A stretch of 64,000 nt of DNA from a virus (Duplodnaviria; Heunggongvirae; Uroviricota; Caudoviricetes): the IMG/VR virus record IMGVR_UViG_3300037400_003880; one strand, given 5' to 3'. The position numbers and the translations under genes are program-made. The notes under the pieces were generated by a model that was not told the DNA's origin, did not search any database, and saw nothing but the letters and a program-made list of their open reading frames with translations. This document shows positions 1 through 64,000 of the stretch, in pieces. Numbering within the stretch: the stretch's first letter is position 1; each line of letters starts with the position of its first letter.

Positions 1-107
1 ATTTTATAATACCAGTAGTGCAAGATATTATAGTTTTGGTTGTTTTACTATAAAGTACGATAAGACTTAATGGTCGACTATGGAGTGGACCGTACTAGAG
101 GAGGCGT

Positions 108-312
108 TATGATAATGTCTGAACACACGATTGCACAGAGCCTTGGAAGACTGCAAACTGCAAAGATCGCCATTGGCGATGCTATCACAGCAAAAGGCGA
201 CACTGTATCTACTGGTGATGGACTAGAAGATTTTCCAGCTGATATTGCAACAATTCCGAGCGGTGGTGGGATATTCAATTTTCACATGCGATTGGCAGTA
301 TCACTAAGTTAA
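108..312 (+). CDS. hypothetical protein (68 aa)
   Basis: ATG follows an AGAGGAGG ribosome-binding site. The ORF is in the track, has no in-frame TAG, and shows no recognisable motif. Confidence 0.4.
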
Positions 313-332
313 GTTCATATAGTCCTAGTTCG

Positions 333-674
333 GTGAGTGTGTATAACCCACGCTCATGCTCAATTAGCGATGCAAGTACTAATTATACAAGTATCATGTT
401 TCCGATTATCACTACAAGTTCTAATGTTTTTATATGTCTCCCTGTTTATATTAACATTGACACTAGCGCACTTAGGGCGTCTGTCTCGTATAATATACCG
501 TCAAATTTTCCATCAGCATATGGGTATAATGAAAACACCATGACATTGTATTCCTACTATAAGAAAGATCCAGCTGCGAACTGCACGGTTGATACTTCAA
601 AGATTAATTTTTCTTTTGATTCACCGAGCAGTAACTTCTTCGGCGATTTTATTCTTAAATTTGATAAAACGTAA
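333..674 (+). CDS. hypothetical protein (start uncertain; GTG at 333 or internal ATG)
   Basis: ORF from the six-frame track. The sequence is low-complexity Ser/Asn/Thr-rich and has no clear ribosome-binding site. Confidence 0.3.
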   Translation: MSVYNPRSCSISDASTNYTSIMFPIITTSSNVFICLPVYINIDTSALRASVSYNIPSNFPSAYGYNENTMTLYSYYKKDPAANCTVDTSKINFSFDSPSSNFFGDFILKFDKT

Positions 675-941
675 CGAATAAATCAAAATGGTAGTAACTA
701 ATGACATCGACTCTCCTGGTCAGCACGTATTGATACGATTACACAGGACATAGCATGTAACAGTATAGCTAAACTGGCAGAATTCTTGGCATCAATTAGA
801 AATATTTAAACTTATCTTAAAAACTTAATAATTTAAAATAAACAAGGGGATGTCAATTTTGATATCCCTATTTCTTTATAAAAGAAATATTTTATTGAAG
901 ATAAAGGTGCTGAAAAATACATAAAAAGTGAGGTGAGAAAA

Positions 942-1109
942 GTGCATAGCTATGAAGAATATAATGAACCAATTCAAAAACTAATTAAAATAATGAAAGA
1001 TGATTATCCTCATGAATTTATTCTTGAAATTAATAGCTTTAGTGCAGAATTAAAATCAAATTTATCTTGCAGAGTTTTTCTTGAGGAAGATGAGAATAAA
1101 GATGAATAA
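942..1109 (+). CDS. small hypothetical protein (55 aa, GTG start)
   Basis: AGTGAGGTGA ribosome-binding site upstream of GTG at 942. The frame runs to TAA at 1107-1109 and the product is acidic. Confidence 0.35.
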   Translation: MHSYEEYNEPIQKLIKIMKDDYPHEFILEINSFSAELKSNLSCRVFLEEDENKDE

Positions 1110-1332
1110 TAATAACAACTTTATAGATTTAATTAATATAGCAAGTTTTCTTTTTGGAATTATAAATTTGTAGGAAAATTTAACCTAGGGTGATAAGCAA
1201 GATATCCTAGATAATTTAAATAAAGAATATAGTTTATTATTAAACAATATTCATTAGCATTTGCAAGAGCAAGACAGAAAAATTGATAAAATTTTAGAAA
1301 TTTTAAAGGAGGAGGATAAAAATGGCCAATGA
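1102..1332 (+). CDS. small membrane protein with 3 in-frame TAG (holin-like or lysis-associated?)
   Basis: ATG at 1102 reads through three TAG codons in frame and ends at TGA 1330-1332, overlapping the next ATG. The N-terminal stretch FIDLINIASFLFGIINL is hydrophobic. Confidence 0.4.
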
Positions 1333-3217
1333 ACAATATATAAGTAAAATTGTTATTGACGGCGAATTGTATGATTTAAAGACAAAATAGTCTGACTGGG
1401 AAGAGTCAAGTTCTACAGATCCCGCATATATTAAAAATAAACCTACTATTGGTACTGCGGCAGAAAGAGGTGTTGATACAGCTCCTACAAGCGGAAGCGA
1501 TAATTTAATTACATCCGGTGCAGTTTATGACGCCATAGATCAAATCCCAAACCCAATGGTTTTTAAGGGAACTGTTGGAACTAATGGGACAACTACTGGA
1601 ACAATTGCAACTCTTCCAACTAATGGCTCCGCTAATATAGGTGATACTTATAAAGTTTTATTTGATGGGACTTATGCCTCTATTGCCGCAAAAGAAGGAG
1701 ATACTTTCATTTGCCTAACAAAAACAAGTAATTCAAATACTTGGGAAATAATTCCATCAGGTGATGAGACTGGTAGCGGTAGCGGAACTGTTACTGCCGT
1801 TCAGGCTGGCGCCGGATTACATGTTGATAATTAGACTTCTGGAGGAACTATTTCTTCACGTGGAACTCTTAATTTGAATTTAAAATCTACTACATAGTCT
1901 TCTTTAACAGCAACGGAAAAAGGTGATGCCTCTAATAGAGAATATGCTGTTGGTTTAGACTCTAATGGAAAACTTTCTGTAAATGTTCCTTGGACAGATA
2001 CGACAGATTATAACAACTTAATTAATACGCCAACTTTGGGAGCGGCTGCATCATTAGATATGGATTCATCTTTGAGTAATACAAGCACAAATCCAGTTTA
2101 GAATAAAGTGATATATACGGCATTACGAAAGTACGTTCCTATAAATGGCTCTAGTATTTTAAATAATTCATTTGAACCCGAAAGAAATGAAAGTGCAGAA
2201 TTAGGTAGCTCATCTTATCAATTTAAACATATTTATGCTAATGAAGGACATTTACAATCTATTTATTTAGCAAATGAAACAACTCCTACAATTACATATA
2301 ATGCATAGAAACATAGAGTTACAATACCTACTGATATTGTTTCTAATACAACGGCAGCAAATGGAACAGTTGCATTATTGAATGCAGTAATGCATCCGGA
2401 AAATGGAGAAACATATAAAGAAGAAAGTATTGTTGGTACTGATTCAATAAAATTCCAATATAAGAAAGGAACTACTAGTGAAATAGGCTATGCAGGTTTT
2501 ATTTTAGGAAATTCAATTGTTGAGGGTGATGAATGGAACGCAAGTGGAGAAATTGCTATTTATAATAAAAATGGTTATTATACTGAAATAATGGCAAATG
2601 AAAATTCTGTAGATAATTATTGGGTAACTTTACCAAATAAAACAGGAACATTAGCTTGTCTTTCAGACATTCGCTCTTATACAGCTGGAAGTGGTTTAAG
2701 TCTCAGTAATAATGAATTTTCACTGTCTGCTCCTGTAAGTATCGCTAATGGAGGTACTGGTGCAACATCTGCTTCTGCCGCGAGAACTAGTCTTGGACTT
2801 GGTACTGCGGCGACGAAAGATTCAACAACAAGTGTCACATCTGGAGGAACAGGCCTTGCGACTAGTGGCGCAGTATATACTTATTCAACGGCATTAACTG
2901 AGATTCCAATTACTGCTGCGACAGGTTTTAGTATTGTTGATAATATATCTAATTATTCGGAAGCTGGAAAACTTGTGACGATAAATGCTACAATAGCATT
3001 GACAGCAGCTTTAAGCGCTGGCACTTCTACAAAAACTATTGCAACATTTAGCTCTTATAAGCCAAAAAATATTGTAATAGCAGCGTGTGCTGAAAATGGT
3101 TCGTATAAAACATTATGTTGTTATATAACAACAGCAGGTAATATACAAATTGCAGGATATCCAGATATTGCCAGTGGGAAATATATTCGTGTTTCTGTAT
3201 CATATAGAATTACTTAA
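1322..3217 (+). CDS. tail fibre-like protein (about 631 aa when TAG is translated)
   Basis: AAGGAGGAGG ribosome-binding site, then ATG at 1322. One frame joins track ORFs 1556-1834, 2108-2308 and 2378-3217 across five TAG codons, with no TAA or TGA before 3215-3217. Gly/Thr/Ser-rich fibre-like repeats are present (SGAVYDAIDQ, TSGAVYTYSTALTEIPITAATGF). Confidence 0.65.
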
Positions 3218-3261
3218 TATATTTAATAAATATGTTAAAAATATATGGAGGTAGATTTAAA

Positions 3262-4038
3262 ATGAAAGGTATTGACGTAAGTTTTTGTTAGTCTGATGTT
3301 ATTGATTGGCAAGCCGTGAAAAACTCAGGCTATGGCGATTTTGTAATGATTCGTGCTGGCTATGGAAGAGTAGCTTCTCAAAAAGATGTTCGGTTCGAAA
3401 AACATTATGCTAACGCAAAAGCAGCAGGCATCCCAGTGGGAGCATATTGGTATTCTTATGCTACTACCCCTGATGAAGCACGTCTTGAAGCACAAGTTTG
3501 TCTTTCTATTATTAAAGGAAAACAATTTGAATTTCCTATTTATTTTGATTTAGAGGAACAAAGAGCTTTTAACACAGGAAAAGCAAATTGTTCTGCTATG
3601 ATTCGTGCTTTTTGCGGCGAGCTTGAAAAAGCCGGATATTTCGCTGGCGTTTACATAAGCCGTGGACCATTTATGTCTTATACAGAGCAGGACATTAGAG
3701 TAAGATATGCTCTTTGGCTTGCAGAATGGGGTAGCAGACTTAATTATTCTGGCTCAGTTGGAATTTGGCAATTCTCTGATAAAGGGAGGGTTCCTGGAGT
3801 TGATGGTTACGTTGATTTGGACGAGTGCTATGTTGATTATTCTAAGGTTATTAAAGAGAATGGATTTAATGGCTTTGAAAAACCAGTTCTGCCGCCATCT
3901 GAAGAAGGCATAGAATTGCCTTATGTTCCTAATATGACTGCATCAGATGTTCAAACTTATTTAAACTGGTGCGCTGAAAAAGGAGCAGGAAATTATAAGG
4001 ATAATGCAGAAGATTTTAAAAAGTTTTTAAATAAATAA
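3262..4038 (+). CDS. endolysin, GH25 family lysozyme (muramidase); one in-frame TAG
   Basis: GGAGG ribosome-binding site. The N-terminus MKGIDVSFC-TAG-SDVIDWQAVKNSGYGDFVMIRAGYG is the canonical GH25 opening (GIDVS..IDW..VK..G..FxxIRAGYG). The TAG falls where many GH25 enzymes have the Gln of the DVSHWQG motif. Continues into track ORF 3316-4038. Confidence 0.85.
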
Positions 4039-4169
4039 AAAAGAAATAAAATGTAATTTATGTCTGGCTCAAAACGATATCCCATCAAATTGTTTTACAA
4101 ACTACATTTTACTATAACGCCGCTAGAATAAGTTCTGGCGGCGCTCTTTATACAGTTGGAGGTTATATA

Positions 4170-4841
4170 ATGAAAAGAGATTGCTAGTGTAATCATCAAG
4201 CAAGGAACGTCAGTTTTGATGATACCATTAATTTATTTAAGAACACTTCTTCTGAGATGATAAGAAATGTTCAAAATGCTATTGAGATACTTGCTGGTGG
4301 ATAGGGTGATGGATAGGGAAGTAGCTTTATCACTAAGGACGTGGCTGATGAGCTATATTTAACAAAAGAAGAGTGGGGTGATTTTATGAATAATTATAAT
4401 TCTAAACTGGATGTTATTATTTAGAAACTTGATGTTATTATTTCTAATATGTCTACTGGTAAAAAAGTTAGACATATTACTTAGAGAGCCTATGATTATC
4501 TTGATACTCACAATGCTCTTGAAGAGGATAAGTATGTTTATTTAGTTGATAATAATGGAGTATGTAGACCAGATATTGACGGAGACGGCGTTGTTAGTAT
4601 AAGTGACGCTCAGGCTATTTCTGTTGCAGCAACAACAATTGGCTCTGGCGGTGATCCTGGATTGACACCTTGGCAATACTTGTGTGCTGATATTAATGAA
4701 GATGATGCTATAAATTCATCTGATGCCGCTGAAGCTTTGATATTTGTAACTGGGGTTGGAGCAGGAGATTATAAAGATACAGAAGAAGGCTGGAGAGAAT
4801 TCTTAATTGAAAGAGGGATAAGAGAGAGGGGTGATGATTAA
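4170..4841 (+). CDS. dockerin-domain protein (224 aa, 6 in-frame TAG)
   Basis: GGAGG ribosome-binding site, then ATG at 4170. Translated with TAG as sense it gives two dockerin type-I calcium-binding repeats (DIDGDGVVSISDAQAI and ADINEDDAINSSDAAEAL). Stop TAA at 4839-4841 overlaps the next ATG. Confidence 0.65.
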
Positions 4842-6061
4842 TGCCACTGAGTCCGGATAAAGTAGAACAATTAAATGGGGTTACTGTAAAAACTTATTTG
4901 TTAACATAGCATAATCCAAATAAAATTGCTATGCCATCAATTGGAATGTCATCCCCCATTGGTGTAACAATTCATAATACCGGCGCAATCAGTGTTGCCT
5001 CAAATACGACCCCGGCAGAACAATATACTCGTGCTACAGTAAATGGAAATATGAACGATGTCAGGGTTCATTTCTATGTAGATGATACTTGTGCATGGCA
5101 GAATCTTCCGTTAAATCTTTCTGGCTGGCACGCGGCAGATGGTTCTGGAAATGGTAATAGAAGAACAATTGCTTTTGAAGTAATTGGTAATTCTACTAAA
5201 GCAGAGGAAAACGCTGCAAAACTTGCCGCTTATTTTTTAAAGAAGTATAATAAAACAGTTGATAATGGCTTGTTCACACATACTCATTGGCTTAATGTAA
5301 GAGATGGAAAAACTGGCTCAATTGATTATTTAAATACTGCTTCTAATAAGTATAAGATGTGTCCAATATATATCTTGCCGCACTGGGTAACGTTTAAGGC
5401 TAATGTAAAAACTGAACTTACCAAATTAAATGGTGGCGCAGCACCACAAGAGCCTAAACCTGTTATAGCAAAAGTATATAGGATTAGAAAATCTTGGGAT
5501 GATATTAAATCTTAGATTGGTGCTTATGCAAACTTTGATAATGCGAAGAACGCTTGGAAAGAAGGATATATTATTTATGATCCAGATGGTAATGCAGTTT
5601 ATCCTGTAGCGGTAGGAATTACAGCATCTTCTAAAGTAGAAGAAAAAGTTGCTGATATTGATGTAACTTATAGAGTTTATGCTAAAAATAGATGGCTCCC
5701 TGAAGTTAAAAATTTAGAAGATTATGCTGGAATCAAGGGATTTCCAATGAGTGCAGTAATGATTAAAACAAGTAAGGGGCAAGTTAGATATCGTGTTCAT
5801 CAGCGTAATTCTAATTGGATGTCTTGGATAAATGCCTATAATATTAATGATATTATGAAAGGTCTTGCAGGAATGCCTGGATTAGCATTTGATGGAATTC
5901 AAATTTAGTTAAATGGTATAGATGGTTATGATATAAAATATCGTACTTCTCCAATTGGCGGAGAATATTATCCGTGGGTATATGGTAGTAATATTAATGA
6001 TTTTGCTGGATATGCTGGAAAATATCTTGATAGGCTTGAAATTGAAATTATAAAAAAGTAA
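4841..6061 (+). CDS. endolysin, N-acetylmuramoyl-L-alanine amidase (Amidase_2/PGRP) with C-terminal Trp-rich wall-binding repeats; 4 in-frame TAG
   Basis: Contains track ORF 4931-5515 (NTGAISVASNTTPAEQYTRATVNGN..GWHAADGSGNGN..AFEVIGN..THTHW, a zinc-amidase signature). The C-terminus has repeats YRVYAKNRWLPEV and RYRVHQRNSNWMSWIN (ChW-like). Confidence 0.8.
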
Positions 6062-6211
6062 GATAGCTTTATAATAGGAAGATACTAGATATCTTCCTAT
6101 CTTTTTTTACTTTATAATAGAATCTTAAGGACTTGACTTTTTAATAGTCTTGTGCTATAATTAAAATAGAATAAGTAGGAAAACTACTAAATAGAAGAAG
6201 GAGGGGTATGA

Positions 6212-6511
6212 ATGTTAAATGCAAGTACAATATTAGGTGGGCTCGGAGCTTTGGCGGCAATAGTTAATGTGATTGTAGAATTATCTAAAGCTTTTATCCC
6301 AAAAAAAGTGCCAACTTAGTTAGTTACAATTATTGTTAGTTTAATTGTTTGTCTTGTTTTTGTTTTTCTTTTTTGCGAAATAGGAATTAAAACAATTATT
6401 TTTGGTATTTTTATGACCCCAATTGTAGCTTTTACAAGTATGAATGGTTTTGATACTTTAACTAAACTATGGAAAAGATTTCAACTTGATCAGAAAGAAG
6501 ATGATAAATAA
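6212..6511 (+). CDS. holin (99 aa, 1 in-frame TAG)
   Basis: AGGAGGGG ribosome-binding site. The product has two or three predicted transmembrane helices and a charged C-terminal tail (KLWKRFQLDQKEDDK), and sits in the lysis cassette. Confidence 0.6.
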
Positions 6512-9500
6512 TGCCAAATATAAGTTATTAGACAGAAAATAAATATATAGACTCTTATGGCGATGTTTATTATTTATTAAATACCCTAATAGGTTATGGA
6601 TTATCTCGTGCTATTATGATGATGATGAGAGAGGGCGAGAAAATCAGTGAAGATTTAAGAAGTGAACTTATTAAGAAAATTGATATTGATAATTTTCAAA
6701 TACCAGATAGTTGGAATCTTTCTGTAAAAAAGATAGAAAAAGATATTGAGGATACAGTTAACGATACTTAGCTTGGAGATATTTTTATAGGAGATATAAA
6801 AAAAGGAAATGCAGGAGTTAATTTTACAAATTGTCTGGTAGAAGAAGATACAGATGGTACAAAAAAGGTTGTAAAACCTTGGAAAAATTTTACTCATTAG
6901 ACTTATCGAGAAGTAAGAAATTATGACGCATATATCAGAAAAAATAATAAATGGAAAGAAACTCCAGAATTATTGGCGGGAGAAAACCTCGATTTTACTA
7001 ATTATTATGGAGAGAATTTTAAACAAGATCTTGAAGAAAGACTGGGCTTAAATCTTTTAATGCCGTAGTATAACAGAGTTGTATAGATAGAAGATTTAAA
7101 TAGGAATTTTTGGGTAATTAGTTAGGTTTTATCAGGATTATCTTCTTTTTTGTTTGGGCCGAGCAAGATAGGTGATATACTAAAAGAATTAATTTTAGAA
7201 ATCGCTCATTTATGGTCTAATGTTGCACTCTTATGGCTTATATCAGAAGGGGAAGATGATGCACTATTTGATACATATTATGAATTTGCTACTTTAAATA
7301 ATCAAGGCTTTATGCACATGAATTATGATTCTTATAATTCACAGTCTCTTGATGATCGAATTAGAGATTTGTTTGATGCAGTTAAAGAGTCTCATCCGCG
7401 AGGTCATATTGTTCTTTTAGTTGAAGTGCGAGACAAGCATTACTGGGAAAATTACTATGCTCAGGTTTCTTATAAGCTATGCGTATTTTCTCGTTATGAT
7501 GGTCATGAATGGATTGTTGACTTATCTTTTAATAAAGGCGATGTTACTTTAGGAGAAGATGGCACTAATGAAGGTATCTTAGCAGAAAATGAAAATGGGC
7601 GTTTAATTACAGAAGGTAATGCAACTCATAATTATTTAAGGAGTACTGAGTTTAGAAAAAATAGTTGTGCATATAGGAGAGATGGAGATAAGTATTCTTT
7701 CATTTATCCGTTTATTAGTCTTACAAATATGAAAAATGATTGGGATTATATGCTTAATTTAAGAATTGTCCCATCAATTGAATTGGTAAATTTTGTAGAC
7801 ATAAATGGTGTGCAAACTCCACAGTTAAAAATTAGCTTTTTAATAGAAGATGTTGGATATGAAATGTATTCTGGAGAAACTTCAGTAATTTATAAAGCAA
7901 CAACAACAAATGAAGTTGTTTTAATAGAAGATTCAATTACGTTAAATCTTGAAAAATAGGATTTTACTAGAATTAACCCTAATAGAGAAAAATTTTTCTC
8001 TAAAACTGGCGGCTATCGAGGAGAGAATTTAACTTGTTTCTTTCTTAACACTTTAATTGCATTAAATTTCAGTGTAGTAGAGCTTCCAATGCCAGGCTTT
8101 ACACGAACTTCTATCTAGCATATTGATAATAATGGAAATAGAGCAATTCCTATTGAGCTTGATTTTCCTAATTATATTAATGATAATGGTAATATTTTTT
8201 CAAGTGCACAAGGCGTTATAAATAGGACTAAAAATTTCTTAACTAATGTTCTTAAAAATTATGTTGATGAAGAACAAGAATCATTTCAGGAAGCTCTCAA
8301 TGAAATGCCTGATGAATTAAAAGTACAATTATTAGATGAAAACTAGAAGCTTAAGACAGAAGATGATGCTTTAGACGTTATTATTATTACTTGCAAATAT
8401 CCATATAGATTGTGGCATTACAATCAAGATGAATCTTATGAAAATATTTTTTATGATTATGACGAAGAGAATAACAAAATTTAGAAGATTAAAATTACTC
8501 ACGGCGGTCTGAAAAAGAGAGGCAATGGAAGAAAAGAAGGCGAATATGTAGTATATGATGGAGATATAGATAATGCGGGTAATGTATTAAACTACGCTAT
8601 GAGTAATCTTGGATATTACCTTCTCATTTGTAAAAAGAAAAAATCTACTAATGGCAGATATTATTATGAGTGCGCCGCCATTGAAGATTACTATTATATT
8701 TTCACCCTTCCAGAAGAGCTTATTAACTATGCTGGCGTCTATGAAGATCCCGTAAAATTAGGTATCTTTAGAAATGAAGACCCAATTCTCTTTTAGAGTC
8801 CAGATGGGAAAAATTGGATTATTAAATGGGTAAGAATTTCTGGTGGACTTATTGGTTTTCAATGGAGAGATAAAGATTTTATCTGGTATGGAAAAAACGG
8901 ATTAAGCACTAATGGTAATAATGATTCCTCACGTGACGCTTATGTTAGAAACGAAGGCTCCGTAAGAGTTCTTCAGTATAATAATGATGATGATGATATT
9001 ACCAGAGTTAATCTATTTAAAACATTTAATGATGAAGTTACAGAAGCATATCCTGATTTAGTAACTGAAGAAAAATTCAGTACTAATTTAACAGGATAGA
9101 ATAAGGAATTAAAAGGGATTATAGGAAGAGTATAGACTAATTACATAAGCTTTTCGATGTCAGAAGAAGATGAGGAAAAAGTATCTTGGTGTGCAAGAAT
9201 GTAGTCACGAAACACTGATTTGTATGAAAGATTTTATTTAGATGCGAGAGTCGATTCTCCAAATGGGATGAGAGATTTTGGGAACTATTATGAAGATTAG
9301 TGGTAGGATGTTAATAATCTTTTATGGGCACCGGGACAATCTAGATATGAATATGTAGATTAGTGTTTAAATTGGTCTGCCGGCACATTAAAAAAGACCT
9401 CTGATGAAGCTGGTAATTATAAAGATGGCGGTTGGAGATTGTTTGGAACATGGTATCTTAAAACAGGTGAGACAATGCCTGGAGAAGAGAATGATAATGC

Positions 9501-9615
9501 TAGTGCAGCATTTGCTGATATGGAAGCAGCCATTGAAACAGATTATGTATTAATGAGTAAACTTCCTATATATGATTATAGCGTAGATCCTTCTACCGGA
9601 ATTACGGAGGGATAA
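6511..9615 (+). CDS. very large hypothetical protein (about 1034 aa, about 17 in-frame TAG); paralog family member A
   Basis: ATG overlaps the holin stop. A single frame runs through track ORFs 7150-7959 and 8599-8796 to TAA 9613-9615 and contains only TAG stops. Carries the motif EDLNRNFWVIS. Confidence 0.55.
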
Positions 9616-9616
9616 A

Positions 9617-11224
9617 ATGGCAGATATAATTAGTTTACAAGAAATTCTTGATGAATGTTATAGTAATAAAGAGAGTCGTGAACGTCTTGACTTATTGCTA
9701 TCTTCAATAAAGGTTTTCTTTAATTAGATTTATGATCGTTTTTCTGGAAATGACTCTGGTGGAGTTAATCTCTAGATAAAAAAGAATATCAATTCTGAGA
9801 TTAATGATAGTTACTATCAAGACATTAAAAAATCTGATTTAACTGACCTTGAAGAAGGAAATGAAGCTTCTTAGCAAGTTTATTCAGAAGTTGGATCATG
9901 GAATCATAGTGTTGTTGATTTATTGAATGATGTTCTTTTAATAACTAAAGAGGGCGATTCTACCTATAAAGTAATTGAAAATGAGTATGAAGATGATAAG
10001 GGAACTTATAAAATAATTTTCTATAAGGGAGAAAATGAAGATGTTGGAGTTCCCTTTCATGGCGCCATTAAGGTTGATATGCCAGAGGATTAGAAAATTA
10101 TTTATAAAGGTAAGGAATATGCTTTATATTATAGAATAAAAGACATATCTAAAGCAGACGCGGGAGCATCATTTAATAGAGAAGACGGCATTCCCTGGGT
10201 CATTCCATTTCACAATAATAATGGAGATATATATACTTCTGTTAGAACAGATGAAATTCTATCTGCTTTAGAGTATACTGACTATTTAAAACAAACTTAC
10301 GATGAGATTAAAAATGATATAAATAAAAACTATGTAAATTTATTAACTGATTTATATTAGAGACAAGTTGAAGTTGAAGATTTAGATAGAGACTTTTGGG
10401 TTATTAGTGAAGTAATCACTGCAATACTTAATTATTTATTTAACAACAATGGTCTGTTTGGAATTTAGAAAGGAATTTTAAATGAGATAGCATAGCTATG
10501 GTAGAATATTATTTATCTATGGTCTTTGCATGAGAAAATGAATGAAAAACCAGAAGGGCTTTATACTCACAAAGAGTTCATTTATATTGGGAGGAATTTA
10601 CGATATGGCCAATTTAGATATGATTTAGGCGGCGAGGACGATGAAGAATCAATTAAAGACTATCTTAGATAGTACAAAAAATCATATTTAAGTTGTAACT
10701 TAGTTTTAATTCCAATTGTTCGTAAAGATTATTATGAAGAAAATTTCTATCAGACAGAAAAAATTCCTTTTATTTATTATTATGACAGAGAAAAAGATGA
10801 AGAAACTTTTGTCCGCTTCAAATGGAATCCTGAAGTGCTGGAGGATAAAGCTTTTCCAATTATCACTGAAAACAAGCTCGAATTAAAAATAGATACTTTT
10901 TCTGATTTATTAGAAAATCATTATTACACTGATAATAATGAAGACTGGGAATAGATTCTAAGTCCTGATTCCGGACAATACCAACTGCTTAAAATTTCGC
11001 CATATTTTACAGAAAATGGTGTAATGTTAAAAGTATAGACGATTGAGCAAGGATCAAGATTGACTCGTTGTGAAATTTCTTTTTCTACAAATTTAAATGA
11101 TAAAGACTCTGAAAACAGAATGATAGTAAGATGTGTTTTAGTTAATGAATAGATCTCTATAGCAGAACCCGTTCAGGTGTCCTACTATTAGGGTGAACTA
11201 TTGAGTAAAAGGAGTGAAGATTAA
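9617..11224 (+). CDS. large hypothetical protein (535 aa, about 13 TAG); paralog B (EDLDRDFWVISEV)
   Basis: ATG at 9617 lies 2 nt after the previous stop. The frame stays open through TAGs to TAA 11222-11224. Confidence 0.55.
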
Positions 11225-14031
11225 TGAATAGATTCATTATAGCTCCTGAAATATGGAATGAAATAATGAATAAAATATCGGATAGTTATGAAGGAGAAAT
11301 ATCTAATAAGATTGACCCCTTTTAGAGTGAAAGTGAAGCGCCAACTGTTGATAAATTTTTTGATATAGAGCTTTCTAACTTTTGGAATAAATCTGTTCAA
11401 GACTTATATGATGATTGGAAAGAATATTATGGAGAAGAAGACCATGCAATAAATATAAATGGTTTTACCCATAAGATTAAAGAATTTGCTCATGGAGACG
11501 CAGGATATGATTTTAATAAACAGTATGTTTAGCCACAATTAATAGGGTAGAACAATAAGTATTCTCCAGATTTTGTAGCCGCGGCGCAAGACAGTAAAAA
11601 TTTACAGTTTACTAATACTTAGCTTAAAAATAACAATTACACCTATAGGCTTTTAATGCCTAAAAATATAAGACGTGTTGAAGCAGAAGATTTAACAAGA
11701 AACTTCTGGGTTATTTCTTAGGTATTAAATGGAATAGTTAACTTCCTTTTTACTGACAATTCTCCTTATGCAAAATTTTATGAAGGGATAATTAAAGAAT
11801 TAAAAGAATTGTGGGAGAATGTTTTATTTTTATGGTTTAATGCAGAAATGCTTGGTAAGCAGAAAGTTGCAGAAGGTCTGCATATAGAATTTGTTCCTAT
11901 TGATAGTGACTCTCCATATAAAAGATAGTTTGATAACTATACCGAAAGAGAAAAAAGCGAAGAAGAAATATTAGAAATTTTAAAAGACTATTATTATAAA
12001 TATCCTGAATCAAATCTATTATTAATTCCCTATTCGCGCTCTGCTCCATTTTATCGAAATTATCATACAACTTTAAAATTTTATTTGTTATGCTTTTTTA
12101 TTAGAAAAAATAACTATGAAGTAAATAGTTGGGATGATCCAAAATGCAGGAAAATTAAAAATTTTACTAAACCTCTTGAAATTGATATTAATAATTATTT
12201 AGAAAATATTACAGCAATTAGGGAGAAAGGAAAAATACTTAGACTTGGAAGACCATTATCTAAGGTTCCTAATTTTGAAGAAAATGATGAGGGAATTTAC
12301 TATGGACAAATAAGAGTTGTTCCAGATATTAAGATTAACGATGATATAAATAATCTTGGTATAACAATGAAATTATCATTATATGACGTTGGAGAATATT
12401 ATCGCTCTGGCGAAGAGGATATAAATTCTGAAAACACATTATTACAAGCATTTTATTTTACTTGTTCAGAAAAGCAAGACGAAAGTATTGAGTATGTAGA
12501 AAGTGAAATCTTTCCAAAAAATCCTCTGCCATTTTTCAATTATCCAAGAAGAAATTATGGAGGATATAAAGGAGAAACTTTAACGACTATTCGTCACAGC
12601 ATAAAAAAAAGAAACTATATTGCTGGAGAAAAGACTTCCATTTCTTTAAAGGGAGATTTGTTTAGAGTTGGAAACTTTATGGGAGAGCTTCCTGAAGAAA
12701 ATAATGTTATTAGAGAAGGTATTTATGAATTTAGAGAACAAATTAATGATAGCCATACTCATACCAATTATTTGACAAATATTGGAATGGGTGGTTTTTA
12801 GAATGGCTCGCCTGCGCCTGAAAACTGGTCTAAACTAGGCGGAGCAGAATGGATGCCTAATGAAAGTTTATTTTACACTCCCGTAGCAAGAGAAGAGTCC
12901 AATATTAGAAAATCTCCGCAAGATAATGTTGAAGATCCATGGACTTGGGGAGGTAGCGCGACAGAATTCCATTGGACATGTATAGATGATTCTTCAAGTG
13001 GAACAATCCCTGATGATTATTGGGATAAATTAATAGCAGGAGATTCTAGTTTCATTGAAAGAAATACTTATAAAGTAGAAGAAGTTACTAAACAAAGTAT
13101 AAAATACATTGGATTAGTAACTTTAAAAAGATTGCTTTTAAATAATAATTATTTAAGATATTTAAAGAAAGTCAGGGCAATAGATTGGACTCTTGATGAT
13201 CCTATTACTTTTATGGGAGCATATGGAGTAGACACGTGGGGCGGAAAAGGAGTAGGAGATAATGGAAATGTTGCTGATTAGTTATATTGGGCAACAGTTA
13301 TTTTATCTGGTTTATATATATTTCTTCCTGAGAAATTCCTTGATTATGCAAAAGATTTTGAGAAGACCTACCCTATTAATATAGAAATTAAATAGGGTGA
13401 AAAAAATTTAGGACGTCTTTTCTTTTTAAGAGAGATAAATAAAAGTGAAATAAATTTCGGAAACCCAGATGAATATCTTAAAAGGGTAGGTGGCGTTCCT
13501 TGGAGATTAGTTAGAAATATTGGTAATAGTGAAGTTGGTGTAAACTACGTTGAAATTTTCGATGAAGAGCAGAGACTATTAGGATATATTGGGCTTTCAC
13601 AAGATGAAAGTAAAGAATATGAATAGACAATGGATAAAAACCGGTATGTTACAAATTTAATTAATAATTCTGCTGCAAGATTAAAAACGAAAGATGAAAT
13701 ATTAGTTGAATTAATTAATGGAGTATTCTCTTCAAATAATGGTATTTGGAGAGTTTATGACGGAAATGATACAAATGAAGAAGGCAATAAATCAGATTAT
13801 CTAAATTATAGACAAGTTGTTGATGCACGATATAAACTTAATGGTTCTGGAGCACAAGAGACTCTTGGTTTTAGTGCAATTGCTATAAGAAGAAGAGATA
13901 CTACATTATTTACTAATGTGGGTAATTCAACAGATCCAAACTTTGAAGAAGCAAGTAATTTGATTTGGTCAAATCGCGGCTTAATGCCAGACAGCGGAGG
14001 ATATTCTGGAAATACTTGGAATTAGGGGTGA
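11224..14031 (+). CDS. large hypothetical protein (935 aa, about 12 TAG); paralog C (EDLTRNFWVIS)
   Basis: ATG overlaps the previous stop. The frame joins track ORFs 12085-12801, 12853-13281 and 13630-14025 across TAGs and ends at TGA 14029-14031. Confidence 0.55.
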
Positions 14032-14037
14032 GAATAA

Positions 14038-14316
14038 ATGTCAGAACTTTTCAATGAACAAGTATCTTCTCATGCTCCGATTCATTCAGATGCTTATAAA
14101 TGGGAGGAGTCCAATAATGGACTCCCTCCTTTTAAAGAAATTCTATTGAATGGATAGATTGAGGAGGATAAGATTTATTTTATAGAAGATTTAAGTGGTG
14201 AATCTGGATTCTTTTAGAAGTTACTATTAGAAATAGAAGACAGGATTGAAAGACTTGAAGAGCTGATTGAGGAAGCTAGTCAAATAAGTTCAGATAATTA
14301 GGGAGATGAAAGCTAA
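14038..14316 (+). CDS. hypothetical protein (92 aa, 3 TAG), acidic and coiled-coil-like
   Basis: ATG at 14038 runs to TAA 14314-16 and overlaps the next ATG. Confidence 0.45.
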
Positions 14317-16682
14317 TGGGTATGATATTTAGAAATGGAGTTGCTTTTGGTGGGCAAGGAGGAACAGATCCTATTTCTGCTGATAGTAATTAGGTAATTA
14401 TAGGAGATGGAGCAGATTGGGCTCATGGCGGCCCACTAAAAATTATAGAAACAGAAGGAGATTTTTTTGTAAAAGATAATTATAATAGCAATCTTAGGAA
14501 TATATACATCACTTCATTGCAAGATTCCCCGGAATCTTATTATAATAGAGATACCGGCGAGACTTATTTATTTGAAGCGTATTCCTTTGGAAGCCTGCCA
14601 AAACTTACTTCAAAAAAAGACTCTGACGGTCATTATAAAGAAGTTTATTCTCAAGATACTTTTTTAAAACTTAATAGCACTTCTAAAATGCTTTTAAGCG
14701 GAAAAACGGATATTCTCATTGGGGCGCAGGAATGTCTTCCTTACTCTTCCAATGCTATGGAAACAAAAATTAAAATATTCGATGGCGCAGATATTACAAT
14801 TACTGGAACTCGCTTAACTAGTACAAGAGTTATTACAGATGCGAAATAGATAGCGAGACCAAAATTACGAGCACATGGAGAAATAAATATAGATATTGAT
14901 GATGGAAATCGAATTTGGAGAAATTGTACACACTATTCTTATTTTAATGGGGATAATTCTTCTAGATATGCATGGGGAGATGAAAGTGATATTGATATCA
15001 TAGGGCCGGTTTTCTTAATTCACGACTCTCCTACTTTTCATATTTCTGGCTCTCCTTATCTTAATATAACAGATACTCCAGCCTTTTTATTAGGTGGAGA
15101 AGGATCTTTAATAGTTAGAGATTAGGCAATTTGTTAGGTTGAGAATGGTTCGTGCTTTTATATGGGACATGATAAACATGAGAGTGGATCTCCGATATTA
15201 GAGCTATATGGGGCAAGTCGAATTAGGGCGCAAGCGCTTGATAATGAAAAATATGGTCCATTACTTTCTATTGAAAGTTCCATGCTTAGTTTTTATGGAC
15301 AGGGAAACCAAGAAAAATCTAAAGCGATCCATAATAAAAAAGACCGTCCTGAAGACTATCGAGAGTGGGCGTAGAAAAGTAAAGCAACGGCAGATTTTCT
15401 TTAGTATATTAAAAATTTAACCTTCCCTCTTGACGAAGAAGAGGATAGTGAAGAAATTCAAGAAATTAAAAGGTTATGTAGTTATTGCTTTGGGCACAAT
15501 ACTGTTACTGATCTTTATCCTAACTATTCAGCCAAAAATTTTTATAGAATAGCTGATGGTGATATTGCGTCATTTTTAAGTAATTATCTTGAAATATCTT
15601 ATAATCCAACTTATGAAATTGAAAAAAATTCTCTTTCAAAATATATAAACATTTATTATCCGACAGATATAAAAATTTGGGATGCATATTCATATTCATA
15701 TTAGGATGAAAGGTATAATATTATAAATACAAATGGATCCATTGAAAGTCGTATTGGAGAAAATGTTGGTTTTGGTATTAGAAAAGTTACTAATCCAAAT
15801 CATAATAGAGTTTTGCTCCACTATTGTACGGATATGAGCAAAGTATATATTGAAATAAAATATTCAAAAAAAAGTTACTCTGATTTAGGAAATTATTAGT
15901 CTAATTTTGTAAATTATTATAATCATAAAGTTTCATGCTCTTATCTTCCTGATAAAGTAACAGATAATTACCCAATAGTAACAGACCCTTCTTCATATCC
16001 GATTGGAGAAAATTATGATGATATTTTATCAGAGCATAATGCAAATAAACCAGCATCAATATATGACCTTCTTTTTATTACCTCTAATGGAAAAGTTTAT
16101 TATAGAAAAGGAAATTGGTCACAATTTTTAAACTCAACAACTTCTAATTATGATTCTTTCTTAAGTAAACACGCAAACGAGCTATCAATTGATGCAATTC
16201 CTCAACTTAGATTCTATGGAAGTACAGGTTTTGATATCGGCGGTTTTGGTAGTACTTATCTTAGAATGGGTAGTCGAGACGGCGGAGTTATTGAAACTTA
16301 TATGCTAGATAATTGTAAATTTGAATTAAGAGATGATGCAGTTTTAGACGTAAGAGGCGCGACACAAAATAATGAAGTTTATTTTTCTAAGCCTGATAAT
16401 GGTGCTCTTGTCGCTGCATATGGAAAATCTACTTTTATTCTTGCTGGTATCGGCGATGGTAGATCAAAAAATTTACCTTCAAATTATTATGAAAAGAATA
16501 ACGGTTTTCCTTTCTTAGGGCTCTTTGATAATGCTGAATTGAGATTGGCAGATGGATGCTTTATTACAGCAAAAAGAGAGTCTGGATAGGCGACCTTTAC
16601 TTTCGGAGATAATATGGCTGGAGCATCGGTTTCTTTTACTATGGAAGACCTTTATCATTTAAAAGCATTATTAAGTAATTGA
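14316..16682 (+). CDS. large hypothetical protein (788 aa, about 10 TAG)
   Basis: The frame joins track ORFs 14517-14849, 15162-15374 and 16266-16589 across TAGs and ends at TGA 16680-16682. Confidence 0.55.
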
Positions 16683-16727
16683 CTTTTAATAAAAAATATA
16701 TTATAATAATTAAAAGAGGTGATAGTA

Positions 16728-17819
16728 ATGTATCGTATGGGTTCAGATGGCGGTGAATTTTATTCTTTCATCGCAACAAATTCATTACCAATTGGATATT
16801 CCGATGGCGCACCATTTATGTCTGCCAATAGACCAGTACCTTCTTTTAATTCAAAAGAAAAAATTTTAGGACAAACTTATGGATATATGGCTAATAGGGG
16901 AGAGCTCCGCTCTTCCCAAGCCTTTGATTCTCAAGAAAAAATGTACTCTCTTGGGAATAACTGGGTTTGTCTTGCGGTCGCAAATTATCAAAAGACATAT
17001 CACTCAACGGATATTCATGCGGATTATGTAAAAACTCCGACAGATAGGGATATTGCGGCATTTGTTGAGAATGCTCACAAGCGTGGGGTTAAAGTTTGTC
17101 TAAAGCCGATGGTAAATACAGAAGATGGAGTTTGGAGAGCACATATCGGTTTTCCAGATTTACATTCTGGAGATATGGATTATTATTGGAAATTGTGGTT
17201 TATTAGCTATAAAAATTTCCTACTCCATTATGCAGAACTCGCGCAAGAACTTAATTGTGAAATGTTCTGTATCGGCTGTGAGATGATTGGTACAGAGCAT
17301 CGTAAGTATGATTGGCTATATCTTATTGATGAAGTTCGCAGAGTTTATAGTGGTAAAATTGTATATAATACAAATCATGACAGAGAAGATGCACAGGATT
17401 GGTTTGACACTCTTGATTATATTGCAACTTCAGCATATTATCCAGTTGGAATAAATGGACTTAATGAAGATGCAATGATTCGAGAATGGAATAAAGTGAA
17501 ATGGCGATTAAATGCAATTGCTGATAGCAGGAAAAAGCAATATATTTTTATGGAAATTGGCTGCCGTTCTGCAAAAAATTGCGCAACAGAGCCATGGGAC
17601 TTTAATACACATATGGAGCCAAGCTTAGAGGAACAAGAGCTTTTTTATAAGACTTGTTTAAAGACTTTTATTGATGACCCACATTTTGCTGGTGTATTCT
17701 GGTGGGACTGGCCCACATATCTCTACCCAATTGATGCCGCGGCGCAAGATACAAGTTATTGTATTTATGGTAAACCAGCAGAACAGATAGTTAGAAACTA
17801 TTATAATAAGGTGAAATAA
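16728..17819 (+). CDS. TIM-barrel glycoside hydrolase-like protein (GH5/GH113-like; possible depolymerase)
   Basis: AAAGAGGTGA ribosome-binding site, then ATG at 16728. The ORF has no TAG. Motifs VKVCLKPMV, EMFCIGCEMIG and FWWDWP look like a (beta/alpha)8 hydrolase. Confidence 0.55.
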   Translation: MYRMGSDGGEFYSFIATNSLPIGYSDGAPFMSANRPVPSFNSKEKILGQTYGYMANRGELRSSQAFDSQEKMYSLGNNWVCLAVANYQKTYHSTDIHADYVKTPTDRDIAAFVENAHKRGVKVCLKPMVNTEDGVWRAHIGFPDLHSGDMDYYWKLWFISYKNFLLHYAELAQELNCEMFCIGCEMIGTEHRKYDWLYLIDEVRRVYSGKIVYNTNHDREDAQDWFDTLDYIATSAYYPVGINGLNEDAMIREWNKVKWRLNAIADSRKKQYIFMEIGCRSAKNCATEPWDFNTHMEPSLEEQELFYKTCLKTFIDDPHFAGVFWWDWPTYLYPIDAAAQDTSYCIYGKPAEQIVRNYYNKVK

Positions 17820-18326
17820 TGGCGAATAACGATGATATTATTTATGATATAATTAATAAAGAAGTTAAGTCTGATTTACCTCAAGGGTCTGGAGAAAAAG
17901 ATTACAATTTTGTCTTTACAGGTTTTGATGATGAAGCGTATCATTAGGGTAATAAGCCATATGTCTTTATTGCTAAGCTAACAAATAAAAAAAAGGAAGA
18001 AATTTAGTCTCGCGGCGCCACTCTCGCTCAAGAAAGTGATGACAAAGGAGTCCTTTTTGATTGGGGAGAGTTTATCTGGCATTTTGACTTCTATTATGAT
18101 GACTATATGGAAATGCTAGAAGCCGGAGAAACAAAAGACGGAAGAATTTATTTCACAAGAATAGATGATAATGAAATCATTAATTCTCCAGGAAGTACAA
18201 TTACAGAATAGGAAATGGCAATAAAAACGAGGTCTTTTAAAAAGGTAGATTATAAAGACTTACTTACAAGAATTATTACCGATATTAATGAAGCAGATGA
18301 CATTCTGAATAAAAGTCAACCTTAAA
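17819..18326 (+). CDS. hypothetical protein (168 aa, 3 TAG)
   Basis: ATG overlaps the previous TAA. The frame runs through three TAG codons to TAA 18324-18326 and is followed by a rho-independent terminator. Confidence 0.5.
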
Positions 18327-18349
18327 TGGTTGACTTTCTTTCTTTTTTG
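18314..18349 (+). terminator. rho-independent terminator (AGTCAACC..GGTTGACT plus T-run) whose 3' arm supplies the -35 of the next promoter
   Basis: Perfect 8 bp stem followed by TTCTTTCTTTTTTG. Marks the end of the TAG-dense late block. Confidence 0.7.
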
Positions 18350-18358
18350 TGATATAAT
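18330..18358 (+). promoter_or_regulatory. sigma-A-type promoter (TTGACT-17-TGaTATAAT)
   Basis: Consensus -35, 17 bp spacer and extended -10, located upstream of the helicase gene. Confidence 0.6.
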
Positions 18359-18391
18359 TTTTATAGAAAATGAAACACGGGAGGTACAGAA

Positions 18392-19477
18392 ATGAAATTT
18401 AATATTCGACAAGAGAAAGTTCTTAATGCTACTGAGCCTAAAATCTTATGTCTTGCAACAGCAGCTTGCGGCAAGACAAGGGTTTTAACAGAACGCATCC
18501 GTCTTTTAATTAATGAAAGAGGAGTATCTCCAAGAGATATTGTTGCAATTACTTTCACAAATATGGCTGCCGATGAAATGAAACGTCGTCTTGGTTCAAT
18601 TGCGAATGAAGCTTTCATTGGGACTATTCACTCTTATGGAAATAAAGTTTGTATTAATAATAACATTAATACTCAACCTTTTGTAGATAACTATGAATTT
18701 GATAAAATCCTAAAGAAAGCTATCACTATTCCCTCTGAACGTTATCCTCATATTAAGCACGTTCTAGTTGACGAGTGTCAAGACTTAAGCCCGTTAGAAT
18801 ATGCTTTTCTTGAGAAAATTCCAACTGAAAATATCTTTTTTGTTGGCGATAATCGACAGGCGATCTATGGGTTCAAGGGATCAACAGATGAATATCTTGT
18901 TTCCATGTATGAAGATGAAGCTTATAAAAAGTATTATCTTGTTGAAAACTATCGTAATGCGCAAGATATTCTTAATTTTGCAGATAGTTTAATTGCATCT
19001 TTTATTCAATTAAGTCCTAAGTCTATCCCCGTAAAGACAAAAAGTGGCGAAGTTATTAAGGAATCATTTTATGAAGCATTGGAAGAGCTTGAATATTCTG
19101 GTAATTGGGGATCTTGGTTTATCTTAACTCGCACCAATGCAGAATTGGCACAGGTTCAAGAAATGCTTGATCAGAAAAAGATTCCTAATATTACTTTCAA
19201 GAAAGGAGATCTCGACCTAACAGAGCTTGACCAACTTATGCAAAGTGATAGAGTTAAGGTTTTAACTATTCATTCTGCAAAAGGATTGGAGAATAAAAAT
19301 GTAATTGTAGTGGGCGCGCGAACTTACAATGAAGACGAGAGAAAGATTGCTTATGTAGGGGCAACCAGAGCAGAAAACCGCCTATATTGGTGTCCCGCAG
19401 TTTCGAGAAGAATTCGTGGTAGAAGAAAAGACTCTACAACCACAGGACATATTAAAACTGATATGATAGAGTTTTGA
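18392..19477 (+). CDS. SF1 DNA helicase (UvrD/PcrA-like)
   Basis: Walker A AACGKT, ITFTNMAADEM, Walker B VDECQD and VGDNRQAIYGFKG motifs. GGGAGG ribosome-binding site. No TAG. Confidence 0.8.
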   Translation: MKFNIRQEKVLNATEPKILCLATAACGKTRVLTERIRLLINERGVSPRDIVAITFTNMAADEMKRRLGSIANEAFIGTIHSYGNKVCINNNINTQPFVDNYEFDKILKKAITIPSERYPHIKHVLVDECQDLSPLEYAFLEKIPTENIFFVGDNRQAIYGFKGSTDEYLVSMYEDEAYKKYYLVENYRNAQDILNFADSLIASFIQLSPKSIPVKTKSGEVIKESFYEALEELEYSGNWGSWFILTRTNAELAQVQEMLDQKKIPNITFKKGDLDLTELDQLMQSDRVKVLTIHSAKGLENKNVIVVGARTYNEDERKIAYVGATRAENRLYWCPAVSRRIRGRRKDSTTTGHIKTDMIEF

Positions 19478-19482
19478 TATAG

Positions 19483-19692
19483 ATGGAGAATTTGGTTATC
19501 TATGATGATAATGAACTACAGATTGAGGTGGCGGGATGGTTCAATTATTATCTAAATAATATTTATGTTCCGACAATAAAGTTGAAAGATAAGCATTTTA
19601 AATCTTTGCTCCCATTTGTTACTACTCGATTATCTAAATACGATAGTCATTCATATCAAATAGCATATTGGGGCAAAGCCCCTATTTTTTAG
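19483..19692 (+). CDS. hypothetical protein
   Basis: Track ORF on the + strand. Confidence 0.4.
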   Translation: MENLVIYDDNELQIEVAGWFNYYLNNIYVPTIKLKDKHFKSLLPFVTTRLSKYDSHSYQIAYWGKAPIF

Positions 19693-19734
19693 TTTGATAA
19701 ATACATTTGTTTTGAGCCGCCCTTCGATATTTTT

Positions 19735-19983
19735 ATGAATGCTTAGGAATGTGTAAGCTCTTGTCCTTATGACATTTCTTAGAATCCAAAAGAATGTGAA
19801 GAGGCACTTGATGAATTGTACTAGTTAAAGGAAGGAGATAACTTTATTGCTCATATTTTTTACGAAAAGATTCATGAAATATAGGGATTCTTTGCTTATG
19901 TGAACTCTGAAACTTCTCAAATTTATGTAATGTTTTGGGGTTATAAACCTCCTACAGAGGAGGAACTTGATTAGTTTGTTTAA
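19735..19983 (+). CDS. hypothetical Cys-rich protein (82 aa) with 5 in-frame TAG
   Basis: ATG at 19735. Five TAG codons share one frame with no TAA or TGA until 19981-83. Not present in the standard-code ORF track. Confidence 0.5.
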
Positions 19984-20089
19984 TTTTCTGTAGATCCCTA
20001 TAGAAAATTTTACATTATATATGTCGCTATTTTAGCGATTGGCTTTTTGCCAGCGTAGTTTTCCTTTTTAATAAAAGGAGGAATTTTTA

Positions 20090-20386
20090 ATGAAGAAGAT
20101 TTTAACTGGTATTGTATTAGCATTGACTGCTATGATTGCTGTAGGTTGTACTGATAATACACCTTCAACTGTAGAGGCTCCTACCACAGAGACTACTATT
20201 GAGACTACTGTAGATGAGACCACTACAACAACTGAGGATATTATTGTAATTACTGAAGCAACAGAAAGTGACACTACAGAAGTAAGCGAAACTGAAACCA
20301 GTAAGCCTACTGAAGAGTCTACTGTTAAAGAGACAGAGACTACTGAAGCTGAAACAGAAATCGAGACTACTGAAAATTTTCAGTAA
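20090..20386 (+). CDS. lipoprotein, Thr/Glu-rich
   Basis: Signal peptide with lipobox AVGC, then TTETTIETT repeats. AAAGGAGG ribosome-binding site. Confidence 0.55.
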   Translation: MKKILTGIVLALTAMIAVGCTDNTPSTVEAPTTETTIETTVDETTTTTEDIIVITEATESDTTEVSETETSKPTEESTVKETETTEAETEIETTENFQ

Positions 20387-20442
20387 GCCGCCCAGTAAGA
20401 ATTAACCCGCAGGTTGCTGAAGCCTGCGTTATTGATAATACT

Positions 20443-21114
20443 GTGGCACCGGTTGTAACAACCAAAACAACTGAGGCGGCAACCACTACTGTAACTACTA
20501 TGACCACAGAATCGGTAGCAACAACAACTACTACTGAATTAGCTACGACAGAAATAGTTACAGAACCGTCAACTGAAACTTCGCTCAAAACTATAGAAGA
20601 AATTGCAAGAGAAGTTTGGGCAGGTCATTGGGGTAACGGCGAAGAAAGGAGGAGAAAATTAACTGAAGCTGGATATGACTACGATGAGGTTCAAGCTGAA
20701 GTCGCAGAATTGAAAAGCGAATGTTATACCCCAGTTGATAATGGCAACGACACTGGAGCATCTACTGGAAATGAGACTTATGTAAAAAGATTCACTCGCG
20801 GCACGTACTATTGCTATGGGTGCGCCAAGAGTGGTGGTTCAGGTCGAGCATTGATTGAGTGTAATACTTATAATGATATTAAAGGATCTATCGCATCAAG
20901 CTATTTGTATAATGCTTACGGATATAAATATAGCGGTGGAAGAACTATGGTTCGGCTTGAAATTGATGGGTATCCTTCTATGAATGGATACTACTATTTG
21001 GATGATAGCGATGCTGGAAATCCGAATGTTATTGATTTTTATTATGTCTATGCGAGCAACTGCCCCTTTAGAAATCAGGGCGTTGTTCAAGTGGAATGTT
21101 GGATTGTAAATTAA
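20443..21114 (+). CDS. cell-wall-binding protein with a CW_7-like motif (start uncertain)
   Basis: A Thr-rich linker is followed by EVWAGHWGNGEERRRKLTEAGYDYDEVQAEVAEL, which matches the Cpl-7-type repeat. A Cys-containing C-terminal domain follows. Confidence 0.5.
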   Translation: MAPVVTTKTTEAATTTVTTMTTESVATTTTTELATTEIVTEPSTETSLKTIEEIAREVWAGHWGNGEERRRKLTEAGYDYDEVQAEVAELKSECYTPVDNGNDTGASTGNETYVKRFTRGTYYCYGCAKSGGSGRALIECNTYNDIKGSIASSYLYNAYGYKYSGGRTMVRLEIDGYPSMNGYYYLDDSDAGNPNVIDFYYVYASNCPFRNQGVVQVECWIVN

Positions 21115-21331
21115 ACCCATAGAGAAGATAGCGATTGAAACTGGCAACTTCAATGCGCAAGCAAAAGAGAACCCAAAGTAAAAAGCGAAAATATCACATG
21201 GGAAAACTACGTTAATAAAAAGAGAAAGGCTAACATCTTATGATGTTAGTCTTTTTTTTATAGGGGGTGTATTCTTTTAATATATAAGAGAAAAAAATAG
21301 ATCATTTTAATAAAAAATTTTAGTGAAAAAT

Positions 21332-21360
21332 TTGACTTTATGATTAAAAAATGATATAAT
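21332..21360 (+). promoter_or_regulatory. conserved promoter (TTGACTTT..ATGATATAAT)
   Basis: Member of the promoter family of about 24 copies. Confidence 0.55.
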
Positions 21361-21389
21361 ATAATTAACAAAATAAAGGAGGAATGAAT

Positions 21390-21944
21390 ATGGCTGTATA
21401 CATTGCGGCAGATACTAATTTTTGTTAGAGCGATGAAAGAGACGCTGAATTAATGCTAAATTGGAATGCAAAGGTCAATGAGGACGACTTAGTTATTTTA
21501 ATGGGTGACGTTGTCTATCATGGTGCTAGTTCTTGGGAGCGAGTAGAAGAAATCTTTGACCAGCTAATTGGAAAAAAGAAATTAATTGGTATTAGCCAAG
21601 AAGAAGAAGGCGCAGAGGAATGGAGAAAAATTACCCATCATAAATGTTTTCGTGTTGATGCGGCAGTATTAGGAGAGATTAAAGGAGAGCAAACGAAAGT
21701 TTTTATTTATTCCACTCTTCACCCAGAAATTCGAGATAAGCAAATGAAAAAGAAAAATCTCTACGGCGCGGCACCGAGGTCTCTTACCGGGAATAAAGAA
21801 ATCTTTGAAGATAATATTATTAGTATTTCAATTGATGATTGGGGACTTGAACCTATTGAGTATTTCAGGATCCCTCAAATGATTGATGATATGCTATTAT
21901 TTGAATCAATGGAAACTAAGGAGGAAAAAATTGATGAAAATTAA
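21390..21944 (+). CDS. metallophosphoesterase-like protein (184 aa, 1 in-frame TAG at codon 13)
   Basis: Strong AAAGGAGG ribosome-binding site, then ATG at 21390. The frame continues through TAG into track ORF 21453-21944. VYIAADTNF...LMGDVVYHG resembles the phosphoesterase motifs I and II. Confidence 0.55.
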
Positions 21945-22170
21945 ACTTGAAACTGGTTGGTAGCTTTTTGTTTTTATTCTAGTTATGCTTGGATTACTTT
22001 TTGCAATAATTGTCTTTCAACTTTGGCTGTGGAAAATTATTTTTGTTGCGGCATTTGGTTTACCACAGCTAACTTTCTGGCAAATGGTTGCGCTAAATAT
22101 TTTTTGCGATATATTATGCTGTGGAAATAATAGATGGCTTTCAATTAAATTTAAAGGGGAGGAGTTATAA
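21934..22170 (+). CDS. small membrane protein (78 aa, 1 TAG)
   Basis: GGAGG ribosome-binding site. Two hydrophobic helices. Overlaps the ThyX ATG. Confidence 0.45.
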
Positions 22171-22850
22171 TGGGAAGAGTAACAGTTTTATCTGATACGA
22201 CAAAAACCCCATTTACTATGATGGGGAATATGGCAGGACTGTGCTGGGGTTCTCCAGTTGATAATTAGAAAAAAAATTTCAAACGAGGCTTTGAGTGTAT
22301 AATGTCAGGTCATGGTAGAGTTGAAGAATACCCACAGATTTACTTACAACTTGATGGATATTCAGCTCGTGTCATTAGAGAGTTCTATACGCATATTGGT
22401 GGAGCGCCAACCAGACTTCAAGAGTCAACTCGTTATGTCGATTGCAGCTCATTTGGCTTTGTGATTCCGCCAAGCATTTTGGAAAATGGTAAAGCCAATT
22501 ATATCTATCAGGAGACCATGCGGAACATCTCTGAGGCGATTAAAGCGCTTGAAGATTTGGGAATAAAGCGAGAAGATAGTGCGATGTTGCTGCCTCTTGG
22601 AATGGAAACTAAAGTTATTGTAAGAACAAATCTTCGTAATTTAATTGATATGAGTCATCAGCGTCTTTGCACTCGCGCATATTGGGAGTTCCGCCAACTT
22701 ATGAAGGATATTATCAATGCACTTGCAAAATATTCTGAAGAGTGGGAAATTCTTATTGATTATGACCTATTTGTACCAAAATGTCAAGTGTATGGGTATT
22801 GTCCAGAGAAAAACAGTTGTGGTAGAAGACCAAAGAAGGAGGTTGCATAA
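22170..22850 (+). CDS. thyX: flavin-dependent thymidylate synthase ThyX (226 aa, 1 in-frame TAG)
   Basis: GGGGAGGAG ribosome-binding site, then ATG at 22170 in frame with track ORF 22302-22850 across one TAG. A ThyX-like N-terminus (MMGNMAGLCWGS), YTHIGGAPTRLQESTRY, and the RHR-type region SHQRLCTRA. Confidence 0.75.
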
Positions 22851-23872
22851 TGGGCGTTGCTGATATGAATATACCAAAGAATTAGACAATTTTTGATGCC
22901 ATGATTAAATGTGAGGTGATTCTTGACAAACATAATAAAATCATGGTAAGCATTAGTGGCGGCTCTGATTCTGATGTTATGTTAGATATGATTGAAAGAT
23001 GTAAGGCGCCGCACAATGAGATTGATTACGTATTCTTCGATACGGGAATTGAGTTTTAGGCAACCAAAGACCATATTAAATTTTTGGAAGAGAAGTATAA
23101 TATTACAATTAACAGAACCAAGCCCGTTAAATCTATTCCTAAATCTTGTAAAGACCACGGGCAACCATTCATGAACAAGACTGTTAGTGAAAATATCTCA
23201 AGGCTTCAGCGGCATAATTTCTAGTGGGAAGATGCACCATATGAAGAACTTATTAAGAAGTATCCAAAGTGTTAGTCTGCATTAAGTTGGTGGACGAATA
23301 ATTGGGGCGAGAAAAGTTCTTTCAATATTGAGCGTAGGAAGTGGCTTAAGGAATTTATGGTTGCAAATCCGCCGCAGTTCCTTATTTCTCAAAAGTGCTG
23401 TCAATATGCAAAGAAAGAGCTTGCAAAACAGTGGAAGAAGGAACACGCTTGTGACCTTAGTTGTATTGGAATGAGACAAGCTGAAGGCGGGCAAAGAGCT
23501 ATGAGATATAAGAGCTGCTTTACGCAGGGCGGCGCGGGCACTATTGATGAGTTCAGACCTATCTTTTGGCTTAGTGATAAAGATAAGGAAGAGTATATTG
23601 AATTTTTTAAGGTACAATTAAGTGATTGCTATACTAAGTATGGTCTTAGAAGAACTGGCTGCTCTGGCTGTCCTTTTGCTTTAGGCTGGAGAGCAGAACT
23701 TGCTGCGGTTGAAACTTTTGAGCCAAAGCTTGCAAATGGTATTAAGCATATTTTTGCAGACAGTTATGCTTACTTAGATAAGTATGAAAAGTTCTGTGAG
23801 GAAATGGACAAGAAGTATGATGGAATTTCTTATGCTGAATTTAGAAGAAGGCAGAAGGAGGAAGGCAAGTAA
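22850..23872 (+). CDS. PAPS-reductase-family PP-loop ATP pyrophosphatase (340 aa, 4 TAG)
   Basis: PP-loop SGGSDS in the N-terminal part, which is reached only by reading through TAG codons. Continues into track ORF 23357-23872. Confidence 0.7.
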
Positions 23873-24390
23873 TGTTGAAGAATGCGAAGATTTATGAGGA
23901 AGAGATTAAAGTTGCAATGAGAGAGTATTGGTATGATTTGCGCCATCAGTATGTTTGTGGATGGTGCGGCTGCCAAGATTTTAACGTTGGAGAGAGTAAT
24001 TATGAAGCCCATACCTTTGCAAGTATTGACCCCGAAACTGGTAAGCTTCTTGGTGCTATTGGTTATAACGTAGACTGGGCTTCGAAGTCTGCATCAGGTT
24101 TCTTTGCAGAGACTCTCGTTGATGGCGGCTCCGTCATTTTTGCCCAAGATATTCTTCAAGTGATTGATGATATTTTTAGGAAGTATCATTTCAATAGAAT
24201 TGATTGGAATTGTTGGAGTGATAATCCTACTATTAGAAGTTATCGTAAACTTTGTAAGAGATTCGGCGGACGAGAGGTTGGAACCTTGAAAAAGAAAGGT
24301 CGTCTAATTGACGGTTTTCTCCATGATAGTACAATTTTTGAACTTCTGTCAGAAGACTATTTATCTCATGTGGAGGAGAATAATGAATAA
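23872..24390 (+). CDS. hypothetical protein
   Basis: Track ORF. Start overlaps the upstream stop. Confidence 0.5.
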   Translation: MLKNAKIYEEEIKVAMREYWYDLRHQYVCGWCGCQDFNVGESNYEAHTFASIDPETGKLLGAIGYNVDWASKSASGFFAETLVDGGSVIFAQDILQVIDDIFRKYHFNRIDWNCWSDNPTIRSYRKLCKRFGGREVGTLKKKGRLIDGFLHDSTIFELLSEDYLSHVEENNE

Positions 24391-24826
24391 CTTTGAAAGG
24401 ATTACTGAACTGAAGAAGCAGTTAAAAGAAATAAGCGAAGAAGGAATGAGGAAAACTCAACTGCAAATTAATATACAGCAGGAGCTTAATCGTTTACAGA
24501 GAGATAGACTAACGCCACTGGTTGGGAAATTTTTTGCTTCTAAAGCCAGATATTTTATGGTAACTGATGTACCGCAAGAGATTCTTACTATGTATGGAAC
24601 TCATTTGAATAGCCATCAAATCCCTATCTATTCTCTTTGCGTTGACGAATCTGACGGAGATTATGGCGAACTGGGAGAAGAAACACTTCATTCTAATTGC
24701 ATCGAACAGGATGATATTTTTGCGGCTTTTATCGCGGAAGGGAACACTGAAATTACAAAAGAAGAGTTTCTTAATAAAGTAATGAGTGTCGTTAACGACG
24801 TTGCTGATAAGGGGAAGAAAGAATGA
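24383..24826 (+). CDS. hypothetical coiled-coil/acidic protein
   Basis: GGAGGAG ribosome-binding site, then ATG at 24383 (MNNFERITELKK). Confidence 0.5.
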   Translation: MNNFERITELKKQLKEISEEGMRKTQLQINIQQELNRLQRDRLTPLVGKFFASKARYFMVTDVPQEILTMYGTHLNSHQIPIYSLCVDESDGDYGELGEETLHSNCIEQDDIFAAFIAEGNTEITKEEFLNKVMSVVNDVADKGKKE

Positions 24827-26400
24827 GTGCGATTGTTGTAAATTTGTTTGGCGCGGCAGGTTGTGGAAAATGCTTCACAAAAGGAACTAAAGTTCTTATG
24901 TGGAATGGTGAAGTAAAAAATATTGAAGATATTTATGTTGGAGATTGGGTCATGGGAGATGACTCTAAACCAAGAGAGGTATTGGAATTACACAGAGGTA
25001 GAGCGCCGCTTTATTTATTAAAAAGAAGTTTTTCTAAAGATATTATTGTAAGTGCTAACCATATTCTATCTTTAATGAATTATCACAGGGATGGATCTTG
25101 GTCTTATGAAGATATTTCTATAGAAGATTTTCTTAATAAAAGTCTTAATTATCAGCGCAATTCAAGATTGTATAAGACATCTGTATCTTTTTCTACAGAA
25201 GCTGAAAGGAATAATCTTAAAATTGATCCGTATTACTTAGGCTATTGGCTTGGAGACGGCTTATCAGATACGATAAATCGTTTTTGTACCGCGGATGAAG
25301 AGATTATTGACTATTGTCGAGAATATGGAAGGAGAATTGGGTTGTCTCTTAAACAACATTCTTACAACGACGGGAAGTGTCAAACTTATTGTCTATCGGA
25401 GGGAAATATTGGCAATCACTCTTTCCATCCATTAAAAGGAAATATTTACAATCTTCGAAATAATAAGCATATACCAACAGAATATAAAACAACAACTTTG
25501 GAAAATAGACTTGCGCTTATTGCTGGTTTAATTGATTCTGATGGTTCTCTTAATAATACATCTTATGACTGGATAAATAAAAATAAGACTTTAGCTTTTG
25601 ATTTTTATCAGCTTGTTAATAGCTGTGGTTTAAGAGCTACAATAAGAGAATGCACAAAAAGTTGTGGAGATTTTTCTGGAACTTATTATCGAGTTAACAT
25701 AACTGGAGATTTAAAAATGATTCCAGTAAAAATAAAACGAAAAATTTGTTTGAATACTATACAGGATCCATCGAAAGTTTTAAGAGAAAGCTTTAAGGTA
25801 ATTCCCATTGGAGAAGGGGAGTATTATGGTTTTACTACTGATGGAAATCATCGTTTTGTATTAGATGACTGTACAGTAGTCCATAATTCAACTGCCGCGG
25901 CATATGTATTCTCTCAATTAAAAATGAGAGGAGTTAATTGTGAACTGGTTACTGAGTATGCGAAAGATTGTACTTGGGAAAATAGAGAGATGGTATTAAA
26001 TTGTCAAGAATATATTTTTGGAAAACAGTCTTATAGGTTAAAGCGATGCGCCGATAAGGTGGATGTAATTATTACTGACAGCCCTCTTCCTATAGGATTA
26101 TTTTACAATACTGATCCCGCATTGGATGATAATTTTAAGAATGTTGTTATGAATATTTATAATAAGTATTGTAACGTGAATTATCTTTTGACAAGAGTTG
26201 TGCCATATGACCCAGTTGGTAGGAATCAGACTCAAGAAGAAGCAGATATGATTGGGGATAAGATTCAAGATTTTCTTGATGATAATGATATTCCTTATGT
26301 TCATGGGATAGGGGATATTGATTTTTATAATCTTATCGTTAATCAAATTGTTTCAATATTAAAGCTTATAGAGGAAGAGGAAGAGGAGGCGAAAGAATGA
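24823..26400 (+). CDS. P-loop nucleotide kinase (dNMP-kinase-like) interrupted by an intein
   Basis: The Walker A motif GAAGCGK-[intein]-STAAAYV is split exactly at the K/S junction. The exteins together give about 186 aa with VIITDSP. Confidence 0.75.
   Translation: MSAIVVNLFGAAGCGKCFTKGTKVLMWNGEVKNIEDIYVGDWVMGDDSKPREVLELHRGRAPLYLLKRSFSKDIIVSANHILSLMNYHRDGSWSYEDISIEDFLNKSLNYQRNSRLYKTSVSFSTEAERNNLKIDPYYLGYWLGDGLSDTINRFCTADEEIIDYCREYGRRIGLSLKQHSYNDGKCQTYCLSEGNIGNHSFHPLKGNIYNLRNNKHIPTEYKTTTLENRLALIAGLIDSDGSLNNTSYDWINKNKTLAFDFYQLVNSCGLRATIRECTKSCGDFSGTYYRVNITGDLKMIPVKIKRKICLNTIQDPSKVLRESFKVIPIGEGEYYGFTTDGNHRFVLDDCTVVHNSTAAAYVFSQLKMRGVNCELVTEYAKDCTWENREMVLNCQEYIFGKQSYRLKRCADKVDVIITDSPLPIGLFYNTDPALDDNFKNVVMNIYNKYCNVNYLLTRVVPYDPVGRNQTQEEADMIGDKIQDFLDDNDIPYVHGIGDIDFYNLIVNQIVSILKLIEEEEEEAKE
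24871..25887 (+). mobile_element. intein (339 aa) with a LAGLIDADG homing endonuclease domain
   Basis: Begins with Cys1 (CFTKGTKVLMWNGE, Hint block A) and ends VVHN, followed by Ser+1. Two LAGLIDADG motifs are present (YLGYWLGDGL and LIAGLIDSDGSL). Confidence 0.8.
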
Positions 26401-27491
26401 GTTTTCCTGTAATGATTATCGTAGCAGTTATTATAGGCGGTTTAGCAGGAGCATTAGTTTATTTTATTACTAACAGACAGTCTGCAAAGAAGTTACCAAG
26501 AATTAACTTTAATGAGGCACAAGAAAAAGCAGTCCAAGGACTACAAAAAAAGAAGGACGCTTATGAAAAAGAGATGACTTAGGAAGCTCGATAGGAAGTC
26601 GCAGACTTTCTTAATAAGCTGAATGCAGAAAAGTGTAAGTTGTCAGATGAACTTACGGAATCTATCTGTGACCTTGAGGAGAAAAAACATTAGAATGAAA
26701 TGGCTTTAAAGCAGGCTGAACACGACTATTAGGAAAATGTTAAAGCCATGTAGAAGATTTGGCAAGAGTAGGAGAGCGCGGCGTATGAACGTAGGCGTGC
26801 AGATAATGAAAAAGTAATAGAATAGTTTGAAGCAGAAAAGAATGCCGAACTTGAGAAATTAAAGGTTAGTTATGGGCATAAAGAAAAGGGGCTGACTGAA
26901 GATTTTTTAGCATATAGCGCCGAGGTATCTATGAAAAGGGAGGCATTGACTAAGGAAATTGAAGCCTATGAAGCTCAACAGCGTGCCATAATAGAACGCT
27001 TTAAGAAAGATGAAGAGACAAGACAGTAGGTGGATTTTTATAGAATGATTTTATCAGAAAATGAAATTTTTGATATTAAAAAAATAAGAAGTATTGCTGA
27101 AGATTTACATAATCCTATTATTTTATATAAATTAATCTGGGAGAATTTTTATAAAAATAAATTTTCTGAATTAGTGGGAAGAGTTGCCGGAGATAAAAAA
27201 TGTGGAATTTATAAGATTACGAATCTTAAAAATTAGAAAAGTTATATTGGGCAGACTAGGTAGTCTTTTAAAGAGAGGTGGCGCACTCATGTAAAAAGAG
27301 GACTTAGAGCAGAGCCAACAACAAATAATAAATTATATTCATCTATGTGGGAAGACGGTGTGGAAAATTTTACTTTTGAAATAATTTGTTAGTGTTCTCC
27401 AGAGGAACTGAATGAACAAGAAAAACGCTATATTGCTTTTTATAATGCTTTGGAGTGGGGATATAATTCGACAGGGGGAAATACAAAATGA
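26397..27491 (+). CDS. membrane-anchored coiled-coil protein with C-terminal GIY-YIG nuclease domain (364 aa, about 12 in-frame TAG); could be two genes
   Basis: An N-terminal transmembrane helix is followed by a Q/E-rich coiled coil read through TAGs. The C-terminus GIYKITNLKNQKSYIGQT...RxxxH...E is a GIY-YIG motif. A GTG at 27030 or ATG at 27045 could start a separate GIY-YIG ORF. Confidence 0.5.
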
Positions 27492-27493
27492 TA

Positions 27494-28538
27494 ATGAGCA
27501 TTTATAATTAGAAAGAGCCTGTATCGGGTATCTATAAAATTGATAAAACCCGACTTGCAAACGATTGGTGTCTTGTACTATTGCCCATTAAAAGGCACGT
27601 ATTTTCGCAATTGCTCCAATACGAGCGAACGAAACACAAAATATTGAAAATGTTCAATCGTATGATTTGGGTGCAAATTATCGCAGAAACGTGTAACTTT
27701 TACCAACCAACTGCAAGTCGGGATTTAAATTGATTTTCCCAATGGAAAAAGCTATATTGGACAAAGCAACGATATTATTCGTAGAATAAGAGAGCATAAT
27801 TGTTCAAATAATAATTATCCAATTTCTCGTGCAATAAAAAAATATGGTAAAATTATTACATTTGATTTATTGGAACAAATATAGCCTGATCAAAAAGATT
27901 TAATGAATGAGCGAGAAAAATTTTATATAGAATATTATCATACAACAATTAAAGAAAAAGGTTATAATATCTCTTTGGGCGGCGGAGGCTATAAGAGAGA
28001 GATTCCTGATAAAATAATAGAGTTACAAAAAGATATTATAAACTCAAGTTATACATTTAAAGAATTAAGTGAGAGATATGGAATAGATATTTCTACAATA
28101 TCAAAGATAAATAATGGAAAAACATATTTTAATGATGCTCTTACTTATCCTCTTAGAAGTGAAAAGAAATATCACTCTCAAGTTTTGAGTGAAAATGAAA
28201 TAAATAAAGTTCGTTTTGAACTAAAAAATAATTATAAAAAAAGTATGTCAGAAATTAGTGAAGAATATCATACTAATATATCAATTATATAGAGAATTAA
28301 TAAGGGTATATCTCCTTATAAAAATTCAGATTATGTTTATCCAATAAGAAGTAAAAATAAAAATTTTTGTAAATTTACTTTAACTGAAGTATTAGAAATT
28401 ATATCTTTATTAAAAAATACAAATTTAACTTAGATAGAAATAGCTAAAAAGTTTAATTGCAACAGGAAGATAATAGGACAGATAAACTCTGGACAAAAAT
28501 ATTATATTGAAGAAGTAGAGTATCCAATTAGAAAATGA
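27494..28538 (+). pseudogene. GIY-YIG homing endonuclease (I-TevI/Seg-like) interrupted by a 190 bp insertion after the GIY motif
   Basis: Exon-like part 1 (27494-27547) encodes ..SGIYKIDK. Part 2 (from 27735, a different frame) encodes FPNGKSYIGQSNDIIRRIREH..KYG..GYNISLGGGG plus a C-terminal HTH repeat region. The frames are reconciled only if about 187-190 nt are removed. Confidence 0.6.
27545..27734 (+). mobile_element. MITE-like insertion (about 190 bp) with about 15 bp terminal inverted repeats and an 8 bp direct repeat
   Basis: Terminal inverted repeats AAAACCCGACTTGCA and TGCAAGTCGGGATTT. Flanking direct repeat AAATTGAT at 27537-44 and 27727-34. The element sits inside the GIY-YIG coding sequence. 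Confidence 0.55.
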
Positions 28539-28636
28539 CTTATATTAGTAGATATAGGATACAATATGAAAACTGGGTGATATAATGGAAATCATTGTAG
28601 CTTTATTAATTGGTGCAACGATCATGTTAAAGATTG

Positions 28637-28668
28637 TCAACTACTTATTAAGTAGTTGACTTTTTTCT
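28637..28668 (+). terminator. terminator hairpin (CAACTACTTATTAAGTAGTTG) overlapping the -35 TTGACT
   Basis: 10 bp stem followed by a T-rich tract. Confidence 0.55.
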
Positions 28669-28684
28669 TATTTTTTGATATAAT
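28656..28684 (+). promoter_or_regulatory. conserved promoter
   Basis: TTGACTTTTTT..TTGATATAAT. Confidence 0.55.
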
Positions 28685-28840
28685 ATAAGAGTAATAAGTA
28701 ATAATACCATTTTAATTATCTCATAAAGGAGTGAAAATAATGGGAGTCATCATATTATTCATTATATTATATTATGGAAGTAGGTTGCTTTGGAATATAA
28801 TAGCATCTATATTCTTTAAGTAATAAGAAAGGAGAATAAA

Positions 28841-29113
28841 ATGGGAACAAAGAAAGTTATTATTTGGGGAAAAGAAGAGGCAGGTTTTGACAATGATGAA
28901 TTAGGAGAAGCTGGAGATTGGGCTGAACATCATATGATTAACTGCCCACAGATGAAACATTCAGGAATCGCTTACAATATTTTGACTAAAAAAAGTGAGG
29001 GCGGCGGTTATGTTGGCATTACTAAAATTGCTGAATGCCGCGCCTGTCATGTAAAGTATATCCTTTCTCAATATTTCATTGATGCTGAAACTGGTAAGTA
29101 TGTAAAAGATTAA
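28841..29113 (+). CDS. hypothetical Cys/His protein
   Basis: AGGAGAA ribosome-binding site. Track ORF. Confidence 0.5.
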   Translation: MGTKKVIIWGKEEAGFDNDELGEAGDWAEHHMINCPQMKHSGIAYNILTKKSEGGGYVGITKIAECRACHVKYILSQYFIDAETGKYVKD

Positions 29114-29126
29114 GGAGGAATTATAA

Positions 29127-29384
29127 ATGAGAAACAGAATTTATTTAACTGGTGAAAAGGATTGTATCGCTTTTTGCAATAGAATTAACGAATGCCGCGG
29201 GCGCGTTGAACTGGTCGATGGGACTGGGCGTTATCGTGTAAATGCCAAGTCTATTCTTGGATGCCTGCTTGCGTCTGGAGAGTGGGGCGGTGAGATTTGG
29301 CTCGAATCTGAAACTGATATTTATTCATTAGTTGACGAATGGATTGCTGATACCGCAGATGATAATGTAAGCGTTCATAATTGA
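29127..29384 (+). CDS. HPr-like phosphocarrier-fold protein (tentative)
   Basis: RVNAKSILGCLLASGEWGGEIWLESETD resembles the HPr core (KSIMGVMSLG...I). Confidence 0.4.
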   Translation: MRNRIYLTGEKDCIAFCNRINECRGRVELVDGTGRYRVNAKSILGCLLASGEWGGEIWLESETDIYSLVDEWIADTADDNVSVHN

Positions 29385-29395
29385 GGTGAATTTTA

Positions 29396-30187
29396 ATGGT
29401 TTATATGGGCGGGAAATCAAAGACTGCTGATAGCATTTGCCCGATAATTAACAAATATATTAAGGAAAATAATATAGAAAATTTTTACGATATTTTTTGT
29501 GGTGGGGCTAATATTTCTACGCATATAGTATGTGATAATATTTATGCTACAGATTTATCTCCCACTTTAATAGCATTGCTTAATGCTGCATAGATTGACT
29601 TTGATGGTTTACTTGGAAATTTACCCTCTACAAGAGAATAGTGGGACAGGTGTTATGAAGAATATAAAGAACTTCAAGCTGTAAATTTCAATTTTATAGA
29701 AAGAGTTCCTCGGATTCCTTTGTATGAAATTGGTTCAATCGAGTGGCTCGCAAGTTTTTCTGGTCGAGGCTTTCCCGGTGGTTATGGAGTGAAAAGCACT
29801 GGAAGGAATCTTTTTGAGGAAAGAAAAGCTAACTTAAAAAAATAGAGCAATACTGGTTCTTTTAAAAGAATTAATTTTAATGTTAGTGACTACCGTGATT
29901 TAAAAATTAAAAAGCCAAATAGTTTAATTTATGCAGATGCTCCTTATAAGGGAACAAAAAAGTATGGCATAAATAACAAAAATAATGCTTTTGATTATGA
30001 AGAATATTATAACTGGTTAAGGGAAATGGCAAAAACTTTTCCAATTTTTATTAGTGAAGAGACTATGCCGGATGACTTTATTGAAGTATGGCACAAACCA
30101 GTGAAAAGAAGTTTAGACGCTAATAATGATACTCGTAAAATTGCAACGGAAAAGTTGTTTTTTATTGATAGGAGGAATAATGGCTAA
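29396..30187 (+). CDS. dam: DNA adenine methyltransferase (Dam/D12 class; 264 aa, 3 TAG)
   Basis: Motif I FYDIFCGGANIS. Motif IV LIYADAPY is reached after read-through of TAG. Confidence 0.7.
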
Positions 30188-30905
30188 TAGACTTTTCGTT
30201 ACCGGCGATTGTCATGGAGATGTTGATTGGCACAAGCTAACCATGTCGGCTTTTCCAGAACAAAAAAATCTTGACAAAGAAGACGTTGTTGTAATTATGG
30301 GCGATGCTGGAATCTGCTGGGATGGTGGAAAGTTTGATGCTTACTGTCAGAAATGGCATGAAGGAAAGAATTATACTACTCTTGCAGTAGCAGGGAATCA
30401 TGAAAATTATGATGTAATTAGCCGTCTCCCTATTGTAGAGAAATGGAGCGGCAAGGTTTATCAAGTTACTCCTCATGTATTTTATACTGTTACGGGAGAG
30501 GTCTATAATATTTGTGGATATAATTGCATTGCAATTAATGGAGCAGATTCTCATGATAGGGATAGTCGTAAAGAGGGAAGAGATTGGTGGGCAGCGGAAC
30601 GGATTAAGCCAGATGATATTTTAAAGGCTATGAATAATGTTAGCGAACTTTATTACCGTGGAGAAGGCCTTGATTTTGTTTTCTCTCATACTGCCGGTGC
30701 GGCAAATACCAGACTAATTAATCCTGACTTTATTCCAACTGACTCTGATAGACTTCTTGATTATTTGCTTTATGGAGCAGAATTTAAGATGCATTACTTT
30801 GGGCATATGCACGTTGACATGAGAGTTCTTGACAGAAGTCACTGTCTTTATAATAAGGTTTATGAGATTATAGATGGGAAGGAAAGATTATGCAGGAGCT
30901 ATTAA
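30180..30905 (+). CDS. calcineurin-like metallophosphoesterase (Ser/Thr phosphatase-like)
   Basis: GDCHGD, MGDAG, GNHENY and GHMH motifs. Confidence 0.75.
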   Translation: MANRLFVTGDCHGDVDWHKLTMSAFPEQKNLDKEDVVVIMGDAGICWDGGKFDAYCQKWHEGKNYTTLAVAGNHENYDVISRLPIVEKWSGKVYQVTPHVFYTVTGEVYNICGYNCIAINGADSHDRDSRKEGRDWWAAERIKPDDILKAMNNVSELYYRGEGLDFVFSHTAGAANTRLINPDFIPTDSDRLLDYLLYGAEFKMHYFGHMHVDMRVLDRSHCLYNKVYEIIDGKERLCRSY

Positions 30906-31465
30906 AATTAGAAGAAAGGCTTCGGTTCCAAATTTCCGAAGACCTTTATCCTCTTTTAGATACTGTGGTCGACTATGACTTGGTATATTTTAGGTACAAG
31001 ATTCTGGTTTTGAAGAGAGGTACTGGTAAGATATGGTTTAAGTTTATTATTGATCCTTTTGATTACAAAGGGGTTCTTGAGCAGATTAGAAAGATTGCAG
31101 AAGTAATAAATGAAAGGGCGGATGATTTCTTGAATGATAAGGTAACACCTCTTATTACTTCATGTTCTTATTTGGGCGTTTCTATATTAGATCCCAAAGA
31201 AGGAAGAGTAGTAGTAAATGGAAAAGAAATAAAACCGGAGCCGGGTGACATCATCACTTATAGAGGCAAGGGCGTTTATATGTGGAATGGAGATTGCTGG
31301 TATCAGTATAAAATAGATGATACTCCAAAAATTGAGATTACCACTTCAGCACCATACTCTTATTCCGAGAGAATTCCCAAGCCGATGAAGTGTGAGTGTT
31401 GCGGCGCCATTATGGAGAATCCATATCAGTGTGACTATTGCGGGACGAAGTACTTCGTCAATTAA
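30890..31465 (+). CDS. hypothetical protein with C-terminal CxxC..CxxC zinc ribbon
   Basis: Track ORF. Confidence 0.5.
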   Translation: MQELLKLEERLRFQISEDLYPLLDTVVDYDLVYFRYKILVLKRGTGKIWFKFIIDPFDYKGVLEQIRKIAEVINERADDFLNDKVTPLITSCSYLGVSILDPKEGRVVVNGKEIKPEPGDIITYRGKGVYMWNGDCWYQYKIDDTPKIEITTSAPYSYSERIPKPMKCECCGAIMENPYQCDYCGTKYFVN

Positions 31466-31469
31466 AGAT

Positions 31470-31498
31470 TTGACTTTTTATCTAAAAAATAGTATAAT
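31470..31498 (+). promoter_or_regulatory. conserved promoter
   Basis: TTGACTTTTTA..AGTATAAT. Confidence 0.55.
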
Positions 31499-31529
31499 TA
31501 TATTAACAAATTTGAAGGAGGAAAACTAA

Positions 31530-32474
31530 ATGAGTTTTTTTGTAAGTAAGGAAGGCAATATCAGAGTAGGAAGAATTATCACAACATCAGTTATTGGGCT
31601 TACGGCTGTTGTTTCTCTTTTTGCAAGTTTTTCAACAGTCCCCGTTGGTTCAACTGGCGTAGTGGTAACTCTTGGACAAACCCAGTCTATGACTCTGGGC
31701 GAGGGATTCCACATTAAGGCTCCTTATATTACCCATATCGTATCTATGGATAATCGTATTCAGAAGCAGGAGGTCAGCGCGGCAGCAACATCTAAGGATT
31801 TGCAGGCTGTCAGCACTACAATTGATGTGAACTTCCATCTTTCACCGGGGAATTCCAACTCGATGTATCAGACTATTGGACAGAATTATTCAGAGATTCT
31901 GCTTGCTCCGGCAATTCAGGAGAGCGTAAAGAATGTTATGGCACAGTATTCTGCCGAACAGCTTATTACCCAGCGTTCTACTGTAAGCGTAAGTATTCGA
32001 GAAGAGCTTGAAAATCGAATGACTGAATATGGTGTAATTATTGACGAGTTCAATATTACTAACTTCCAGTTCTCCGCAGAATTCGATGCCGCTATCGAAG
32101 CAAAGCAGGTAGCAGAGCAGAACAAGTTGAAGGCTCAGACCGAGAAGGAGCAGAGAATTATCGAAGCTGAAGCAGCAGCTCGTGAAAAGGAAGTTGCAGC
32201 AGAAGCAGAAGCTAATGCTACTCTTGCAAAGGCAAATGCAGAGGCTGAAGCAATTCGTGTGAAGGCAGAGGCTGAAGCTGAAGCTAACCAGAAGCTTAAT
32301 CAGAGTTTGACCAGCGGCATCCTTGACTATCAGGCAATCCAGCGTTGGAATGGTGAGTATCCTACTGTAATGGGTGGGGAGAATACTCTGACCATGATTG
32401 ATGTTGGTAAGAATGATGCGCCGGCAGTTGTACAGGCTCCGACTGAAGCTGCAACTGAAAAGGCAGCAGAGTAA
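31530..32474 (+). CDS. SPFH/band-7 (prohibitin/HflKC-like) membrane protein
   Basis: N-terminal transmembrane helix, a band-7 core, and a C-terminal Ala/Glu-rich coiled coil (AEAEAIRVKAEAEAEAN). Confidence 0.8.
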   Translation: MSFFVSKEGNIRVGRIITTSVIGLTAVVSLFASFSTVPVGSTGVVVTLGQTQSMTLGEGFHIKAPYITHIVSMDNRIQKQEVSAAATSKDLQAVSTTIDVNFHLSPGNSNSMYQTIGQNYSEILLAPAIQESVKNVMAQYSAEQLITQRSTVSVSIREELENRMTEYGVIIDEFNITNFQFSAEFDAAIEAKQVAEQNKLKAQTEKEQRIIEAEAAAREKEVAAEAEANATLAKANAEAEAIRVKAEAEAEANQKLNQSLTSGILDYQAIQRWNGEYPTVMGGENTLTMIDVGKNDAPAVVQAPTEAATEKAAE

Positions 32475-32662
32475 TGCACGTTTGGTATTTTATTTACTAT
32501 TCAATAAAAGAACCAGAAAAAGTTGGATAGTATTATATTGAGAATCCAGAGGATATTTCTTTTTCATATACAGCCTTTCTTTCGGATTTTTGTGCTAAAA
32601 ATCATGTGGAAAGGACAGATGTCCTTTCTCAAATTAGAAAGGTATCTTGAAATAAAATTGCG

Positions 32663-32693
32663 CCGCAGCCTATCCATCATAGGCTGCGGTTTA
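32663..32693 (+). terminator. rho-independent terminator (CCGCAGCC..GGCTGCGG plus TTTATTT)
   Basis: 8 bp GC stem followed by a T-tract, immediately before a conserved promoter. Confidence 0.65.
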
Positions 32694-32694
32694 T

Positions 32695-32723
32695 TTGACT
32701 TTTTTGAGAAATTATGGTATAAT
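32695..32723 (+). promoter_or_regulatory. conserved promoter
   Basis: TTGACTTTTTT..TGGTATAAT. Confidence 0.55.
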
Positions 32724-32749
32724 TATAATAGAATTGAAGGAAGGAAAGA

Positions 32750-33076
32750 ATGAAAATCGAAAGACTTTCTGGCTCGCATGATATGTGTGGCGGATATAAC
32801 TATTTTTATAAGGTAGAGTTTGATACACAAAATCCAACAATCGCTGAAGCCTTAAAGGAGATTTCTTCTTGGCGAGAAACTCAACCTCATAGAGATTTCG
32901 GGTGCGCCTATGGGACTTATGTAAATGACAAAATTGTTGAATCAACTTGGCATGAACCTGAATGGATGAAAAAATATCTTGGAGATAGAGATAATGAGAG
33001 GGTTTCTGAAGTGAAGGCAAATGGTGGATGGTGCTGTGGAATTAATATATACTTATACACAGAAGGGGAGAGGTAA
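32750..33076 (+). CDS. hypothetical protein
   Basis: Track ORF. Confidence 0.5.
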   Translation: MKIERLSGSHDMCGGYNYFYKVEFDTQNPTIAEALKEISSWRETQPHRDFGCAYGTYVNDKIVESTWHEPEWMKKYLGDRDNERVSEVKANGGWCCGINIYLYTEGER

Positions 33077-33077
33077 A

Positions 33078-33278
33078 ATGAAAATTCTAAAGCAAGGTTC
33101 AGAAAAGAAATTAAAAGAAACTCGAATTAAGAAACATCGTATTATGATTTTTGAGTGTTACTGGTGCGGGTGTAAATGGGAAGCTGGTGCGGATAATGGA
33201 GAAGTTTACACGAACAAATATGAAGAAGACTATGCTATTTGTCCTTTCTGTAAGAGAACTATTTGTCATGAGGGATAA
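33078..33278 (+). CDS. small zinc-ribbon protein
   Basis: GGGGAGAGG ribosome-binding site, then ATG at 33078. CxxC...CxxC. Confidence 0.45.
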   Translation: MKILKQGSEKKLKETRIKKHRIMIFECYWCGCKWEAGADNGEVYTNKYEEDYAICPFCKRTICHEG

Positions 33279-33280
33279 AG

Positions 33281-33544
33281 ATGGAAGCCAATAGTTTTGA
33301 AGAAGAAATGCGTTTAGACCAGTGGCGAGTAAATCAAACAGCATGGGAGCAGAAATACTATTTTGAGGCAAATGGCTTCACTGAAGAAGATTTGGAATAT
33401 GAGGCAGAAATGAGAAGTCAATATTGGTCTGAATATATGACAGACTGGTCATGGTGTAATACTTATCTTGATAGTAATAGTGGCTGTAGTCCGCTGCCGC
33501 CAAAAGGACTTTTTGATATTGGTTCAGAAAGGATTGTTGTATAA
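33281..33544 (+). CDS. hypothetical protein
   Basis: Track ORF. Confidence 0.45.
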   Translation: MEANSFEEEMRLDQWRVNQTAWEQKYYFEANGFTEEDLEYEAEMRSQYWSEYMTDWSWCNTYLDSNSGCSPLPPKGLFDIGSERIVV

Positions 33545-33849
33545 TGAAAATAACTCCGGAAATTGCAGAGCGAATCAACGAACTGTATTTAGAGATTGGC
33601 GTAAAAAAGAGAGTTGCAGAGATTATCGGCTGTTCTCCTTCAACAGTTTCTAAATATATTGTTCCTAATTACATTTCTAAAAAGGAGCGTAAGACCTATA
33701 CCTTTGAGGGATACGTCGGGGATTCTAAATGGTTAATTGATATTTTCAAAACGTTTGATGACCCCGGTACCCGTCTATGCGAATTATGTATGCTCGGAAA
33801 GAACGAATATGAAGAAATGCGGGAACTTCAAAAGGAGATTTATGTATGA
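33544..33849 (+). CDS. helix-turn-helix DNA-binding protein
   Basis: VAEIIGCSPSTVSKYI is HTH-like. Confidence 0.5.
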   Translation: MKITPEIAERINELYLEIGVKKRVAEIIGCSPSTVSKYIVPNYISKKERKTYTFEGYVGDSKWLIDIFKTFDDPGTRLCELCMLGKNEYEEMRELQKEIYV

Positions 33850-34136
33850 AATTTATTCCGGTGTCTGACTGTAATGAAACTAATTGGCGCATTGGCGTAG
33901 ATGAACTTGATTGGGCGGTAAGAAAAAACTCGTGCGGCTGTTCTTTTAATGTTCTGCCAGCGCGACTTCTGCAAATGTCATATCCAGATTATCTGAAGTA
34001 TCTCCGTGCAAACGGGGGCGAGTTACGCGGGCGAGAAGGGTATTCGTATGTGACCTTTAAGGATAAAAAAATTTGTGAAAAATTCTGTTTCCAGTTAAAC
34101 AAAGAGTGGGATAGAATTAAGGAGTATGTTGAATAA
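33846..34136 (+). CDS. hypothetical protein
   Basis: Track ORF. Confidence 0.45.
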   Translation: MKFIPVSDCNETNWRIGVDELDWAVRKNSCGCSFNVLPARLLQMSYPDYLKYLRANGGELRGREGYSYVTFKDKKICEKFCFQLNKEWDRIKEYVE

Positions 34137-34161
34137 TATCAGATGATATGGAGGGAGACGG

Positions 34162-34893
34162 ATGTCTAAAGTTCATGAGTTAACCGGACAATAGTTCGGA
34201 GAATTAAAAGTTTTATATCGTAATGGAAGTAAAAATGGGCGAGCACTATGGCGATGTTTATGTTCTTGTGGAAAAGAAATTGATATTACTGGCAATAAAT
34301 TATTAACTGGTCATAATAAGAGTTGCGGTTGTGCTTCAAATAAGTTAAGAAAAGAAAATTTAGAAGATTTAACAGGGTAGAAATTTTCTTTTTTAACCGT
34401 AATTTCGCAAGATGAGATGGACCATAAAAATGGTAGAAGATATTGGATTTGTCAATGTGATTGTGGAAATAAAACTGTAGTATGTACAAATCATTTAAAG
34501 TCTGGAGCTATTCAAAGTTGTGGTTGTATCAAGTCCAAAGGAGAAATGATTGTTTCTTAGCTCTTAAGAGAAATGAATATCCCTTTTGAAAGATAGAAAA
34601 GTTTTCGTGAATTAGTAGGAGATAAAGGAACTGCACTTAGGTTCGATTTTTATTTGAATGATATGAATATTCTAATAGAATATCAAGGAGAATAGCATTA
34701 TCAAGAGACAAGAAATTGGGAAAATAGAAATAATTTTTCTCAACGGCAGAGGTATGATTAGTTAAAAAGAGATTATTGTATGAATAATGGAATTACATTA
34801 ATTGAAATCCCCTATACAGATTTTAAATAGATAAATAGAGATTATTTAGAAAAGAGGTTAAAAAATGTATCCAGAAAAGAAAACTTGGTATAA
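34162..34893 (+). CDS. Cys-repeat zinc-binding plus DUF559/Vsr-like nuclease-domain protein (243 aa, 8 in-frame TAG); paralog 1 of 3
   Basis: GGAGGGAG ribosome-binding site. Repeats LTGQ.FG.L.V...W.C.C.CG...CGC. The C-terminus RFDFYL..IEYQGEQHY...RQRYDQLKRDYC..I.LIEIPY is readable only through TAGs. Confidence 0.55.
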
Positions 34894-35120
34894 AGTTTAT
34901 AAAATTTATCGTGGTATTAAAGAATTAATCGGCTCATACCAAGAAGCCGAAGACGCTCATGAGGCGGCACAGCGATATAATACCCCTCATACCTATATTA
35001 CAATTGAAAAAACTTCTAAACCCCATTCAGAGGTAGGAAACTATTAAACATTATGTCTATCTTTCTTACTTATAAGTATGGTAGGTGTACCTACCCATCT
35101 TATATATAGGAGGGATATTA

Positions 35121-35333
35121 ATGCCAAATAACACAACTCCGGAGATTGAGGTTATCGCTGGTCGTATTTACGAGGTTAGACACTTTATTGACGAGACTAA
35201 TTCTGCTCGTACCAATACTGTTATTCATAAGCAGGAGCTTTATGGAGCAGGTGACGTAAAGAAAGATCAAACCATGCGTTTAGAGCTTGAAGCGGCAGAA
35301 AAGGCTGGCGGAGACGACGGCGGAAAAGACTAA
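35121..35333 (+). CDS. hypothetical protein (70 aa)
   Basis: AGGAGGGA ribosome-binding site. Followed by a terminator. Confidence 0.45.
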   Translation: MPNNTTPEIEVIAGRIYEVRHFIDETNSARTNTVIHKQELYGAGDVKKDQTMRLELEAAEKAGGDDGGKD

Positions 35334-35351
35334 TCAATCTTGAAAATTTAA

Positions 35352-35376
35352 AGGGACGGCATTAGTCGTCCCTTTT
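35352..35376 (+). terminator. rho-independent terminator (GGGACG..CGTCCC plus TTTT)
   Basis: Hairpin followed by a T-run. Confidence 0.65.
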
Positions 35377-35410
35377 ATGCATTTTATATAATTTTAAGGA
35401 GGAGATATAA

Positions 35411-37120
35411 ATGAGAAAATTAATAAGCGTGCTTACAGCAGCATCCCTAATGGTTTTCTCCATCATACCATTATCAACAGGCGCGAAGACAAACAAAGAA
35501 CTTCTTAATTATGAAGATAATGGAGAATTACTTGGCGTAGCTTCAGCTTTTTCTGTGTTTGTTGAGGAAGATTTTGGGGCAAATGGCTGTGACTGTGAAG
35601 GAAGAATTTTTGCAGGTCATAGTGCAAATGTTGGAGAAGCAACTTCTTACGCTGTAGCAGAAGATTCTGGTGCAAGTGTAATAATTTCAGACGGAATCCT
35701 TTTTAATTTTGATAAGGGAAATCGGATTTTCGTCTATGGTTCAAATGGAGAAACGCAGCTTACTGGAGACAATGTTTATCAAGCAGACTTAATTGCAGCT
35801 CACGAAGAGTTTGAAAAATTGAGAGAGAAAAGCAGAAAACTTTCTCAAAAAAATAATGGAGAAGTGAAAATAAATCCTTACTGGAACGCACAGATTGATT
35901 TTGTTGGTACTGATCCAGATTTTAATATATTCAATTTAGACAGCAATATGATTGACTCTTGCAATTATTTCTTTAATTATGAAGTCCCAGAAGGGTCTTA
36001 TGTTATTATAAATATTGCAGGTCAAGATTTAACCACATATACACAGCTTTATGGAATGCAATATGCAGGTCATAGAGCTACAAATAATAAAGATGAAGTT
36101 TCTAAGTATATTCTCTTTAATTTTTATGAAGCAGAGAACTTAGCTATTGCAGGAACAGGAACTCTCTATGGAACAGTTTTTGCTCCTTTTGCAAATGCTG
36201 GGGACGATATGACTGAAGGTGCGCACAACGCCGGTGGAGTAATTGCGAAGAGTTATATCGGAGGAATTGAGTTCGGTAATTGCACCTATGATGGAGGTGA
36301 ACCGGATGAAGTACAAATTCCAACTGAAACTACAGAAGCAACTACTACTACCAGTATTACGACTACCAGTACTGCAACTACCAGTACTGAATTATCTACA
36401 ACTACGACTAAAGGAACTACAACTACCGAAAGGGAAACTGAGACAAGCTCTACCACTTCTACTCGCAGAGCGACAACTACTCTACCTACTACAACTACGT
36501 CTACAACAAATCTTACAACTAATACAACAACCTCAACAAGTACAACAACAAGCACAACAAGCACAACAACAAGTACAACAACCGGAACAACTACTTCAAT
36601 CACGAGTATTACAGGATCTACCGAAAGACCTACAAGTAGCTCAACAACAATTACAACTACTAAGCAAACTACAACAAGTACTACATCCACAACTCCAAGA
36701 CCAATAGAGACAACTACTACCGATAGAGAGACTACAACTTCAGCAACGACAACAACTGAAACAACTACAACTACTACAGGAGAGGTTAAAGGAACTACAG
36801 AAGTAAGTACCAATCCAACAACTATGGACTGGGCAACTGATATTCAAACAACAAGTGAGGCGACTACAATTGAAACACAGACAAGCGAGTCTGAAACAAC
36901 AACTAATACCACAGTTGAGTCAACTGGAACCAGCACAACGGTTTGCAGTAGTGGAAGTAGAGCTACTGAGGAGTCTACAACCAGTACAAGCGAAACTACT
37001 ATCGGAAACGTGGAGTCAGCGAAAACTGGAGACTCAGTGGACGCTGGAAAAGTTGCCGGAGTTTGCGGCCTTGCAATGATTGTAGGATTACTGGCTATAT
37101 TTGGAAAGAAAGAGGAATAA
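35411..37120 (+). CDS. secreted cell-surface protein with Thr-rich mucin-like linker and C-terminal membrane anchor
   Basis: Signal peptide, then a globular N-terminal domain, about 200 aa of T/S/E repeats, and a C-terminal ..SAKTGDS..hydrophobic stretch..KKEE (sortase-anchor-like). Confidence 0.65.
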   Translation: MRKLISVLTAASLMVFSIIPLSTGAKTNKELLNYEDNGELLGVASAFSVFVEEDFGANGCDCEGRIFAGHSANVGEATSYAVAEDSGASVIISDGILFNFDKGNRIFVYGSNGETQLTGDNVYQADLIAAHEEFEKLREKSRKLSQKNNGEVKINPYWNAQIDFVGTDPDFNIFNLDSNMIDSCNYFFNYEVPEGSYVIINIAGQDLTTYTQLYGMQYAGHRATNNKDEVSKYILFNFYEAENLAIAGTGTLYGTVFAPFANAGDDMTEGAHNAGGVIAKSYIGGIEFGNCTYDGGEPDEVQIPTETTEATTTTSITTTSTATTSTELSTTTTKGTTTTERETETSSTTSTRRATTTLPTTTTSTTNLTTNTTTSTSTTTSTTSTTTSTTTGTTTSITSITGSTERPTSSSTTITTTKQTTTSTTSTTPRPIETTTTDRETTTSATTTTETTTTTTGEVKGTTEVSTNPTTMDWATDIQTTSEATTIETQTSESETTTNTTVESTGTSTTVCSSGSRATEESTTSTSETTIGNVESAKTGDSVDAGKVAGVCGLAMIVGLLAIFGKKEE

Positions 37121-37127
37121 GATAATT

Positions 37128-37156
37128 AAAGCCGTTCATTCTTGAACGGCTTTTTA
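37128..37156 (+). terminator. rho-independent terminator (AAAGCCGTTC..GAACGGCTTTTT)
   Basis: 9 bp stem followed by a T-run. Confidence 0.7.
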
Positions 37157-37157
37157 T

Positions 37158-37186
37158 TTGACTTTTTCTATAATTTTTGTTATAAT
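37158..37186 (+). promoter_or_regulatory. conserved promoter
   Basis: TTGACTTTTTC..TGTTATAAT. Confidence 0.5.
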
Positions 37187-37223
37187 TATTATAGAAAAAT
37201 GAAATAAAGGGAAGGGAGAAGAA

Positions 37224-37550
37224 ATGAAAAAGCTATTGATTTATATTGGAGAAGGCGGAGTAAATGGTCAAGCATATGGGTGTGATTGGTACCTTCACCT
37301 TAAAGATAGGTCTGAGTTTGAGGAGATGTTAGTTGCGGCAGAAGAGCCTGAGTGTGGTTATGATGGTTTCGTAATTCATTTTGATGGGCTTGATTTAGAT
37401 AGTTTATTCTGGATGATTCATAGCGGTAGAGTGACTAATAACTACGAAGTCAGAATGCATGGAAGTAAAGAGGATTATAAGATTTTCAGAGCAATAGTAG
37501 ACCATGAGTGGAAGGATCAAACAGGCTGGTTTAGGAAAATAAAGGTGTGA
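37224..37550 (+). CDS. hypothetical protein
   Basis: Track ORF with GGGAGGG ribosome-binding site. Confidence 0.5.
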   Translation: MKKLLIYIGEGGVNGQAYGCDWYLHLKDRSEFEEMLVAAEEPECGYDGFVIHFDGLDLDSLFWMIHSGRVTNNYEVRMHGSKEDYKIFRAIVDHEWKDQTGWFRKIKV

Positions 37551-37816
37551 GAACAGGAGCTGATAGAATGTATCGCTATATTTTTAGTAAGGTTTATAAA
37601 TGTAGGACGTGTGGCGGACTTGTCCGCGGCAGTTCTTTCTCTTTCTGTGATCCTGATTATATCGAGATAGATGGGAAAGAGATGGAGGGCAAATTGGATT
37701 TTTTCTCAGGGGAGTATAATGATAGGTATAAGCTTCATTATTGTGATAGTGGTTTTTATAGCTTATGTGATTTCGTTGGCTTGCAGGCTATGGACATTAA
37801 GGGCGGAAAAGAATGA
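37547..37816 (+). CDS. hypothetical Cys-rich protein
   Basis: Track ORF. Confidence 0.45.
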   Translation: MRTGADRMYRYIFSKVYKCRTCGGLVRGSSFSFCDPDYIEIDGKEMEGKLDFFSGEYNDRYKLHYCDSGFYSLCDFVGLQAMDIKGGKE

Positions 37817-38055
37817 ATGTATATATTTTCTCTGGGCTTTTGCTGATTCTTGCGGCAGTACTTAAAATACTGTTAAGGTGGCTTTTCCCTGAAGCTTTTG
37901 CATGGGAATCCCGTGCTAAGAAACTTTGGGAGTATTTTACTATCACAGTTTTTATTATACTTGGAATACTAAATATCGTCAAAGGATACGTTAATCCAGC
38001 ACAAGAAACAATAAAAGGATTGGAGGTTGAAGTGACATATGAGAATAGGGTTTGA
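37813..38055 (+). CDS. small membrane protein
   Basis: Track ORF with two transmembrane helices. Confidence 0.45.
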   Translation: MNVYIFSGLLLILAAVLKILLRWLFPEAFAWESRAKKLWEYFTITVFIILGILNIVKGYVNPAQETIKGLEVEVTYENRV

Positions 38056-38611
38056 TATTGATAATGTAATTTGCAATACTACAGAATGTGTTGTTGATTA
38101 TATAAACGAGAGACTGCCCGGAGTAAATCTTGAAATGGAAGATTTATACTCTTATTGGGTAGAGAAAAACATTCCCAAAGAATATCAGTGGATTGGAGAA
38201 ATGGCTTTCTCTGATCCGAAGATGTGGAAGAATGTGAAATTGATTGATGGCGCGGCAGAGGTAATTGAGAAACTTTATAAAGAAGGGCATTCAATTTATT
38301 TTGTGACTGCAACAACAGCGGAGAATTTTAAGAAGAAGCTCTCCTTTCTACAAAGGAGCTTTCCTTTCTTGTCTGAACATTACATTAAGCGGCACTCCAT
38401 CAGTATTAAAGAAAAGCAGCTTTTGGACTTAGATGTACTTGTTGATGATTACCAAGAAAATTTGATAGGAAAACGAACCTACACAAGCCTCTGTTATGAC
38501 TATCCTTGGAATCGTGGAATTGTGGATAATGGAGATACTTTCAGAAGGGTTTATAATTGGAATCAAATTTATAGTGTTATCCAAGAGATTGGGCAGTACT
38601 GTATAAGATAG
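38039..38611 (+). CDS. HAD-family 5'(3')-deoxyribonucleotidase
   Basis: FDIDNVI (DxDxV/T) nucleophile motif at the N-terminus. Confidence 0.65.
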   Translation: MRIGFDIDNVICNTTECVVDYINERLPGVNLEMEDLYSYWVEKNIPKEYQWIGEMAFSDPKMWKNVKLIDGAAEVIEKLYKEGHSIYFVTATTAENFKKKLSFLQRSFPFLSEHYIKRHSISIKEKQLLDLDVLVDDYQENLIGKRTYTSLCYDYPWNRGIVDNGDTFRRVYNWNQIYSVIQEIGQYCIR

Positions 38612-38613
38612 GA

Positions 38614-38853
38614 GTGGTAATAATGTTAAATATTGTAAAAAATGGCAGCGTTGAAGAAATAGAAAAATGTCAAAGACAGACTAAAGAATTTTTTTGTAAG
38701 AATTGCGGCTGTATTTGGGAAGCAGACAAGGGCGATTATAAAATTGAACATGGCTTAACAAATACGATTTATATTGGAATGCCTTGCCCTTTTTGTGGAA
38801 AGTATACTTACTATGAAAAAATTTTATTTGAAGGAGATATTGATGAAACTTAA
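38614..38853 (+). CDS. small zinc-ribbon protein
   Basis: CxxC..CxxC. Confidence 0.45.
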   Translation: MVIMLNIVKNGSVEEIEKCQRQTKEFFCKNCGCIWEADKGDYKIEHGLTNTIYIGMPCPFCGKYTYYEKILFEGDIDET

Positions 38854-39241
38854 CGAACCGAAAGTTGAAATTGTTCGCCGCGGCGTTAACCCAACGGTAG
38901 ATTTTACTTTCTCGGATAATTTTTGTCCATGCTGTGGGACAAATTGCCAGAAAATACAAGTCGAAAGATTTACCAGAGAGGGGTTCCTTTTTACTTATTA
39001 TGGGCGAAAAGCGACGATTAAATGTCCCTCTTGTGAGACTGTTTTCCAGAAAGAGATTTGTGACAATAAGGGATTAACAAACCTTTCTGATGCCGTTTTT
39101 CTTTTTTCAATGATAATTCTTATGCTATCCATTTTAAGCCTTATTATCTTTTCTGCTTTGAATATTACAATTGGAACTGGATTTTCTTTAGTTATTGTAA
39201 TTATTTCTTTTGCTGTTTGTGGTGCGGCGGCTTCAGATTAA
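38843..39241 (+). CDS. membrane protein with N-terminal zinc ribbon
   Basis: GAAGGAG ribosome-binding site, then ATG at 38843. Confidence 0.45.
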   Translation: MKLNEPKVEIVRRGVNPTVDFTFSDNFCPCCGTNCQKIQVERFTREGFLFTYYGRKATIKCPSCETVFQKEICDNKGLTNLSDAVFLFSMIILMLSILSLIIFSALNITIGTGFSLVIVIISFAVCGAAASD

Positions 39242-39253
39242 GGAGGGTTTATA

Positions 39254-39571
39254 ATGAAAGATTTTGTTCCTGTTGATAAGATTAGAGTTCAAACACGGCT
39301 AAAGCGGGATGAATTCTGTGCGAAAGAAAAAGACTGGGTAATCAACTATATCAATACAAAGATGGAGGCAGCGGCGGACAAGGGATATTCCGAGGTTACT
39401 GTCGATTTATCCGATAGTTTTGACTATATTGACCTGTATGATTTTGCTCAAACTCATATTCAAAAACGTCTTAAAGAGCTCGATTATGGCGTTTATGTAA
39501 ATCCGCCAGAAATGGATGAAAGCGGATGTAGAAACATTAAGATATATATTGCTTGGGGGATTGAAGAATGA
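39254..39571 (+). CDS. hypothetical protein
   Basis: Track ORF with AAGGAGGG ribosome-binding site. Confidence 0.5.
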   Translation: MKDFVPVDKIRVQTRLKRDEFCAKEKDWVINYINTKMEAAADKGYSEVTVDLSDSFDYIDLYDFAQTHIQKRLKELDYGVYVNPPEMDESGCRNIKIYIAWGIEE

Positions 39572-39590
39572 TTATCGGAGGACTGAGAAG

Positions 39591-39908
39591 ATGACTATCG
39601 GGTCTTTGCTGGTGGGGTCAATTCTATTCCTAAATAAAGGAGTAATTCTCTTTCCACATGATGAAAGAATACAAACATTTATACTCTTTCCTGATGAAGA
39701 AGATGCAGCTTTTTGGCGTAGAGAATTATATCTTAGTCGTATGCCAGTAGGTATAAAGTATAAATTATTAGAACCATTTTATTTTTTCTACAAGCAAATA
39801 AATATGCCTCCTTGGAATATCATTGTATCAACTCGTATACAAACTACAGGAGAAGATTATATCTTTAAAGGCGGCGGAATTATAAAGGAGGGTAAAATTA
39901 AAGAATGA
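39591..39908 (+). CDS. hypothetical protein
   Basis: GGAGGACTGAGAAG ribosome-binding site, then ATG at 39591. Confidence 0.4.
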   Translation: MTIGSLLVGSILFLNKGVILFPHDERIQTFILFPDEEDAAFWRRELYLSRMPVGIKYKLLEPFYFFYKQINMPPWNIIVSTRIQTTGEDYIFKGGGIIKEGKIKE

Positions 39909-40396
39909 TTATTGGACGAGGAGACGTATTAGATACGCCAATCCGTATTATTGCGCATCAAGTTAATTGCAAGGGTGTAATGGGTGCTGGGCTTGCGAAG
40001 CAAATAAGAGATAAGTATCCTCGTGTATACTCTTGTTATAAGAAGCATTGTGAAACATTTAATTATGATTTACTTGGAGCGAAGGCGCACATTGTTAATA
40101 GTGATGATACTCGTAAGCCAGAGCATATTTTTATAAATATTTTTGGACAGGATGGATATGGAAGAGAATCCGTGCAAACCGACTATCAGGCTTTTAAGAA
40201 TAGTCTTACAGAAGGGCTTGAATTTTATCGCACTGTAGCGTGTGATTGTAACTATACTATGCAAATTCCTATCGCAATTCCCTATGGAATTGGTTGCGGT
40301 TTAGCCGGCGGCGACTGGGATAAGATAAAAGATATTCTGGAAGAGATTGAGCAGGAAGAGAATGTGTTATTTTTTGCCTATAAGAAGGAGGATTAA
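39905..40396 (+). CDS. macro domain protein (ADP-ribose binding/hydrolase)
   Basis: IIAHQVNCKGVMGAGLAKQI and GIGCGLAGGDW are macro-domain signatures. Confidence 0.75.
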   Translation: MIIGRGDVLDTPIRIIAHQVNCKGVMGAGLAKQIRDKYPRVYSCYKKHCETFNYDLLGAKAHIVNSDDTRKPEHIFINIFGQDGYGRESVQTDYQAFKNSLTEGLEFYRTVACDCNYTMQIPIAIPYGIGCGLAGGDWDKIKDILEEIEQEENVLFFAYKKED

Positions 40397-40399
40397 GTA

Positions 40400-40762
40400 A
40401 TGAATATTAAAGAGATTTATGAGAAGTGGTGCGACGAAGACCTCATGACAGATGAAGAGTTGGAATGTCTTAGCTCTTTTATCTTAACTAAACTTGAGCA
40501 GGGCGAGGTGCTTTCACAGGTTGACTTCCAGTTTATCTTTGAGCAATGGGATTATGAGACTGGGAACTTCGTTGAAGAGTGGAGTCATGGGTGGATTGTC
40601 TATGATTATATTATAGAGGCACCTAATGGAAAGCATTATATGTTTCAGGCTGCGCACCATGACGATTATGGGTTTGAGGATGAAATTGAGGAACAAGTCT
40701 GTCCAGAAGTTGAGTGGAAGAAGGTTTCAAAATTTATGTGGGTAGAGGTTAAGAATGGCTGA
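40400..40762 (+). CDS. hypothetical acidic protein
   Basis: Track ORF. Confidence 0.45.
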   Translation: MNIKEIYEKWCDEDLMTDEELECLSSFILTKLEQGEVLSQVDFQFIFEQWDYETGNFVEEWSHGWIVYDYIIEAPNGKHYMFQAAHHDDYGFEDEIEEQVCPEVEWKKVSKFMWVEVKNG

Positions 40763-40913
40763 GTATAACTGGTGGGATGACCGTACTGTTGAAGAGAACG
40801 ACGATATGATGTGTCCTATTATTAGCTACCCTTGCTCACATGAAAATTGCGGCGAGTGTGAGGATTATAAGGCTTTTATTGAGTGCTGTGAAAGTAAGAC
40901 TAAGGAAGAATAA
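40759..40913 (+). CDS. small Cys-rich protein (51 aa)
   Basis: ATG overlaps the upstream stop. Below the 60 aa track cutoff. Confidence 0.35.
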
Positions 40914-40957
40914 GTAATGGTTGCCGATTGCCAATTTTTGGTAATCGGCACTTTTAT

Positions 40958-40986
40958 TTGACTTTTTTAGAAAATTATGATATAAT
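40958..40986 (+). promoter_or_regulatory. conserved promoter
   Basis: TTGACTTTTTT..ATGATATAAT. Confidence 0.55.
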
Positions 40987-41020
40987 TATTATAGTAAAGA
41001 TAAAGGAGAGTGAACAAGCT

Positions 41021-41593
41021 ATGAATAAAATCTTTTTTACAAGTGACCTTCATTTCAATCATGATAGAGAGTTCATTTATGGACCTCGCGGCTTCAAGAC
41101 TGTACAGGAAATGAATGAGACTCTTATCCGTAACTGGAACGAGACAGTATATCTTTATGATGACGTTTATGTTCTTGGAGACTTTTTTCTTGGCACAGAT
41201 TATGCGTACATCAGAGAGGTTCTTGATAATCTGAACGGTCGTATTCATCTGGTAATCGGCAATCACGATACACCTTCCAAAATCACTGAGTATACAAACT
41301 GGAGCAACATTGTTGAAATTGCCGATGCACTTCGTATCAAGTACAAGAAGAGAGAGTTCTTCCTCTGCCATTACCCTGTTCTTACTGCAAGTCTTGAGCA
41401 GGACCCCGACAGAGCAGTAATCAATCTTTTCGGTCATACTCACAGCAAGGATAAGTTCTATGAGGATCGCCCCTATATGTACAATGTGGCTGTAGACGCA
41501 AATGATAATAAGCCAGTTGAGATTGAAGACATTCTCACGGCGTTCAACAACAAGGTTAAAGAGTGTATTTCAACACTCGGAGAGGATGAGTAA
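41021..41593 (+). CDS. calcineurin-like metallophosphoesterase (second copy, YfcE-like)
   Basis: SDLHFNHD, LGDFF, GNHD and GHTH motifs. Confidence 0.75.
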   Translation: MNKIFFTSDLHFNHDREFIYGPRGFKTVQEMNETLIRNWNETVYLYDDVYVLGDFFLGTDYAYIREVLDNLNGRIHLVIGNHDTPSKITEYTNWSNIVEIADALRIKYKKREFFLCHYPVLTASLEQDPDRAVINLFGHTHSKDKFYEDRPYMYNVAVDANDNKPVEIEDILTAFNNKVKECISTLGEDE

Positions 41594-41594
41594 A

Positions 41595-41879
41595 ATGAAA
41601 AAAGTACAGCTCACAGAGAACCAGAGTAAAGTTCTTGCAGTTCTTTACTACAATAAAAAGTTTGGAAAAAGCTATATGTCTATTAAGAAAATCAAGGAAG
41701 AGTGCGGTTTTGAGAAGAGTGGAACTGTAGTCGGCTGTCTGCAAGGACTGTGTGCAGGAAAATTGGTGGAGAGCAGAACTCAGGAGCTTCTTGATGGGAC
41801 TCTCCAAAAGTTTTATTATATCCCAAATCCAATTTTTAATGCGTTAAGAACAATTACTACCTTTGAAATGGAGGACTAA
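41595..41879 (+). CDS. hypothetical winged-helix-like protein
   Basis: ATG at 41595 with GGATGAG ribosome-binding site. Confidence 0.4.
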   Translation: MKKVQLTENQSKVLAVLYYNKKFGKSYMSIKKIKEECGFEKSGTVVGCLQGLCAGKLVESRTQELLDGTLQKFYYIPNPIFNALRTITTFEMED

Positions 41880-42060
41880 AATGATTTCATCTTGGGCTTT
41901 TATGATTTTCTTTAGTATTACCATTGGGGCATTCATTTATTATCTTGTACGAGCAATCCGTCTTGAAGATAAAATTGATATTGCTCGAAACATTTGTTTT
42001 ATTATTGTAAGTTTCTGCGGCTGGCTTATTAGCGTTGTTCAAATCTTTGGAGGTATTTAA
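41863..42060 (+). CDS. small membrane protein
   Basis: Track ORF. Confidence 0.4.
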   Translation: MKWRTKMISSWAFMIFFSITIGAFIYYLVRAIRLEDKIDIARNICFIIVSFCGWLISVVQIFGGI

Positions 42061-42366
42061 ATGAAATTTTCAAAAGGTTCTTTCCCTATCCAGAATATCC
42101 CCGCGATGCGGGAGAGAATTTGGGTAGTTAGTGGCTGGATTGACAGTACCAACACTTACGGATTCTACAAGTATAACAAGGTATGGAAGGCTACTGATCT
42201 CGTCAGCGGCACTCTCGTAGTTACTCAGCCGACCCGCAAGGCTTGTGCAGAGTGGATCGAAGCACATGAGGGAGCTATTGCAGAAAAGAAAGAAACCTAC
42301 GATTATCGTCTGAAGGTTGAATCTTTCCGTGTTGAACTTAAGGAGGCGCTGAATGAAGCAGAGTAA
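42061..42366 (+). CDS. hypothetical protein
   Basis: Track ORF. Confidence 0.45.
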   Translation: MKFSKGSFPIQNIPAMRERIWVVSGWIDSTNTYGFYKYNKVWKATDLVSGTLVVTQPTRKACAEWIEAHEGAIAEKKETYDYRLKVESFRVELKEALNEAE

Positions 42367-42529
42367 GTGGGGTAAGGTCAAAGAGAAGCTGTCTGATATT
42401 TTTCAGTTTCTTGTCGTTATTATCATTGTTGTGTTTCTTTTGGCAGCATTGATAGCTCCATATCTTGCAGTTGGAGAAGCTATATCAGAAGGAGACTTGC
42501 CTTGGTGGTCTATCCTGCTCATAAGATAA
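42353..42529 (+). CDS. small membrane protein (58 aa)
   Basis: AAGGAGG ribosome-binding site, then ATG at 42353. Confidence 0.35.
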   Translation: MKQSKWGKVKEKLSDIFQFLVVIIIVVFLLAALIAPYLAVGEAISEGDLPWWSILLIR

Positions 42530-42536
42530 AGTCTAT

Positions 42537-42565
42537 TTGACTTTTTTTGAATTTTATGATATACT
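42537..42565 (+). promoter_or_regulatory. conserved promoter (-10 TATACT variant)
   Basis: TTGACTTTTTTT..ATGATATACT. Confidence 0.5.
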
Positions 42566-42600
42566 ATATATAGTGAAAAGATAGAGAGGAGAATGCAAAT

Positions 42601-43503
42601 ATGAATAAGGCTTCTTTTTATATGGCAGTTGGTCTGCCGGGGTCTGGCAAGTCTTACCTGTTTGAATCTGTAATCAAGAAGTTGTCTCCTGACTGTGTAT
42701 ACGTATCTTCTGATGCAATTCGGGAGGAGGTATTCGGTGACGTAAACGATCAGGAGCATAATGAGCAGGTGTTTGAGCTGATGAAGCGCCGCACCCTTGA
42801 TTCTCTGAAGGCAGGAGTGTCGGTTTATTATGACGCAACCAATGTGTCCGCAAAGCATCGTATCGGTTTCCTTAAGGGACTTTCCCATATCAAGGACATC
42901 GCACGGGTATGTGTGTTGAACACTCCGCCCGTTGAGGTTGTAAAGTTCCGTAACGCCCATCGTGAGCGCAAGGTTCCGGAATACGTTATTGACAGAATGC
43001 TGAAGTCTTTCAATGTGCCTGACTATTCTGAGGGATGGGATGTAATTCTTCGTTATGGTTCTGATGAAGACCATAATGCAATTGAGGAAATTACTTGCTC
43101 TTCTGCAAAGCTGTCTCATGATAATCCTCATCACTCTGCAACTGTTGGAGTTCATATGTTTAATGCAGCAAACTATGCTGAAAAGGAATTGAAGGCAAAT
43201 TGCGAAGTCATCGAAGCAGCCTGCTATCATGATATTGGTAAGCCTATTTGTAAAGTATTTCAGGATGCAAAGGGCGAGCCGTCTGATGTAGCTCATTACT
43301 ACAACCATGAGAATGTCGGAGCATACCTATATCTTTCTCATGCAAAGAATGACGGGGTATCCCTGTATATTGCTAACCTGATTGCTCACCATATGGATTT
43401 TTTCAAGGGTGAAAAGTATGTTGAGAAGATTCATAATCGTTTTGGAGAGGGATTCTTTCGGGATCTCCAGCTCCTTCATAAGGCTGATGTAAATGCACAC
43501 TAA
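42601..43503 (+). CDS. polynucleotide-kinase-like P-loop kinase fused to an HD phosphohydrolase domain (RNA/tRNA repair candidate)
   Basis: Walker A GLPGSGKS and DxT-like YYDATN. C-terminal HD motifs H..HDIGK..H. Confidence 0.7.
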   Translation: MNKASFYMAVGLPGSGKSYLFESVIKKLSPDCVYVSSDAIREEVFGDVNDQEHNEQVFELMKRRTLDSLKAGVSVYYDATNVSAKHRIGFLKGLSHIKDIARVCVLNTPPVEVVKFRNAHRERKVPEYVIDRMLKSFNVPDYSEGWDVILRYGSDEDHNAIEEITCSSAKLSHDNPHHSATVGVHMFNAANYAEKELKANCEVIEAACYHDIGKPICKVFQDAKGEPSDVAHYYNHENVGAYLYLSHAKNDGVSLYIANLIAHHMDFFKGEKYVEKIHNRFGEGFFRDLQLLHKADVNAH

Positions 43504-43531
43504 GAAAAAAAAGATTTGGAGGATTAAGAAA

Positions 43532-44185
43532 ATGAAAAAGTATATTGCAATTTTTACGTCTATTTTAGTAACGATGGTGTCAGTTTTCACTGCGCCGACA
43601 GGGACAGTTGCGGAGGATAGCACTGGAGTTATGACGGCGGAGTTTTATACTGATGATGGAAAATATGAAACTTATGAAGTTCCATATACAATTACTATTA
43701 ATGATAATGGAAATGTTAAATTTGAAAGCAATAAGTTTAATACTACGGAGCATGGTAGTTTACCAAAATTTGAAATTTCGGTTTCCAGTGAAAAAGAAAT
43801 TCTTTATAATTCAAATAATTATCGTAACAATAATCTTGTTGTTTACGGAGTTCTCGGATGGTCCGGAGATTCCTATAATTATTATTATTCTGGTGGTATT
43901 CATCCTAATGTTGATCCTTATACGGATTCTCAAGGAAACACTTTCTATTTAAAGAATAACGAAAAAGTTTACTTTACTGATACTGTCATTGTTGAATTTA
44001 ATGGAATTACAATCACAAAGGAAATCGGTAATGGCGATTCTTCTCAAATTACAACTCAGGACTTTATTTTTGGTGATATTGATGGAGATGGTCTAATCAA
44101 TGCTAATGATGCTTTCCTTATCCTTTCATATTCAGCTTATCGGGGAGCAGGCGGAAATCGGTCCTTTAAGGAGTGGCTTGCTTAA
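43532..44185 (+). CDS. secreted dockerin-containing protein
   Basis: Signal peptide. C-terminal dockerin repeat GDIDGDGLINANDAFLIL. Confidence 0.65.
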   Translation: MKKYIAIFTSILVTMVSVFTAPTGTVAEDSTGVMTAEFYTDDGKYETYEVPYTITINDNGNVKFESNKFNTTEHGSLPKFEISVSSEKEILYNSNNYRNNNLVVYGVLGWSGDSYNYYYSGGIHPNVDPYTDSQGNTFYLKNNEKVYFTDTVIVEFNGITITKEIGNGDSSQITTQDFIFGDIDGDGLINANDAFLILSYSAYRGAGGNRSFKEWLA

Positions 44186-44372
44186 TAATTATACTGTGCC
44201 GCAATCCTATAATTTATAGGGTCGCGGCACTTTCTGAAAAAATTAGATTTTGTTAAAATTAATACTACTTATATAGGTAGAGGAATAGATAGGAAGTCAT
44301 GAGCCTATCGAAAGCGAACTCCGCGTTTTCCTCTACCTTTTATTATATTTCGGAGTAACGGAGGAAGATTTA

Positions 44373-45275
44373 ATGATTGGAAAATGGAATAACTTTTCAA
44401 AAGAAGAAATTGAAAATATTTATGCTTAGTCTAATAGTTTTATTGAAGTGGCTAAAAAGTTTGGGTATAAAAGTACAAATGGTTAGCTTAATAATAAATT
44501 AAGATTGCTAGCAAAAGACTTCGGCATTAATTATTTTCATTTAGAGCCAAATTAGAGATTAGATTTAGTTGTTGGAAATATATACGAAGGATTGCAGTAT
44601 ATAGAAGATGATAAGGATAAGAAACATTATGTGATATGTAAGTGTTTAAAATGTGGACAATAGACCAGCATTTATAAATACAATTTAGGAAAACAAAAGA
44701 CGTGCGGATGTAATAAAACTGAAAAGTTTTCAAAGACTATCCAGTTGGAGGGATGTAAAATTGGAAACTTTAAAGTAATCTCTTTAGATAAAGAACTATC
44801 TCTTTAGAAAAATAAAATTTACTGGAGTTGTAGATGCAACTTTTGTAATGGGATAAAAAGTATTGAGTCATATAGATTAAGAAATAATCCTCCCTATAGT
44901 TGCGGCTGTATCAGTCTAAATTCTAAAGGAGAATAGAAAATCGCAGATGTTTTAAGAGAAATGAATATTTCTTTCAAAAGAGAATATAGTTTTACAAATT
45001 TTTTTGACTTTATTGGACATCCTTTCCGCTTCGATTTTGCAATAGAGTTTCCTAAACTAATTTTAATTGAGTATCACGGAAAACAGCATTATGATAAAGA
45101 TTATGGCTGGGATGAATCTTATGAAGAAATAGTAAAAAGAGATAAAAAGAAATAGCAATATTGTAAAGAAAATGGCATTCCTCTTATAATTATTCCATAT
45201 ACAGATTATGATAAAATAGATACTAAGTATCTATTGAATATATTAAAAGGAGTTGATAAAAATGCCAAACGCTGA
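44373..45275 (+). CDS. Cys-repeat plus DUF559-like nuclease paralog 2 (about 300 aa, 8 TAG)
   Basis: GGAGGAAG ribosome-binding site. FRFDFAIEF..IEYHGKQHY is readable only with TAG as sense. Confidence 0.55.
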
Positions 45276-45801
45276 TATTATTTATTCTGCGGATCTTGCA
45301 CGCCAAGGTTGCTGTGGAGACAATGTGAATACAGCCGCATCAAGTACTGCTGGTTGTGATTGTCAGAAAGGTATCTACTGGATGCCGCCACCACCTCCAC
45401 CTGATTTCCCGCCTCCTTATCCTCCATGCCCTCCTTATCCTCCTCCTTGTCCTCCATATCCGCCATGCCCATGTCCGGATCCGGAGCCTAAGAAGAAGTC
45501 TGTGGAAGGACAAATTTGTAAGCTTTCTAAGAAAGCTGCTGTCATTACCAAAATGATTGAGAATTTGGAAACCAAGAAGAAGGACGTTATTATTAAGATT
45601 GGCGATTCAAGCTATAATTTTGGTAATATTGACCTTGAGGTTGATGGTTGGGATGATGGAAGCTATGCTGCAACAGTTCAGAAGATTCTTGAGAAAGAGC
45701 TTGCTCTTATCAAGGCTAAGATTGCTGAGCTTGCCGCAGAAATTGGCGAGGAAGCTGACCAAATCGCTGGAACAGAATCAACTGTAGCCGGAGATAACTG
45801 A
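45262..45801 (+). CDS. Pro-rich protein (PPYPPCPPYPPP repeats) with C-terminal coiled coil
   Basis: AAGGAG ribosome-binding site, then ATG at 45262. Confidence 0.55.
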   Translation: MPNADIIYSADLARQGCCGDNVNTAASSTAGCDCQKGIYWMPPPPPPDFPPPYPPCPPYPPPCPPYPPCPCPDPEPKKKSVEGQICKLSKKAAVITKMIENLETKKKDVIIKIGDSSYNFGNIDLEVDGWDDGSYAATVQKILEKELALIKAKIAELAAEIGEEADQIAGTESTVAGDN

Positions 45802-45829
45802 TTTGAGAAAAGTCAAAGCAGAAAATGCT

Positions 45830-45858
45830 TTGACTTTTTTCTTATTTTATGATATAAT
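45830..45858 (+). promoter_or_regulatory. conserved promoter, preceded by hairpin AGTCAAAGCA..GCTTTGACT
   Basis: TTGACTTTTTT..ATGATATAAT. Confidence 0.55.
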
Positions 45859-45883
45859 TATTATATCAAAGGGGGATAGAAGA

Positions 45884-46549
45884 ATGTATACCATTGAAAA
45901 TAAGCGTACTTATTATCTCGTAGACCGCAATAAAGGTAACACATTTGAGATTGGAAATTATAAAGAACTCATTGATTACCTTAGCAGTAGTTTTACAAGA
46001 GGAAGTAATTATGGGAATTTTGACCTCACCGGCAATGATAAAAGTTGGCAGGATGTTTGGTACTGGGGCTGGAAGAAATATTTTGTCACGGTAACTGGTA
46101 ATGAACAGTATGTTACTCGGTATGTAAGAATACATGAAGAAAAACTTCTGCCTAAGCCTTATATGCTTATTGATGATAGAGGTACAATTATAAATCCTCG
46201 TGATTTTGATAAGGAGGTAAAAATGGTAAGGCATAATACTACTTCCCTTTATGATAGAAAGTATAATGGGGATGAGTATGGAGTAAAGCTCATTGGTTTT
46301 AACTGGCGCGGCAAGGAAAAGAAAACTTTCCGTTTCCGTTGTGACCCCGTTCCCCACATTCATAATCATAATAGTTGGCACTTTTCTTATGTAGGTCATC
46401 GTGCGCAACTCTGGAAGAACAGAGACAATATCCGTCCTAAGAGCCGTATTGATTGGGCTGACCTTTGGGATCCGAAGGAGCGCCACATTGATCGTTGCTG
46501 GAAGTCCAGTTGCAAGGTAAGACATCAATGGCAGAAGCATCAGAAGTAA
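45884..46549 (+). CDS. hypothetical protein
   Basis: AAAGGGGGA ribosome-binding site, then ATG at 45884. Confidence 0.5.
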   Translation: MYTIENKRTYYLVDRNKGNTFEIGNYKELIDYLSSSFTRGSNYGNFDLTGNDKSWQDVWYWGWKKYFVTVTGNEQYVTRYVRIHEEKLLPKPYMLIDDRGTIINPRDFDKEVKMVRHNTTSLYDRKYNGDEYGVKLIGFNWRGKEKKTFRFRCDPVPHIHNHNSWHFSYVGHRAQLWKNRDNIRPKSRIDWADLWDPKERHIDRCWKSSCKVRHQWQKHQK

Positions 46550-46578
46550 TTGACTTTTTTAGAATTTTATGATATACT
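46550..46578 (+). promoter_or_regulatory. conserved promoter (TATACT -10)
   Basis: TTGACTTTTTT..ATGATATACT. Confidence 0.5.
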
Positions 46579-46604
46579 TTATATAATGAAAGAGTGAGAG
46601 GGAA

Positions 46605-46856
46605 ATGAAAACTGTAGACCTTAATTATTATTTCCGCGCAGATAGAGATGTTCTTTTTGTTGGAGATGAAGATGACTTTATAGCGTTGTGTTCGGACTAT
46701 TTTTATTATGAAAAGGTAGCTCCGAATACTCCTATCTTGTTCATTTATCGACAGGAATCTCTTGCTGAAGAAACTGTTTATTGGCGAGGGGTTTATGCGA
46801 TTACTGATACTGGAAGCATTTCCGGCTTGAGTACTAATGGGAGGTTGAATCCATGA
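46605..46856 (+). CDS. hypothetical protein
   Basis: Track ORF. Confidence 0.45.
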   Translation: MKTVDLNYYFRADRDVLFVGDEDDFIALCSDYFYYEKVAPNTPILFIYRQESLAEETVYWRGVYAITDTGSISGLSTNGRLNP

Positions 46857-47260
46857 ATGTTCCTGTAATTACCTTAAAAGAAGCTGAGAGAGCAGTTAGA
46901 AAACATAGCTTTCGGATTAAAAAGGGTAAATTCTATTCAAAAAAGCAACAGAAGAAGGCGGACAAGTTCGAAGAAAAGCATGGCTTTCGCTATGAAGATG
47001 CATGGAATCTTGAAAATTCTATTGCTTGTTTTATCCTTCCGCGGCTCGTCCAGTTGAGAGATACTACTCATGGGTATCCAAGTGAGTTCGTATCTGAAGA
47101 GGATGGGGCGAAAAAGTGGGAAGAAATCTTAAACGAAATGATTTATGGTTTCTACATCTATGTAACCAAAGACAGCATTTTTTGGAATGACGAAGAAAAG
47201 AAGGCTTGGTTTACTGCTAAGTGCTGGTTTTGTAGATATTTTGAAGATCTTTGGGATTAA
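46853..47260 (+). CDS. hypothetical protein
   Basis: Track ORF. Confidence 0.45.
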   Translation: MNVPVITLKEAERAVRKHSFRIKKGKFYSKKQQKKADKFEEKHGFRYEDAWNLENSIACFILPRLVQLRDTTHGYPSEFVSEEDGAKKWEEILNEMIYGFYIYVTKDSIFWNDEEKKAWFTAKCWFCRYFEDLWD

Positions 47261-47274
47261 AGGAGGAAAATATA

Positions 47275-47568
47275 ATGGGAGAGTAGAGAATTTTGAAAAG
47301 CAACTTTTTGCTTAAAGTTACTCAGCTTGAAAAAGTTGTAGATGAAGAGGGAAAAGAAAACTTAAAAGTAACGGACTCTAAATGGGTTAAGACAAAAGCA
47401 AGAGAGTTTGAGGAGTCACTCTATTTCGATAGGGCGGCAGGTATTGAACATACAGTTAAAATTGTTTCAGAAGCGCCTGAGAAGTTTCAGGTTAATACTA
47501 TTTATATTCTGGCTAATGGCAAGCGGGCTTGGGTATATGTGGTAAAGGAGGACGAGAATAATGGTTGA
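47275..47568 (+). CDS. hypothetical protein (97 aa, TAG at codon 4)
   Basis: Strong AAAGGAGGAAAA ribosome-binding site, then ATG at 47275. In frame with track ORF 47293-47568 across a TAG. Confidence 0.5.
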
Positions 47569-47866
47569 TGCAGTATGGTTTGTATAGAAAGATGATGGAT
47601 GGGGAGAAGTAAGAGAGCGCCTCTTCTATGAAGAGGATAATGCCCTTATGCAGGCAAAGGCATGGATTATGGATGATGTCTTTGATACTTTGCGGGATTG
47701 CCGTAAGCTTAAAGTTGATGGCGATGAAGCAGAGTCACAGGATCTTTTCTCTGCTTTGACTACTGATTTGTCTCAAATTGAAATTGAAGAAGATAAGGAG
47801 GCGCACTCTAAGACAATCATCTATGGTGACATGGTAATTAGAATTAGAGAGCTGGAAATTGATTGA
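47561..47866 (+). CDS. hypothetical acidic protein (101 aa, 1 TAG)
   Basis: AAGGAGGA ribosome-binding site, then ATG at 47561. Continues into track ORF 47648-47866. Confidence 0.5.
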
Positions 47867-47891
47867 CTTTTTATAAAAAATATGATATACT
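47863..47891 (+). promoter_or_regulatory. conserved promoter
   Basis: TTGACTTTTTA..ATGATATACT. Confidence 0.5.
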
Positions 47892-47912
47892 ATTTATAGA
47901 GAGGTGAGAGAA

Positions 47913-48050
47913 ATGGATGAAAAAGAATTTGAATGTATCTGTGATGAATGCTCAAAACCTTTCACTTCCGATGACGAGGAAGCAACTCTATGCCCTGACT
48001 GTTGGAAAGCAATGGTTGGTGAGCATGAGGGCGAAGGAGCAAATGAATAA
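47913..48050 (+). CDS. small zinc-ribbon protein (45 aa)
   Basis: GAGGTGAGAG ribosome-binding site. CxxC...CxxC. Confidence 0.4.
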   Translation: MDEKEFECICDECSKPFTSDDEEATLCPDCWKAMVGEHEGEGANE

Positions 48051-48051
48051 T

Positions 48052-48080
48052 TTGACTTTTTGAGAAAAACATGGTATAAT
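48052..48080 (+). promoter_or_regulatory. conserved promoter driving tRNA-Gln
   Basis: TTGACTTTTTG..ATGGTATAAT. Confidence 0.55.
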
Positions 48081-48115
48081 ATTTATACAATGTGAGGGAC
48101 AAAAACCTCACAGAC

Positions 48116-48190
48116 TGGGGTATCGCCAAGTGGTAAGGCACAGGACTTTGACTCCTGCATCCGTGGGTTCAAATCCCTCTACCCCAACCA
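48116..48190 (+). tRNA. tRNA-Gln (anticodon TTG), CCA encoded
   Basis: U1:A72 acceptor TGGGGTA/TACCCCA. D-arm GCCAAGTGGTAAGGC. Anticodon loop CTTTGAC. T-loop TTCAAAT. Closely resembles E. coli tRNA-Gln. Confidence 0.75.
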
Positions 48191-48193
48191 TAT

Positions 48194-48271
48194 GCCGGTG
48201 AAGCTTAAGTGGTATAAGCACTCCCCTTATAAGAGAGAGATAGATGGGTTCGAGTCCCTCGACCGGCACCA
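48194..48271 (+). tRNA. tRNA, identity uncertain (anticodon loop CTTATAA reads TAT; Ile2-like?), non-canonical T-stem
   Basis: Acceptor GCCGGTG/GACCGGC. D-arm GCTT..AAGC. T-loop TTCGAGT. CCA encoded. The anticodon stem has one mismatch. Confidence 0.45.
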
Positions 48272-48280
48272 ATAAATAAT

Positions 48281-48309
48281 TTGACTTTTTTATGGAAATA
48301 TGGTATAAT
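48281..48309 (+). promoter_or_regulatory. conserved promoter
   Basis: TTGACTTTTTT..ATGGTATAAT. Confidence 0.55.
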
Positions 48310-48330
48310 ATTTATAGAGAGGTGAGAGAA

Positions 48331-48510
48331 ATGACTGTAAAAGATTTAAGCGTAAAGATGGAAGCCTTAATTGAAAATGGTTAGGCTGACATTGAAGTCA
48401 TGGTATATGATATGCATGAGGGGTGGAAGCCTTATGTATATGAGGATACTTCTTTCCATGGCGGAAAGATTTATCTTGGACTTCCTGAAGTGAAAGTAAC
48501 AAGTGAATAA
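48331..48510 (+). CDS. small hypothetical protein (59 aa, 1 in-frame TAG)
   Basis: GAGGTGAGAG ribosome-binding site, then ATG at 48331. A TAG at codon 18 is read through to TAA 48508-10. Confidence 0.4.
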
Positions 48511-48511
48511 T

Positions 48512-48540
48512 TTGACTTTCTAAGAAAAATATGCTATAAT
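48512..48540 (+). promoter_or_regulatory. conserved promoter
   Basis: TTGACTTTCTA..ATGCTATAAT. Confidence 0.55.
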
Positions 48541-48546
48541 ATTTAT

Positions 48547-48614
48547 AGACAGGTCAGCAATTCAAATTTTAAGGACTATGCTTTTAACATAAAATTCTTA
48601 AACAATCTGTCTTG
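48547..48614 (+). ncRNA. Y RNA-like stem-closed element (short, stem-loop only)
   Basis: 5' AGACAGGTCAGCAA pairs with 3' CTGTCTTG. Family motif present. Confidence 0.4.
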
Positions 48615-48654
48615 AAATGGTTCGGCATCACTCCATTCAAAAGCGGTGTCAGAT

Positions 48655-48728
48655 GCGCCTATCGTCTAAAGGTAGGACACTACACTTTTAATGTAGGTAT
48701 TCGGGTTCGAGTCCCGGTGGGCGCACCA
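48655..48728 (+). tRNA. tRNA-Lys (TTT), CCA encoded
   Basis: Acceptor GCGCCTA/TGGGCGC. Anticodon stem CTACA/TGTAG with loop CTTTTAA. T-loop TTCGAGT. Confidence 0.75.
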
Positions 48729-48732
48729 GCAT

Positions 48733-48835
48733 ACGGCAGTTCAGCAATCCACTTTTTATTGCAGCCAAAAATTTTTGCAAGCGTATGGTTCGACTCCTGC
48801 GTTAATTCGGAGACGGTCTCCAAAGGTCTGTCGTG
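48733..48835 (+). ncRNA. Y RNA-like stem-closed element with T-loop-like GGTTCGACTCC and internal GGAGACGGTCTCC hairpin
   Basis: 5' ACGGCAGTTCAGCAATCC ... 3' CTGTCGTG. Family motif TCAGCAA present. Confidence 0.4.
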
Positions 48836-48841
48836 TATTAT

Positions 48842-48932
48842 GTCGAGATGGGTGAGTTGGCTTAAACCAGCGGTTTGCTAAACCGCCGACCGGCACAAAG
48901 CCGGTCCGAGGGTTCGAATCCCTCTCTCGACG
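48842..48932 (+). tRNA. tRNA-Ser (GCT), class II
   Basis: Acceptor GTCGAGA/TCTCGAC. Anticodon stem GCGGT/ACCGC with loop TTGCTAA. Long variable arm GACCGGCACAAAGCCGGTC. T-loop TTCGAAT. Confidence 0.7.
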
Positions 48933-48963
48933 CTTTCAAATTATTGAGAAAGAGGTGAGTCCA

Positions 48964-49194
48964 TTGGGCATAAAAGATTCCAACTGCTGGAAATATTTTC
49001 TGAGTAAAGCTCCATATGATGTTCTTGTAACAATTATGAAGAATACAGGAATTTGTCCAGTTGCCGCTTTGATGGGAGAATTTGACATTAACATATGTCT
49101 TCTTCATCATCCTCATAGAATATTTAAGACTCTTGAGGAAGAAGCTGTTTGTTATGAGTGCCTTCAAAAATGGCTAAACGAAAAAACTCAATGA
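48964..49194 (+). CDS. small Cys-rich protein inside the tRNA array (start uncertain: GTG 48955 or TTG 48964)
   Basis: Track ORF 48955-49194. AGAGGTGA ribosome-binding site. CxxC...CYEC. Confidence 0.35.
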   Translation: MGIKDSNCWKYFLSKAPYDVLVTIMKNTGICPVAALMGEFDINICLLHHPHRIFKTLEEEAVCYECLQKWLNEKTQ

Positions 49195-49195
49195 T

Positions 49196-49224
49196 TTGAC
49201 TTTTGAAGAAAAAAGTGATATAAT
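49196..49224 (+). promoter_or_regulatory. conserved promoter driving the suppressor tRNA pair
   Basis: TTGACTTTTGA..AGTGATATAAT. Confidence 0.55.
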
Positions 49225-49292
49225 TATTATAGTAAAGGCACAAACAGCAAGAATATCGTCCAACCTTAGAACGATACGTGTCTTGGCGAGAT

Positions 49293-49368
49293 TTCGGTTT
49301 CGCCAAGTGGGTAAGGCAGCGGGCTCTAACCCCGCCATTCGGGGGTTCAAATCCCTCAACCGAAACCA
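49293..49368 (+). tRNA. amber suppressor tRNA (anticodon CTA) on a tRNA-Gln-like scaffold, CCA encoded
   Basis: TTCGGTT TC GCCAAGTGGGTAAGGC A GCGGG CTCTAAC CCCGC CATTC GGGGGTTCAAATCCCTC AACCGAA A CCA. U1:A72. The D-arm and T-loop are nearly identical to the tRNA-Gln at 48116. Confidence 0.8.
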
Positions 49369-49439
49369 TTCTCCTTCGCCAAGCGGTAAGGCAGCGGGCT
49401 CTAACCCCGTCAGCCAAGGTTCGAATCCTTGAGGAGAAG
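49369..49439 (+). tRNA. second amber suppressor tRNA (anticodon CTA), directly abutting the first; no CCA
   Basis: TTCTCCT TC GCCAAGCGGTAAGGC A GCGGG CTCTAAC CCCGT .. CAAGGTTCGAATCCTTG AGGAGAA G. The anticodon stem and loop are the same as copy 1. Confidence 0.75.
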
Positions 49440-49443
49440 TGTA

Positions 49444-49530
49444 AAGACGGTTCAGCAAAACACAAATGGTTAAAGAAAAATTCTGCAAAAATTTTTTGAA
49501 ACGGTTCAAATCCGTAAATTTCCCGTCTTG
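49444..49530 (+). ncRNA. Y RNA-like element with closing stem AAGACGG/CCGTCTT and internal T-arm-like ACGGTTCAAATCCGT
   Basis: Family 5' motif GACGGTTCAGCAAAAC. 7 bp terminal stem. Confidence 0.45.
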
Positions 49531-49535
49531 TTAAT

Positions 49536-49564
49536 TTGACTTTTTTCTTAGAGTATGATATAAT
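49536..49564 (+). promoter_or_regulatory. conserved promoter
   Basis: TTGACTTTTTT..ATGATATAAT. Confidence 0.55.
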
Positions 49565-49613
49565 AAATATGTACTTAAAAGTACGGAGCGAAATTCTCCT
49601 TAAACTACAAAAT

Positions 49614-49687
49614 GCGGCTATGGTGTAGTGGTAACATTTCTGCCTTCCAAGCAGACGTGGCGGGTTCGAGTCCCGTTAGCCGCTCCA
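49614..49687 (+). tRNA. tRNA-Gly (TCC), CCA encoded
   Basis: Acceptor GCGGCTA/TAGCCGC. Anticodon stem TCTGC/GCAGA with loop CTTCCAA. T-loop TTCGAGT. Confidence 0.75.
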
Positions 49688-49730
49688 GCTGTTGGTAAAC
49701 AGGTTGGCTCAATTGCCCGAAGCTTCCAAA

Positions 49731-49971
49731 AGACAGGTCAGCAATCCTTATAGAAATGTAATATTTAGAATAGGATTGAAAACTAACGGTATTAGTTTTG
49801 CTCGGGACGACTACTATGAAAGGAATGAGGTAAAACTCTCAACCGAGCTTATAGCGGCTGCCGGCTTTCGTGGCAGGAACCTTCGCCAGTCGTTACTACA
49901 CAGCGACATTAAAGAAGTGTGAGTATTGATGCAGCCTCCCTTTACGGGATTTAGATTTAGTACCTGTCTTG
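49731..49971 (+). ncRNA. Y RNA-like element, long form (about 241 nt)
   Basis: 5' AGACAGGTCAGCAATCC ... 3' TACCTGTCTTG. Highly structured interior. Confidence 0.4.
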
Positions 49972-50460
49972 AAAATTGAATGGTCGGCATTCGCTTGTGC
50001 CTTCCCCATAAGTTAAATTCAAGCCTCTACTGTGCTTATATCCCGTCTATTATGTTCGTCCGGAAGTGCGGCACATTAAATAACGCGGCGAAAAGAACAT
50101 TAGAACTCTCGTATATAGACTCAGGATAAGTGGAGCGAGACTAAATAAGTACCCGTTTGGCACGAGTTGTGCTAAATCCGAATCGTTCCTTATACTGCCA
50201 TATGAGGAGCGTCTGTGGCAGCAGTAATGAGACAGAAAGCTCTCAGAGTTGTACAGCTCAAAGCTTTCTCGCAATCCGCCGGTGTGAATGGGCGGTACCT
50301 TGTGAGTTAGTAGATGGACATAACTCTCCGTCTGGTTTGGCGTGAACGGACTGCTCAAAGGGTTCAACTCCCTTTCAATAGGATGTGCCTATTGCTACGG
50401 TTTAGGAGTTGGCACCAAGTACAAGCCTCCACGCGGCGGTGCTGGATTTGAACTAATTGT
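49972..50460 (+). ncRNA. unclassified structured non-coding region (about 490 nt) with T-loop-like AAGGGTTCAACTCCCTT and several GTCTG/CAGAC long-range complements
   Basis: No credible ORF; the track ORFs here overlap on both strands and are low-complexity. Lies between a Y-like element and a conserved promoter. No tmRNA, RNase P or group I core motifs were recognised. Confidence 0.3.
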
Positions 50461-50472
50461 ACAAAAGATTAT

Positions 50473-50501
50473 TTGACTTTTTATAAAAATTATGATATAA
50501 T
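50473..50501 (+). promoter_or_regulatory. conserved promoter
   Basis: TTGACTTTTTA..ATGATATAAT. Confidence 0.55.
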
Positions 50502-50522
50502 ATTTATAGAAAGTAAAGAGAA

Positions 50523-50598
50523 CGCGGGTTAGAGCAGTTGGTAGCTCGTCAGGTTCATTACCTGAAGGTCAGGGGTTCGAGTCCCTTACCCGCAACCA
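50523..50598 (+). tRNA. tRNA-Met/fMet-like (CAT), C1·A72 mismatch, CCA encoded
   Basis: Acceptor CGCGGGT/ACCCGCA. D-arm GAGC..GCTC. Anticodon stem TCAGG/CCTGA with loop TTCATTA. Confidence 0.6.
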
Positions 50599-50601
50599 AA
50601 T

Positions 50602-50677
50602 CGCCCCATCGTCTAAATGGTAAGGACGCGTCCCTTTCAAGGAGGTAATGCGAGTTCGATTCTCGCTGGGGTGACCA
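50602..50677 (+). tRNA. tRNA-Glu (TTC), CCA encoded
   Basis: Glu-type D-arm GTCTAAATGGTAAGGAC. Anticodon loop CTTTCAA. T-arm GCGAGTTCGATTCTCGC. Confidence 0.65.
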
Positions 50678-50685
50678 GCACGTTA

Positions 50686-50762
50686 CGACAAATCAGCAAA
50701 ACACTTCTTTCTTCAGAAATTAGAGAGATAAAGTCGTGCATTATCTTTAATAGTTTGTCGTG
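50686..50762 (+). ncRNA. Y RNA-like short element
   Basis: 5' CGACAAATCAGCAAAACAC ... 3' TTTGTCGTG. Confidence 0.4.
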
Positions 50763-50769
50763 AAAAATG

Positions 50770-50838
50770 GCGCGGTAGTGTAAAGGTAGCATAGTAGAGT
50801 CATTATCTACTGATTCAAGTTCGAGTCTTGACTGCGCA
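50770..50838 (+). tRNA. short tRNA with CAT anticodon (Met or Ile-lysidine type), reduced D-arm
   Basis: Acceptor GCGCGGT/ACTGCGC. Anticodon stem GTAGA/TCTAC with loop GTCATTA. T-arm CAAGTTCGAGTCTTG. Confidence 0.45.
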
Positions 50839-50842
50839 ATAA

Positions 50843-50966
50843 AAGATGTGTCAGCAAAACACTTAGTTATGGCATTTTAAGCCTCAGAATGTTGGTTCGA
50901 GTCCAACCCTCTCTTTGGAGAGGTAGCTTAATTGGCAGAGCGGAGAAAAACGAAAAACACATCTTG
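50843..50966 (+). ncRNA. Y RNA-like element with permuted tRNA-like module
   Basis: 9 bp closing stem AAGATGTGT/ACACATCTT. Interior: T-arm GTTGGTTCGAGTCCAAC, acceptor 3' strand CCTCTCT, TT, acceptor 5' strand GGAGAGG, TA, D-arm GCTTAATTGGCAGAGC. Confidence 0.5.
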
Positions 50967-51190
50967 TTTTAATGCCCGAGTACCCCAATCGGCAGAGGGA
51001 GCGGACTTTGATGTATTCTATCACAAAAGTGATACTACTGAAAAGTAGAGAGTGCCCCAAGAGAAATCTTGGAAGTAGAAGATGGCTAAAACGGCGAAGG
51101 CGAATACAGAACGCCGTGCAAGGATTTTAGGCAGACGGAAAGTTTTAGATGGATTTTTGCGTGATACCACTTATAAGTGAGGTGATAGAA

Positions 51191-51697
51191 ATGCAGAAGT
51201 ACACTAAAGAGTGGTTAGAAGAGCTTTGTGCAAACAGCTTTTCTTACGCAGAGGTTTTAAGAAAAGCCGGTCGTAAGCAAGGCGGTGGAACACAAGCGAC
51301 TCTAAAAAAGAAGATTGAAGAATTTAATATTGATGTCTCTCATTTTACGGGGCAAGGGTGGAATGGTCATTCTAATACCGTTGTTGATGTAAATAGAGAG
51401 AAATATTCAATAGAAGAAATCTTCATTAAGAACAGCCCAGTTACACAAAAAGTTATGAGAGGATATGTTGAAAGGCACAATCTTCTTGAGTACAAATGTG
51501 TTAATTGTGGTTGTGATGGAAATTGGCAAGGCGGCACAATCTCATTAGAGATTGACCATATTGATGGAGATAATTCTAATAATGAATTATCAAATCTCCG
51601 TTATTTATGTCCCAATTGTCACGCTCTTACTGAAACTTATCGAGGAAAAAACAAAGCCCTGAAATCTATGTGTAGAGACTGTACACCATCAGCCTAA
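51191..51697 (+). CDS. HNH homing endonuclease
   Basis: GGTGATAGAA ribosome-binding site, then ATG at 51191. HNH motif EIDHIDGDNSNNELSNLRYLCPNCHALTE. A 33-codon ORF upstream (51082-51183) lies in a different frame. Confidence 0.75.
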   Translation: MQKYTKEWLEELCANSFSYAEVLRKAGRKQGGGTQATLKKKIEEFNIDVSHFTGQGWNGHSNTVVDVNREKYSIEEIFIKNSPVTQKVMRGYVERHNLLEYKCVNCGCDGNWQGGTISLEIDHIDGDNSNNELSNLRYLCPNCHALTETYRGKNKALKSMCRDCTPSA

Positions 51698-51713
51698 ATC
51701 GAAAGATATGGTT

Positions 51714-51878
51714 AAGACACAGTCCAGACTACAACACAGCAATGTGGCTATGGTGACATAGTGTAGTACGAAAATCCGTATAGTGTGGGTTCGAATCCCA
51801 TTTCGGGCACCATTCTTATTGGGCTTATATGGCTTGGCTGTCACCATATGGCAGCGGCTCAATAGGAAACCAAGCCTT
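51714..51878 (+). ncRNA. Y RNA-like/tRNA-like structured element
   Basis: AAGACACAG...ACACAGCAATG motif. Internal stem CTATGGTGACA/TGTCACCATAG. T-arm-like GTGGGTTCGAATCCCAT. Confidence 0.35.
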
Positions 51879-51950
51879 AAGACGGTTCAGCAACTCTATA
51901 TAATAGAACTGTGTATTTGTGAACGCTGTTAATTTATATTGTCCGTCTTG
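51879..51950 (+). ncRNA. Y RNA-like short element
   Basis: 5' AAGACGGTTCAGCAACTC ... 3' GTCCGTCTTG. Confidence 0.45.
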
Positions 51951-51957
51951 TTTAAAT

Positions 51958-52032
51958 CGAGGACGTGGTGTAATTGGTAACACACCACATTTGGGATGTG
52001 GGGTAGCGGTTCGAGTCCGACGTCTTCGACCA
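51958..52032 (+). tRNA. tRNA-Pro (TGG), CCA encoded; weak T-stem
   Basis: Anticodon stem CCACA/TGTGG with loop TTTGGGA. T-loop TTCGAGT. Acceptor (C)GAGGAC/GTCTTCG with G·U pairs. Confidence 0.55.
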
Positions 52033-52129
52033 GCCCATAAGGGCAATCTTGATTTTTTCATCATTATTCATAATAATACCTCCAGAGTTATTATGAAAGT
52101 GTCGCATTATTGCGGAATGCGACACAAAT

Positions 52130-52206
52130 CGGGAATTAGCCCAATTGGCAGAGGCATACGTTTAAGGTGCGTATTAGTGAGGGTTCGAGTCCCTTGTTCC
52201 CGACCA
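52130..52206 (+). tRNA. class-I tRNA with Leu-type anticodon (loop TTTAAGG/TTAAGGT; TAA or AAG), A73, CCA encoded
   Basis: Acceptor CGGGAAT/GTTCCCG. D-arm GCCCAATTGGCAGAGGC. Anticodon stem (A)TACGT/GCGTA(T). T-arm GAGGGTTCGAGTCCCTT. Preceded by a 10 bp hairpin GTGTCGCATT..AATGCGACAC. Confidence 0.5.
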
Positions 52207-52393
52207 TCAGGTAAGCAGAGCTACCCGTCATTCGGTGACAAAGCTGCTCGGAGCGTTAACACGGATTTTGGATTAGTAAACTACTACCGGCGAGAGGTCG
52301 CTCCTCTCGATATGTAGCTTGCGGCAAACGCTCCGTTAATAAATAAGAAGGCGAAGTAACTAGTCCACCATTAAAAGAAAGGAGAGAATAGTC

Positions 52394-52897
52394 GTGGATA
52401 TGAAAAAGTTTCATCGTGGTAATGGAGACATTGTAACTCATGATGAAATGGTCAAGATTGCAGCTGATTATATCAGTGCTGATCCATCTCAGGAGTATGA
52501 AATTACTGTAGGGACTGATAGCCAAAACCATTCACAAACAAAAATGGTTGAAGTTATTGCTCTTCACAGAATTGGACACGGCGGCATCTTCTTCTATAGG
52601 GTTGATTATGTTCGTAAGATTAAGTCACTAAAGGAGAAGATTGTAGAAGAAACCTCGCGTTCTCTTGAGAATGCATCAGGGTTACTTGACGATGTTCAAC
52701 TTCAGTTGCTTGAAGAAGGCATTGATATTGATGACTTGAATATTCATTTCATTATTCATTGTGATATTGGTCATGAAGGAAAAACTCAGGCTTTAATTAA
52801 GGAAATTGTAAGTTGGGTTCATTCCGCAGGTTATGAATGTCAAATCAAGCCAGACAGCTATGCGGCTTCTGGTATTGCAAATAAGATTTCTAAATGA
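52394..52897 (+). CDS. hypothetical protein inside the tRNA array (H..GHGG / DIGHEG motifs; RNase-H-like fold?)
   Basis: AAAGGAGAG ribosome-binding site. Track ORF. Preceded by a structured leader with 7-8 bp helices. Confidence 0.5.
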   Translation: MDMKKFHRGNGDIVTHDEMVKIAADYISADPSQEYEITVGTDSQNHSQTKMVEVIALHRIGHGGIFFYRVDYVRKIKSLKEKIVEETSRSLENASGLLDDVQLQLLEEGIDIDDLNIHFIIHCDIGHEGKTQALIKEIVSWVHSAGYECQIKPDSYAASGIANKISK

Positions 52898-52916
52898 GGT
52901 GTTAATCACCTCAGAT

Positions 52917-52994
52917 GCCGTGGTAGTCCAACTGGCAGGAGACGTTTGCCTTAGGAGCAAAACAGTATGGGTTCGAATCCCTTCTACGGCACCA
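52917..52994 (+). tRNA. class-I tRNA with anticodon TAG (Leu CUA/CUG codons), A73, CCA encoded
   Basis: Acceptor GCCGTGG/CTACGGC. Anticodon stem TTTGC/GCAAA with loop CTTAGGA. T-loop TTCGAAT. Confidence 0.55.
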
Positions 52995-52996
52995 TT

Positions 52997-53090
52997 AAGA
53001 CAGCGCAGCAAATTTGAATAGCTCCATTTATATACACATAAAATGTATTTTAACAAAAGTGTCTCTGCTATAATGACACGAGCTGTCTTG
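52997..53090 (+). ncRNA. Y RNA-like element
   Basis: 5' AAGACAGCGCAGCAAATT ... 3' GAGCTGTCTTG. Confidence 0.4.
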
Positions 53091-53110
53091 TAATTTAATT
53101 CAAACTTATT

Positions 53111-53230
53111 AAGACTCTCCAGCAATCTGAGAAGGATTTCTTTCCAGTGTAGCCAAGTGGGTTAAGGCAGCGGCATCAAAGCCGTGATTCTCCGGTTCGA
53201 ATCCGGACTCCGGACAAAAAAAGAGTCTTG
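53111..53230 (+). ncRNA. Y RNA-like element enclosing a pseudo-tRNA (anticodon CAA, degenerate acceptor)
   Basis: 8 bp closing stem AAGACTCT/AGAGTCTT. The interior TCCAGTG TA GCCAAGTGGGTTAAGGC A GCGGC ATCAAAG GCCGT .. TCCGGTTCGAATCCGGA CTCCGGA has the Gln/Sup-like D-arm. Confidence 0.45.
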
Positions 53231-53236
53231 AGTTAT

Positions 53237-53309
53237 GGTGTAAGTGGTGAAATGGCTATCACGGCGGTTTGTGGCACCGCAGTTAAGAGTTCGATTCTCT
53301 TCTTATGCC
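53237..53309 (+). tRNA. tRNA-His (GTG) with encoded G-1:C73
   Basis: 8 bp acceptor GGTGTAAG/CTTATGCC. D-stem GTGA/TCAC. Anticodon stem GCGGT/ACCGC with loop TTGTGGC. T-arm AAGAGTTCGATTCTCTT. Confidence 0.7.
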
Positions 53310-53330
53310 CTTTATTTATCAATTAAAATA

Positions 53331-53359
53331 TTGACTTTTTGAGAAAAATATGGTATAAT
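53331..53359 (+). promoter_or_regulatory. conserved promoter
   Basis: TTGACTTTTTG..ATGGTATAAT. Confidence 0.55.
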
Positions 53360-53382
53360 ATTTATAGAAAGTGAGGGAAAAT

Positions 53383-53622
53383 ATGAAACAATTTATTATT
53401 TTAGAGGTATGCAATGAGGATTATTACATTTTCGATACTGTTAATGAAGCTATTCTCTATGCAATAGGGAAGGTTTGTAAATGGGTAAAAGATGAGGTGT
53501 TGGGAATGACAAAAGAAAGCGCAGGAGAGATTATCCTTGAAATGATGGATAGTAAGACTGACCATTCTTTTTATGTCGATGACGTTTTTTACTGTTATCC
53601 CGCACAATATATTAAGGAATAA
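53383..53622 (+). CDS. hypothetical protein
   Basis: AGTGAGGGAAAA ribosome-binding site, then ATG at 53383. Confidence 0.45.
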   Translation: MKQFIILEVCNEDYYIFDTVNEAILYAIGKVCKWVKDEVLGMTKESAGEIILEMMDSKTDHSFYVDDVFYCYPAQYIKE

Positions 53623-53639
53623 GTAAAGGAGAGAGTTAA

Positions 53640-53768
53640 ATGAGTAAAGAGCTGAGAATCCAGATGATGGAAAATCGAATTGTCTTGCTTATGTCTCGCG
53701 GCGAGACTATGAATGCAAGAATTGTAGCGAAGCTAAAGCGACAGCTTCGCAAGCTCAAGGGCGAGTAA
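53640..53768 (+). CDS. small basic protein (42 aa)
   Basis: AAGGAGAGAG ribosome-binding site. MSKELRIQMMENR... Below the track cutoff. Confidence 0.35.
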   Translation: MSKELRIQMMENRIVLLMSRGETMNARIVAKLKRQLRKLKGE

Positions 53769-53780
53769 TCGCCCACTTAT

Positions 53781-53854
53781 GGGGATGTGGTGCAAGTGGC
53801 AGACGCGGCTGTCTCAAAAACAGTTTTTTGTGGGTTCGAATCCCACCATCCCCA
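53781..53854 (+). tRNA. class-I tRNA with anticodon CAA (Leu UUG codon), A73
   Basis: Acceptor GGGGATG/CATCCCC. Anticodon stem GCTGT/ACAGT with loop CTCAAAA. T-arm GTGGGTTCGAATCCCAC. Confidence 0.55.
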
Positions 53855-53942
53855 CTGGCGCGCAGGTTTGATGCAATGCGACATATACAGAAATCCGTGT
53901 ACTATAGAGTATTCCTGCACAATCTATAGCGGTATTTAATTT

Positions 53943-54089
53943 AAGACACGCACAGCAAAGTTTTTTATAAATGGACAGTAAATCCGTTGGGGAAGTCCCT
54001 TCGTAGGTGCAAATCCTATCCTCGCCCACCAATATGGGTGAGTAGCCAAGTAGACAAAGGCGGCGGAACCATATGTAAAAAGTGTCTTG
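53943..54089 (+). ncRNA. Y RNA-like element with permuted tRNA-like module
   Basis: Closing stem AAGACAC/GTGTCTT. Interior: T-arm-like GTAGGTGCAAATCCTAT, acceptor 3' strand CCTCGCC plus CACCA, ATAT, acceptor 5' strand GGGTGAG, TA, D-arm GCCAAGTAGACAAAGGC. Confidence 0.45.
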
Positions 54090-54093
54090 AGAT

Positions 54094-54179
54094 GCGGAGA
54101 TGCCCGAGTGGTTGATGAGGACGGTCTGCAAAACCGTTGGCTTGCGCCCGCGTGGGTTCGAATCCCACTCTCCGCTCCA
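54094..54179 (+). tRNA. class-II (long variable arm) tRNA with anticodon GCA (Cys codons) and U73, CCA encoded
   Basis: Acceptor GCGGAGA/TCTCCGC. Tyr/Ser-like D-arm CCCGAGTGGTTGATGAGG. Anticodon stem ACGGT/ACCGT with loop CTGCAAA. 14 nt variable arm TGGCTTGCGCCCGC. T-arm GTGGGTTCGAATCCCAC. Confidence 0.55.
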
Positions 54180-54182
54180 AAT

Positions 54183-54256
54183 GCAGAATTAGTTTAATGG
54201 TAGAATTGGTGCTTCCCATGCACTTGACGCGGGTTCGATTCCCGTATTCTGCTCCA
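54183..54256 (+). tRNA. tRNA-Gly (CCC), CCA encoded
   Basis: Acceptor GCAGAAT/ATTCTGC. Anticodon loop TTCCCAT. T-arm GCGGGTTCGATTCCCGT. Confidence 0.7.
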
Positions 54257-54258
54257 GT

Positions 54259-54385
54259 AAGGTAGGTCAGCAAGAAGAACTAAAATTTTGTTCCAACTCT
54301 TATGTTGATGGTTCGAGTCCATCCTCACTCGCAAGTGTGAGTAGTTCAACTGGCAGAACAAAGGGTAAAAATTTAACCTATCTTG
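54259..54385 (+). ncRNA. Y RNA-like element with permuted tRNA-like module
   Basis: Closing stem GGTAGGT/ACCTATC with TCAGCAAG. Interior: T-arm GATGGTTCGAGTCCATC, acceptor 3' strand CTCACTC, loop GCAAGT, acceptor 5' strand GTGAGTA, D-arm GTTCAACTGGCAGAAC. Confidence 0.5.
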
Positions 54386-54417
54386 ATTATATCTGAGTTT
54401 AATTCTCTTCGGAGTAT

Positions 54418-54508
54418 CAAAGGCACAAAACAGCGGCGTACTTCTAAGTTCGATTCTTAACTCCTCCACCAATATGGGGGAGTAGCCCTTGGAGGGCTAT
54501 GTGTCTTG
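54418..54508 (+). ncRNA. Y RNA-like/tandem tRNA-like fragment element
   Basis: T-arm-like CTAAGTTCGATTCTTAA. CTCCTCC ACCA ATAT GGGGGAG TA GCCC. Ends ATGTGTCTTG. Confidence 0.35.
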
Positions 54509-54512
54509 ATTT

Positions 54513-54585
54513 GTCTCATTAGTTCAACAGGATAAAACAGTTTCCTCCTAAGAAACAGTTACAGGTTCGAGTCCTGTATGGGGCA
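54513..54585 (+). tRNA. tRNA-Arg (CCT)
   Basis: Acceptor GTCTCAT/ATGGGGC with two G·U pairs. Anticodon stem GTTTC/GAAAC with loop CTCCTAA. T-arm ACAGGTTCGAGTCCTGT. Confidence 0.55.
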
Positions 54586-54642
54586 CTGGGCGTTACTGCC
54601 CAAGTTATTTTCGACGTAAGTCTTGCGGCATGACTATAAACT

Positions 54643-54750
54643 GCCGTTGATGATGCGGAGGTGCGCAAGTGGTCATAAGCGCATAGCCTTGAAAGCTATT
54701 GTGTCAGCTTAGTATCTGACCCGTGGGTTCGAATCCCACTCTCCGCGCCA
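54643..54750 (+). tRNA. tRNA-Ser (TGA), class II, CCA encoded
   Basis: Acceptor GCGGAGG/TCTCCGC. Anticodon stem ATAGC/GCTAT with loop CTTGAAA. 21 nt variable arm. T-arm GTGGGTTCGAATCCCAC. Confidence 0.7.
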
Positions 54751-54894
54751 GACATGCTTTTGTAATTTCCATGTAATGAACAAGAAATTATTACCTTAGT
54801 GGTGGCTGAGCTATCTTTCAGTAAGTTTTAATAAATAATAAAATTAAATTTAAAATTTATTGAAGGGTAGCTTGGCTTAATACAGGTTATTTAT

Positions 54895-54923
54895 TTGACT
54901 TTCTTAGGAAAGTATGCTATAAT
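54895..54923 (+). promoter_or_regulatory. conserved promoter
   Basis: TTGACTTTCTT..ATGCTATAAT. Confidence 0.55.
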
Positions 54924-54989
54924 ATTATTATAGTGAGAAGATAAAACAGCAAACAAAAAGATTTATCTTGTGAAAAGGAGAAATGTGTA

Positions 54990-56459
54990 ATGAGTAATTT
55001 TGCAAACGCTTTTGGTAGAATGGCAGACATGACTATGACCGAGAATGGTGGACGCGCTTTCAGTACTACCGGTTCAGCTTTGCTTGACCTGTTCGCTAAT
55101 ATCGGTGGCATGAGAAATCGAGACACTTCTGATGTTGTTTCTGCATGGCAGGCAGCTCGGAAGGAAGATAAGGAGCTTGCGGATAATCTGATCCTCTATG
55201 CCCGTGATATTCGTAACACTGGTCTCGGTGAGCGTAAGATTGGTCGTGCCCTCCTGAAGGCTCTCGGTGATGCTGATCCTCAGAAGGTAATCCGTAACTT
55301 TGAAACCATTGTTGCGGCAGGTCGTTGGGATGACTTGTTCATCTTTGTGGGTAACCCTGCAATTGAGAACAAGATGTGGGATTATGTTGAAGAGCAGTTC
55401 CGTGCTGATGTAAAGGGTGTAAAGCTTAACCAGCCTATCTCTTTGCTCGGTAAGTGGATGCCTTCCATTAACACCAGCTCTCAGGAGACTCGTAAGCTCG
55501 CACGTCGTGCCTGCGCGCACTTGGGTCTGACTGAGCGTACTTATCGTAAGAGCCTTAGCGCGCTTCGTAAGCATATCAACATTGTTGAGCGTCTTATGAG
55601 CGCCGGCGAGTGGGATAAGATTGACTTCGAGTCTGTACCTTCTGTAGCTATGTCTCGTTATATCAATACTTATAACAAGCGTTGTCAGGAGCGTTTTGCT
55701 GAATACAAGGCTTCCCTCGTAAAGGGTGAAGCTAAGGTTAATGCAGCAACTTTGTATCCTTATGACATTGTTATGAAGGCATTGAATAGCGGATACTACG
55801 GGAAGATGACTCTTGATGCTGTTGACGAAGCACAATGGAAGGCTCTGCCTAACTATGTGTCTGGTGAGAATGAGGTCGTTGTAATGGCGGACGTGTCTGG
55901 TTCTATGAGCTGTGACATGAATCGTCCTATGGCAACTTCTATCGGTCTTGCCACCTATTTCGCACAGAGGAACAAGGGTGCATATCACAATATGTATCTT
56001 ACCTTTACCTCTCAGCCTGCTTTCATTCATCTCAAGGATGAGTGGAGTTTGGCAGACTGCCTTAACTATGTGAAGAGTCATGGTGTAGGTTATAGCACTA
56101 ATCTGGATGCGGCTTTCGCTGCAATCTATGAGGTTGCTGTTCGCACCAATGAAGCTCCAAAGGCACTGGTTGTAATCTCTGACATGGAGATTGATAGCTG
56201 GTACTCTGGTAACTTCTGCGACTCTATCGCAAGTAAGTGGGAGAGAAAGTATGCAGCCGTTGGCTTGAAGGCTCCTAAGCTTATCCTTTGGAACGTAGAA
56301 TCTCGTGGTGGACGTGTGCTCGCACAGCAGTCTGATCGTGTAGGTTTCGTTTCTGGATATGGCGTTGGTCCTTTCGCAAACTTGACCTCTCTTATCGACA
56401 AGAGTGCTTACGAGGCAATGAAGGAAATTCTTTCTAAGCCTGCATTCCAGTGGAAGTAA
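54990..56459 (+). CDS. Ro60/TROVE-like protein with C-terminal vWA domain (Rsr-like, DUF2828-type; tentative)
   Basis: AAAAGGAGAAA ribosome-binding site. An N-terminal alpha-helical region of about 290 aa is followed by a vWA MIDAS motif VVVMADVSGSMS and LVVISDMEID. Lies directly downstream of the Y RNA-like/tRNA array. Confidence 0.55.
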   Translation: MSNFANAFGRMADMTMTENGGRAFSTTGSALLDLFANIGGMRNRDTSDVVSAWQAARKEDKELADNLILYARDIRNTGLGERKIGRALLKALGDADPQKVIRNFETIVAAGRWDDLFIFVGNPAIENKMWDYVEEQFRADVKGVKLNQPISLLGKWMPSINTSSQETRKLARRACAHLGLTERTYRKSLSALRKHINIVERLMSAGEWDKIDFESVPSVAMSRYINTYNKRCQERFAEYKASLVKGEAKVNAATLYPYDIVMKALNSGYYGKMTLDAVDEAQWKALPNYVSGENEVVVMADVSGSMSCDMNRPMATSIGLATYFAQRNKGAYHNMYLTFTSQPAFIHLKDEWSLADCLNYVKSHGVGYSTNLDAAFAAIYEVAVRTNEAPKALVVISDMEIDSWYSGNFCDSIASKWERKYAAVGLKAPKLILWNVESRGGRVLAQQSDRVGFVSGYGVGPFANLTSLIDKSAYEAMKEILSKPAFQWK

Positions 56460-56462
56460 TGT

Positions 56463-56486
56463 AAGGGCGGCTCGTCCGCCTTTATA
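56463..56486 (+). terminator. terminator-like hairpin GGGCGGCTCGTCCGCCTTT
   Basis: GGCGG/CCGCC stem followed by TTTAT. Confidence 0.5.
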
Positions 56487-56492
56487 TAAATA

Positions 56493-56722
56493 TGGCGGTT
56501 CAGCAACTTACTTTATGAGAAATTGGAGTTAAATTTATTTTAACAGGCTTTTGGCTGCCGAAGTCAAATGTGACCCATCGAGGACATGGGCAAAAATCCT
56601 AAAAGGTGCCGTCATGATATACGATTCTTCCAGCAATAGTGATGCTATGTTTAGGAAAATTTTACAATTATGCCTTGATTGAAGAGCAGAATCGTGCGGC
56701 ATTATAGTTTCTATAGTGCCGC
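56493..56722 (+). ncRNA. Y RNA-like element, long and divergent
   Basis: 5' TGGCGGTTCAGCAACTT ... 3' GTGCCGCTTTA. No ORF. Confidence 0.3.
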
Positions 56723-56731
56723 TTTATTTAT

Positions 56732-56760
56732 TTGACTTTTTTATAAAAATATGATATAAT
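56732..56760 (+). promoter_or_regulatory. conserved promoter
   Basis: TTGACTTTTTT..ATGATATAAT. Confidence 0.55.
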
Positions 56761-56787
56761 ATAAGTGTAGAAAGGAGAGATGGACTT

Positions 56788-56907
56788 ATGCATGAACTGC
56801 TTTCTTTACTTATGTTGTTAGTTCTTGTGCCGGCGGCAATAATCTTTATCGAGATTATTATTGAGCGTATTGAAGATGCTAAAGAAGGGGAGGATGAAGA
56901 TATGTGA
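56788..56907 (+). CDS. small membrane peptide (39 aa)
   Basis: AAAGGAGAG ribosome-binding site, then ATG at 56788. Hydrophobic with an acidic tail. Confidence 0.3.
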   Translation: MHELLSLLMLLVLVPAAIIFIEIIIERIEDAKEGEDEDM

Positions 56908-58586
56908 GTGTCGCTATTAGAATAACATTATCAAATGGAGAAGAAGCGTGGCTAAGAACAGAAGAAGTTGAAGTGGAAGAAATCCCTGACGCATTTGGTC
57001 AGCCAATGTCTTTAGATGTTCAATTTTTAGCTTAGACAGGTTCTTGGATAGAAAATCTTCTTAAAATCAATGAGTCGGTAAAAGTTTCTTAGCTTTTGTT
57101 AATAGTTGATAATGATAAGAAGATACAGATTGATTTTAGACGCTATGCATTAGGAGTTATGATGTGTCATTCAAGCAATTTGAATGGTACATCTGATATA
57201 TCCATTATTGGAGCTGGCGTTGCAACTGAATTTAAGGAAGGAGAGATTGTCTGTGTGAGTAAGAAGTTTTCTACAAAAATTGTAAGTGTAATATTCCCAG
57301 ATGAAAGGGGCAGATACACAGGGAAAACCTATAACTATTTTCTGCATGAGGAGCTACCACTCCCGAATCTTTCTGACAGGATTCAAATTAAATCAATCAA
57401 AGGTTTTGGGGATGTTGTGCCGTAGAAGCCCAGTTATAATGACAGAAGTGTTCTTGTAGTTGGCGCCTTTAATGTTACAGCAGATACTGTAGAAGAGTAT
57501 GCTGATAAAATTTTAACCTATGGCGATTGTCTGAAAACAATCTATAGCTATGAAATAACAAGTTCCTTAGTTTCAGATGTTGTACATCAGGAAAAGGAAG
57601 CTACTCTTTCTATTCAAGTAGACGATCATGAGAAACTTTGGCAAGACCTCAATAATGTAGTGGCTAATGCGCCTTATGGTTTCAGATTATCTGATATTAA
57701 TAATGAGCAAGTAAAGCTTGACTGTGAAGTTCTCCGCCCATTCTCTCTTTATACAAAGAGTGATTCGGGTGACTGGGTTCTTCGAGCTGAGCTTAAGCCA
57801 TATGGAAAGGAAAACGAAGTGAGAAACAAATATGTTGATGAATGGGATAGCCTTGTAAGTGCAGGAGCAATTCCGACTTACAACACAGTTGAAGAAATGG
57901 ATATTCCGAAGGAAGAAATGGTATATTTTGAGAAGAAAAAGGAGAGAAAATCAATGAAGAATATTTTTGGTAACATTATGAAGAACGTAAAGTTTGGTCA
58001 GCTCAATACTGACAAGGTCGCATATTCTATGCAGGGTATGGCTTTCAAGTCCAGTGACGGTGATTATCTCGTATACAAGAAGGATCAGCCGGCGGTTAAC
58101 GTAAATGAGTTTGTCATTGAGATGCCGCTGTTTGTGATGCCGGTCCCGCTGAAGGACCTTTAGGTTGGTGATATTATTTGCAGGGGTGAAGATTTTGTTC
58201 TTGTAGATAGTATCGGTGAGACTTATATTACCGCAATCAACACTGACAAGAGTGAGATTGTAACAATTGTTCCACAGGTAAATATGTTCGGCTTCTCCTT
58301 CTATAGTAAGGTAGTAGCTCCGACTAATCTGTTCGGCGAGGCAACTCAGGATAATCCGTTTGGTAATATTCTGCCGCTGCTAATGATGGATAATGAAGAT
58401 AACGATTCTTCTGCATTTGGTATGATGATGCTCATGAGCCAGATGAATGGCGGTAAGGGTATGAATATGGATTTCACTAAAATGGCTCCGTTTTTTCTGC
58501 TTGGCAATCAAAATGGAAAGGATGACACCTTCAAGATGATGGCTCTTATGTCTATGATGAATAGCGGCTCTGAAAAGAAGGAGTAA
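56904..58586 (+). CDS. hypothetical protein (about 560 aa, 5 in-frame TAG)
   Basis: GGGGAGG ribosome-binding site, then GTG at 56904. One frame joins track ORFs 57096-57425, 57660-58163 and 58284-58586 across TAGs. Met-rich C-terminus. Confidence 0.5.
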
Positions 58587-58591
58587 TTTTA

Positions 58592-58936
58592 ATGTTAGGT
58601 AACGTTCTTTTCTATGGAGGTATCGGGATCGCCATTATTGGCGGTCTCGGTATCATACGTTTTGATGGCTCTATCAAACGAGTTATTATTTGCGGAATTA
58701 TGATTATAGCAGGTCTTGCCTGCCTTGCAGTTGGGCAAGGAAAGCGTAATACAGCTCCTGTAAAGTATGAAATTGTTGAAGTGCAGTCTTTGAATAATAA
58801 CGATACGCAATATCGAGTTACACTAAAGGCTGGCGGAAATTCAACAATTTTGTACGTTGACGATAAGAAAGTAAAGGATTTTGTGGAGGGCGGCACAATT
58901 GAGCTTACAGCTCCACAGTTAAAGGAGTATCAGTAA
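58592..58936 (+). CDS. membrane protein
   Basis: Track ORF with two transmembrane helices. Confidence 0.5.
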   Translation: MLGNVLFYGGIGIAIIGGLGIIRFDGSIKRVIICGIMIIAGLACLAVGQGKRNTAPVKYEIVEVQSLNNNDTQYRVTLKAGGNSTILYVDDKKVKDFVEGGTIELTAPQLKEYQ

Positions 58937-59229
58937 TGACAGCAAACGAAGAAATGGGACTTGGAATTTTTGCAATTGTCTTGGTAATAATCCTTATAGG
59001 AGTAGTAGTTGGACTTATTGCTTATCAGAATTCGACTGGAGAGGATATGGTTGATTCCCATTTGAAAGATTATTCCTCTTTTACAGTCAATGGGGCTGAC
59101 TTTAAGACCGAGGATGTAGAAGGATATGACTATTTACCAAACGGTCACGAGAATGACGCAATCGTTTTCAATATGGAAAATGGCGATGAAGTTCACGTCC
59201 TTATTGATATGATTACTTGGCACGAATAA
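58936..59229 (+). CDS. membrane protein
   Basis: Track ORF with one transmembrane helix. Confidence 0.5.
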   Translation: MTANEEMGLGIFAIVLVIILIGVVVGLIAYQNSTGEDMVDSHLKDYSSFTVNGADFKTEDVEGYDYLPNGHENDAIVFNMENGDEVHVLIDMITWHE

Positions 59230-59235
59230 TATGTT

Positions 59236-59264
59236 AAAGCCAGCTCACAAGGGCTGGCTTTTTA
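59236..59264 (+). terminator. rho-independent terminator AAAGCCAGC..GCTGGCTTTTT
   Basis: 9 bp stem followed by a T-run, immediately before a conserved promoter. Confidence 0.7.
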
Positions 59265-59265
59265 T

Positions 59266-59294
59266 TTGACTTTTTCCAAAAAATATGTTATAAT
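59266..59294 (+). promoter_or_regulatory. conserved promoter
   Basis: TTGACTTTTTC..ATGTTATAAT. Confidence 0.55.
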
Positions 59295-59315
59295 TATATT
59301 AAAGAGGTGATAGAA

Positions 59316-59717
59316 ATGGGTACATTAAAGAAGGAAGTCTGCAATGCAAGAATTGTTGATACTCAATTGGGGATTGAAGACCACGGTTTGCTTACGTTTA
59401 ATCTAAGATGTGAGTTCAAAGATTCCTATGGAAAAGGAACCTGCTCATTTGGTGGCTGTAGCTTTGGTAGTAGGTGTCTGAATTATGATGAAACTTATGA
59501 GTATATCAACGTTAAATTTACTTCAGAGTTGCTTATGAGAGTTCTCACTATTGTTGGAGTAAGGAATTGGGAAGACATCAAAGGAAAGCTTATTAGAATA
59601 AGAACAAATGGTCGTACAGGTTGTGCCGGCGGGATTGAAGCCATTGGAAATATTATCGAAGATGAATGGTTTTGTATCGAAGATTTTTACAGAGAGAAGG
59701 AAAATGAGGATAAATGA
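59316..59717 (+). CDS. hypothetical Cys-rich protein
   Basis: AAAGAGGTGA ribosome-binding site, then ATG at 59316. Confidence 0.5.
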   Translation: MGTLKKEVCNARIVDTQLGIEDHGLLTFNLRCEFKDSYGKGTCSFGGCSFGSRCLNYDETYEYINVKFTSELLMRVLTIVGVRNWEDIKGKLIRIRTNGRTGCAGGIEAIGNIIEDEWFCIEDFYREKENEDK

Positions 59718-59923
59718 GCATTTCATCAGTAACAATTTATTTATGTCCTAATTGCGGCAGTCTTCAGGCAAGCAATACTCTTGTCCCTTGGCATGGCACG
59801 GGCTATATACCTTATGACCAAGCCAAAATATGTCCTAAATGTCATGTTGTTCTTACATTAGAAACTTGGAACAGGAACGTTTTTGGAGTGCCTAAGTCAG
59901 ATGAATTGAAAAAATATATTTGA
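59714..59923 (+). CDS. small zinc-ribbon protein
   Basis: CPNCG...CPKCH. Confidence 0.45.
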   Translation: MSISSVTIYLCPNCGSLQASNTLVPWHGTGYIPYDQAKICPKCHVVLTLETWNRNVFGVPKSDELKKYI

Positions 59924-59929
59924 CTTTTT

Positions 59930-59948
59930 TGAAAAATAATGGTATAAT
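59930..59948 (+). promoter_or_regulatory. conserved promoter
   Basis: TTGACTTTTTT..ATGGTATAAT. Confidence 0.55.
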
Positions 59949-59978
59949 ATATATAGAAAGTTTGAGAGGAGAATGTGA

Positions 59979-60914
59979 ATGAAGCATTATGTAGATATTG
60001 AGCGTTTTAAGGTAAAGTACGACGAGTGCATGCGCGCCGGTGACGAGATTGTCGTACAAGAGAAGATTGATGGAGCCAATGCATCTTTTACTTACGATCC
60101 CGCACAGGATAAGGTTCTGGCTTTTTCTCGTAAGAATGAGCTGAATGAGGCAAATAATCTCCGTGGTTTCTGGGATTGGACTCAGCGTCTTGACAAGAAG
60201 GGTGTCGCTCATATGACTCAGAATGGTCGCTATGTAATTTTCGGCGAGTGGCTTGTAAAGCATACTGTTCGTTATCCTGAGCATGAGTATAATCATTTCT
60301 GGATGTTCGATGTATGGGATACGCAGGACGAGAAGTGGCTTCACTATGATGATGTTCGTGCAATTCATGCGGGACTTTTGAGTGTAGCCCAGCTCACGCA
60401 GGAGGTTATTAACTTCGTCCCTGTATTCTATGACGGTCCGTTCATTTCTTGGGATCACCTTTACCAGATGGTTGGACGTACTGACGTAAATGCGGAGCCT
60501 TGCGGCGAGGGCATCGTAATTAAGAACCAGAACACTATTGACATTCCGGAGTGGCGCCTGCCTACCTATGTCAAGATTGTATCGGAGAAGTTCTCTGAGG
60601 TTCACGTTGGTCATGCTAAGAAGCTCATTGATCCTGCTGTTCTTGCAGCTCGTGAGGCAGAGCGTCAGATGGTTGCGACTGTAGTTACCGAGCGCCGTGT
60701 AGCTAAAATATTGGAAAAGTTTGTAGATAATGGTATACTTCCAGAAGACTGGGACGAAAAAAATATGAAGGATGTTGCTAAGAATCTCCCTAAAGCAGTT
60801 TATGAGGATTGTATAAAAGAAGAACCAGATATTGTAAAAGCGTGTGAAGACTTTGGAAAAATATGTGGTAAGATTTCTATGGATTATGTTCGTCAATTTC
60901 TTTCTGCTCGATAA
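59979..60914 (+). CDS. ATP-dependent RNA ligase (Rnl2-like nucleotidyltransferase)
   Basis: Motif I EKIDGAN (adenylated lysine), motif IV EGIVIKNQ, motif V KIVSEKF. Size about 311 aa. GAGAGGAGAA ribosome-binding site. Confidence 0.7.
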   Translation: MKHYVDIERFKVKYDECMRAGDEIVVQEKIDGANASFTYDPAQDKVLAFSRKNELNEANNLRGFWDWTQRLDKKGVAHMTQNGRYVIFGEWLVKHTVRYPEHEYNHFWMFDVWDTQDEKWLHYDDVRAIHAGLLSVAQLTQEVINFVPVFYDGPFISWDHLYQMVGRTDVNAEPCGEGIVIKNQNTIDIPEWRLPTYVKIVSEKFSEVHVGHAKKLIDPAVLAAREAERQMVATVVTERRVAKILEKFVDNGILPEDWDEKNMKDVAKNLPKAVYEDCIKEEPDIVKACEDFGKICGKISMDYVRQFLSAR

Positions 60915-60969
60915 CGAAAATTGTTGATGAACTTTCTTAGTTATCTACTTATAGATAGGAGGTGATAAG

Positions 60970-61884
60970 ATGGGAAAGTTCATTGATTTAACTGGATAGA
61001 AATTTGGACGATTAACTGTCTTAGAAAAAGATATGGAAAGAAGTAAAAATACAACTTATTGGAAATGTATCTGTGAATGTGGAAAAGAATTTTCCACAAG
61101 AGGAACTTCATTAAGAAATGGAAAAACAACTTCTTGTGGTTGTGCGCGAATCGAAAAAGTCAAAGAATCATTAACGATAGATTTAACAGGACAAGTTTTT
61201 GAAAATTTAACTGTAATTAAACAAGTTCAAACAGAAGAAAAAGGTGCTCATTGGTTATGTTCTTGTAAATGTGGAAATACAATTATTGTTAATGGAAGTG
61301 ACCTGCGTGCTGGCGTAGTAAAATCTTGTGGATGCTTATCAGGAAAATTGCAAAGTGCGTCTTTATGCAAAAAATTAGACGGACTAACTTTTGGAAAATG
61401 GCGCGTTATAGAAAGAGACCTAAAATAGATAGGAGACGGCGCAAGATGGATTTGCCAATGTCAATGTGGACAAATAAGAAGTGTTGCAGCAAGCAGTTTA
61501 ATTTCTGGAAGAAGCTTGTCTTGTGGTTGTTTACATTCCGCAGGGGAGTATAAAATTTCATGTCTATTAAATAAAAACAATATTCACTATGAAAAAGAAT
61601 ATATCTTTCCAGATTTGGTCGGAAATAAGTTGCCTTTAAGATTTGATTTCGCAATAAAAAATGACAATGATGAAGTCATCTGCTTAGTTGAATTTTAGGG
61701 CGAACAGCATTATAAATATTCTGATTACTTTGAAAAAAAACAAAGCTTCGAAGATCGCCAGAGATATGACCAGATGAAGCGAGATTATTGTCAAAGAAAA
61801 AATCTTTTGTTAATTGAAGTCCCATATTGGGATTATGAGAAATTAAATGATGATTATGTAAAGGAGTGGCTGAAGTCTCGATGA
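60970..61884 (+). CDS. Cys-repeat plus DUF559-like nuclease paralog 3 (304 aa, 3 TAG)
   Basis: AGGAGGTGA ribosome-binding site. LTGQKFGRLTV..W.C.C.CG..CGC repeats. LRFDFAI..VEF-TAG-GEQHY..RQRYDQMKRDYC..LLIEVPY. Confidence 0.55.
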
Positions 61885-62090
61885 AGAACTTCATTTCTGT
61901 TTTCTTTGTGATGATTGGTCTTGTCAGCTTAATTGCTGGCATCAGCATTATCTTGCAGACGGCTGTACTTTTTATTATAGCTTTGATTGCAAAGAATGTA
62001 ATTGGTGCTATATTTTGGGGGTTTCTCTGGTTTATTGAAATGTTGGTAATGAACTATGTCGTGAATTTTTATCATGGAGAGGGACAATAA
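61881..62090 (+). CDS. small membrane protein
   Basis: ATG overlaps the upstream stop. Two transmembrane helices. Confidence 0.45.
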   Translation: MKNFISVFFVMIGLVSLIAGISIILQTAVLFIIALIAKNVIGAIFWGFLWFIEMLVMNYVVNFYHGEGQ

Positions 62091-62101
62091 TATTAAAATA
62101 T

Positions 62102-62130
62102 TTGACTTTTTTCATAAAAAGTAGTATAAT
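62102..62130 (+). promoter_or_regulatory. conserved promoter
   Basis: TTGACTTTTTT..AGTAGTATAAT. Confidence 0.55.
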
Positions 62131-62160
62131 ATTTATAGAAAATGAAAAGGAGAGGGAACA

Positions 62161-62676
62161 ATGAGAAACTTACTTGTTGTCGTAGATATGCAGAATGATT
62201 TCATTACCGGCGCCCTGGCTAATCCAGAGGGGCAGAAGATTGTCGGGAAGATTGCGGATTTTATTTATGATTTTCCCGGAGGAGTTGTATATACCGCAGA
62301 CACCCATTATGATAATTATTTGGAAACTCAAGAAGGAAAGCGGCTTCCTATCTCTCATTGTATTGAAGGGTCTGAAGGATGGAGAATTGTTCCAGAAATT
62401 GAAAGAGCCCTTGAAGCTCGAGATGCAGCCCAGTTTATTAAGCATTCTTTCGGCAGCAGAGAACTCGCAAAATTTGTTCAGTATCATTTTTATGATGAAG
62501 TATATTTTGTCGGGGTTTGTACAGATATTTGCGTAATTTCTAATGCAATGCTTTGCAAGGCGTTTGCTCCTGAAATAAGGATTGTTGTGCTGAAGGATAT
62601 GTGTGCTGGCGTAACACCAGAAAGCCATGAGACTGCACTTAAGGCGATGCAGGCTTGTCAGATTGATGTTGAGTAA
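62161..62676 (+). CDS. pncA: nicotinamidase (isochorismatase-family cysteine hydrolase)
   Basis: VVVDMQNDF, catalytic Cys in VGVCTDICV, Lys/Asp triad context. Confidence 0.75.
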   Translation: MRNLLVVVDMQNDFITGALANPEGQKIVGKIADFIYDFPGGVVYTADTHYDNYLETQEGKRLPISHCIEGSEGWRIVPEIERALEARDAAQFIKHSFGSRELAKFVQYHFYDEVYFVGVCTDICVISNAMLCKAFAPEIRIVVLKDMCAGVTPESHETALKAMQACQIDVE

Positions 62677-62687
62677 GGAGAGTTATA

Positions 62688-63905
62688 ATGAGATTTGAAC
62701 CAATTATTAAGAGCTTGCTTGAAAACGATATGTATAAATTTAGCATGGGGCAGGCTATTTATCACCAGTTTCCTGAGTATATGACGACATGGACGTTTAA
62801 ATGTCGTAATGAAGGAGTTAAGTTTACTTATGAGATGGTCAAGGAAATCAAGGAGCAGATTAAAGCTTATTGCAGTCTCCGTTTTACGGAGGATGAGCTT
62901 GATTACCTCGATGAGATTAAGTGGATCAAGGGTTCGTATGTAAACTTCCTGCGTATCTGGCAGCCGAGATATGAGGACTTCGAGATTTCTGGCGAGGGGG
63001 CATACGGGCTGAGTATTGAAACCAAGGGAACGTGGCTTAATACTTCGATGTATGAGATTCCCGTGCTCGCAATTGTAAATGAAGTTTACTTCCGAATGCG
63101 CTATGATTACGACCATCTTTATCAGGTATTTAAGGAGAAGTTCCAGCAGAAGTCTAAAAAGCTTGTAAGTGGAGAATATCATATGGGGAGATTCTCTGAG
63201 TTTGGTCTTAGACGTAGGCTGTCTGGTGAAGCACAGGATTACGCAGTAAGAAATCTTCGTAATTTTTTGCTCAATAGTCTTGATCGAGCGAGATTCGTAG
63301 GAACGTCGAACGTTTATCTGGCAAAGAAATACGGACTTACTCCTGTCGGCACGATGGCGCATGAGTGGATTATGTGCGTAGGGCAAGGTAATCATCGACA
63401 CAATCCAGCTTATTCTAACTATTACGCTCTCAATGCATGGATTAAGGAATATGGCGTACTTAATGGTATCGCATTGACTGATACTATTACTACTGATGTT
63501 TTCCTGCGAGACTTTGACCTTGAGAAGGCGACCTTGTTTAGCGGAGTTCGTCATGATTCCGGCGACCCTCGTATTTGGGGTGAAAAGATTATTGACCATT
63601 ATTGCGAACTTGGTATTGATCCGCAGTCTAAGACGCTTCTGTTTTCGGATAGCCTTGACTTTGAGCGAGCTACATCTCTTTCCAACTACTTTTATGACAG
63701 AATCAATGTAGCTTTCGGTATCGGTACCTATCTATCTAATGATACCGATGTGCCGGCGCTCAATATCGTGATGAAACCAACATTTTGCAATGGACAGGAT
63801 GTGGCAAAGCTGTCTGATGCAGAGGGTAAGTGTATGTGTAAAAATGAAGCATATGTGAAGTACCTTAAGCGATCCATTGGATGGCGTATTGACCACGAGA
63901 TTTAA
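62688..63905 (+). CDS. pncB: nicotinate phosphoribosyltransferase
   Basis: Size about 405 aa. GTSN and TMAHEW motifs typical of NAPRTase. Adjacent to pncA. Confidence 0.8.
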   Translation: MRFEPIIKSLLENDMYKFSMGQAIYHQFPEYMTTWTFKCRNEGVKFTYEMVKEIKEQIKAYCSLRFTEDELDYLDEIKWIKGSYVNFLRIWQPRYEDFEISGEGAYGLSIETKGTWLNTSMYEIPVLAIVNEVYFRMRYDYDHLYQVFKEKFQQKSKKLVSGEYHMGRFSEFGLRRRLSGEAQDYAVRNLRNFLLNSLDRARFVGTSNVYLAKKYGLTPVGTMAHEWIMCVGQGNHRHNPAYSNYYALNAWIKEYGVLNGIALTDTITTDVFLRDFDLEKATLFSGVRHDSGDPRIWGEKIIDHYCELGIDPQSKTLLFSDSLDFERATSLSNYFYDRINVAFGIGTYLSNDTDVPALNIVMKPTFCNGQDVAKLSDAEGKCMCKNEAYVKYLKRSIGWRIDHEI

Positions 63906-63946
63906 AACAAAGGGGTGAGTTGTAATATACCGCCCCTTTTATTTAT

Positions 63947-63975
63947 TTGACTTTCTTTTTAATTTATGATATAAT
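63947..63975 (+). promoter_or_regulatory. conserved promoter
   Basis: TTGACTTTCTT..ATGATATAAT. Confidence 0.55.
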
Positions 63976-64000
63976 ATTTATAGAAAATGAAATGGAGGTT

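Follow-up and report, generated by a model that had tools for sequence, protein, structure and literature searches.

Introduction

Complexes of Ro60 with Y RNA tether or block exoribonucleases such as PNPase. In bacteria, the best described examples pair Ro60 (Rsr) with YrlA, YrlB and Yrn1 RNAs in D. radiodurans, S. Typhimurium and M. smegmatis, and the sequence GNCGAAN0-1G, located on the 5' side of the Y RNA, is the presumed Ro60-binding motif (Chen et al. 2014, PMC4201824). Phages are known to carry such proteins too. In particular, phiRo60 of the Thermus phage phiLo (PDB 9KOP, 9L5Y) has been shown experimentally to bind Yrl1 and Yrl2 and to attenuate the host PNPase (PMC12135203). Other phage proteins have been recognised as Ro-like as well: gp130 of Bas63 (Escherichia phage JohannRWettstein, a Felixounavirus) is structurally Ro60-like and counters the Ppl defence, an activity that is transferable to T7 (PMC11482910, a preprint on the PhageMaP method); gp53 of mycobacteriophage LeBron bears the name "Ro-like RNA binding protein" and is toxic on overexpression (PMC13148394); and a homolog in P100-type Listeria phages has been linked to Rsr by HHpred (PMC12282133). 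As for their RNA partners, the Bas63 study guessed that some of the annotated tRNAs are Y RNAs (PMC11482910), and a study of Listeria phage CKA15 made the same guess about abundant non-coding transcripts upstream of the homolog CKA15_055 (PMC12282133). Neither identified them, and we found no description in the literature of the RNA side of this phage family.

Here we analyse a 64,000-nucleotide stretch of DNA, hereafter the window, from a virus of the Caudoviricetes (IMG/VR record IMGVR_UViG_3300037400_003880). The family to which its Ro-like protein belongs has been named before; what is new is an RNA element, the handle, that is common to the leader of the gene and to the small RNAs that neighbour it.

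The gene and its protein

An open reading frame at 54990..56459 runs from ATG to TAA on the + strand, as do all of the features described below, and encodes a predicted Ro60-like RNA-binding protein of 489 aa (DUF2828/DUF7788 family, PHROG 850). Its thousands of full-length homologs show that the gene is real, as opposed to a reading frame arisen by chance; by tblastn, 709 phage records were matched, 705 of them at a coverage of at least 80%. In the phage collection, no phage nearly identical to this one was found. A sequence-only reading of this DNA had placed the gene immediately after a tRNA/Y-like array, and indeed its start codon lies 240 nt downstream of the last tRNA, on the same strand, of an array of 19-20 tRNA genes (48116..54750) into which handle RNAs are interleaved. 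The gene has a near-consensus promoter of the extended -10 type, recognised in the sequence as a sigma-70-type element at 54895..54923 (TTGACT-17-TATAAT with a TG extension, 11 of 12 positions matching), and a Shine-Dalgarno sequence, AAGGAG, at 54975..54980, 9 nt upstream of the ATG. The unit as a whole begins with the promoter and the leader handle, continues with the gene and two handle RNAs and is closed by an intrinsic terminator-like hairpin of 12 bp with a T-run (56696..56722).

The protein consists of two domains. Residues 1 to approximately 292 (54990..55865) form an N-terminal alpha-helical repeat domain corresponding to Pfam DUF2828 (PF11443; 123.4 bits where the cutoff is 29, at E 1.4e-35; matched in 47 of 47 aligned homologs), and the C-terminal part (55869..56456) is a vWA domain corresponding to Pfam DUF7788 (PF25043, vWA-type; 77.3 bits against a gathering threshold of 27.1, E 1.3e-21). 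PHROG 850, annotated as "RNA-binding protein", covers residues 1-487 of the 489 at E 1.8e-117. The sequence-only reading had proposed a helical region of about 290 residues followed by a vWA domain with the MIDAS motif DVSGSMS, and both proposals hold. Namely, in the AlphaFold2 model (pLDDT 93.3, pTM 0.91) residues 1 to approximately 290 are nearly all alpha-helical and residues from approximately 296 to 489 adopt the alpha/beta vWA fold, while DVSGSMS occupies residues 301-307 (encoded at 55890-55910) and the full MIDAS set, D301-x-S303-x-S305 together with T370 and D398, is invariant across 47 homologs.

The same reading had likened this arrangement to that of Ro60/TROVE proteins and of DUF2828, and had suggested comparing a predicted structure with Ro60 and searching Pfam for TROVE, vWA and DUF2828. 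When the model was submitted to Foldseek, the top 13 matches were all Ro60, over the full length of the protein (E 6e-10 to 1.5e-6) and spanning both domains, with the helical repeats packed on the vWA domain as they are in Ro60. In other words, the predicted model has the helical-repeat and vWA layout of Ro60 at the level of the fold, so that the Ro60 and DUF2828 parts of the likeness stand, along with the vWA-type DUF7788; the TROVE part finds no support at the level of sequence. Pfam TROVE (PF05731) gave no match to the protein at E<=1, nor to any of the 47 homologs at E<=10, and vWA_Ro60 matched 2 of the 47, at E 0.14. Sequence identity to the Ro60 structures is 12-18%; searches of PDB chains by phmmer with the single sequence and by profile found no Ro60 chain, profile A1 of the phage family did not find 9KOP at E<=10, and a search of NCBIfam with the protein returned nothing. 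The protein is, then, a distant relative of Ro60, from a family already recognised as Ro-like.

Could it nevertheless be a canonical Ro60/Rsr ortholog whose partners are canonical Y RNAs of the YrlA family, the situation in mycobacteriophage ET08 or phiLo? The best structural match is Ro60, as such an explanation would have it; however, the absence of TROVE from all 47 homologs, the marginal vWA_Ro60 matches and the low identity speak against it. The phiLo protein itself differs from the present one in being a recognisable TROVE protein of another sequence family, with a CGAA-motif RNA as its partner (PMC12135203). The RNAs described in the following section bear on the same explanation.

Handle RNAs in the window

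In the handle, the two ends of the RNA pair into a covarying helix of 8-11 bp (5' AAGAnnnnn / 3' nnnnnUCUUG), and an unpaired CAGCAA, invariant after (U)AAGAnnnnn, sits immediately 3' of the 5' strand of this helix. At least 12 predicted small RNAs among the tRNAs, and another two just past the gene, have it in common with the gene's own leader. What it encloses differs from one RNA to the next and can be a YrlA-like permuted tRNA mimic, a whole tRNA-like body, a lone T-arm, or nothing. All matches of our covariance model, R1, in the window fall between 48.1 and 56.6 kb on the + strand.

The clearest members carry a permuted tRNA-like module, which is present in a subset of the handle RNAs only and consists of a T-arm, a closed acceptor-like hairpin and a D-arm. 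The best example in the window is at 50842..50966 (R1 100 bits, E 5.7e-20; YrlA 35.9 bits with the full model), followed by the RNA at 54258..54385 (R1 98.3 bits, E 1.4e-19; YrlA 33.1 bits). The RNA at 53942..54089 contains a tRNA-like module (R1 40.2 bits, E 1.2e-6), the one at 53110..53230 encloses a non-permuted tRNA-like body, called by ARAGORN as "tRNA-???" at 53143-53215, and the one at 52996..53090 is without any tRNA-like module. Short handle RNAs are found at 48545..48614 (AGACAGGU/AUCUGUCU; R1 E 0.005), 50684..50762 (ACGACAAAU/GUUUGUCGU; R1 E 8.8e-5) and 51878..51950 (R1 E 4.8e-4). A T-arm with a small hairpin is seen at 48732..48835, in an RNA of the ACGGCAG/CUGUCGU class, and a T-arm in the probable handle RNA at 49443..49530 (7-bp helix AAGACGG/CCGUCUU, CAGCAA). 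The RNA at 54420..54507 is degenerate, with the helix AAGGCACA/UGUGUCUU, CAGCGG in place of the motif, and T-arm-like and hairpin modules.

Two further handle RNAs lie beyond the gene. The first, at 56491..56616, 32 nt past the stop codon, combines a AUGGCGGUU/GCCGUCAU helix with CAGCAA (R1 E 0.16) and is kept in the related locus L004 (3439-3564), where one-sided changes preserve the pairs; the second, at 56620..56696, with a ACGAUUCU/AGAAUCGU helix and CAGCAA, is kept there as well (3568-3647). Finally, the leader of the gene itself contains a hairpin that is a handle and nothing else, an 8-bp helix AAGAUAAA/UUUAUCUU around A-CAGCAA-ACAAAAAG at 54937..54970 (R1 E 0.021). It starts approximately 7 nt past the expected start of the transcript and ends 5 nt ahead of the Shine-Dalgarno sequence.

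How similar are these RNAs to bacterial Y RNAs? At the gathering thresholds, Rfam reports only tRNAs in the window, and the Y-like signal appears below threshold. Apart from tRNA, no Rfam family other than YrlA (RF02553) matches the handle RNAs; the matches with a permuted module, in the window, in LeBron and in four metagenomic relatives, are specific and are all below the gathering threshold of 69 bits (35.9 and 33.1 in the window, 39.8 in LeBron, 31.6-36.5 in the relatives), and the Rfam alignment misses the true terminal helix. The likeness to the YrlA type (PMC4201824) lies in the paired ends with a conserved motif in the 5' strand and, for some of the RNAs, in the permuted tRNA-like module; the likeness to bacterial Ro60 loci (PMC4201824) lies, beyond the two-domain architecture seen by structure comparison, in several different partner-candidate RNAs per locus, within a few kb and on the same strand. 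Y RNA-like placement, on the gene strand and within approximately 4 kb, is indeed what we see, the R1 matches being on the gene strand within the 6-kb flanks.

The differences are just as clear. GNCGAAN0-1G is absent from the 5' strands of the handle RNAs, which have CAGCAA after the AAGA/UCUUG helix instead; there are up to approximately 14 RNAs per phage genome as opposed to 1-4 in bacteria; and the phage RNAs are interleaved in a tRNA array, with the handle occurring also in the leader of the partner-candidate gene. On the protein side, the phage family differs from bacterial Ro60 in its lack of a TROVE match and in its low identity, as given above. The earlier proposal of neighbouring Y RNAs is borne out as regards the permuted module and the strand, and falls short as regards the YrlA gathering score and the GNCGAAN0-1G motif; in its general outline, the Ro-like reading of the gene and of the RNAs next to it is supported. 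As for a canonical Ro60 with canonical YrlA RNAs, the fact that YrlA is the sole Rfam match besides tRNA counts for it, whereas the low scores, the skipped terminal helix and the missing GNCGAA count against it. That explanation is already contradicted by the membership tests, and we consider it highly improbable.

Several other origins of the RNAs were considered and rejected. The tandem-tRNA artefact, of which Chen et al. 2014 (PMC4201824) warned, does not account for the main elements, as their hairpins are closed, they overlap no called tRNA and the handle encloses them. Such artefacts are nonetheless real: since the covariance model contains tRNA-like arms, a few R1 matches are of this kind, namely 54152-54208 in the window (T-arm of tRNA-Cys plus D-arm of tRNA-Gly) and a few in the loci L002, L006, L069 and L081. 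The RNA ligases nearby raised the idea of permuted tRNA genes yet to be circularised or ligated; here, the anticodon arm is absent and the handle helix locks the two ends. Processing stems of the RNase III type were set aside as well, the helices being just 8-11 bp long.

Conservation of the handle across related loci

We compared 90 homologous loci with 6-kb flanks. A descriptor scan gave 110 matches, with 65 distinct stems, on the gene strand as opposed to 9 on the opposite strand, where shuffled sequences lead one to expect approximately 6 per strand. The consensus was derived from RNA alignment A3; alignment A2, in which CAGCAA occurs in two registers, was dropped. RNAalifold recovered 4 helices; of their 25 pairs, 21 show compensatory changes, and the T-arm, acceptor-like hairpin and D-arm helices each have such changes. 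What is more, 93.8% of cells were paired, as compared with 40-49% in slid controls, with the covariation of the terminal helix being partly circular where sequences were selected by the descriptor; in 123 distinct sequences, 88-99% of cells were paired for each helix of the permuted module. At E<=0.01, R1 gave 154 matches, every one of them on the gene strand; they come from approximately 56-59 of the 90 loci, and about one third of the loci have no R1 match within 6 kb. Many handles are close to the gene, at 17-100 nt upstream or 30-220 nt downstream, and a leader handle occurs in 49 of the 90 loci as opposed to 13 of 1800 control windows (0.7%).

R1 also finds phages that were not in its seed, allfine (E 2.5e-13) and LeBron (E 1.1e-8). 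Overall, the handle is found in phages of Escherichia (allfine, Bas63) and Mycobacterium (LeBron) and in uncultured phages of the gut and rumen; a Listeria phage has one weaker candidate. Bas63 gp130 belongs to the same family as the present protein (bas63_0130 in BLASTP; 33% identity, 95% coverage, E 2e-69), and its gene directly adjoins a tRNA array. At 1 kb downstream of it lies a handle RNA that contains a permuted tRNA module (L090:5963-6088; approximately 82,781-82,906 of MZ501086); this candidate falls in a gap without annotation, beneath a reading frame that is probably spurious, not in an annotated tRNA, and Rfam YrlA does not detect it at E<=0.01. Bas63 differs in that the gene comes ahead of the array and that no leader handle was detected by the criteria used. 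LeBron gp53 and the Listeria P100/CKA15_055 proteins are of the same family, too (32-34% identity by tblastn), and full-length matches extend to FelixO1-type proteins. In LeBron, a YrlA-like handle RNA directly follows gp53 (approximately 40,270-40,391 of HM152763), whereas there are no tRNAs within 11 kb of this gene. A tRNA array precedes the gene in the Listeria phages, and downstream of the gene there are RNA ligases, of which one is RtcB-type; unlike here, these phages have only the weaker handle candidate (L002:7821-7927), with a ROOL-like RNA upstream instead. Among Escherichia phages, all 120 protein matches are accounted for by 120 Felixounavirus-type DNA matches.

The stable RNAs of T4 (rnaC, rnaD) and T5 (RNAI-IV, RNA1-3) resemble the handle RNAs in being small, stable, partly tRNA-like and located beside phage tRNA genes. 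However, there is no DUF2828 gene in the regions of these phages that were examined, their tRNA regions give no R1 match and the CAGCAA handle is absent from their stable RNAs, so they are not of the same family.

One can argue that the handle is read by some other factor (for instance an RNase of the host, an enzyme of tRNA processing or a different phage protein), that it marks sites of processing or stability and that its linkage to the gene is positional only. Handles do lie in polycistronic tRNA arrays that need processing, 5' hairpins often stabilise mRNAs, and genes for RNaseH-like, HNH and RNA ligase proteins are repeatedly seen close by in near relatives; in the window, an RNaseH_like gene (PF04308) lies within the array at 52394..52897 and recurs in 16 of the 90 loci. 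However, the tRNA clusters of T4 and T5 are without the handle, even though these phages share the E. coli processing machinery with Felixounaviruses such as Bas63. Of the 56 RNA-bearing loci, just 16, 8 and 10 contain the RNaseH-like, RNA ligase and HNH genes, respectively, and these were rejected as the true partner of the handle; the DUF2828 gene is the sole feature common to handle loci across Escherichia, Mycobacterium, gut, rumen and possibly Listeria phages. We regard a reader other than the DUF2828 protein as distinctly unlikely.

A candidate Ro/Y-RNA-type particle

It is our belief, held with reasonable but not full confidence, that the DUF2828/DUF7788 protein, with its Ro60-like fold, binds the handle RNAs and its own leader, forming a divergent particle of the Ro/Y-RNA type that is probably autoregulated; the gene-strand R1 matches, their absence from the T4 and T5 tRNA clusters and the recurrent leader handle support this reading. 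In particular, the handle is probably the binding site of the Ro-like protein, a pairing that we infer from genomic linkage only, and the protein would bind it as Ro60 binds Y RNAs. Since the handle closes RNAs of varied interior, one protein could carry a whole repertoire of modular RNAs. Likewise, since a handle lies in its own mRNA leader, a few bases ahead of the ribosome-binding site, free protein would probably repress its own translation.

An alternative would be a role in counter-defence or host manipulation in which the protein acts through protein contacts of its vWA/MIDAS domain, has no dedicated RNA partner and happens to lie near handle RNAs that are an independent feature of tRNA regions. 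After all, Bas63 gp130, either on a plasmid or inserted in T7, rescued T7 plaquing on Ppl cells (PMC11482910), and it did so with no Bas63 RNAs, which means that at least the anti-Ppl activity is independent of the phage RNAs. LeBron gp53 is by itself toxic to M. smegmatis, the vWA/MIDAS domain is a classic module for binding proteins, and a fold search with the N-terminal domain alone is only weakly Ro-specific and gives no clean separation. That said, an RNA-independent anti-Ppl activity leaves room for functions that depend on RNA, and RNAs of the host could stand in; the Ro60 match covers both domains, many basic residues of the N-terminal domain are invariant (R42, R72, R75, R82, R112, K155, R186, K187, R193), the leader handle recurs as described above and, as LeBron illustrates, handle RNAs adjoin the gene even where there are no tRNAs nearby. 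We hold action by protein contacts alone to be unlikely.

Extending the handle-binding reading to the whole family, we tentatively suggest that DUF2828 proteins and CAGCAA-handle RNAs may constitute a widespread and so far undescribed phage Ro/Y-RNA particle, in which one ring-type protein would serve up to approximately 14 modular RNAs per genome, tRNA mimics included, and throttle itself via a mimic in its leader, with the RNAs acting as decoys or tethers against host immunity that targets RNA or tRNA. It would occur in Felix O1-like phages, in mycobacteriophages of cluster L, in many uncultured phages of the gut and rumen and, possibly, in P100-like Listeria phages. If so, the range of Ro/Y-type ribonucleoproteins would come to include a large phage clade of divergent sequence, some of the unexplained gaps and spurious small reading frames of phage tRNA clusters would find an explanation, and Bas63 and LeBron would be tractable models for tRNA-mimicking RNAs in phage-host conflict. 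In any case, the handle coordinates and the mutable motif provide a specific RNA partner hypothesis for Ro-like phage proteins.

The role of the particle is the least certain step. It may lie in RNA metabolism during phage-host conflict, where the particle could guard or repair tRNAs and other RNAs, or act as a decoy for host factors that recognise tRNA; this suggestion draws on the behaviour of Ro60 with Y RNA, on the anti-Ppl activity of Bas63 gp130 and on the RNA-repair genes nearby. The latter comprise a protein with P-loop kinase (AAA_33) and HD phosphohydrolase domains (42601..43503), an RNA end-healing pair whose function is read from the domains only, and an RNA ligase (PF09414; 59979..60914), a downstream neighbour that is kept in close relatives.

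The gene and its probable transcription unit

The Ro-like gene is real and lies where the sequence-only reading had placed it, namely on the plus strand at 54990-56459, running from an ATG start to a TAA stop and encoding 489 amino acids; some 7,900 relatives received a score in a protein collection clustered at 90%, where the family profile matches 7,573 representatives of clusters at E<=0.001. The tRNA array that was said to precede it directly (19-20 tRNA genes at 48116-54750 on the gene's strand, according to ARAGORN and Rfam) indeed ends 240 nt 5' of the ATG. Upstream of the gene stand a near-consensus extended -10 promoter (54895-54923, TTGACT-17-TATAAT) and a Shine-Dalgarno sequence (AAGGAG), while two handle RNAs, i.e. 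small RNAs closed by a characteristic terminal helix, follow it at 56491-56616 and 56620-56696, ahead of a strong terminator (56696-56722). Since both RNAs sit between the stop codon and the terminator, promoter, gene, RNAs and terminator look like a single transcription unit. Between the last tRNA and the promoter there is also an AT-rich imperfect hairpin (54802-54879), possibly an end-of-array terminator or a processing site, for which Rfam returned microRNA-family matches at chance level and nothing else.

Just past the terminator, a second promoter (56732-56760; 11/12 in the hexamers, with the same TG extension as the promoter of the Ro-like gene) presumably drives the downstream gene at 56898-58586, which contains 4 TAGs and corresponds to a single 523-aa gene in a relative (L004). 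If TAG is read as sense, many plus-strand ORFs merge to great lengths, one of them reaching 1035 codons with 17 in-frame TAGs; the ORFs listed on this reading are 6508-9615, 9557-11224, 11218-14031, 14310-16682, 26343-27491 and 56898-58586, and ORFs of 100 codons or more then hold 25,783 codons instead of 18,240. This merging, along with two neighbouring amber-suppressor tRNA genes (anticodon CTA; 49293-49368 and 49369-49439), points to recoding of the TAG stop codon in part of the phage's genes. The Ro-like gene itself has no in-frame TAG and uses TAA as its terminator codon.

Protein family and predicted fold

The protein is a clear member of the DUF2828/PHROG 850 family. In particular, Pfam DUF2828 is matched in its N-terminal part (E 1.4e-35) and DUF7788 at residues 297-458 (E 1.3e-21), and PHROG 850, annotated as 'RNA-binding protein', covers it end to end (E 1.8e-117). 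The MIDAS motif DVSGSMS is present at residues 301-307, as claimed, and together with T370 and D398 its residues form a complete set, all five invariant across 47 aligned homologs of 51-87% identity; the site is thus intact. Generic vWA profiles do match, but weakly, and searches of NCBIfam and of the sequences of PDB chains gave marginal vWA matches at most. An AlphaFold2 model, built from the alignment of these 47 sequences, has very high confidence (pLDDT 93.3, pTM 0.91) and reproduces the proposed arrangement: it is helical to about residue 290 and then adopts an alpha/beta vWA fold. When this model was compared with the PDB using Foldseek, ranks 1-13 were all Ro60 in full-length alignments, including the Ro60 proteins of Thermus phage phiLo (9KOP, E 6e-10), human, Xenopus and D. 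radiodurans, and from rank 14 onward only isolated vWA domains followed, at E>1e-3.

How close, then, is the protein to Ro60? The family assignment and the Ro60-like fold are established, and Y-like RNAs lie next to the gene; on the other hand, the TROVE profile does not match the window protein, nor any of the 47 homologs (47/47) even at E<=10, and the GNCGAA motif is missing from the RNAs. Although the protein differs in this respect from the canonical Ro60/TROVE family, we are highly confident that it is Ro60-like in fold and belongs to a Ro-like phage family.

Structure and conservation of the handle RNAs

YrlA was the only non-tRNA Rfam family to match the array meaningfully, with 35.9 bits over the whole model at 50863-50973 and 33.1 bits at 54299-54363, scores that lie below the Rfam thresholds. 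Both alignments contain the YrlA hallmark, in which T-arm, closed acceptor-like hairpin and D-arm follow one another in this permuted order. Comparable matches occur directly 3' of gp53, the homolog in mycobacteriophage LeBron (39.8 bits), and in four metagenomic relatives. Folding shows, in addition, a feature outside the Rfam YrlA model that we call the handle: a helix of 9-10 bp, in which 5' (U)AAGAnnnnn pairs with 3' nnnnnUCUUG and the 5' strand is followed by an unpaired CAGCAA.

A descriptor of this feature (perfect 9-bp helix, 0-2 nt, CAGCAA, 40-180 nt, 3' strand), run over the window and 89 homologous loci (1.14 Mb), gave 110 matches on the gene's strand versus 9 on the opposite one, where block shuffles lead one to expect about 6 per strand. 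The matches fall into 98 unique sequences with 65 different stems, and each of the four Watson-Crick pair types is seen at the inner positions of the helix. Their interiors are modular and of four kinds, namely permuted tRNA-like modules, non-permuted tRNA-like bodies (e.g. window 53110-53230), a T-arm with a small hairpin, and interiors without any tRNA-like part. Inside the RNA at 53110-53230, ARAGORN calls a 'tRNA-???' with a two-base anticodon (53143-53215), the second-weakest Rfam tRNA match (41.4 bits); a role in decoding is unlikely for it, its acceptor stem being extended or replaced by the helix of the handle.

For the RNAs with the permuted module we built a covariance model, R1, from 15 elements on 13 contigs and the window, aligned in register. 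The terminal helix, T-arm, hairpin and D-arm were predicted independently, with compensatory changes at 21/25 pairs (RNAalifold). In the R1 alignment, which is itself fitted to the model, 93.8% of the cells are paired, versus 40-49% with slid partners, and the covariation score is 0.40 versus 0.05-0.09. Across 1.23 Mb, R1 matched 154 times at E<=0.01, always on the gene's strand and in some 56-59 of the 90 DUF2828 loci, including distant phages outside the seed, with matches in the Felix O1-like phage allfine (E 2.5e-13), in L004 (E 1.5e-10) and in LeBron (E 1.1e-8).

Chen et al. (PMC4201824) warned that tandem tRNAs can imitate YrlA, and such artefacts do occur, for example at window 54152-54208. 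For the main handle RNAs this explanation is rejected, as they have closed hairpins and share no positions with called tRNAs. In T4 and T5, the tRNA clusters, which do not encode the family protein in the regions examined, contain neither the handle signature nor an R1 match, and the classic stable RNAs of these two phages are without CAGCAA.

In Escherichia phage JohannRWettstein (Bas63, MZ501086), a predicted handle RNA lies at 5963-6088 (+) of the locus (L090) and is not among the annotated tRNAs. Two small CDSs on the minus strand, bas63_0137 and bas63_0138 (5930-6204), are annotated as 'hypothetical protein' in a gap of the tRNA array; the former overlies the predicted RNA and is probably spurious.

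Linkage of the handle to the gene

The handle RNAs exist, are conserved and covary, and they are linked to the gene by strand and position. Namely, the window has 18 R1 matches at E<=1, all on the plus strand and within 48.1-56.6 kb, and at least 12 handle RNAs, between tRNAs or after the Ro-like gene. In LeBron, a handle RNA directly adjoins gp53, and no tRNA lies closer than 11 kb.

What is more, the gene carries a handle in its own leader. At 54937-54970, AAGAUAAA-A-CAGCAA-ACAAAAAG-AUUUAUCUUG forms a perfect 8-bp hairpin, which starts a few bases past the expected transcript start and stops 5 nt before the Shine-Dalgarno sequence. A handle whose end falls no more than 150 nt before the start codon was found in 49/90 loci, versus 13/1800 random opposite-strand windows; the stems covary, and a Shine-Dalgarno sequence follows some 5-40 nt further on. 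We consider it reasonably likely that the protein partners with the handle RNAs and with its own leader. Other recurrent neighbours occur in only a minority of the 56 RNA-bearing loci, namely RNaseH-like PF04308 (16/56), HNH (10/56) and RNA ligase (8/56) genes.

Relation to known systems

The family occurs in 709 phage records, every one of them below 60% identity (tblastn), with Escherichia and Salmonella (Felix O1-like), together with Mycobacterium, Vibrio, Listeria, Staphylococcus, Campylobacter, Enterococcus, Bacillus and Aeromonas as the top-listed genera, and is annotated variously as 'hypothetical', 'vWFA protein', 'DUF2828 family protein', 'RNA-binding protein' and 'Ro-like RNA binding protein', the last being the annotation of LeBron gp53, which is toxic when overexpressed (PMC13148394). 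In Listeria phage CKA15, HHpred tied the homolog to Rsr, and abundant transcripts upstream of it were proposed as Y RNAs (PMC12282133). The Felixounavirus ortholog, bas63_0130 (gp130; 33% identical to the window protein, E 2e-69), is reported to be Ro60-like in structure, to counter the Ppl defence and to be transferable to T7, and some neighbouring tRNA genes were suggested to be Y RNAs (PhageMaP preprint, PMC11482910). Since gp130 alone rescues T7 on Ppl cells (PMC11482910), at least the anti-Ppl activity is independent of phage RNAs. With the family already called Ro-like, the protein by itself is not a novel kind; what appears new here is the handle motif and the defined RNA partner candidates, the 2024-2025 papers only speculating on the RNAs. 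The literature searched contained no handle motif or defined RNA partners for the DUF2828 family; Chen 2014 may already include a DUF2828-type phage in its supplementary list.

By analogy, the system is one that would work in the manner of Ro60 and Y RNA, even though its RNAs differ from canonical YrlA in lacking GNCGAA and in scoring below the Rfam level. What the sequence-only reading observed is therefore confirmed, and its interpretation is supported with these qualifications. The leader copy of the handle would mediate autogenous translational control, as classical RNA-binding-protein operators do, and the variable modules would confer effector specificity on the particles, as with Y RNAs and PNPase. 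In Thermus phage phiLo, Ro60/Yrl attenuates host PNPase (PMC12135203).

As functional context, the window encodes RNA-repair-type proteins, with an RNA ligase (PF09414, 59979-60914) downstream of the Ro-like gene and a P-loop kinase + HD protein (42601-43503) upstream, and loci of relatives encode a T4 Rnl1-type ligase and Thg1. The region is also flanked by NAD-salvage-type genes, for an isochorismatase-family protein, possibly a nicotinamidase (62161-62676), and a nicotinate phosphoribosyltransferase (62688-63905). In Listeria phage LMLPA3, a full-length match to ROOL RNA that falls just short of the gathering score (6470-7021 of L002; 89 bits, threshold 99.1, E 1e-16) sits inside the tRNA array, about 1 kb upstream of the homolog, and may correspond to one of the strongly transcribed non-coding stretches described in the related CKA15. 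An HNH endonuclease gene (51149-51697) and an RNaseH_like PF04308 gene (52394-52897) are inserted within the window's array of tRNAs and handle RNAs, and the equivalent array in L008 and L009 holds several GIY-YIG and HNH homing-endonuclease genes. This one group of relatives also encodes a tmRNA (6068-6406; 79.4 bits, above gathering) beside handle RNAs, some 600 nt upstream of the Ro-like gene.

Follow-up and report, generated by a model that had tools for sequence, protein, structure and literature searches.

Within the window, by which we mean the whole 64,000-nucleotide stretch of DNA analysed, an intact forward-strand open reading frame (59979-60914, +; ATG start, TAA stop) encodes a 311-residue protein carrying the nucleotidyltransferase motifs EKIDGAN, which contains K29, and GEGIVIK, which spans E177 to K182. 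A second forward-strand gene, 17 kb away (42601-43503, +; ATG to TAA), encodes a 300-residue protein in which a 5'-kinase domain (residues ~1-155) is followed by an HD phosphohydrolase domain (residues ~170-300); we refer to it as Pnk-HD. The same strand holds a tRNA array (48116-54750, +) and genes for a calcineurin-type metallophosphoesterase (41027-41593, +) and a DUF2828/DUF7788 protein (54990-56459, +). TAG is a sense codon in this phage.

These genes share a class of promoter. Near-consensus TTGACT-N17-TATAAT sites, mostly with an extended -10 TG, occur 27 times in the window against an expectation of 1.07, and 26 of them are on the forward strand. One such site, with the extended -10 TG (59920-59948, +), ends 31 nt upstream of the ligase ATG, and a TTGACT-N17-TATACT site (42537-42565, +) ends 36 nt upstream of the Pnk-HD ATG, giving each of the two genes a promoter-like site of its own. 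Further copies precede the metallophosphoesterase gene (40958-40986), the DUF2828 gene, a PncA gene and seven positions in the tRNA array, several clusters of which lie behind a promoter motif. Because the same host-type promoter stands before all of them, the ligase, Pnk-HD, tRNA array, metallophosphoesterase and DUF2828 protein would probably be expressed together, and presumably early.

The large tRNA set described in the first-pass annotation is real: ARAGORN predicts 19 tRNAs and Rfam 20, and the array includes Lys(UUU), Glu(UUC), Gln(UUG) and two amber-suppressor tRNA(CUA) genes. The metallophosphoesterase matches PF00149/PF12850 and phrog_547, annotated 'phosphoesterase' (E 6e-47). It is a further candidate for the healing of 2',3'/3' ends, whose membership of the system we infer; in 11 of 80 IMG/VR loci a homologue is found no more than 10 kb from the ligase, and cyclic phosphodiesterase activity is described for CthPnkp and lambda phosphatase (PMC2190708). 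The DUF2828 protein, assigned by Pfam, also matches phrog_850 'RNA-binding protein' (E 2e-117) and is a candidate accessory RNA-binding component. Its sequence matched nothing in the PDB, and we found nothing in the literature on phage DUF2828 proteins; a putative Ro/TROVE-like identity is an idea we put forward for it, and the Rfam search of the window returned tRNAs only, with no Y-RNA-like partner. A zinc-ribbon ORF (59714-59923) upstream of the ligase was considered as a small partner protein and set aside, because the small ORFs that precede the ligase in relatives are not homologous to it. Close to the Pnk-HD gene lie a DarG-like macro domain and NAD salvage genes, which are typical of other counter-defence functions.

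The ligase had been read from its KIDGAN and EGIVIK motifs as an Rnl2-like RNA ligase, and this identification was borne out by family, profile and fold matches. PF09414 (RNA_ligase) matched with an E value of 3.2e-27 (96 bits against a cut-off of 27), and the PHROG family phrog_548, 'RNA ligase', covered the full length of the protein (E 8e-53). The single sequence returned only noise against the PDB; a family profile built from 28 homologues was needed for matches to emerge, the top one being T4 Rnl2 (2hvq, E 2.6e-5) followed by Naegleria Rnl5, with a further aligned stretch on T4 Rnl2 covering motif V and the start of the C-terminal domain. An AF2 model (pLDDT 88.6) has a beta-rich N-terminal domain and helices across residues 219-310, in keeping with a layout of a nucleotidyltransferase domain (~1-215) and an all-helical C-terminal domain (~219-310). 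Foldseek placed T4 Rnl2 (2hvr) first, aligned over the full length, and then Rnl5, Rnl3 and Rnl1.

The Rnl2 equivalog model of NCBIfam, TIGR02307, spans residues 16-301 of the protein and scores 38.8 bits, under its cut-off of 197.15. The ligase is thus Rnl2-like in architecture and active site and belongs to a distant clade, without being an equivalog. That clade, phrog_548, is a separate one found in Herelleviridae, Tsamsavirus and gut or rumen phages. The protein annotated 'RNA ligase' in Staphylococcus, Listeria and Bacillus phages belongs to it. PADLOC matched the ligase to no defence system.

We mapped the active site onto T4 Rnl2 by hhalign and by a 12-sequence alignment that included T4 Rnl2 and proteins from six cultured phages. 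The adenylylated lysine of motif I (KxDGxN), K29, corresponds to T4 K35 and is invariant in the 28 homologues and in the 12 aligned sequences. Invariant or nearly so are R51 of motif Ia (T4 R55), E90 of motif III (T4 E99), F110-D111 of motif IIIa (T4 F119-D120), and E177 and K182 of motif IV (T4 E204 and K209). In the C-terminal domain, T237, R240, D277 and E281 are invariant across the alignment, T4 included, with R240 and D277 corresponding to T4 R266 and D292. These two residues are essential in T4 Rnl2, and the helical C-terminal domain of the Rnl2 family is required for step 2 of ligation.

Homologues in a few GenBank records of Staphylococcus and Bacillus phages are annotated 'DNA ligase' or 'Lig', which would make the protein the phage's DNA ligase. 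We give this reading very little credence. The protein aligns best to T4 Rnl2, and not to a DNA ligase with an OB domain: no OB domain was found in the AF2 model or by Foldseek, and in its place stands an Rnl2-type helical domain that keeps the equivalents of R266 and D292. The fold search ranked DNA ligases beneath RNA ligases, the exception being the African swine fever virus ligase at ranks 18-23, and Tsamsa-like phages have a separate ATP-dependent DNA ligase beside this gene.

One catalytic position departs from the Rnl2 family. The first lysine of motif V is kept (K199, T4 K225), but the second is replaced by valine (V201, T4 K227), so that the family's K-x-K reads K-x-V. This change is universal in the clade: K-x-V was found in all 28 close homologues and in proteins of cultured Bacillus, Staphylococcus, Listeria and Lactobacillus phages, as well as in 120 of 120 database matches and 78 of 78 IMG/VR loci with a readable motif V, K-x-K occurring in none. 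The Rnl1-like ligases of related phages retain K-x-K. In T4 Rnl2, K227 touches the AMP phosphate, and its change to glutamine hampers both adenylylation of the enzyme and reversal of step 2 (PMC3149579).

The kinase plus HD fusion that had been proposed at 42601-43503 was confirmed by Pfam, with AAA_33 at residues 8-140 (E 6e-18) and HD at residues 187-276 (E 3e-6; 27.9 bits against a cut-off of 22). Like the ligase and tRNA matches, these lie well outside what chance would give. The best PDB match of the Pnk-HD profile was the kinase domain of Clostridium thermocellum Pnkp (E 8.6e-24), followed by L-seryl-tRNA(Sec) kinase and, at ~1e-9, by Pnkp1, T4 Pnk and mammalian PNKP; adenylate kinases appeared only at E > 0.01. 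The AF2 model (pLDDT 94.6, pTM 0.92) was again closest to CthPnk in Foldseek (target-normalised TM 0.72-0.76, rmsd 2.6 A, 26% identity). Profile and fold agree that the kinase belongs with the Pnkp-type polynucleotide kinases and is no dNMP kinase. Across 25-27 homologues the residues G11, G16 and K17 of the P-loop (GxxxxGK[ST]), the S36-S37-D38-x-x-R41 motif with the expected catalytic Asp and 5'-nucleoside-binding Arg, and R121 and R123 as lid arginines are invariant, as is the complete set of HD metal ligands (H178, H210-D211, H236, H264 and D296). The C-terminal domain is an HD and not a HAD domain, and so is no DxDxT acylphosphatase. The phage family phrog_6931, in which HD precedes Pnk, matches both domains in swapped order. 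Relatives of Pnk-HD are encoded on 391 IMG/VR stretches and account for 1608 proteins of a large database.

An HD-only profile matched, at E 3e-5, the HD region in an Aquifex protein (3wfo-3wfs) that belongs to the class II tRNA nucleotidyltransferase family, and the Cas3 HD models of PADLOC matched the domain with an E value of 2.4e-9; given this likeness to Cas3, the domain could have a function other than that of a phosphoesterase acting on RNA 3' ends. Pnk-HD might on this account not heal RNA ends at all, its HD domain serving as a nuclease or a degrader of signalling nucleotides and its kinase acting on a tRNA-linked or small-molecule substrate, as its resemblance to L-seryl-tRNA(Sec) kinase and the DarG-like and NAD salvage neighbours might suggest. 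We think this quite improbable, in view of the polynucleotide kinases that head both the profile and the fold matches, the conserved S-S-D-x-x-R motif, the match of the HD-Pnk family phrog_6931 to both domains, and the repeated occurrence of the gene beside RNA ligase genes.

Whether the ligase and Pnk-HD are partners, as the first-pass annotation had them, is less clear-cut. All five IMG/VR contigs with the closest ligases also carry Pnk-HD, some 15-17 kb away and so at the spacing seen in the window, and at least 21 of 80 IMG/VR ligase loci have it on the same contig. On contigs of other relatives the two genes are 2-4 kb apart and accompanied by Rnl1-like and Thg1 genes. In the cultured phages Tsamsa and Skywalker, an Rnl1-like gene overlaps the Pnk-HD gene and the Rnl2-like gene lies ~3 kb further on. 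Among 80 Pnk-HD loci, neighbours within 10 kb were DUF2828 (34 loci, the commonest), Rnl1-like (14), PncA (13), Thg1 (10) and Rnl2-like (8) genes; where an Rnl1-like gene is present, it mostly abuts Pnk-HD. The ligase was found in 336 cultured phage records (185 from Staphylococcus, 73 from Bacillus, 56 from Listeria, 13 from Lactobacillus and 9 from others) and Pnk-HD in 49, of which 38 are from Bacillus phages and none from Staphylococcus, Listeria or Lactobacillus phages. At least 262 of the 336 ligase-bearing records (at least 78%) are accordingly without Pnk-HD.

In the 64-kb window, tblastn with four Rnl1-like queries and a search for Thg1 found neither gene. Such a ligase of the Rnl1 type is present on four of the five closest relative contigs, and for this reason one is probably encoded a short way beyond the window.

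These distributions admit a reading in which the genes are not partners: Pnk-HD would work with that outlying Rnl1-type ligase in the repair of tRNA anticodon loops, as in T4, and the Rnl2-like enzyme would separately seal nicks in RNA duplexes or RNA:DNA hybrids, perhaps at guide-directed cuts or in structured RNAs or replication intermediates. The juxtaposition or overlap of Pnk-HD and Rnl1-like genes in relatives and cultured phages argues for it, as do the presence of Rnl1-like genes on most of the closest contigs, the abundance of the ligase clade in phages of Staphylococcus, Listeria and Lactobacillus, where Pnk-HD is missing, and the preference of T4 Rnl2 for duplex nicks (PMC3884662). 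We nevertheless hold it to be rather unlikely. The window yielded no Rnl1-like gene; a 100%-identical protein is recorded on a 183,275-bp JGI contig, yet no contig of that length stood among the top Rnl1 matches listed from the metagenomes; the Rnl2-like and Pnk-HD genes have a promoter class in common and co-occur in the lineage; and a ligase of duplex nicks would still need healed ends. The proposed pairing therefore stands in part: the common promoter class and the retention of both genes in the closest relatives speak for it, and the association of Pnk-HD with Rnl1-like genes elsewhere, the lack of an Rnl1-like gene in the window, the many ligase records that have no Pnk-HD, the missing motif V lysine, the 17 kb between the two genes and their separate promoters speak against it. 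A functional link between the ligase and Pnk-HD is plausible.

On balance, we think it probable that the large TAG-recoded phage represented by the window encodes a T4-style heal-and-seal RNA repair kit, for which we infer the activities, the substrate and a role in counter-defence. In such a kit, Pnk-HD would act on the RNA ends left by metal-independent ribotoxins. By homology, its P-loop kinase would phosphorylate the 5'-OH, with D38 as general base and with R41, R121 and R123, while its HD domain, through H178, H210-D211, H236, H264 and D296, would open and remove the 2',3'-cyclic or 3'-phosphate. The Rnl2-like ligase, as its homologues suggest, would then seal the 3'-OH and 5'-PO4 termini so produced by way of a lysyl-AMP on K29.

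T4 Rnl1 has an inherent specificity for breaks in the anticodon loop; T4 Rnl2, whose natural target and in vivo role are unknown, favours duplex nicks (PMC3884662). Because of this preference, an Rnl2-like enzyme is more likely to mend base-paired RNA than loop breaks, and the ligase of the window would most likely work on breaks in a base-paired context. That the substrate may be tRNA in particular is suggested by the analogy with T4 and by the tRNA array, and defence against anticodon nucleases, the role envisaged in the first-pass annotation, would follow the precedent of T4.

The valine in motif V invites a more speculative extension. Lacking K227, the phrog_548 clade might run step 1 otherwise, with another residue, metal or cofactor, or might need pre-activated ends, and together with the reversed Pnk-HD it would then form a distinct heal-and-seal system, one that a TAG-recoded phage could need to keep its own suppressor tRNAs intact. 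We regard this extension, including the part concerning suppressor tRNAs, as unlikely.

The repair of phage RNA in the face of host ribotoxins is already known, and the example in the window adds little conceptually. The Thrax homologues, 'polynucleotide kinase' and 'RNA ligase', have already been read as a means of countering anticodon nucleases of the PrrC type (PMC9703825), and surveys of large phages list several RNA ligase families, polynucleotide kinases and HD or calcineurin phosphatases as counter-defence equipment, along with TROVE-like RNA-binding proteins, Thg1, tRNA arrays and NAD salvage genes (PMC7824862). The residual novelty is the universal lysine-to-valine change in motif V and the uncharacterised Pnk-then-HD architecture. 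The value of the finding is that it points to two widespread, uncharacterised enzyme types, the Rnl2-like clade with this change and the Pnk-HD healer. Characterising either could give new RNA-ligation reagents and clarify the in vivo role of Rnl2-type ligases; engineered K227Q changes are in commercial use.

The ligase has the N-terminal adenylyltransferase and all-helical C-terminal domains of T4 Rnl2 (gp24.1) and keeps its motifs I, Ia, III, IIIa and IV, the first motif V lysine and the equivalents of R266 and D292; it differs in being only ~20% identical and in the clade-wide valine at K227. For the kinase, the closest solved structure is that of CthPnkp, with which it shares the SSD..R motif ('ISSDFCRG' in CthPnk) and a DATN motif. 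CthPnkp, however, combines its kinase with metallophosphoesterase and ligase domains in a single chain and has Hen1 as a partner; no such partners were seen in the window.

A close parallel to the fusion itself is the bacterial HD-Pnk of Runella slithyformis, characterised by Munir and Shuman (2017, as cited in PMC6097658). That enzyme likewise joins an HD phosphoesterase and a P-loop 5'-OH polynucleotide kinase in one polypeptide and is genetically associated with ATP-dependent ligase genes, but its HD domain comes first, whereas in the window Pnk (1-155) precedes HD (170-300). The window's protein is, moreover, viral, and the nearest ligase gene is 17 kb off.

The logic of T4 Pnkp and Rnl1, in which 2',3'>P and 5'-OH ends are healed and then sealed (PMC3400036), is matched in outline: both phages have tRNA genes, a healer with kinase followed by phosphoesterase, and an ATP-dependent RNA ligase. 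They differ in that the 3' healing domain is HD in the window and a DxDxT acylphosphatase in T4, and in that the window's ligase is Rnl2-like where T4 uses Rnl1.

Also close is the module of the Tsamsa and Thrax Bacillus phages, which consists of an Rnl1-like ligase (gp174), a kinase-HD protein (gp175) and an Rnl2-like ligase (gp182). There the genes lie within ~5 kb and the kinase-HD gene overlaps the Rnl1-like gene, whereas in the window they are 17 kb apart, no Rnl1-like gene accompanies them and TAG is a sense codon. The module nonetheless holds full-length homologues of both window proteins, at 34-38% identity and annotated 'polynucleotide kinase' and 'RNA ligase', and has NAD salvage genes close by, as the window does.

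In this phage TAG seems to serve as a sense codon, judging from the nucleotide sequence of window positions 1-35000 and 44238-61884. Plus-strand open reading frames that are 150 aa or longer add up to 9,664 aa with the standard code versus 15,974 aa when TAG is read through, and a single frame can hold as many as 17 in-frame TAGs (for example, ORF 6508-9615). A tandem pair of tRNAs whose anticodon is CUA lies at 49293-49368 and 49369-49439, and on a Logan contig identical to the window DNA the gene calls likewise run across TAG stops. No TAG occurs inside the window genes for the Rnl2-like RNA ligase, the kinase-HD protein (a fusion of polynucleotide 5'-kinase and HD phosphohydrolase), the DUF2828 protein, PncA or NAPRTase. 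Two further tRNA calls were unusual: ARAGORN assigned an abnormal two-base anticodon to one tRNA-like gene (53143-53215), and Rfam added a weak tRNA (48194-48268; 35.9 bits) that is absent from the ARAGORN list.

A promoter-like motif, TTGACTTTTT...TGnTATAAT, is strongly over-represented, with 27 copies in the window against 1.07 expected, 26 of them on the plus strand; examples lie at 48052, 48281, 48512, 49196, 49536, 50473, 53331, 54895, 56732, 59266, 59920, 62102 and 63947. The tRNA clusters and many of the window's short genes are downstream of such copies, suggesting that the genes behind the motif form a single host-sigma-dependent expression class.

Directly after the tRNA array is a DUF2828/DUF7788 gene (54990-56459), whose product matches phrog_850, annotated 'RNA-binding protein', with an E value of 2e-117. 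DUF2828 is also the commonest neighbour of kinase-HD in IMG/VR, present at 34 of 80 loci and often ~3.6 kb upstream. A PDB sequence search with the window protein returned no match, and we found no literature on phage members of the family. On the upstream side of kinase-HD in the window, at a distance of 2 kb, lies a macro-domain gene (39905-40396) whose product is similar to the macrodomain of the antitoxin DarG (E 6e-16 in PADLOC) and matches Pfam Macro weakly; it may be a counter-defence gene that reverses ADP-ribosylation. Elsewhere, the Hint and LAGLIDADG domains predicted in a 525-aa ORF (24823-26400) mark it as a putative intein or homing-endonuclease element. A second calcineurin-type phosphoesterase (30126-30905), an SPFH/Band 7 protein (31530-32474) and an NT5C-type 5'-nucleotidase (38039-38611) are also encoded within the early-type gene block.

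In related phage contigs, a BrxL-like (Lon-like ATPase) protein is encoded a few kb downstream of the cluster of ligase and Rnl1, the other RNA ligase type, with Thg1-like genes nearby; the contigs noted for BrxL-like or Thg1-like genes are L001 (12991-14400), L006 (17654-19072), L017 and L149. In another, L003, a Band 7 gene is found near the ligase.

Shortly downstream of the window's ligase are genes for an isochorismatase-family, PncA-like nicotinamidase (62161-62676) and a nicotinate phosphoribosyltransferase (62688-63905), which together look like an NAD+ salvage pair; PncA homologues occur near kinase-HD at 13 of the 80 IMG/VR loci. This arrangement is similar to that of the cultured Tsamsa-like Bacillus phages, in which PRPP synthase and NAMPT are encoded ~2 kb from the Rnl2-like ligase.

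Follow-up and report, generated by a model that had tools for sequence, protein, structure and literature searches.

A host-derived pncA-pncB operon kept by TAG-recoded gut phages probably feeds the NAD pool during infection

Results

The pncA-pncB unit and the phage that carries it

The window analysed here (the whole 64,000 nt stretch of the IMG/VR record IMGVR_UViG_3300037400_003880) harbours a nicotinamidase-like gene followed by a nicotinate phosphoribosyltransferase gene (Table 1). The first-pass annotation had described these genes as adjacent and served by their own promoter. This was confirmed: both ORFs were found at the exact positions listed in Table 1, 11 nt apart, with a promoter in front and a terminator behind. 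The same 11-nt spacing is present in three relatives (L242, L249 and L250). The promoter motif (TTGACT-N17-TATAAT) has 23 exact matches in the window, all of them on the plus strand, against 0.04 expected by chance. It is followed by the leader ATTTATAGAAAATGAAA, a second copy of which lies at 63970-63992; the promoter and leader elements are of a phage type common to other window genes. The promoter is not kept next to pncA in L242, a 94%-identical relative (there two small ORFs further upstream). The hairpin behind pncB (folding energy -15.4 kcal/mol, z = -3.7) is conserved in L242, and the next promoter begins at 63947.

Table 1. Features of the pncA-pncB unit and of the macro domain locus (positions in the window).
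Feature	Position	Strand	Basis or remark
Macro domain protein of the Poa1p/DarG clade, 163 aa	39905..40396	+	Profile, structure and loop matches
Calcineurin-like metallophosphoesterase	41021..41593	+	Conserved downstream neighbour of the macro family
Promoter of pncA-pncB, TTGACT-17-TATAAT	62102..62130	+	Host sigma-70/sigma-A type, exact sequence match
Shine-Dalgarno GGAGAGGG	62149..62156	+	4 nt upstream of the pncA ATG, read from the sequence
pncA-like nicotinamidase gene, 171 aa	62161..62676	+	TAA stop; profile, structure and residue evidence
Shine-Dalgarno GGAGAG	62677..62682	+	Within the 11-nt pncA-pncB spacer
pncB, nicotinate phosphoribosyltransferase, 405 aa	62688..63905	+	TAA stop; HMM and motif evidence
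Intrinsic-terminator-like G+C-rich hairpin, then U-tract	63909..63947	+	Ends the pncA-pncB unit

The window belongs to a phage, as it encodes two endolysins, ThyX, an intein with LAGLIDADG, GIY-YIG and HNH endonucleases and 19 tRNAs. The phage is large and gut-derived, and the TAG stop codon is decoded as glutamine. All the genes are on one strand and in-frame TAG codons are pervasive (127 in the 53 main genes, mostly in tail and lysis genes), while pncA and pncB contain none. Positions 60000-64000 gave no match by megablast against 50,697 GenBank phage records, indicating that there is no close cultured relative among them. The hosts of this lineage are probably of the Clostridia/Lachnospiraceae type. 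The 19-tRNA array, an RNA ligase and a PNK/HD protein are encoded in the same region as pncA-pncB, and Rnl1 lies directly downstream in L242.

Identity of PncB and PncA

The pncB product matched the NAPRTase profiles PF17767 and PF04095 (8.6e-29 and 2e-62 respectively, both over the gathering scores) and the PncB equivalog HMMs NF003704 (476.3 bits, cutoff 379) and TIGR01514 (415.8 bits, cutoff 269.55), with a superfamily match to phrog_448 (phosphoribosyltransferase, 2e-16). In the alignment with the solved PncB 1YIR (2e-90) the GTMAHEW motifs coincide, and His225 within this motif also matches the histidine of GTQAHEW in 3OS4. We take His225 to be the equivalent of the autophosphorylated His-219 of Salmonella PncB (GT.AHxW motif). 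The absence of catalytic residues from PncB had been named beforehand as the finding that would overturn the first-pass reading of the pair. The reading is not overturned on this ground: His225 is present in GTMAHEW, the equivalog scores are above cutoff and the dN/dS reported below is very low. Sequence evidence consequently supports a bona fide PncB, predicted to convert nicotinate and PRPP into nicotinate mononucleotide (NaMN).

The pncA product was likewise assigned by the profile search, matching the Isochorismatase family (PF00857, 8.4e-27). The catalytic triad D9/K94/C124 was invariant in 36 homologues and aligns with D10, K94 and C133 of the Pyrococcus horikoshii PncA. The metal ligands D47, H49 and H66, also invariant in these homologues, align with D52, H54 and H71 of 1ILW. 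Other amidases of the isochorismatase superfamily share the D-K-C triad; the Asp-x-His ... His metal site separates nicotinamidases from most other hydrolases of the family. The AF2 model (pLDDT 97) has a nicotinamidase-like fold, and solved nicotinamidases rank first among both the sequence and the structure matches. The top Foldseek matches were the B. subtilis PncA 5ZN8 and the P. horikoshii 1ILW, followed by nicotinamidases of S. pneumoniae, S. mutans, A. baumannii, yeast and M. tuberculosis. The exact substrate is less certain than the enzyme type because the score against the PncA equivalog HMM NF008623 was below cutoff (35.6 bits, cutoff 174); this is the only PncA equivalog HMM available and it models the 213-aa enterobacterial form, while the phage protein is a short form of 171 aa. 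Together, these data support a nicotinamidase-type enzyme as the predicted product.

Origin and selection

PncB was 70-74% identical to the proteins of isolate Lachnospiraceae (Roseburia, Agathobacter, Eubacterium uniforme and Butyrivibrio). Direct adjacency, with pncA upstream of pncB, was seen in approximately half of the 80 bacterial loci compared, and recurs in many genomes of Lachnospiraceae and other Clostridia. As the window pair copies this arrangement, with the same enzymes, the same order and the same short spacer, it is a captured host operon. It differs from the bacterial operon in being located in a phage genome, in its phage-family promoter and leader, in forming a clade of its own and in lacking an adjacent NrtR regulator. 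Within this phage clade PncB identity is 83-100%, falling to approximately 75% or less against bacterial and other viral PncB proteins. The best match in the IMG/VR search was 73% identical, and relatives among the metagenome matches listed were 70-74% identical. A neighbour-joining tree of PncB gave the window clade no clear sister, whether bacterial or other viral.

The pncA-pncB synteny is identical in independent assemblies from different samples, and the wider order (DUF2828 ... RNA ligase ... pncA-pncB) persists in relatives with as little as 83% identity in PncB. Against a relative at a dS of 0.6-0.8, dN/dS was 0.06 for PncB and 0.23 for PncA. Both genes are under purifying selection within this small phage clade.

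The pathway ends at NaMN

NAD salvage had been claimed for this locus. The two enzymes are present, but the route is incomplete, ending at NaMN after the first two of the four steps that lead from nicotinamide to NAD. Genes for NadD, NadE and DUF5662 were not found in the 62 kb upstream, nor in the 10 kb downstream in L242. Searches of the window (tblastn with proteins of the related viral loci L244, L248 and L008, and Pfam scans of approximately 50 window proteins, TAG being read as Gln in translation) revealed no NadD, NadE, NrtR, Prs/Adps-like or NAMPT/Namat-like protein. Nmnat, Adps, Namat, NadR and PnuC were absent both from the window and from the 10 kb downstream in L242.

Other viral loci are more complete. 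Of 80 viral loci from IMG/VR, 73 encode PncA in the vicinity of PncB and 64 have the order pncA-DUF5662-pncB-nadD-nadE, DUF5662 being a virus-only gene of the viral NAD clusters. The L244 cluster has the order nrtR-pncA-nadD-pncB-nadE. Preiss-Handler clusters of gut (jumbo) phages have already been published, e.g. pncB-nadD-nadE of Kuafu_71 (Microbiome 2024, PMC11662467). They resemble the window in their phage-borne pncB, often accompanied by pncA, and in the NAD route used; unlike them, the window lineage is limited to pncA and pncB.

The macro domain protein

A macro domain protein had also been annotated in the window. The ORF exists at the position given in Table 1, and the macro fold is supported. 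The Macro profile PF01661 scored 20.7 bits, just below the cutoff of 22, and phrog_335 matched at 1e-33. The AF2 model (pLDDT 90.5) had Poa1p (6LFR, 9e-12) as its top Foldseek match, and the predicted ADP-ribose-binding loops (NCKGVMGAG and IGCGLAGGDW) are conserved. In the alignment H18 is the counterpart of the Poa1p histidine (H23) mutated in entry 6LFS, the roles of Poa1p H23 and S30 being those given in the PDB entry titles. The best PDB sequence matches were 5M3I (6e-10) and 5M31 (2e-8), i.e. the DarG macrodomain and human TARG1, and the only NCBIfam match was DarG (55.8 bits, cutoff 250). An orphan DarG-type anti-DarT enzyme was rejected as the leading reading: the catalytic lysine is replaced by Asp (FGQDGYGR vs. 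FPTKKHWR). Moreover, at 163 aa against a DarG model of 338 positions, the protein has no DarT-binding C-terminal half. A further candidate is an NAD-dependent RNA-repair role of the macro protein together with KptA/Tpt1 and a 2H enzyme; the scanned window proteins include neither KptA nor a 2H protein.

The macro gene lies 22 kb from pncA-pncB, in a separate operon with other promoters. Around it are the genes for an NT5C nucleotidase and the metallophosphoesterase, together with small unknown ORFs, and no NAD gene is adjacent. The true start of the metallophosphoesterase gene is likely the ATG at 41021, because a promoter (40958-40986) is located inside the longer TTG-start ORF. Outside the window clade, the closest relatives of the macro gene share their neighbourhood with genes for an NAD-dependent DNA ligase and a metallophosphoesterase; pncAB is not part of it. 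A homologue with 37% identity lies in MT835544.1 between a NAMPT-like gene and NadE and near a Prs-like gene, in a cluster of Prs-like, NAMPT-like, macro, NadE and PncA genes. Other homologues were found near pncB-nadE-Nudix in 5 of the 80 viral loci. The earlier proposal that macro and pncAB form one system is thus weakened by distance and separate operons, and is retained in part through the homologues within NAD clusters elsewhere. From sequence comparison the protein appears to be Poa1p/Adpp-like, and a functional tie to pncAB is only a candidate.

Discussion

We propose that a pncA-pncB operon of host origin, kept by TAG-recoded gut phages, feeds nicotinamide and niacin into the NAD pool in infection, a reading that we consider probable. 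Host RNA polymerase would transcribe the unit from its strong consensus promoter. In the absence of TAG codons, translation of the transcript would not have to await the phage suppressor tRNAs, which suggests early expression. PncA would deamidate nicotinamide to nicotinate, and PncB would convert nicotinate, PRPP and ATP into NaMN. Host NadD (NaMN adenylyltransferase) and NadE (NAD synthetase) would have to finish the route, because neither is encoded in the region examined. Both could be encoded in the remaining approximately 120 kb of the phage genome, in which case the dependence on the host for completing NAD would be wrong. The net effect would be that, in the infected cell, more nicotinamide or niacin flows into the NAD pool. 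TIR, SIR2, SEFIR and RES NADases all release nicotinamide, as do ADP-ribosyltransferases. Consequently, the module would help under NAD-depleting immunity; it would be equally useful, and might equally bring a fitness benefit, whenever NAD turnover or demand is high.

Two rival readings of the pair have to be weighed. In one of them, which may be correct but to which we give somewhat less than even weight, the genes are a plain auxiliary metabolic pair: niacin/nicotinamide salvage would keep NAD available for replication in hosts dependent on precursor salvage, or once host gene expression has been shut off, and immunity would not be involved. The near-exact copy of the host operon architecture agrees with this, as do the complete four-step clusters of relatives, which with their regulator NrtR resemble transplanted metabolism, and no NAD-consuming defence-related or anti-defence gene lies beside pncA-pncB in the window. 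The published reading of the NAD clusters of gut jumbo phages, Preiss-Handler and salvage alike, is also that they complement host NAD synthesis. However, an auxiliary role does not explain the virus-only DUF5662, nor the Nudix and macro genes of the viral clusters.

The other reading, which we regard as possible but rather doubtful, is that of dedicated counter-defence: NAD would be rebuilt from the nicotinamide released by TIR, SIR2, DSR and RES effectors, the module being a deamidated analogue of NARP2, and the macro protein would process ADP-ribose derivatives. NARP1, NARP2 and NARP3 provide the precedent, since in these systems phage NAD synthesis cancels NAD-depletion defence; these three NAD reconstitution pathways have experimental support and all come from Proteobacteria or Bacillus phages. 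The early-type features of the operon are in line with such a role, and so are its surroundings, rich in counter-defence-type functions (the tRNA array, the RNA ligase and the PNK/HD protein; Rnl1 in L242). Macro homologues are embedded in NAD clusters (MT835544.1 and the five viral loci), and Adpp, a Poa1p-like phage macro protein, has been shown experimentally to be an accessory of NARP1. On the other hand, with only two of the four steps encoded the speed would be limited by host NadD and NadE, the likely hosts use the same gene pair for housekeeping, and no paper or experiment on PncA/PncB against an NAD-depleting defence system was found in the literature. The distance and separate promoters of the macro gene, and the ligase and metallophosphoesterase synteny of its relatives, also weigh against it. 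A macro enzyme is in any case mechanistically unneeded, because the PncA/PncB route uses no ADP-ribose. By analogy with the NARP systems a counter-defence role of pncA-pncB is plausible, and general NAD supply fits equally well; these two readings are not mutually exclusive and are inseparable by sequence alone.

Comparison with the known systems places the module close to them but outside the NARP-type definition, as the enzymes encoded in the window and in the 10 kb downstream in L242 do not reach NAD. NARP2 (Nampt and Nmnat; NadV/NatV in the Vibrio phage KVP40) also starts from nicotinamide and PRPP with an enzyme of the same phosphoribosyltransferase superfamily. Its route is amidated, passes through NMN and is complete in two steps, and it has been shown by experiment to counter NAD depletion, whereas the window module is deamidated, incomplete and known here from its genes. 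The pair NARP1 and NARP1-AP (Adps and Namat, with or without the macro phosphatase Adpp) is related through Adpp, which shares its top structural match, Poa1p, with the window macro protein; unlike NARP1, the window has no Adps or Namat homologue and its macro gene is not beside an NAD gene. NARP3 (PnuC and NadR; Sci Adv 2026, PMC13464706) is likewise a two-gene phage module leading from an NAD precursor to NAD, but it uses nicotinamide riboside and other proteins, is complete and has experimental proof.

A third reading is that PncA removes nicotinamide, relieving product inhibition of NAD-consuming enzymes of phage or host, while PncB disposes of the nicotinate. Sirtuins and ADP-ribosyltransferases are known to be inhibited by nicotinamide, their product. 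Nevertheless, this seems improbable: the approximately 50 scanned window proteins include no ADP-ribosyltransferase, sirtuin or NAD-dependent ligase, PncB is more strongly conserved than PncA (dN/dS as above), and the clusters of relatives extend with NadD and NadE towards NAD. Finally, a functionless recent passenger, or bacterial DNA joined to the contig by mis-assembly, suggested by the high similarity to bacterial PncB, is effectively refuted by the phage-type promoter and leader shared with other window genes, by the same synteny in independent assemblies from different samples, by purifying selection across a dS of approximately 0.6-0.8 and by a distinct phage clade at most approximately 75% identical to any bacterial or other viral PncB.

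Returning to the supply of the NAD pool by a captured operon, we suggest, with considerable reserve, that phages of gut Firmicutes may widely use the deamidated (Preiss-Handler) route as a fourth strategy of NAD reconstitution. The five-gene form with DUF5662 would be the usual one and the window a two-gene minimum using host NadD and NadE, still sufficient to blunt NAD depletion of the TIR, SIR2 or RES type, with a Poa1p-like macro phosphatase encoded elsewhere in the genome handling ADP-ribose-1''-phosphate or related products.

The NAD pool is a recognised central battleground between phages and bacteria. If the pair is only an auxiliary metabolic one, the locus would be a case of ordinary host operon capture. 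If PncA/PncB protects phages, counter-defence would reach deamidated salvage and the phages of dominant gut anaerobes, and the entry steps alone could suffice. The comparative data offer two-gene and five-gene versions of the module, and single out DUF5662 as a gene confined to viruses and linked with NAD salvage.

The pncA-pncB unit

The three open reading frames named in the first-pass annotation, pncA, pncB and a macro-domain gene 22 kb away, were recovered with exactly the same coordinates (see table). The pair was also adjacent, as had been claimed, with 11 nt between the genes, Shine-Dalgarno sequences ahead of both and a promoter of its own. Exact TTGACT-N17-TATAAT occurs at 23 sites in the window (6133 to 63975), always on the + strand, against an expected 0.04, and the match upstream of pncA is therefore not due to chance. 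Most of the sites read TTGACTTT and carry an extended -10 TG. Some of the 23 share the leader ATTTATAGAAAATGAAA, which lies behind the -10 box of the pncA promoter and is found again at 63970 and, differing at one base, at 18353.

Features of the window and of related contigs
Feature	Sequence	Position	Strand	Remarks
Promoter TTGACT-17-TATAAT, pncA-pncB unit	window	62102-62130	+	exact sequence match
pncA	window	62161-62676	+	171 aa, isochorismatase domain
pncB	window	62688-63905	+	405 aa, NAPRTase_N and NAPRTase
G+C-rich hairpin and U-tract	window	63909-63947	+	folding -15.4 kcal/mol, z = -3.7
Further promoter	window	starts 63947	+	downstream of pncAB hairpin
Macro gene	window	39905-40396		163 aa
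Two tandem CTA-anticodon suppressor tRNAs	window	49293-49368, 49369-49439		tRNA search
DUF5662 gene (example)	L008, five-gene cluster	9445-9999		between pncA and pncB; also in 63 other IMG/VR loci
NAD-dependent DNA ligase / macro / 237-aa metallophosphoesterase	L251-L254	5140-8269		synteny conserved across these contigs

Profile searches bore out both enzyme assignments. PncB matched NAPRTase_N (8.6e-29) and NAPRTase (2e-62), passed the curated thresholds of NF003704 in NCBIfam (476 vs 379 bits) and of TIGR01514, the PncB equivalog (416 vs 270 bits), and aligned end to end with the solved PncB structures 1YIR (2e-90) and 3OS4 (1e-81). The loss of catalytic residues, which would have undermined the assignment, was not found: His225, in GTMAHEW, is the counterpart of the conserved histidine in both structures. 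PncA carries an isochorismatase domain (8.4e-27), and its top PDB sequence match was the P. horikoshii nicotinamidase 1ILW (7e-19). D9/K94/C124 aligned with the catalytic D10/K94/C133 of 1ILW and D47/H49/H66 with its metal ligands D52/H54/H71, and none of the six varies among 36 aligned homologues. The best structural matches of the AlphaFold model (pLDDT 97) were nicotinamidases (B. subtilis, P. horikoshii, S. pneumoniae, S. mutans, A. baumannii, yeast and M. tuberculosis). PncA scored below the enterobacterial PncA equivalog HMM (35.6 bits vs a cutoff of 174), which we attribute to its short 171-aa architecture. Compared with L242, a related phage contig (the 94% relative), dN/dS was 0.06 for pncB (dS 0.57) and 0.23 for pncA (dS 0.82), comparable to or lower than in neighbouring phage genes. 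Both genes look functional, and the enzymes are very likely what they seem.

Origin and synteny

PncB is 70-74% identical to its counterparts in isolate Lachnospiraceae and relatives (Roseburia hominis, R. porci, Agathobacter, Eubacterium uniforme and Butyrivibrio), and about half of 80 bacterial loci have a pncA homologue immediately ahead of pncB, at a distance of 16-130 nt. From this kinship and adjacency, the pair in the phage is an operon captured from a host. The window PncB belongs to a small clade (83-100% identity) from independent assemblies, all members of which share the order DUF2828/DUF7788 ... RNA ligase ... small ORFs ... pncA-11 nt-pncB; the DUF2828 and DUF7788 protein (54990-56459 in the window) lies upstream of the RNA ligase/pncAB block throughout. 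In L242 two small ORFs separate the upstream consensus promoter from pncA, so the pncA-proximal promoter is specific to the window genome. Directly downstream of pncB in L242, past the conserved terminator and promoter, the next gene encodes a T4 Rnl1-type RNA ligase (11323-12441), and a BrxL-like (Lon-like ATPase) gene is found about 4 kb downstream of pncB (15469-16890).

Genome context and TAG recoding

The window is part of a large phage genome. Its long ORFs are all on one strand and encode two endolysins, ThyX, a PAPS-reductase-like protein, UvrD, a Dam methylase, an SPFH protein, an RNA ligase, a kinase/HD protein, an intein with LAGLIDADG, and GIY-YIG and HNH endonucleases. The Hint/LAGLIDADG intein (24823-26400) sits in a small protein resembling kinases or ATPases, behind its P-loop. 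The phage also has genes for a GH113 glycoside hydrolase (16719-17819; 2e-104) and for a secreted adhesin-like protein (35411-37120; pAdhesive_15) whose long tail is rich in Thr.

None of the 53 main genes ends in TAG, and 127 in-frame TAG codons were counted. Their density is highest in tail and lysis genes below 17 kb, at 13.4 per 1000 codons vs 5.3 beyond 20 kb, and CAG is correspondingly depleted there (3.7 vs 15.4 per 1000). The D and T arms of the two CTA-anticodon tRNAs are those of the phage tRNA-Gln(TTG) (48116-48190), and TAG is most likely recoded to Gln (code 15), a known recoding of gut phages. Neither pncA nor pncB nor the macro gene has an in-frame TAG, which, taken with the host-type promoter, suggests that they are expressed ahead of suppression. 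Several in-frame TAG codons occur in each of three paralogues (34162-34893, 44250-45275 and 60970-61884), which combine repeated CxxC zinc-ribbon units with an E(Y/F)xG(E/K)QHY nuclease-like module at the C-terminus (weak match to DUF2726). They resemble mobile endonuclease genes, and one of the three lies a short way upstream of the pncA promoter.

The tRNA array comprises 19 genes (48116-54750) with consensus promoters interspersed, and includes one ARAGORN call 'tRNA-???' with an odd two-base anticodon (53143-53215). The array and an RNA-repair-like toolkit of RNA ligase (PF09414), kinase (AAA_33)-HD fusion and two metallophosphoesterases (59979-60914, 42601-43503, 40928-41593 and 30126-30905), joined in L242 by the Rnl1-type ligase, suggest a defence against anticodon nucleases.

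Completeness of the NAD pathway

Phage-encoded NAD salvage was upheld in part: the PncA and PncB enzymes are present, but the route is incomplete and ends at NaMN. Among about 50 window proteins searched against Pfam, none was a NadD, NadE, NrtR, Nmnat, Adps, Namat, NAD-dependent ligase, ADP-ribosyltransferase or sirtuin. With NAD-pathway proteins of relatives as tblastn queries, the window yielded no gene for NadD, NadE or NrtR and none of the Prs/Adps-like or NAMPT/Namat-like types.

The viral comparison set comprised 80 IMG/VR loci with a PncB about 72% identical, many on contigs of 90-200 kb that have Dam, PNK/HD, RNA ligase and homing-endonuclease genes in common with the window. NadE was present in 77 of these loci, PncA in 73 and a NadD-type nucleotidyltransferase in 67, and 64 had the order pncA-DUF5662-pncB-nadD-nadE. 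DUF5662 was also found between pncA and pncB in 20 metagenome loci and in none of the 80 bacterial loci; on this distribution it is a virus-only gene tied to NAD salvage clusters. In the viral contig L244 (PncB 75% identical) the order is nrtR-x-pncA-nadD-x-x-x-pncB-nadE, with Lar and GmrSD-like genes next.

As the window yielded no NadD or NadE and most relatives have complete clusters, the window lineage is a minimal version ending at NaMN, and its module must rely on the host's NadD and NadE for the remaining steps. Alternatively, both genes sit in the rest of the genome (roughly 120 kb) beyond the window; L242 has no NAD gene within 10 kb downstream of pncB. Gut jumbo phages have been described, on bioinformatic grounds only, with a Preiss-Handler cluster pncB-nadD-nadE (Kuafu_71) and a phage pncA (PMC11662467), and the minimal module is a reduced two-gene form of these already known phage-borne genes.

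The macro protein

The macro protein matched Pfam Macro weakly (20.7 bits vs a cutoff of 22) and PHROGs strongly (phrog_335, 1e-33). Its top PDB sequence matches were the DarG macrodomains 5M3I (6e-10) and 5M31 (2e-8), followed by yeast Poa1p (1e-7); structurally, the AlphaFold model (pLDDT 90.5) matched Poa1p best, narrowly over DarG and TARG1. Identity with DarG was rejected because the catalytic lysine of DarG/TARG1 is replaced (FGQDGYGR vs FPTKKHWR) and the protein has no DarT-binding domain. The ADP-ribose-binding loops are conserved, and H18 is the counterpart of Poa1p H23. We conclude from sequence and model that the protein probably acts on an ADP-ribose derivative of some kind, the leading guess being that it is a phosphatase like Poa1p and Adpp.

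Its operon mates are an NT5C nucleotidase and small unknown ORFs, with a metallophosphoesterase downstream. The closest relatives beyond the window clade (53-54% identity, contigs of 155-193 kb) are flanked by an NAD-dependent DNA ligase and a metallophosphoesterase of the same kind; the window (39905-41593) keeps the macro and metallophosphoesterase genes of this synteny, the ligase being absent there. In Bacillus phage FADO, a macro homologue lies two genes from one annotated COG3236, presumably a NADAR-type protein. Five viral loci have the order pncB-nadE-Nudix ... macro, and the human gut phage contig MT835544.1 (2570-7820) encodes, in order, Prs/Adps-like and NAMPT/Namat-like proteins, a macro homologue, NadE and PncA, a hybrid cluster that resembles NARP1-AP plus deamidated-route enzymes. 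For the window genome, we regard it as quite improbable that the macro protein and pncAB work together in one system.

Role of the module

We consider it probable that a functional, early, host-derived operon raises the flux of nicotinamide and nicotinate into NaMN, which host NadD and NadE would convert to NAD. Since nicotinamide is the common product of NADase effectors, the pair would be of use against this kind of immunity; it would equally benefit ordinary NAD demand or niacin scavenging, which sequence data cannot separate from a role in immunity. Counter-defence, judged likely in the first-pass annotation, is a possible but doubtful main selective reason for pncAB.

Counter-defence has experimental support for NARP1 and NARP2 (bioRxiv 10.1101/2024.02.11.579819), for NARP1 with the macro phosphatase Adpp against RES NADases (bioRxiv 10.64898/2026.01.28.702374) and for NARP3 (PMC13464706). 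Unlike the window module, none of these three pathways uses PncA or PncB. A 2022 survey of viral NAD/ADP-ribose systems treated NadV, NadM and NadR and did not mention PncA (PMC9503650), and our literature search for a fourth phage NAD reconstitution pathway returned nothing relevant. The pncA-pncB pair is of interest mainly as a candidate fourth NAD reconstitution route.
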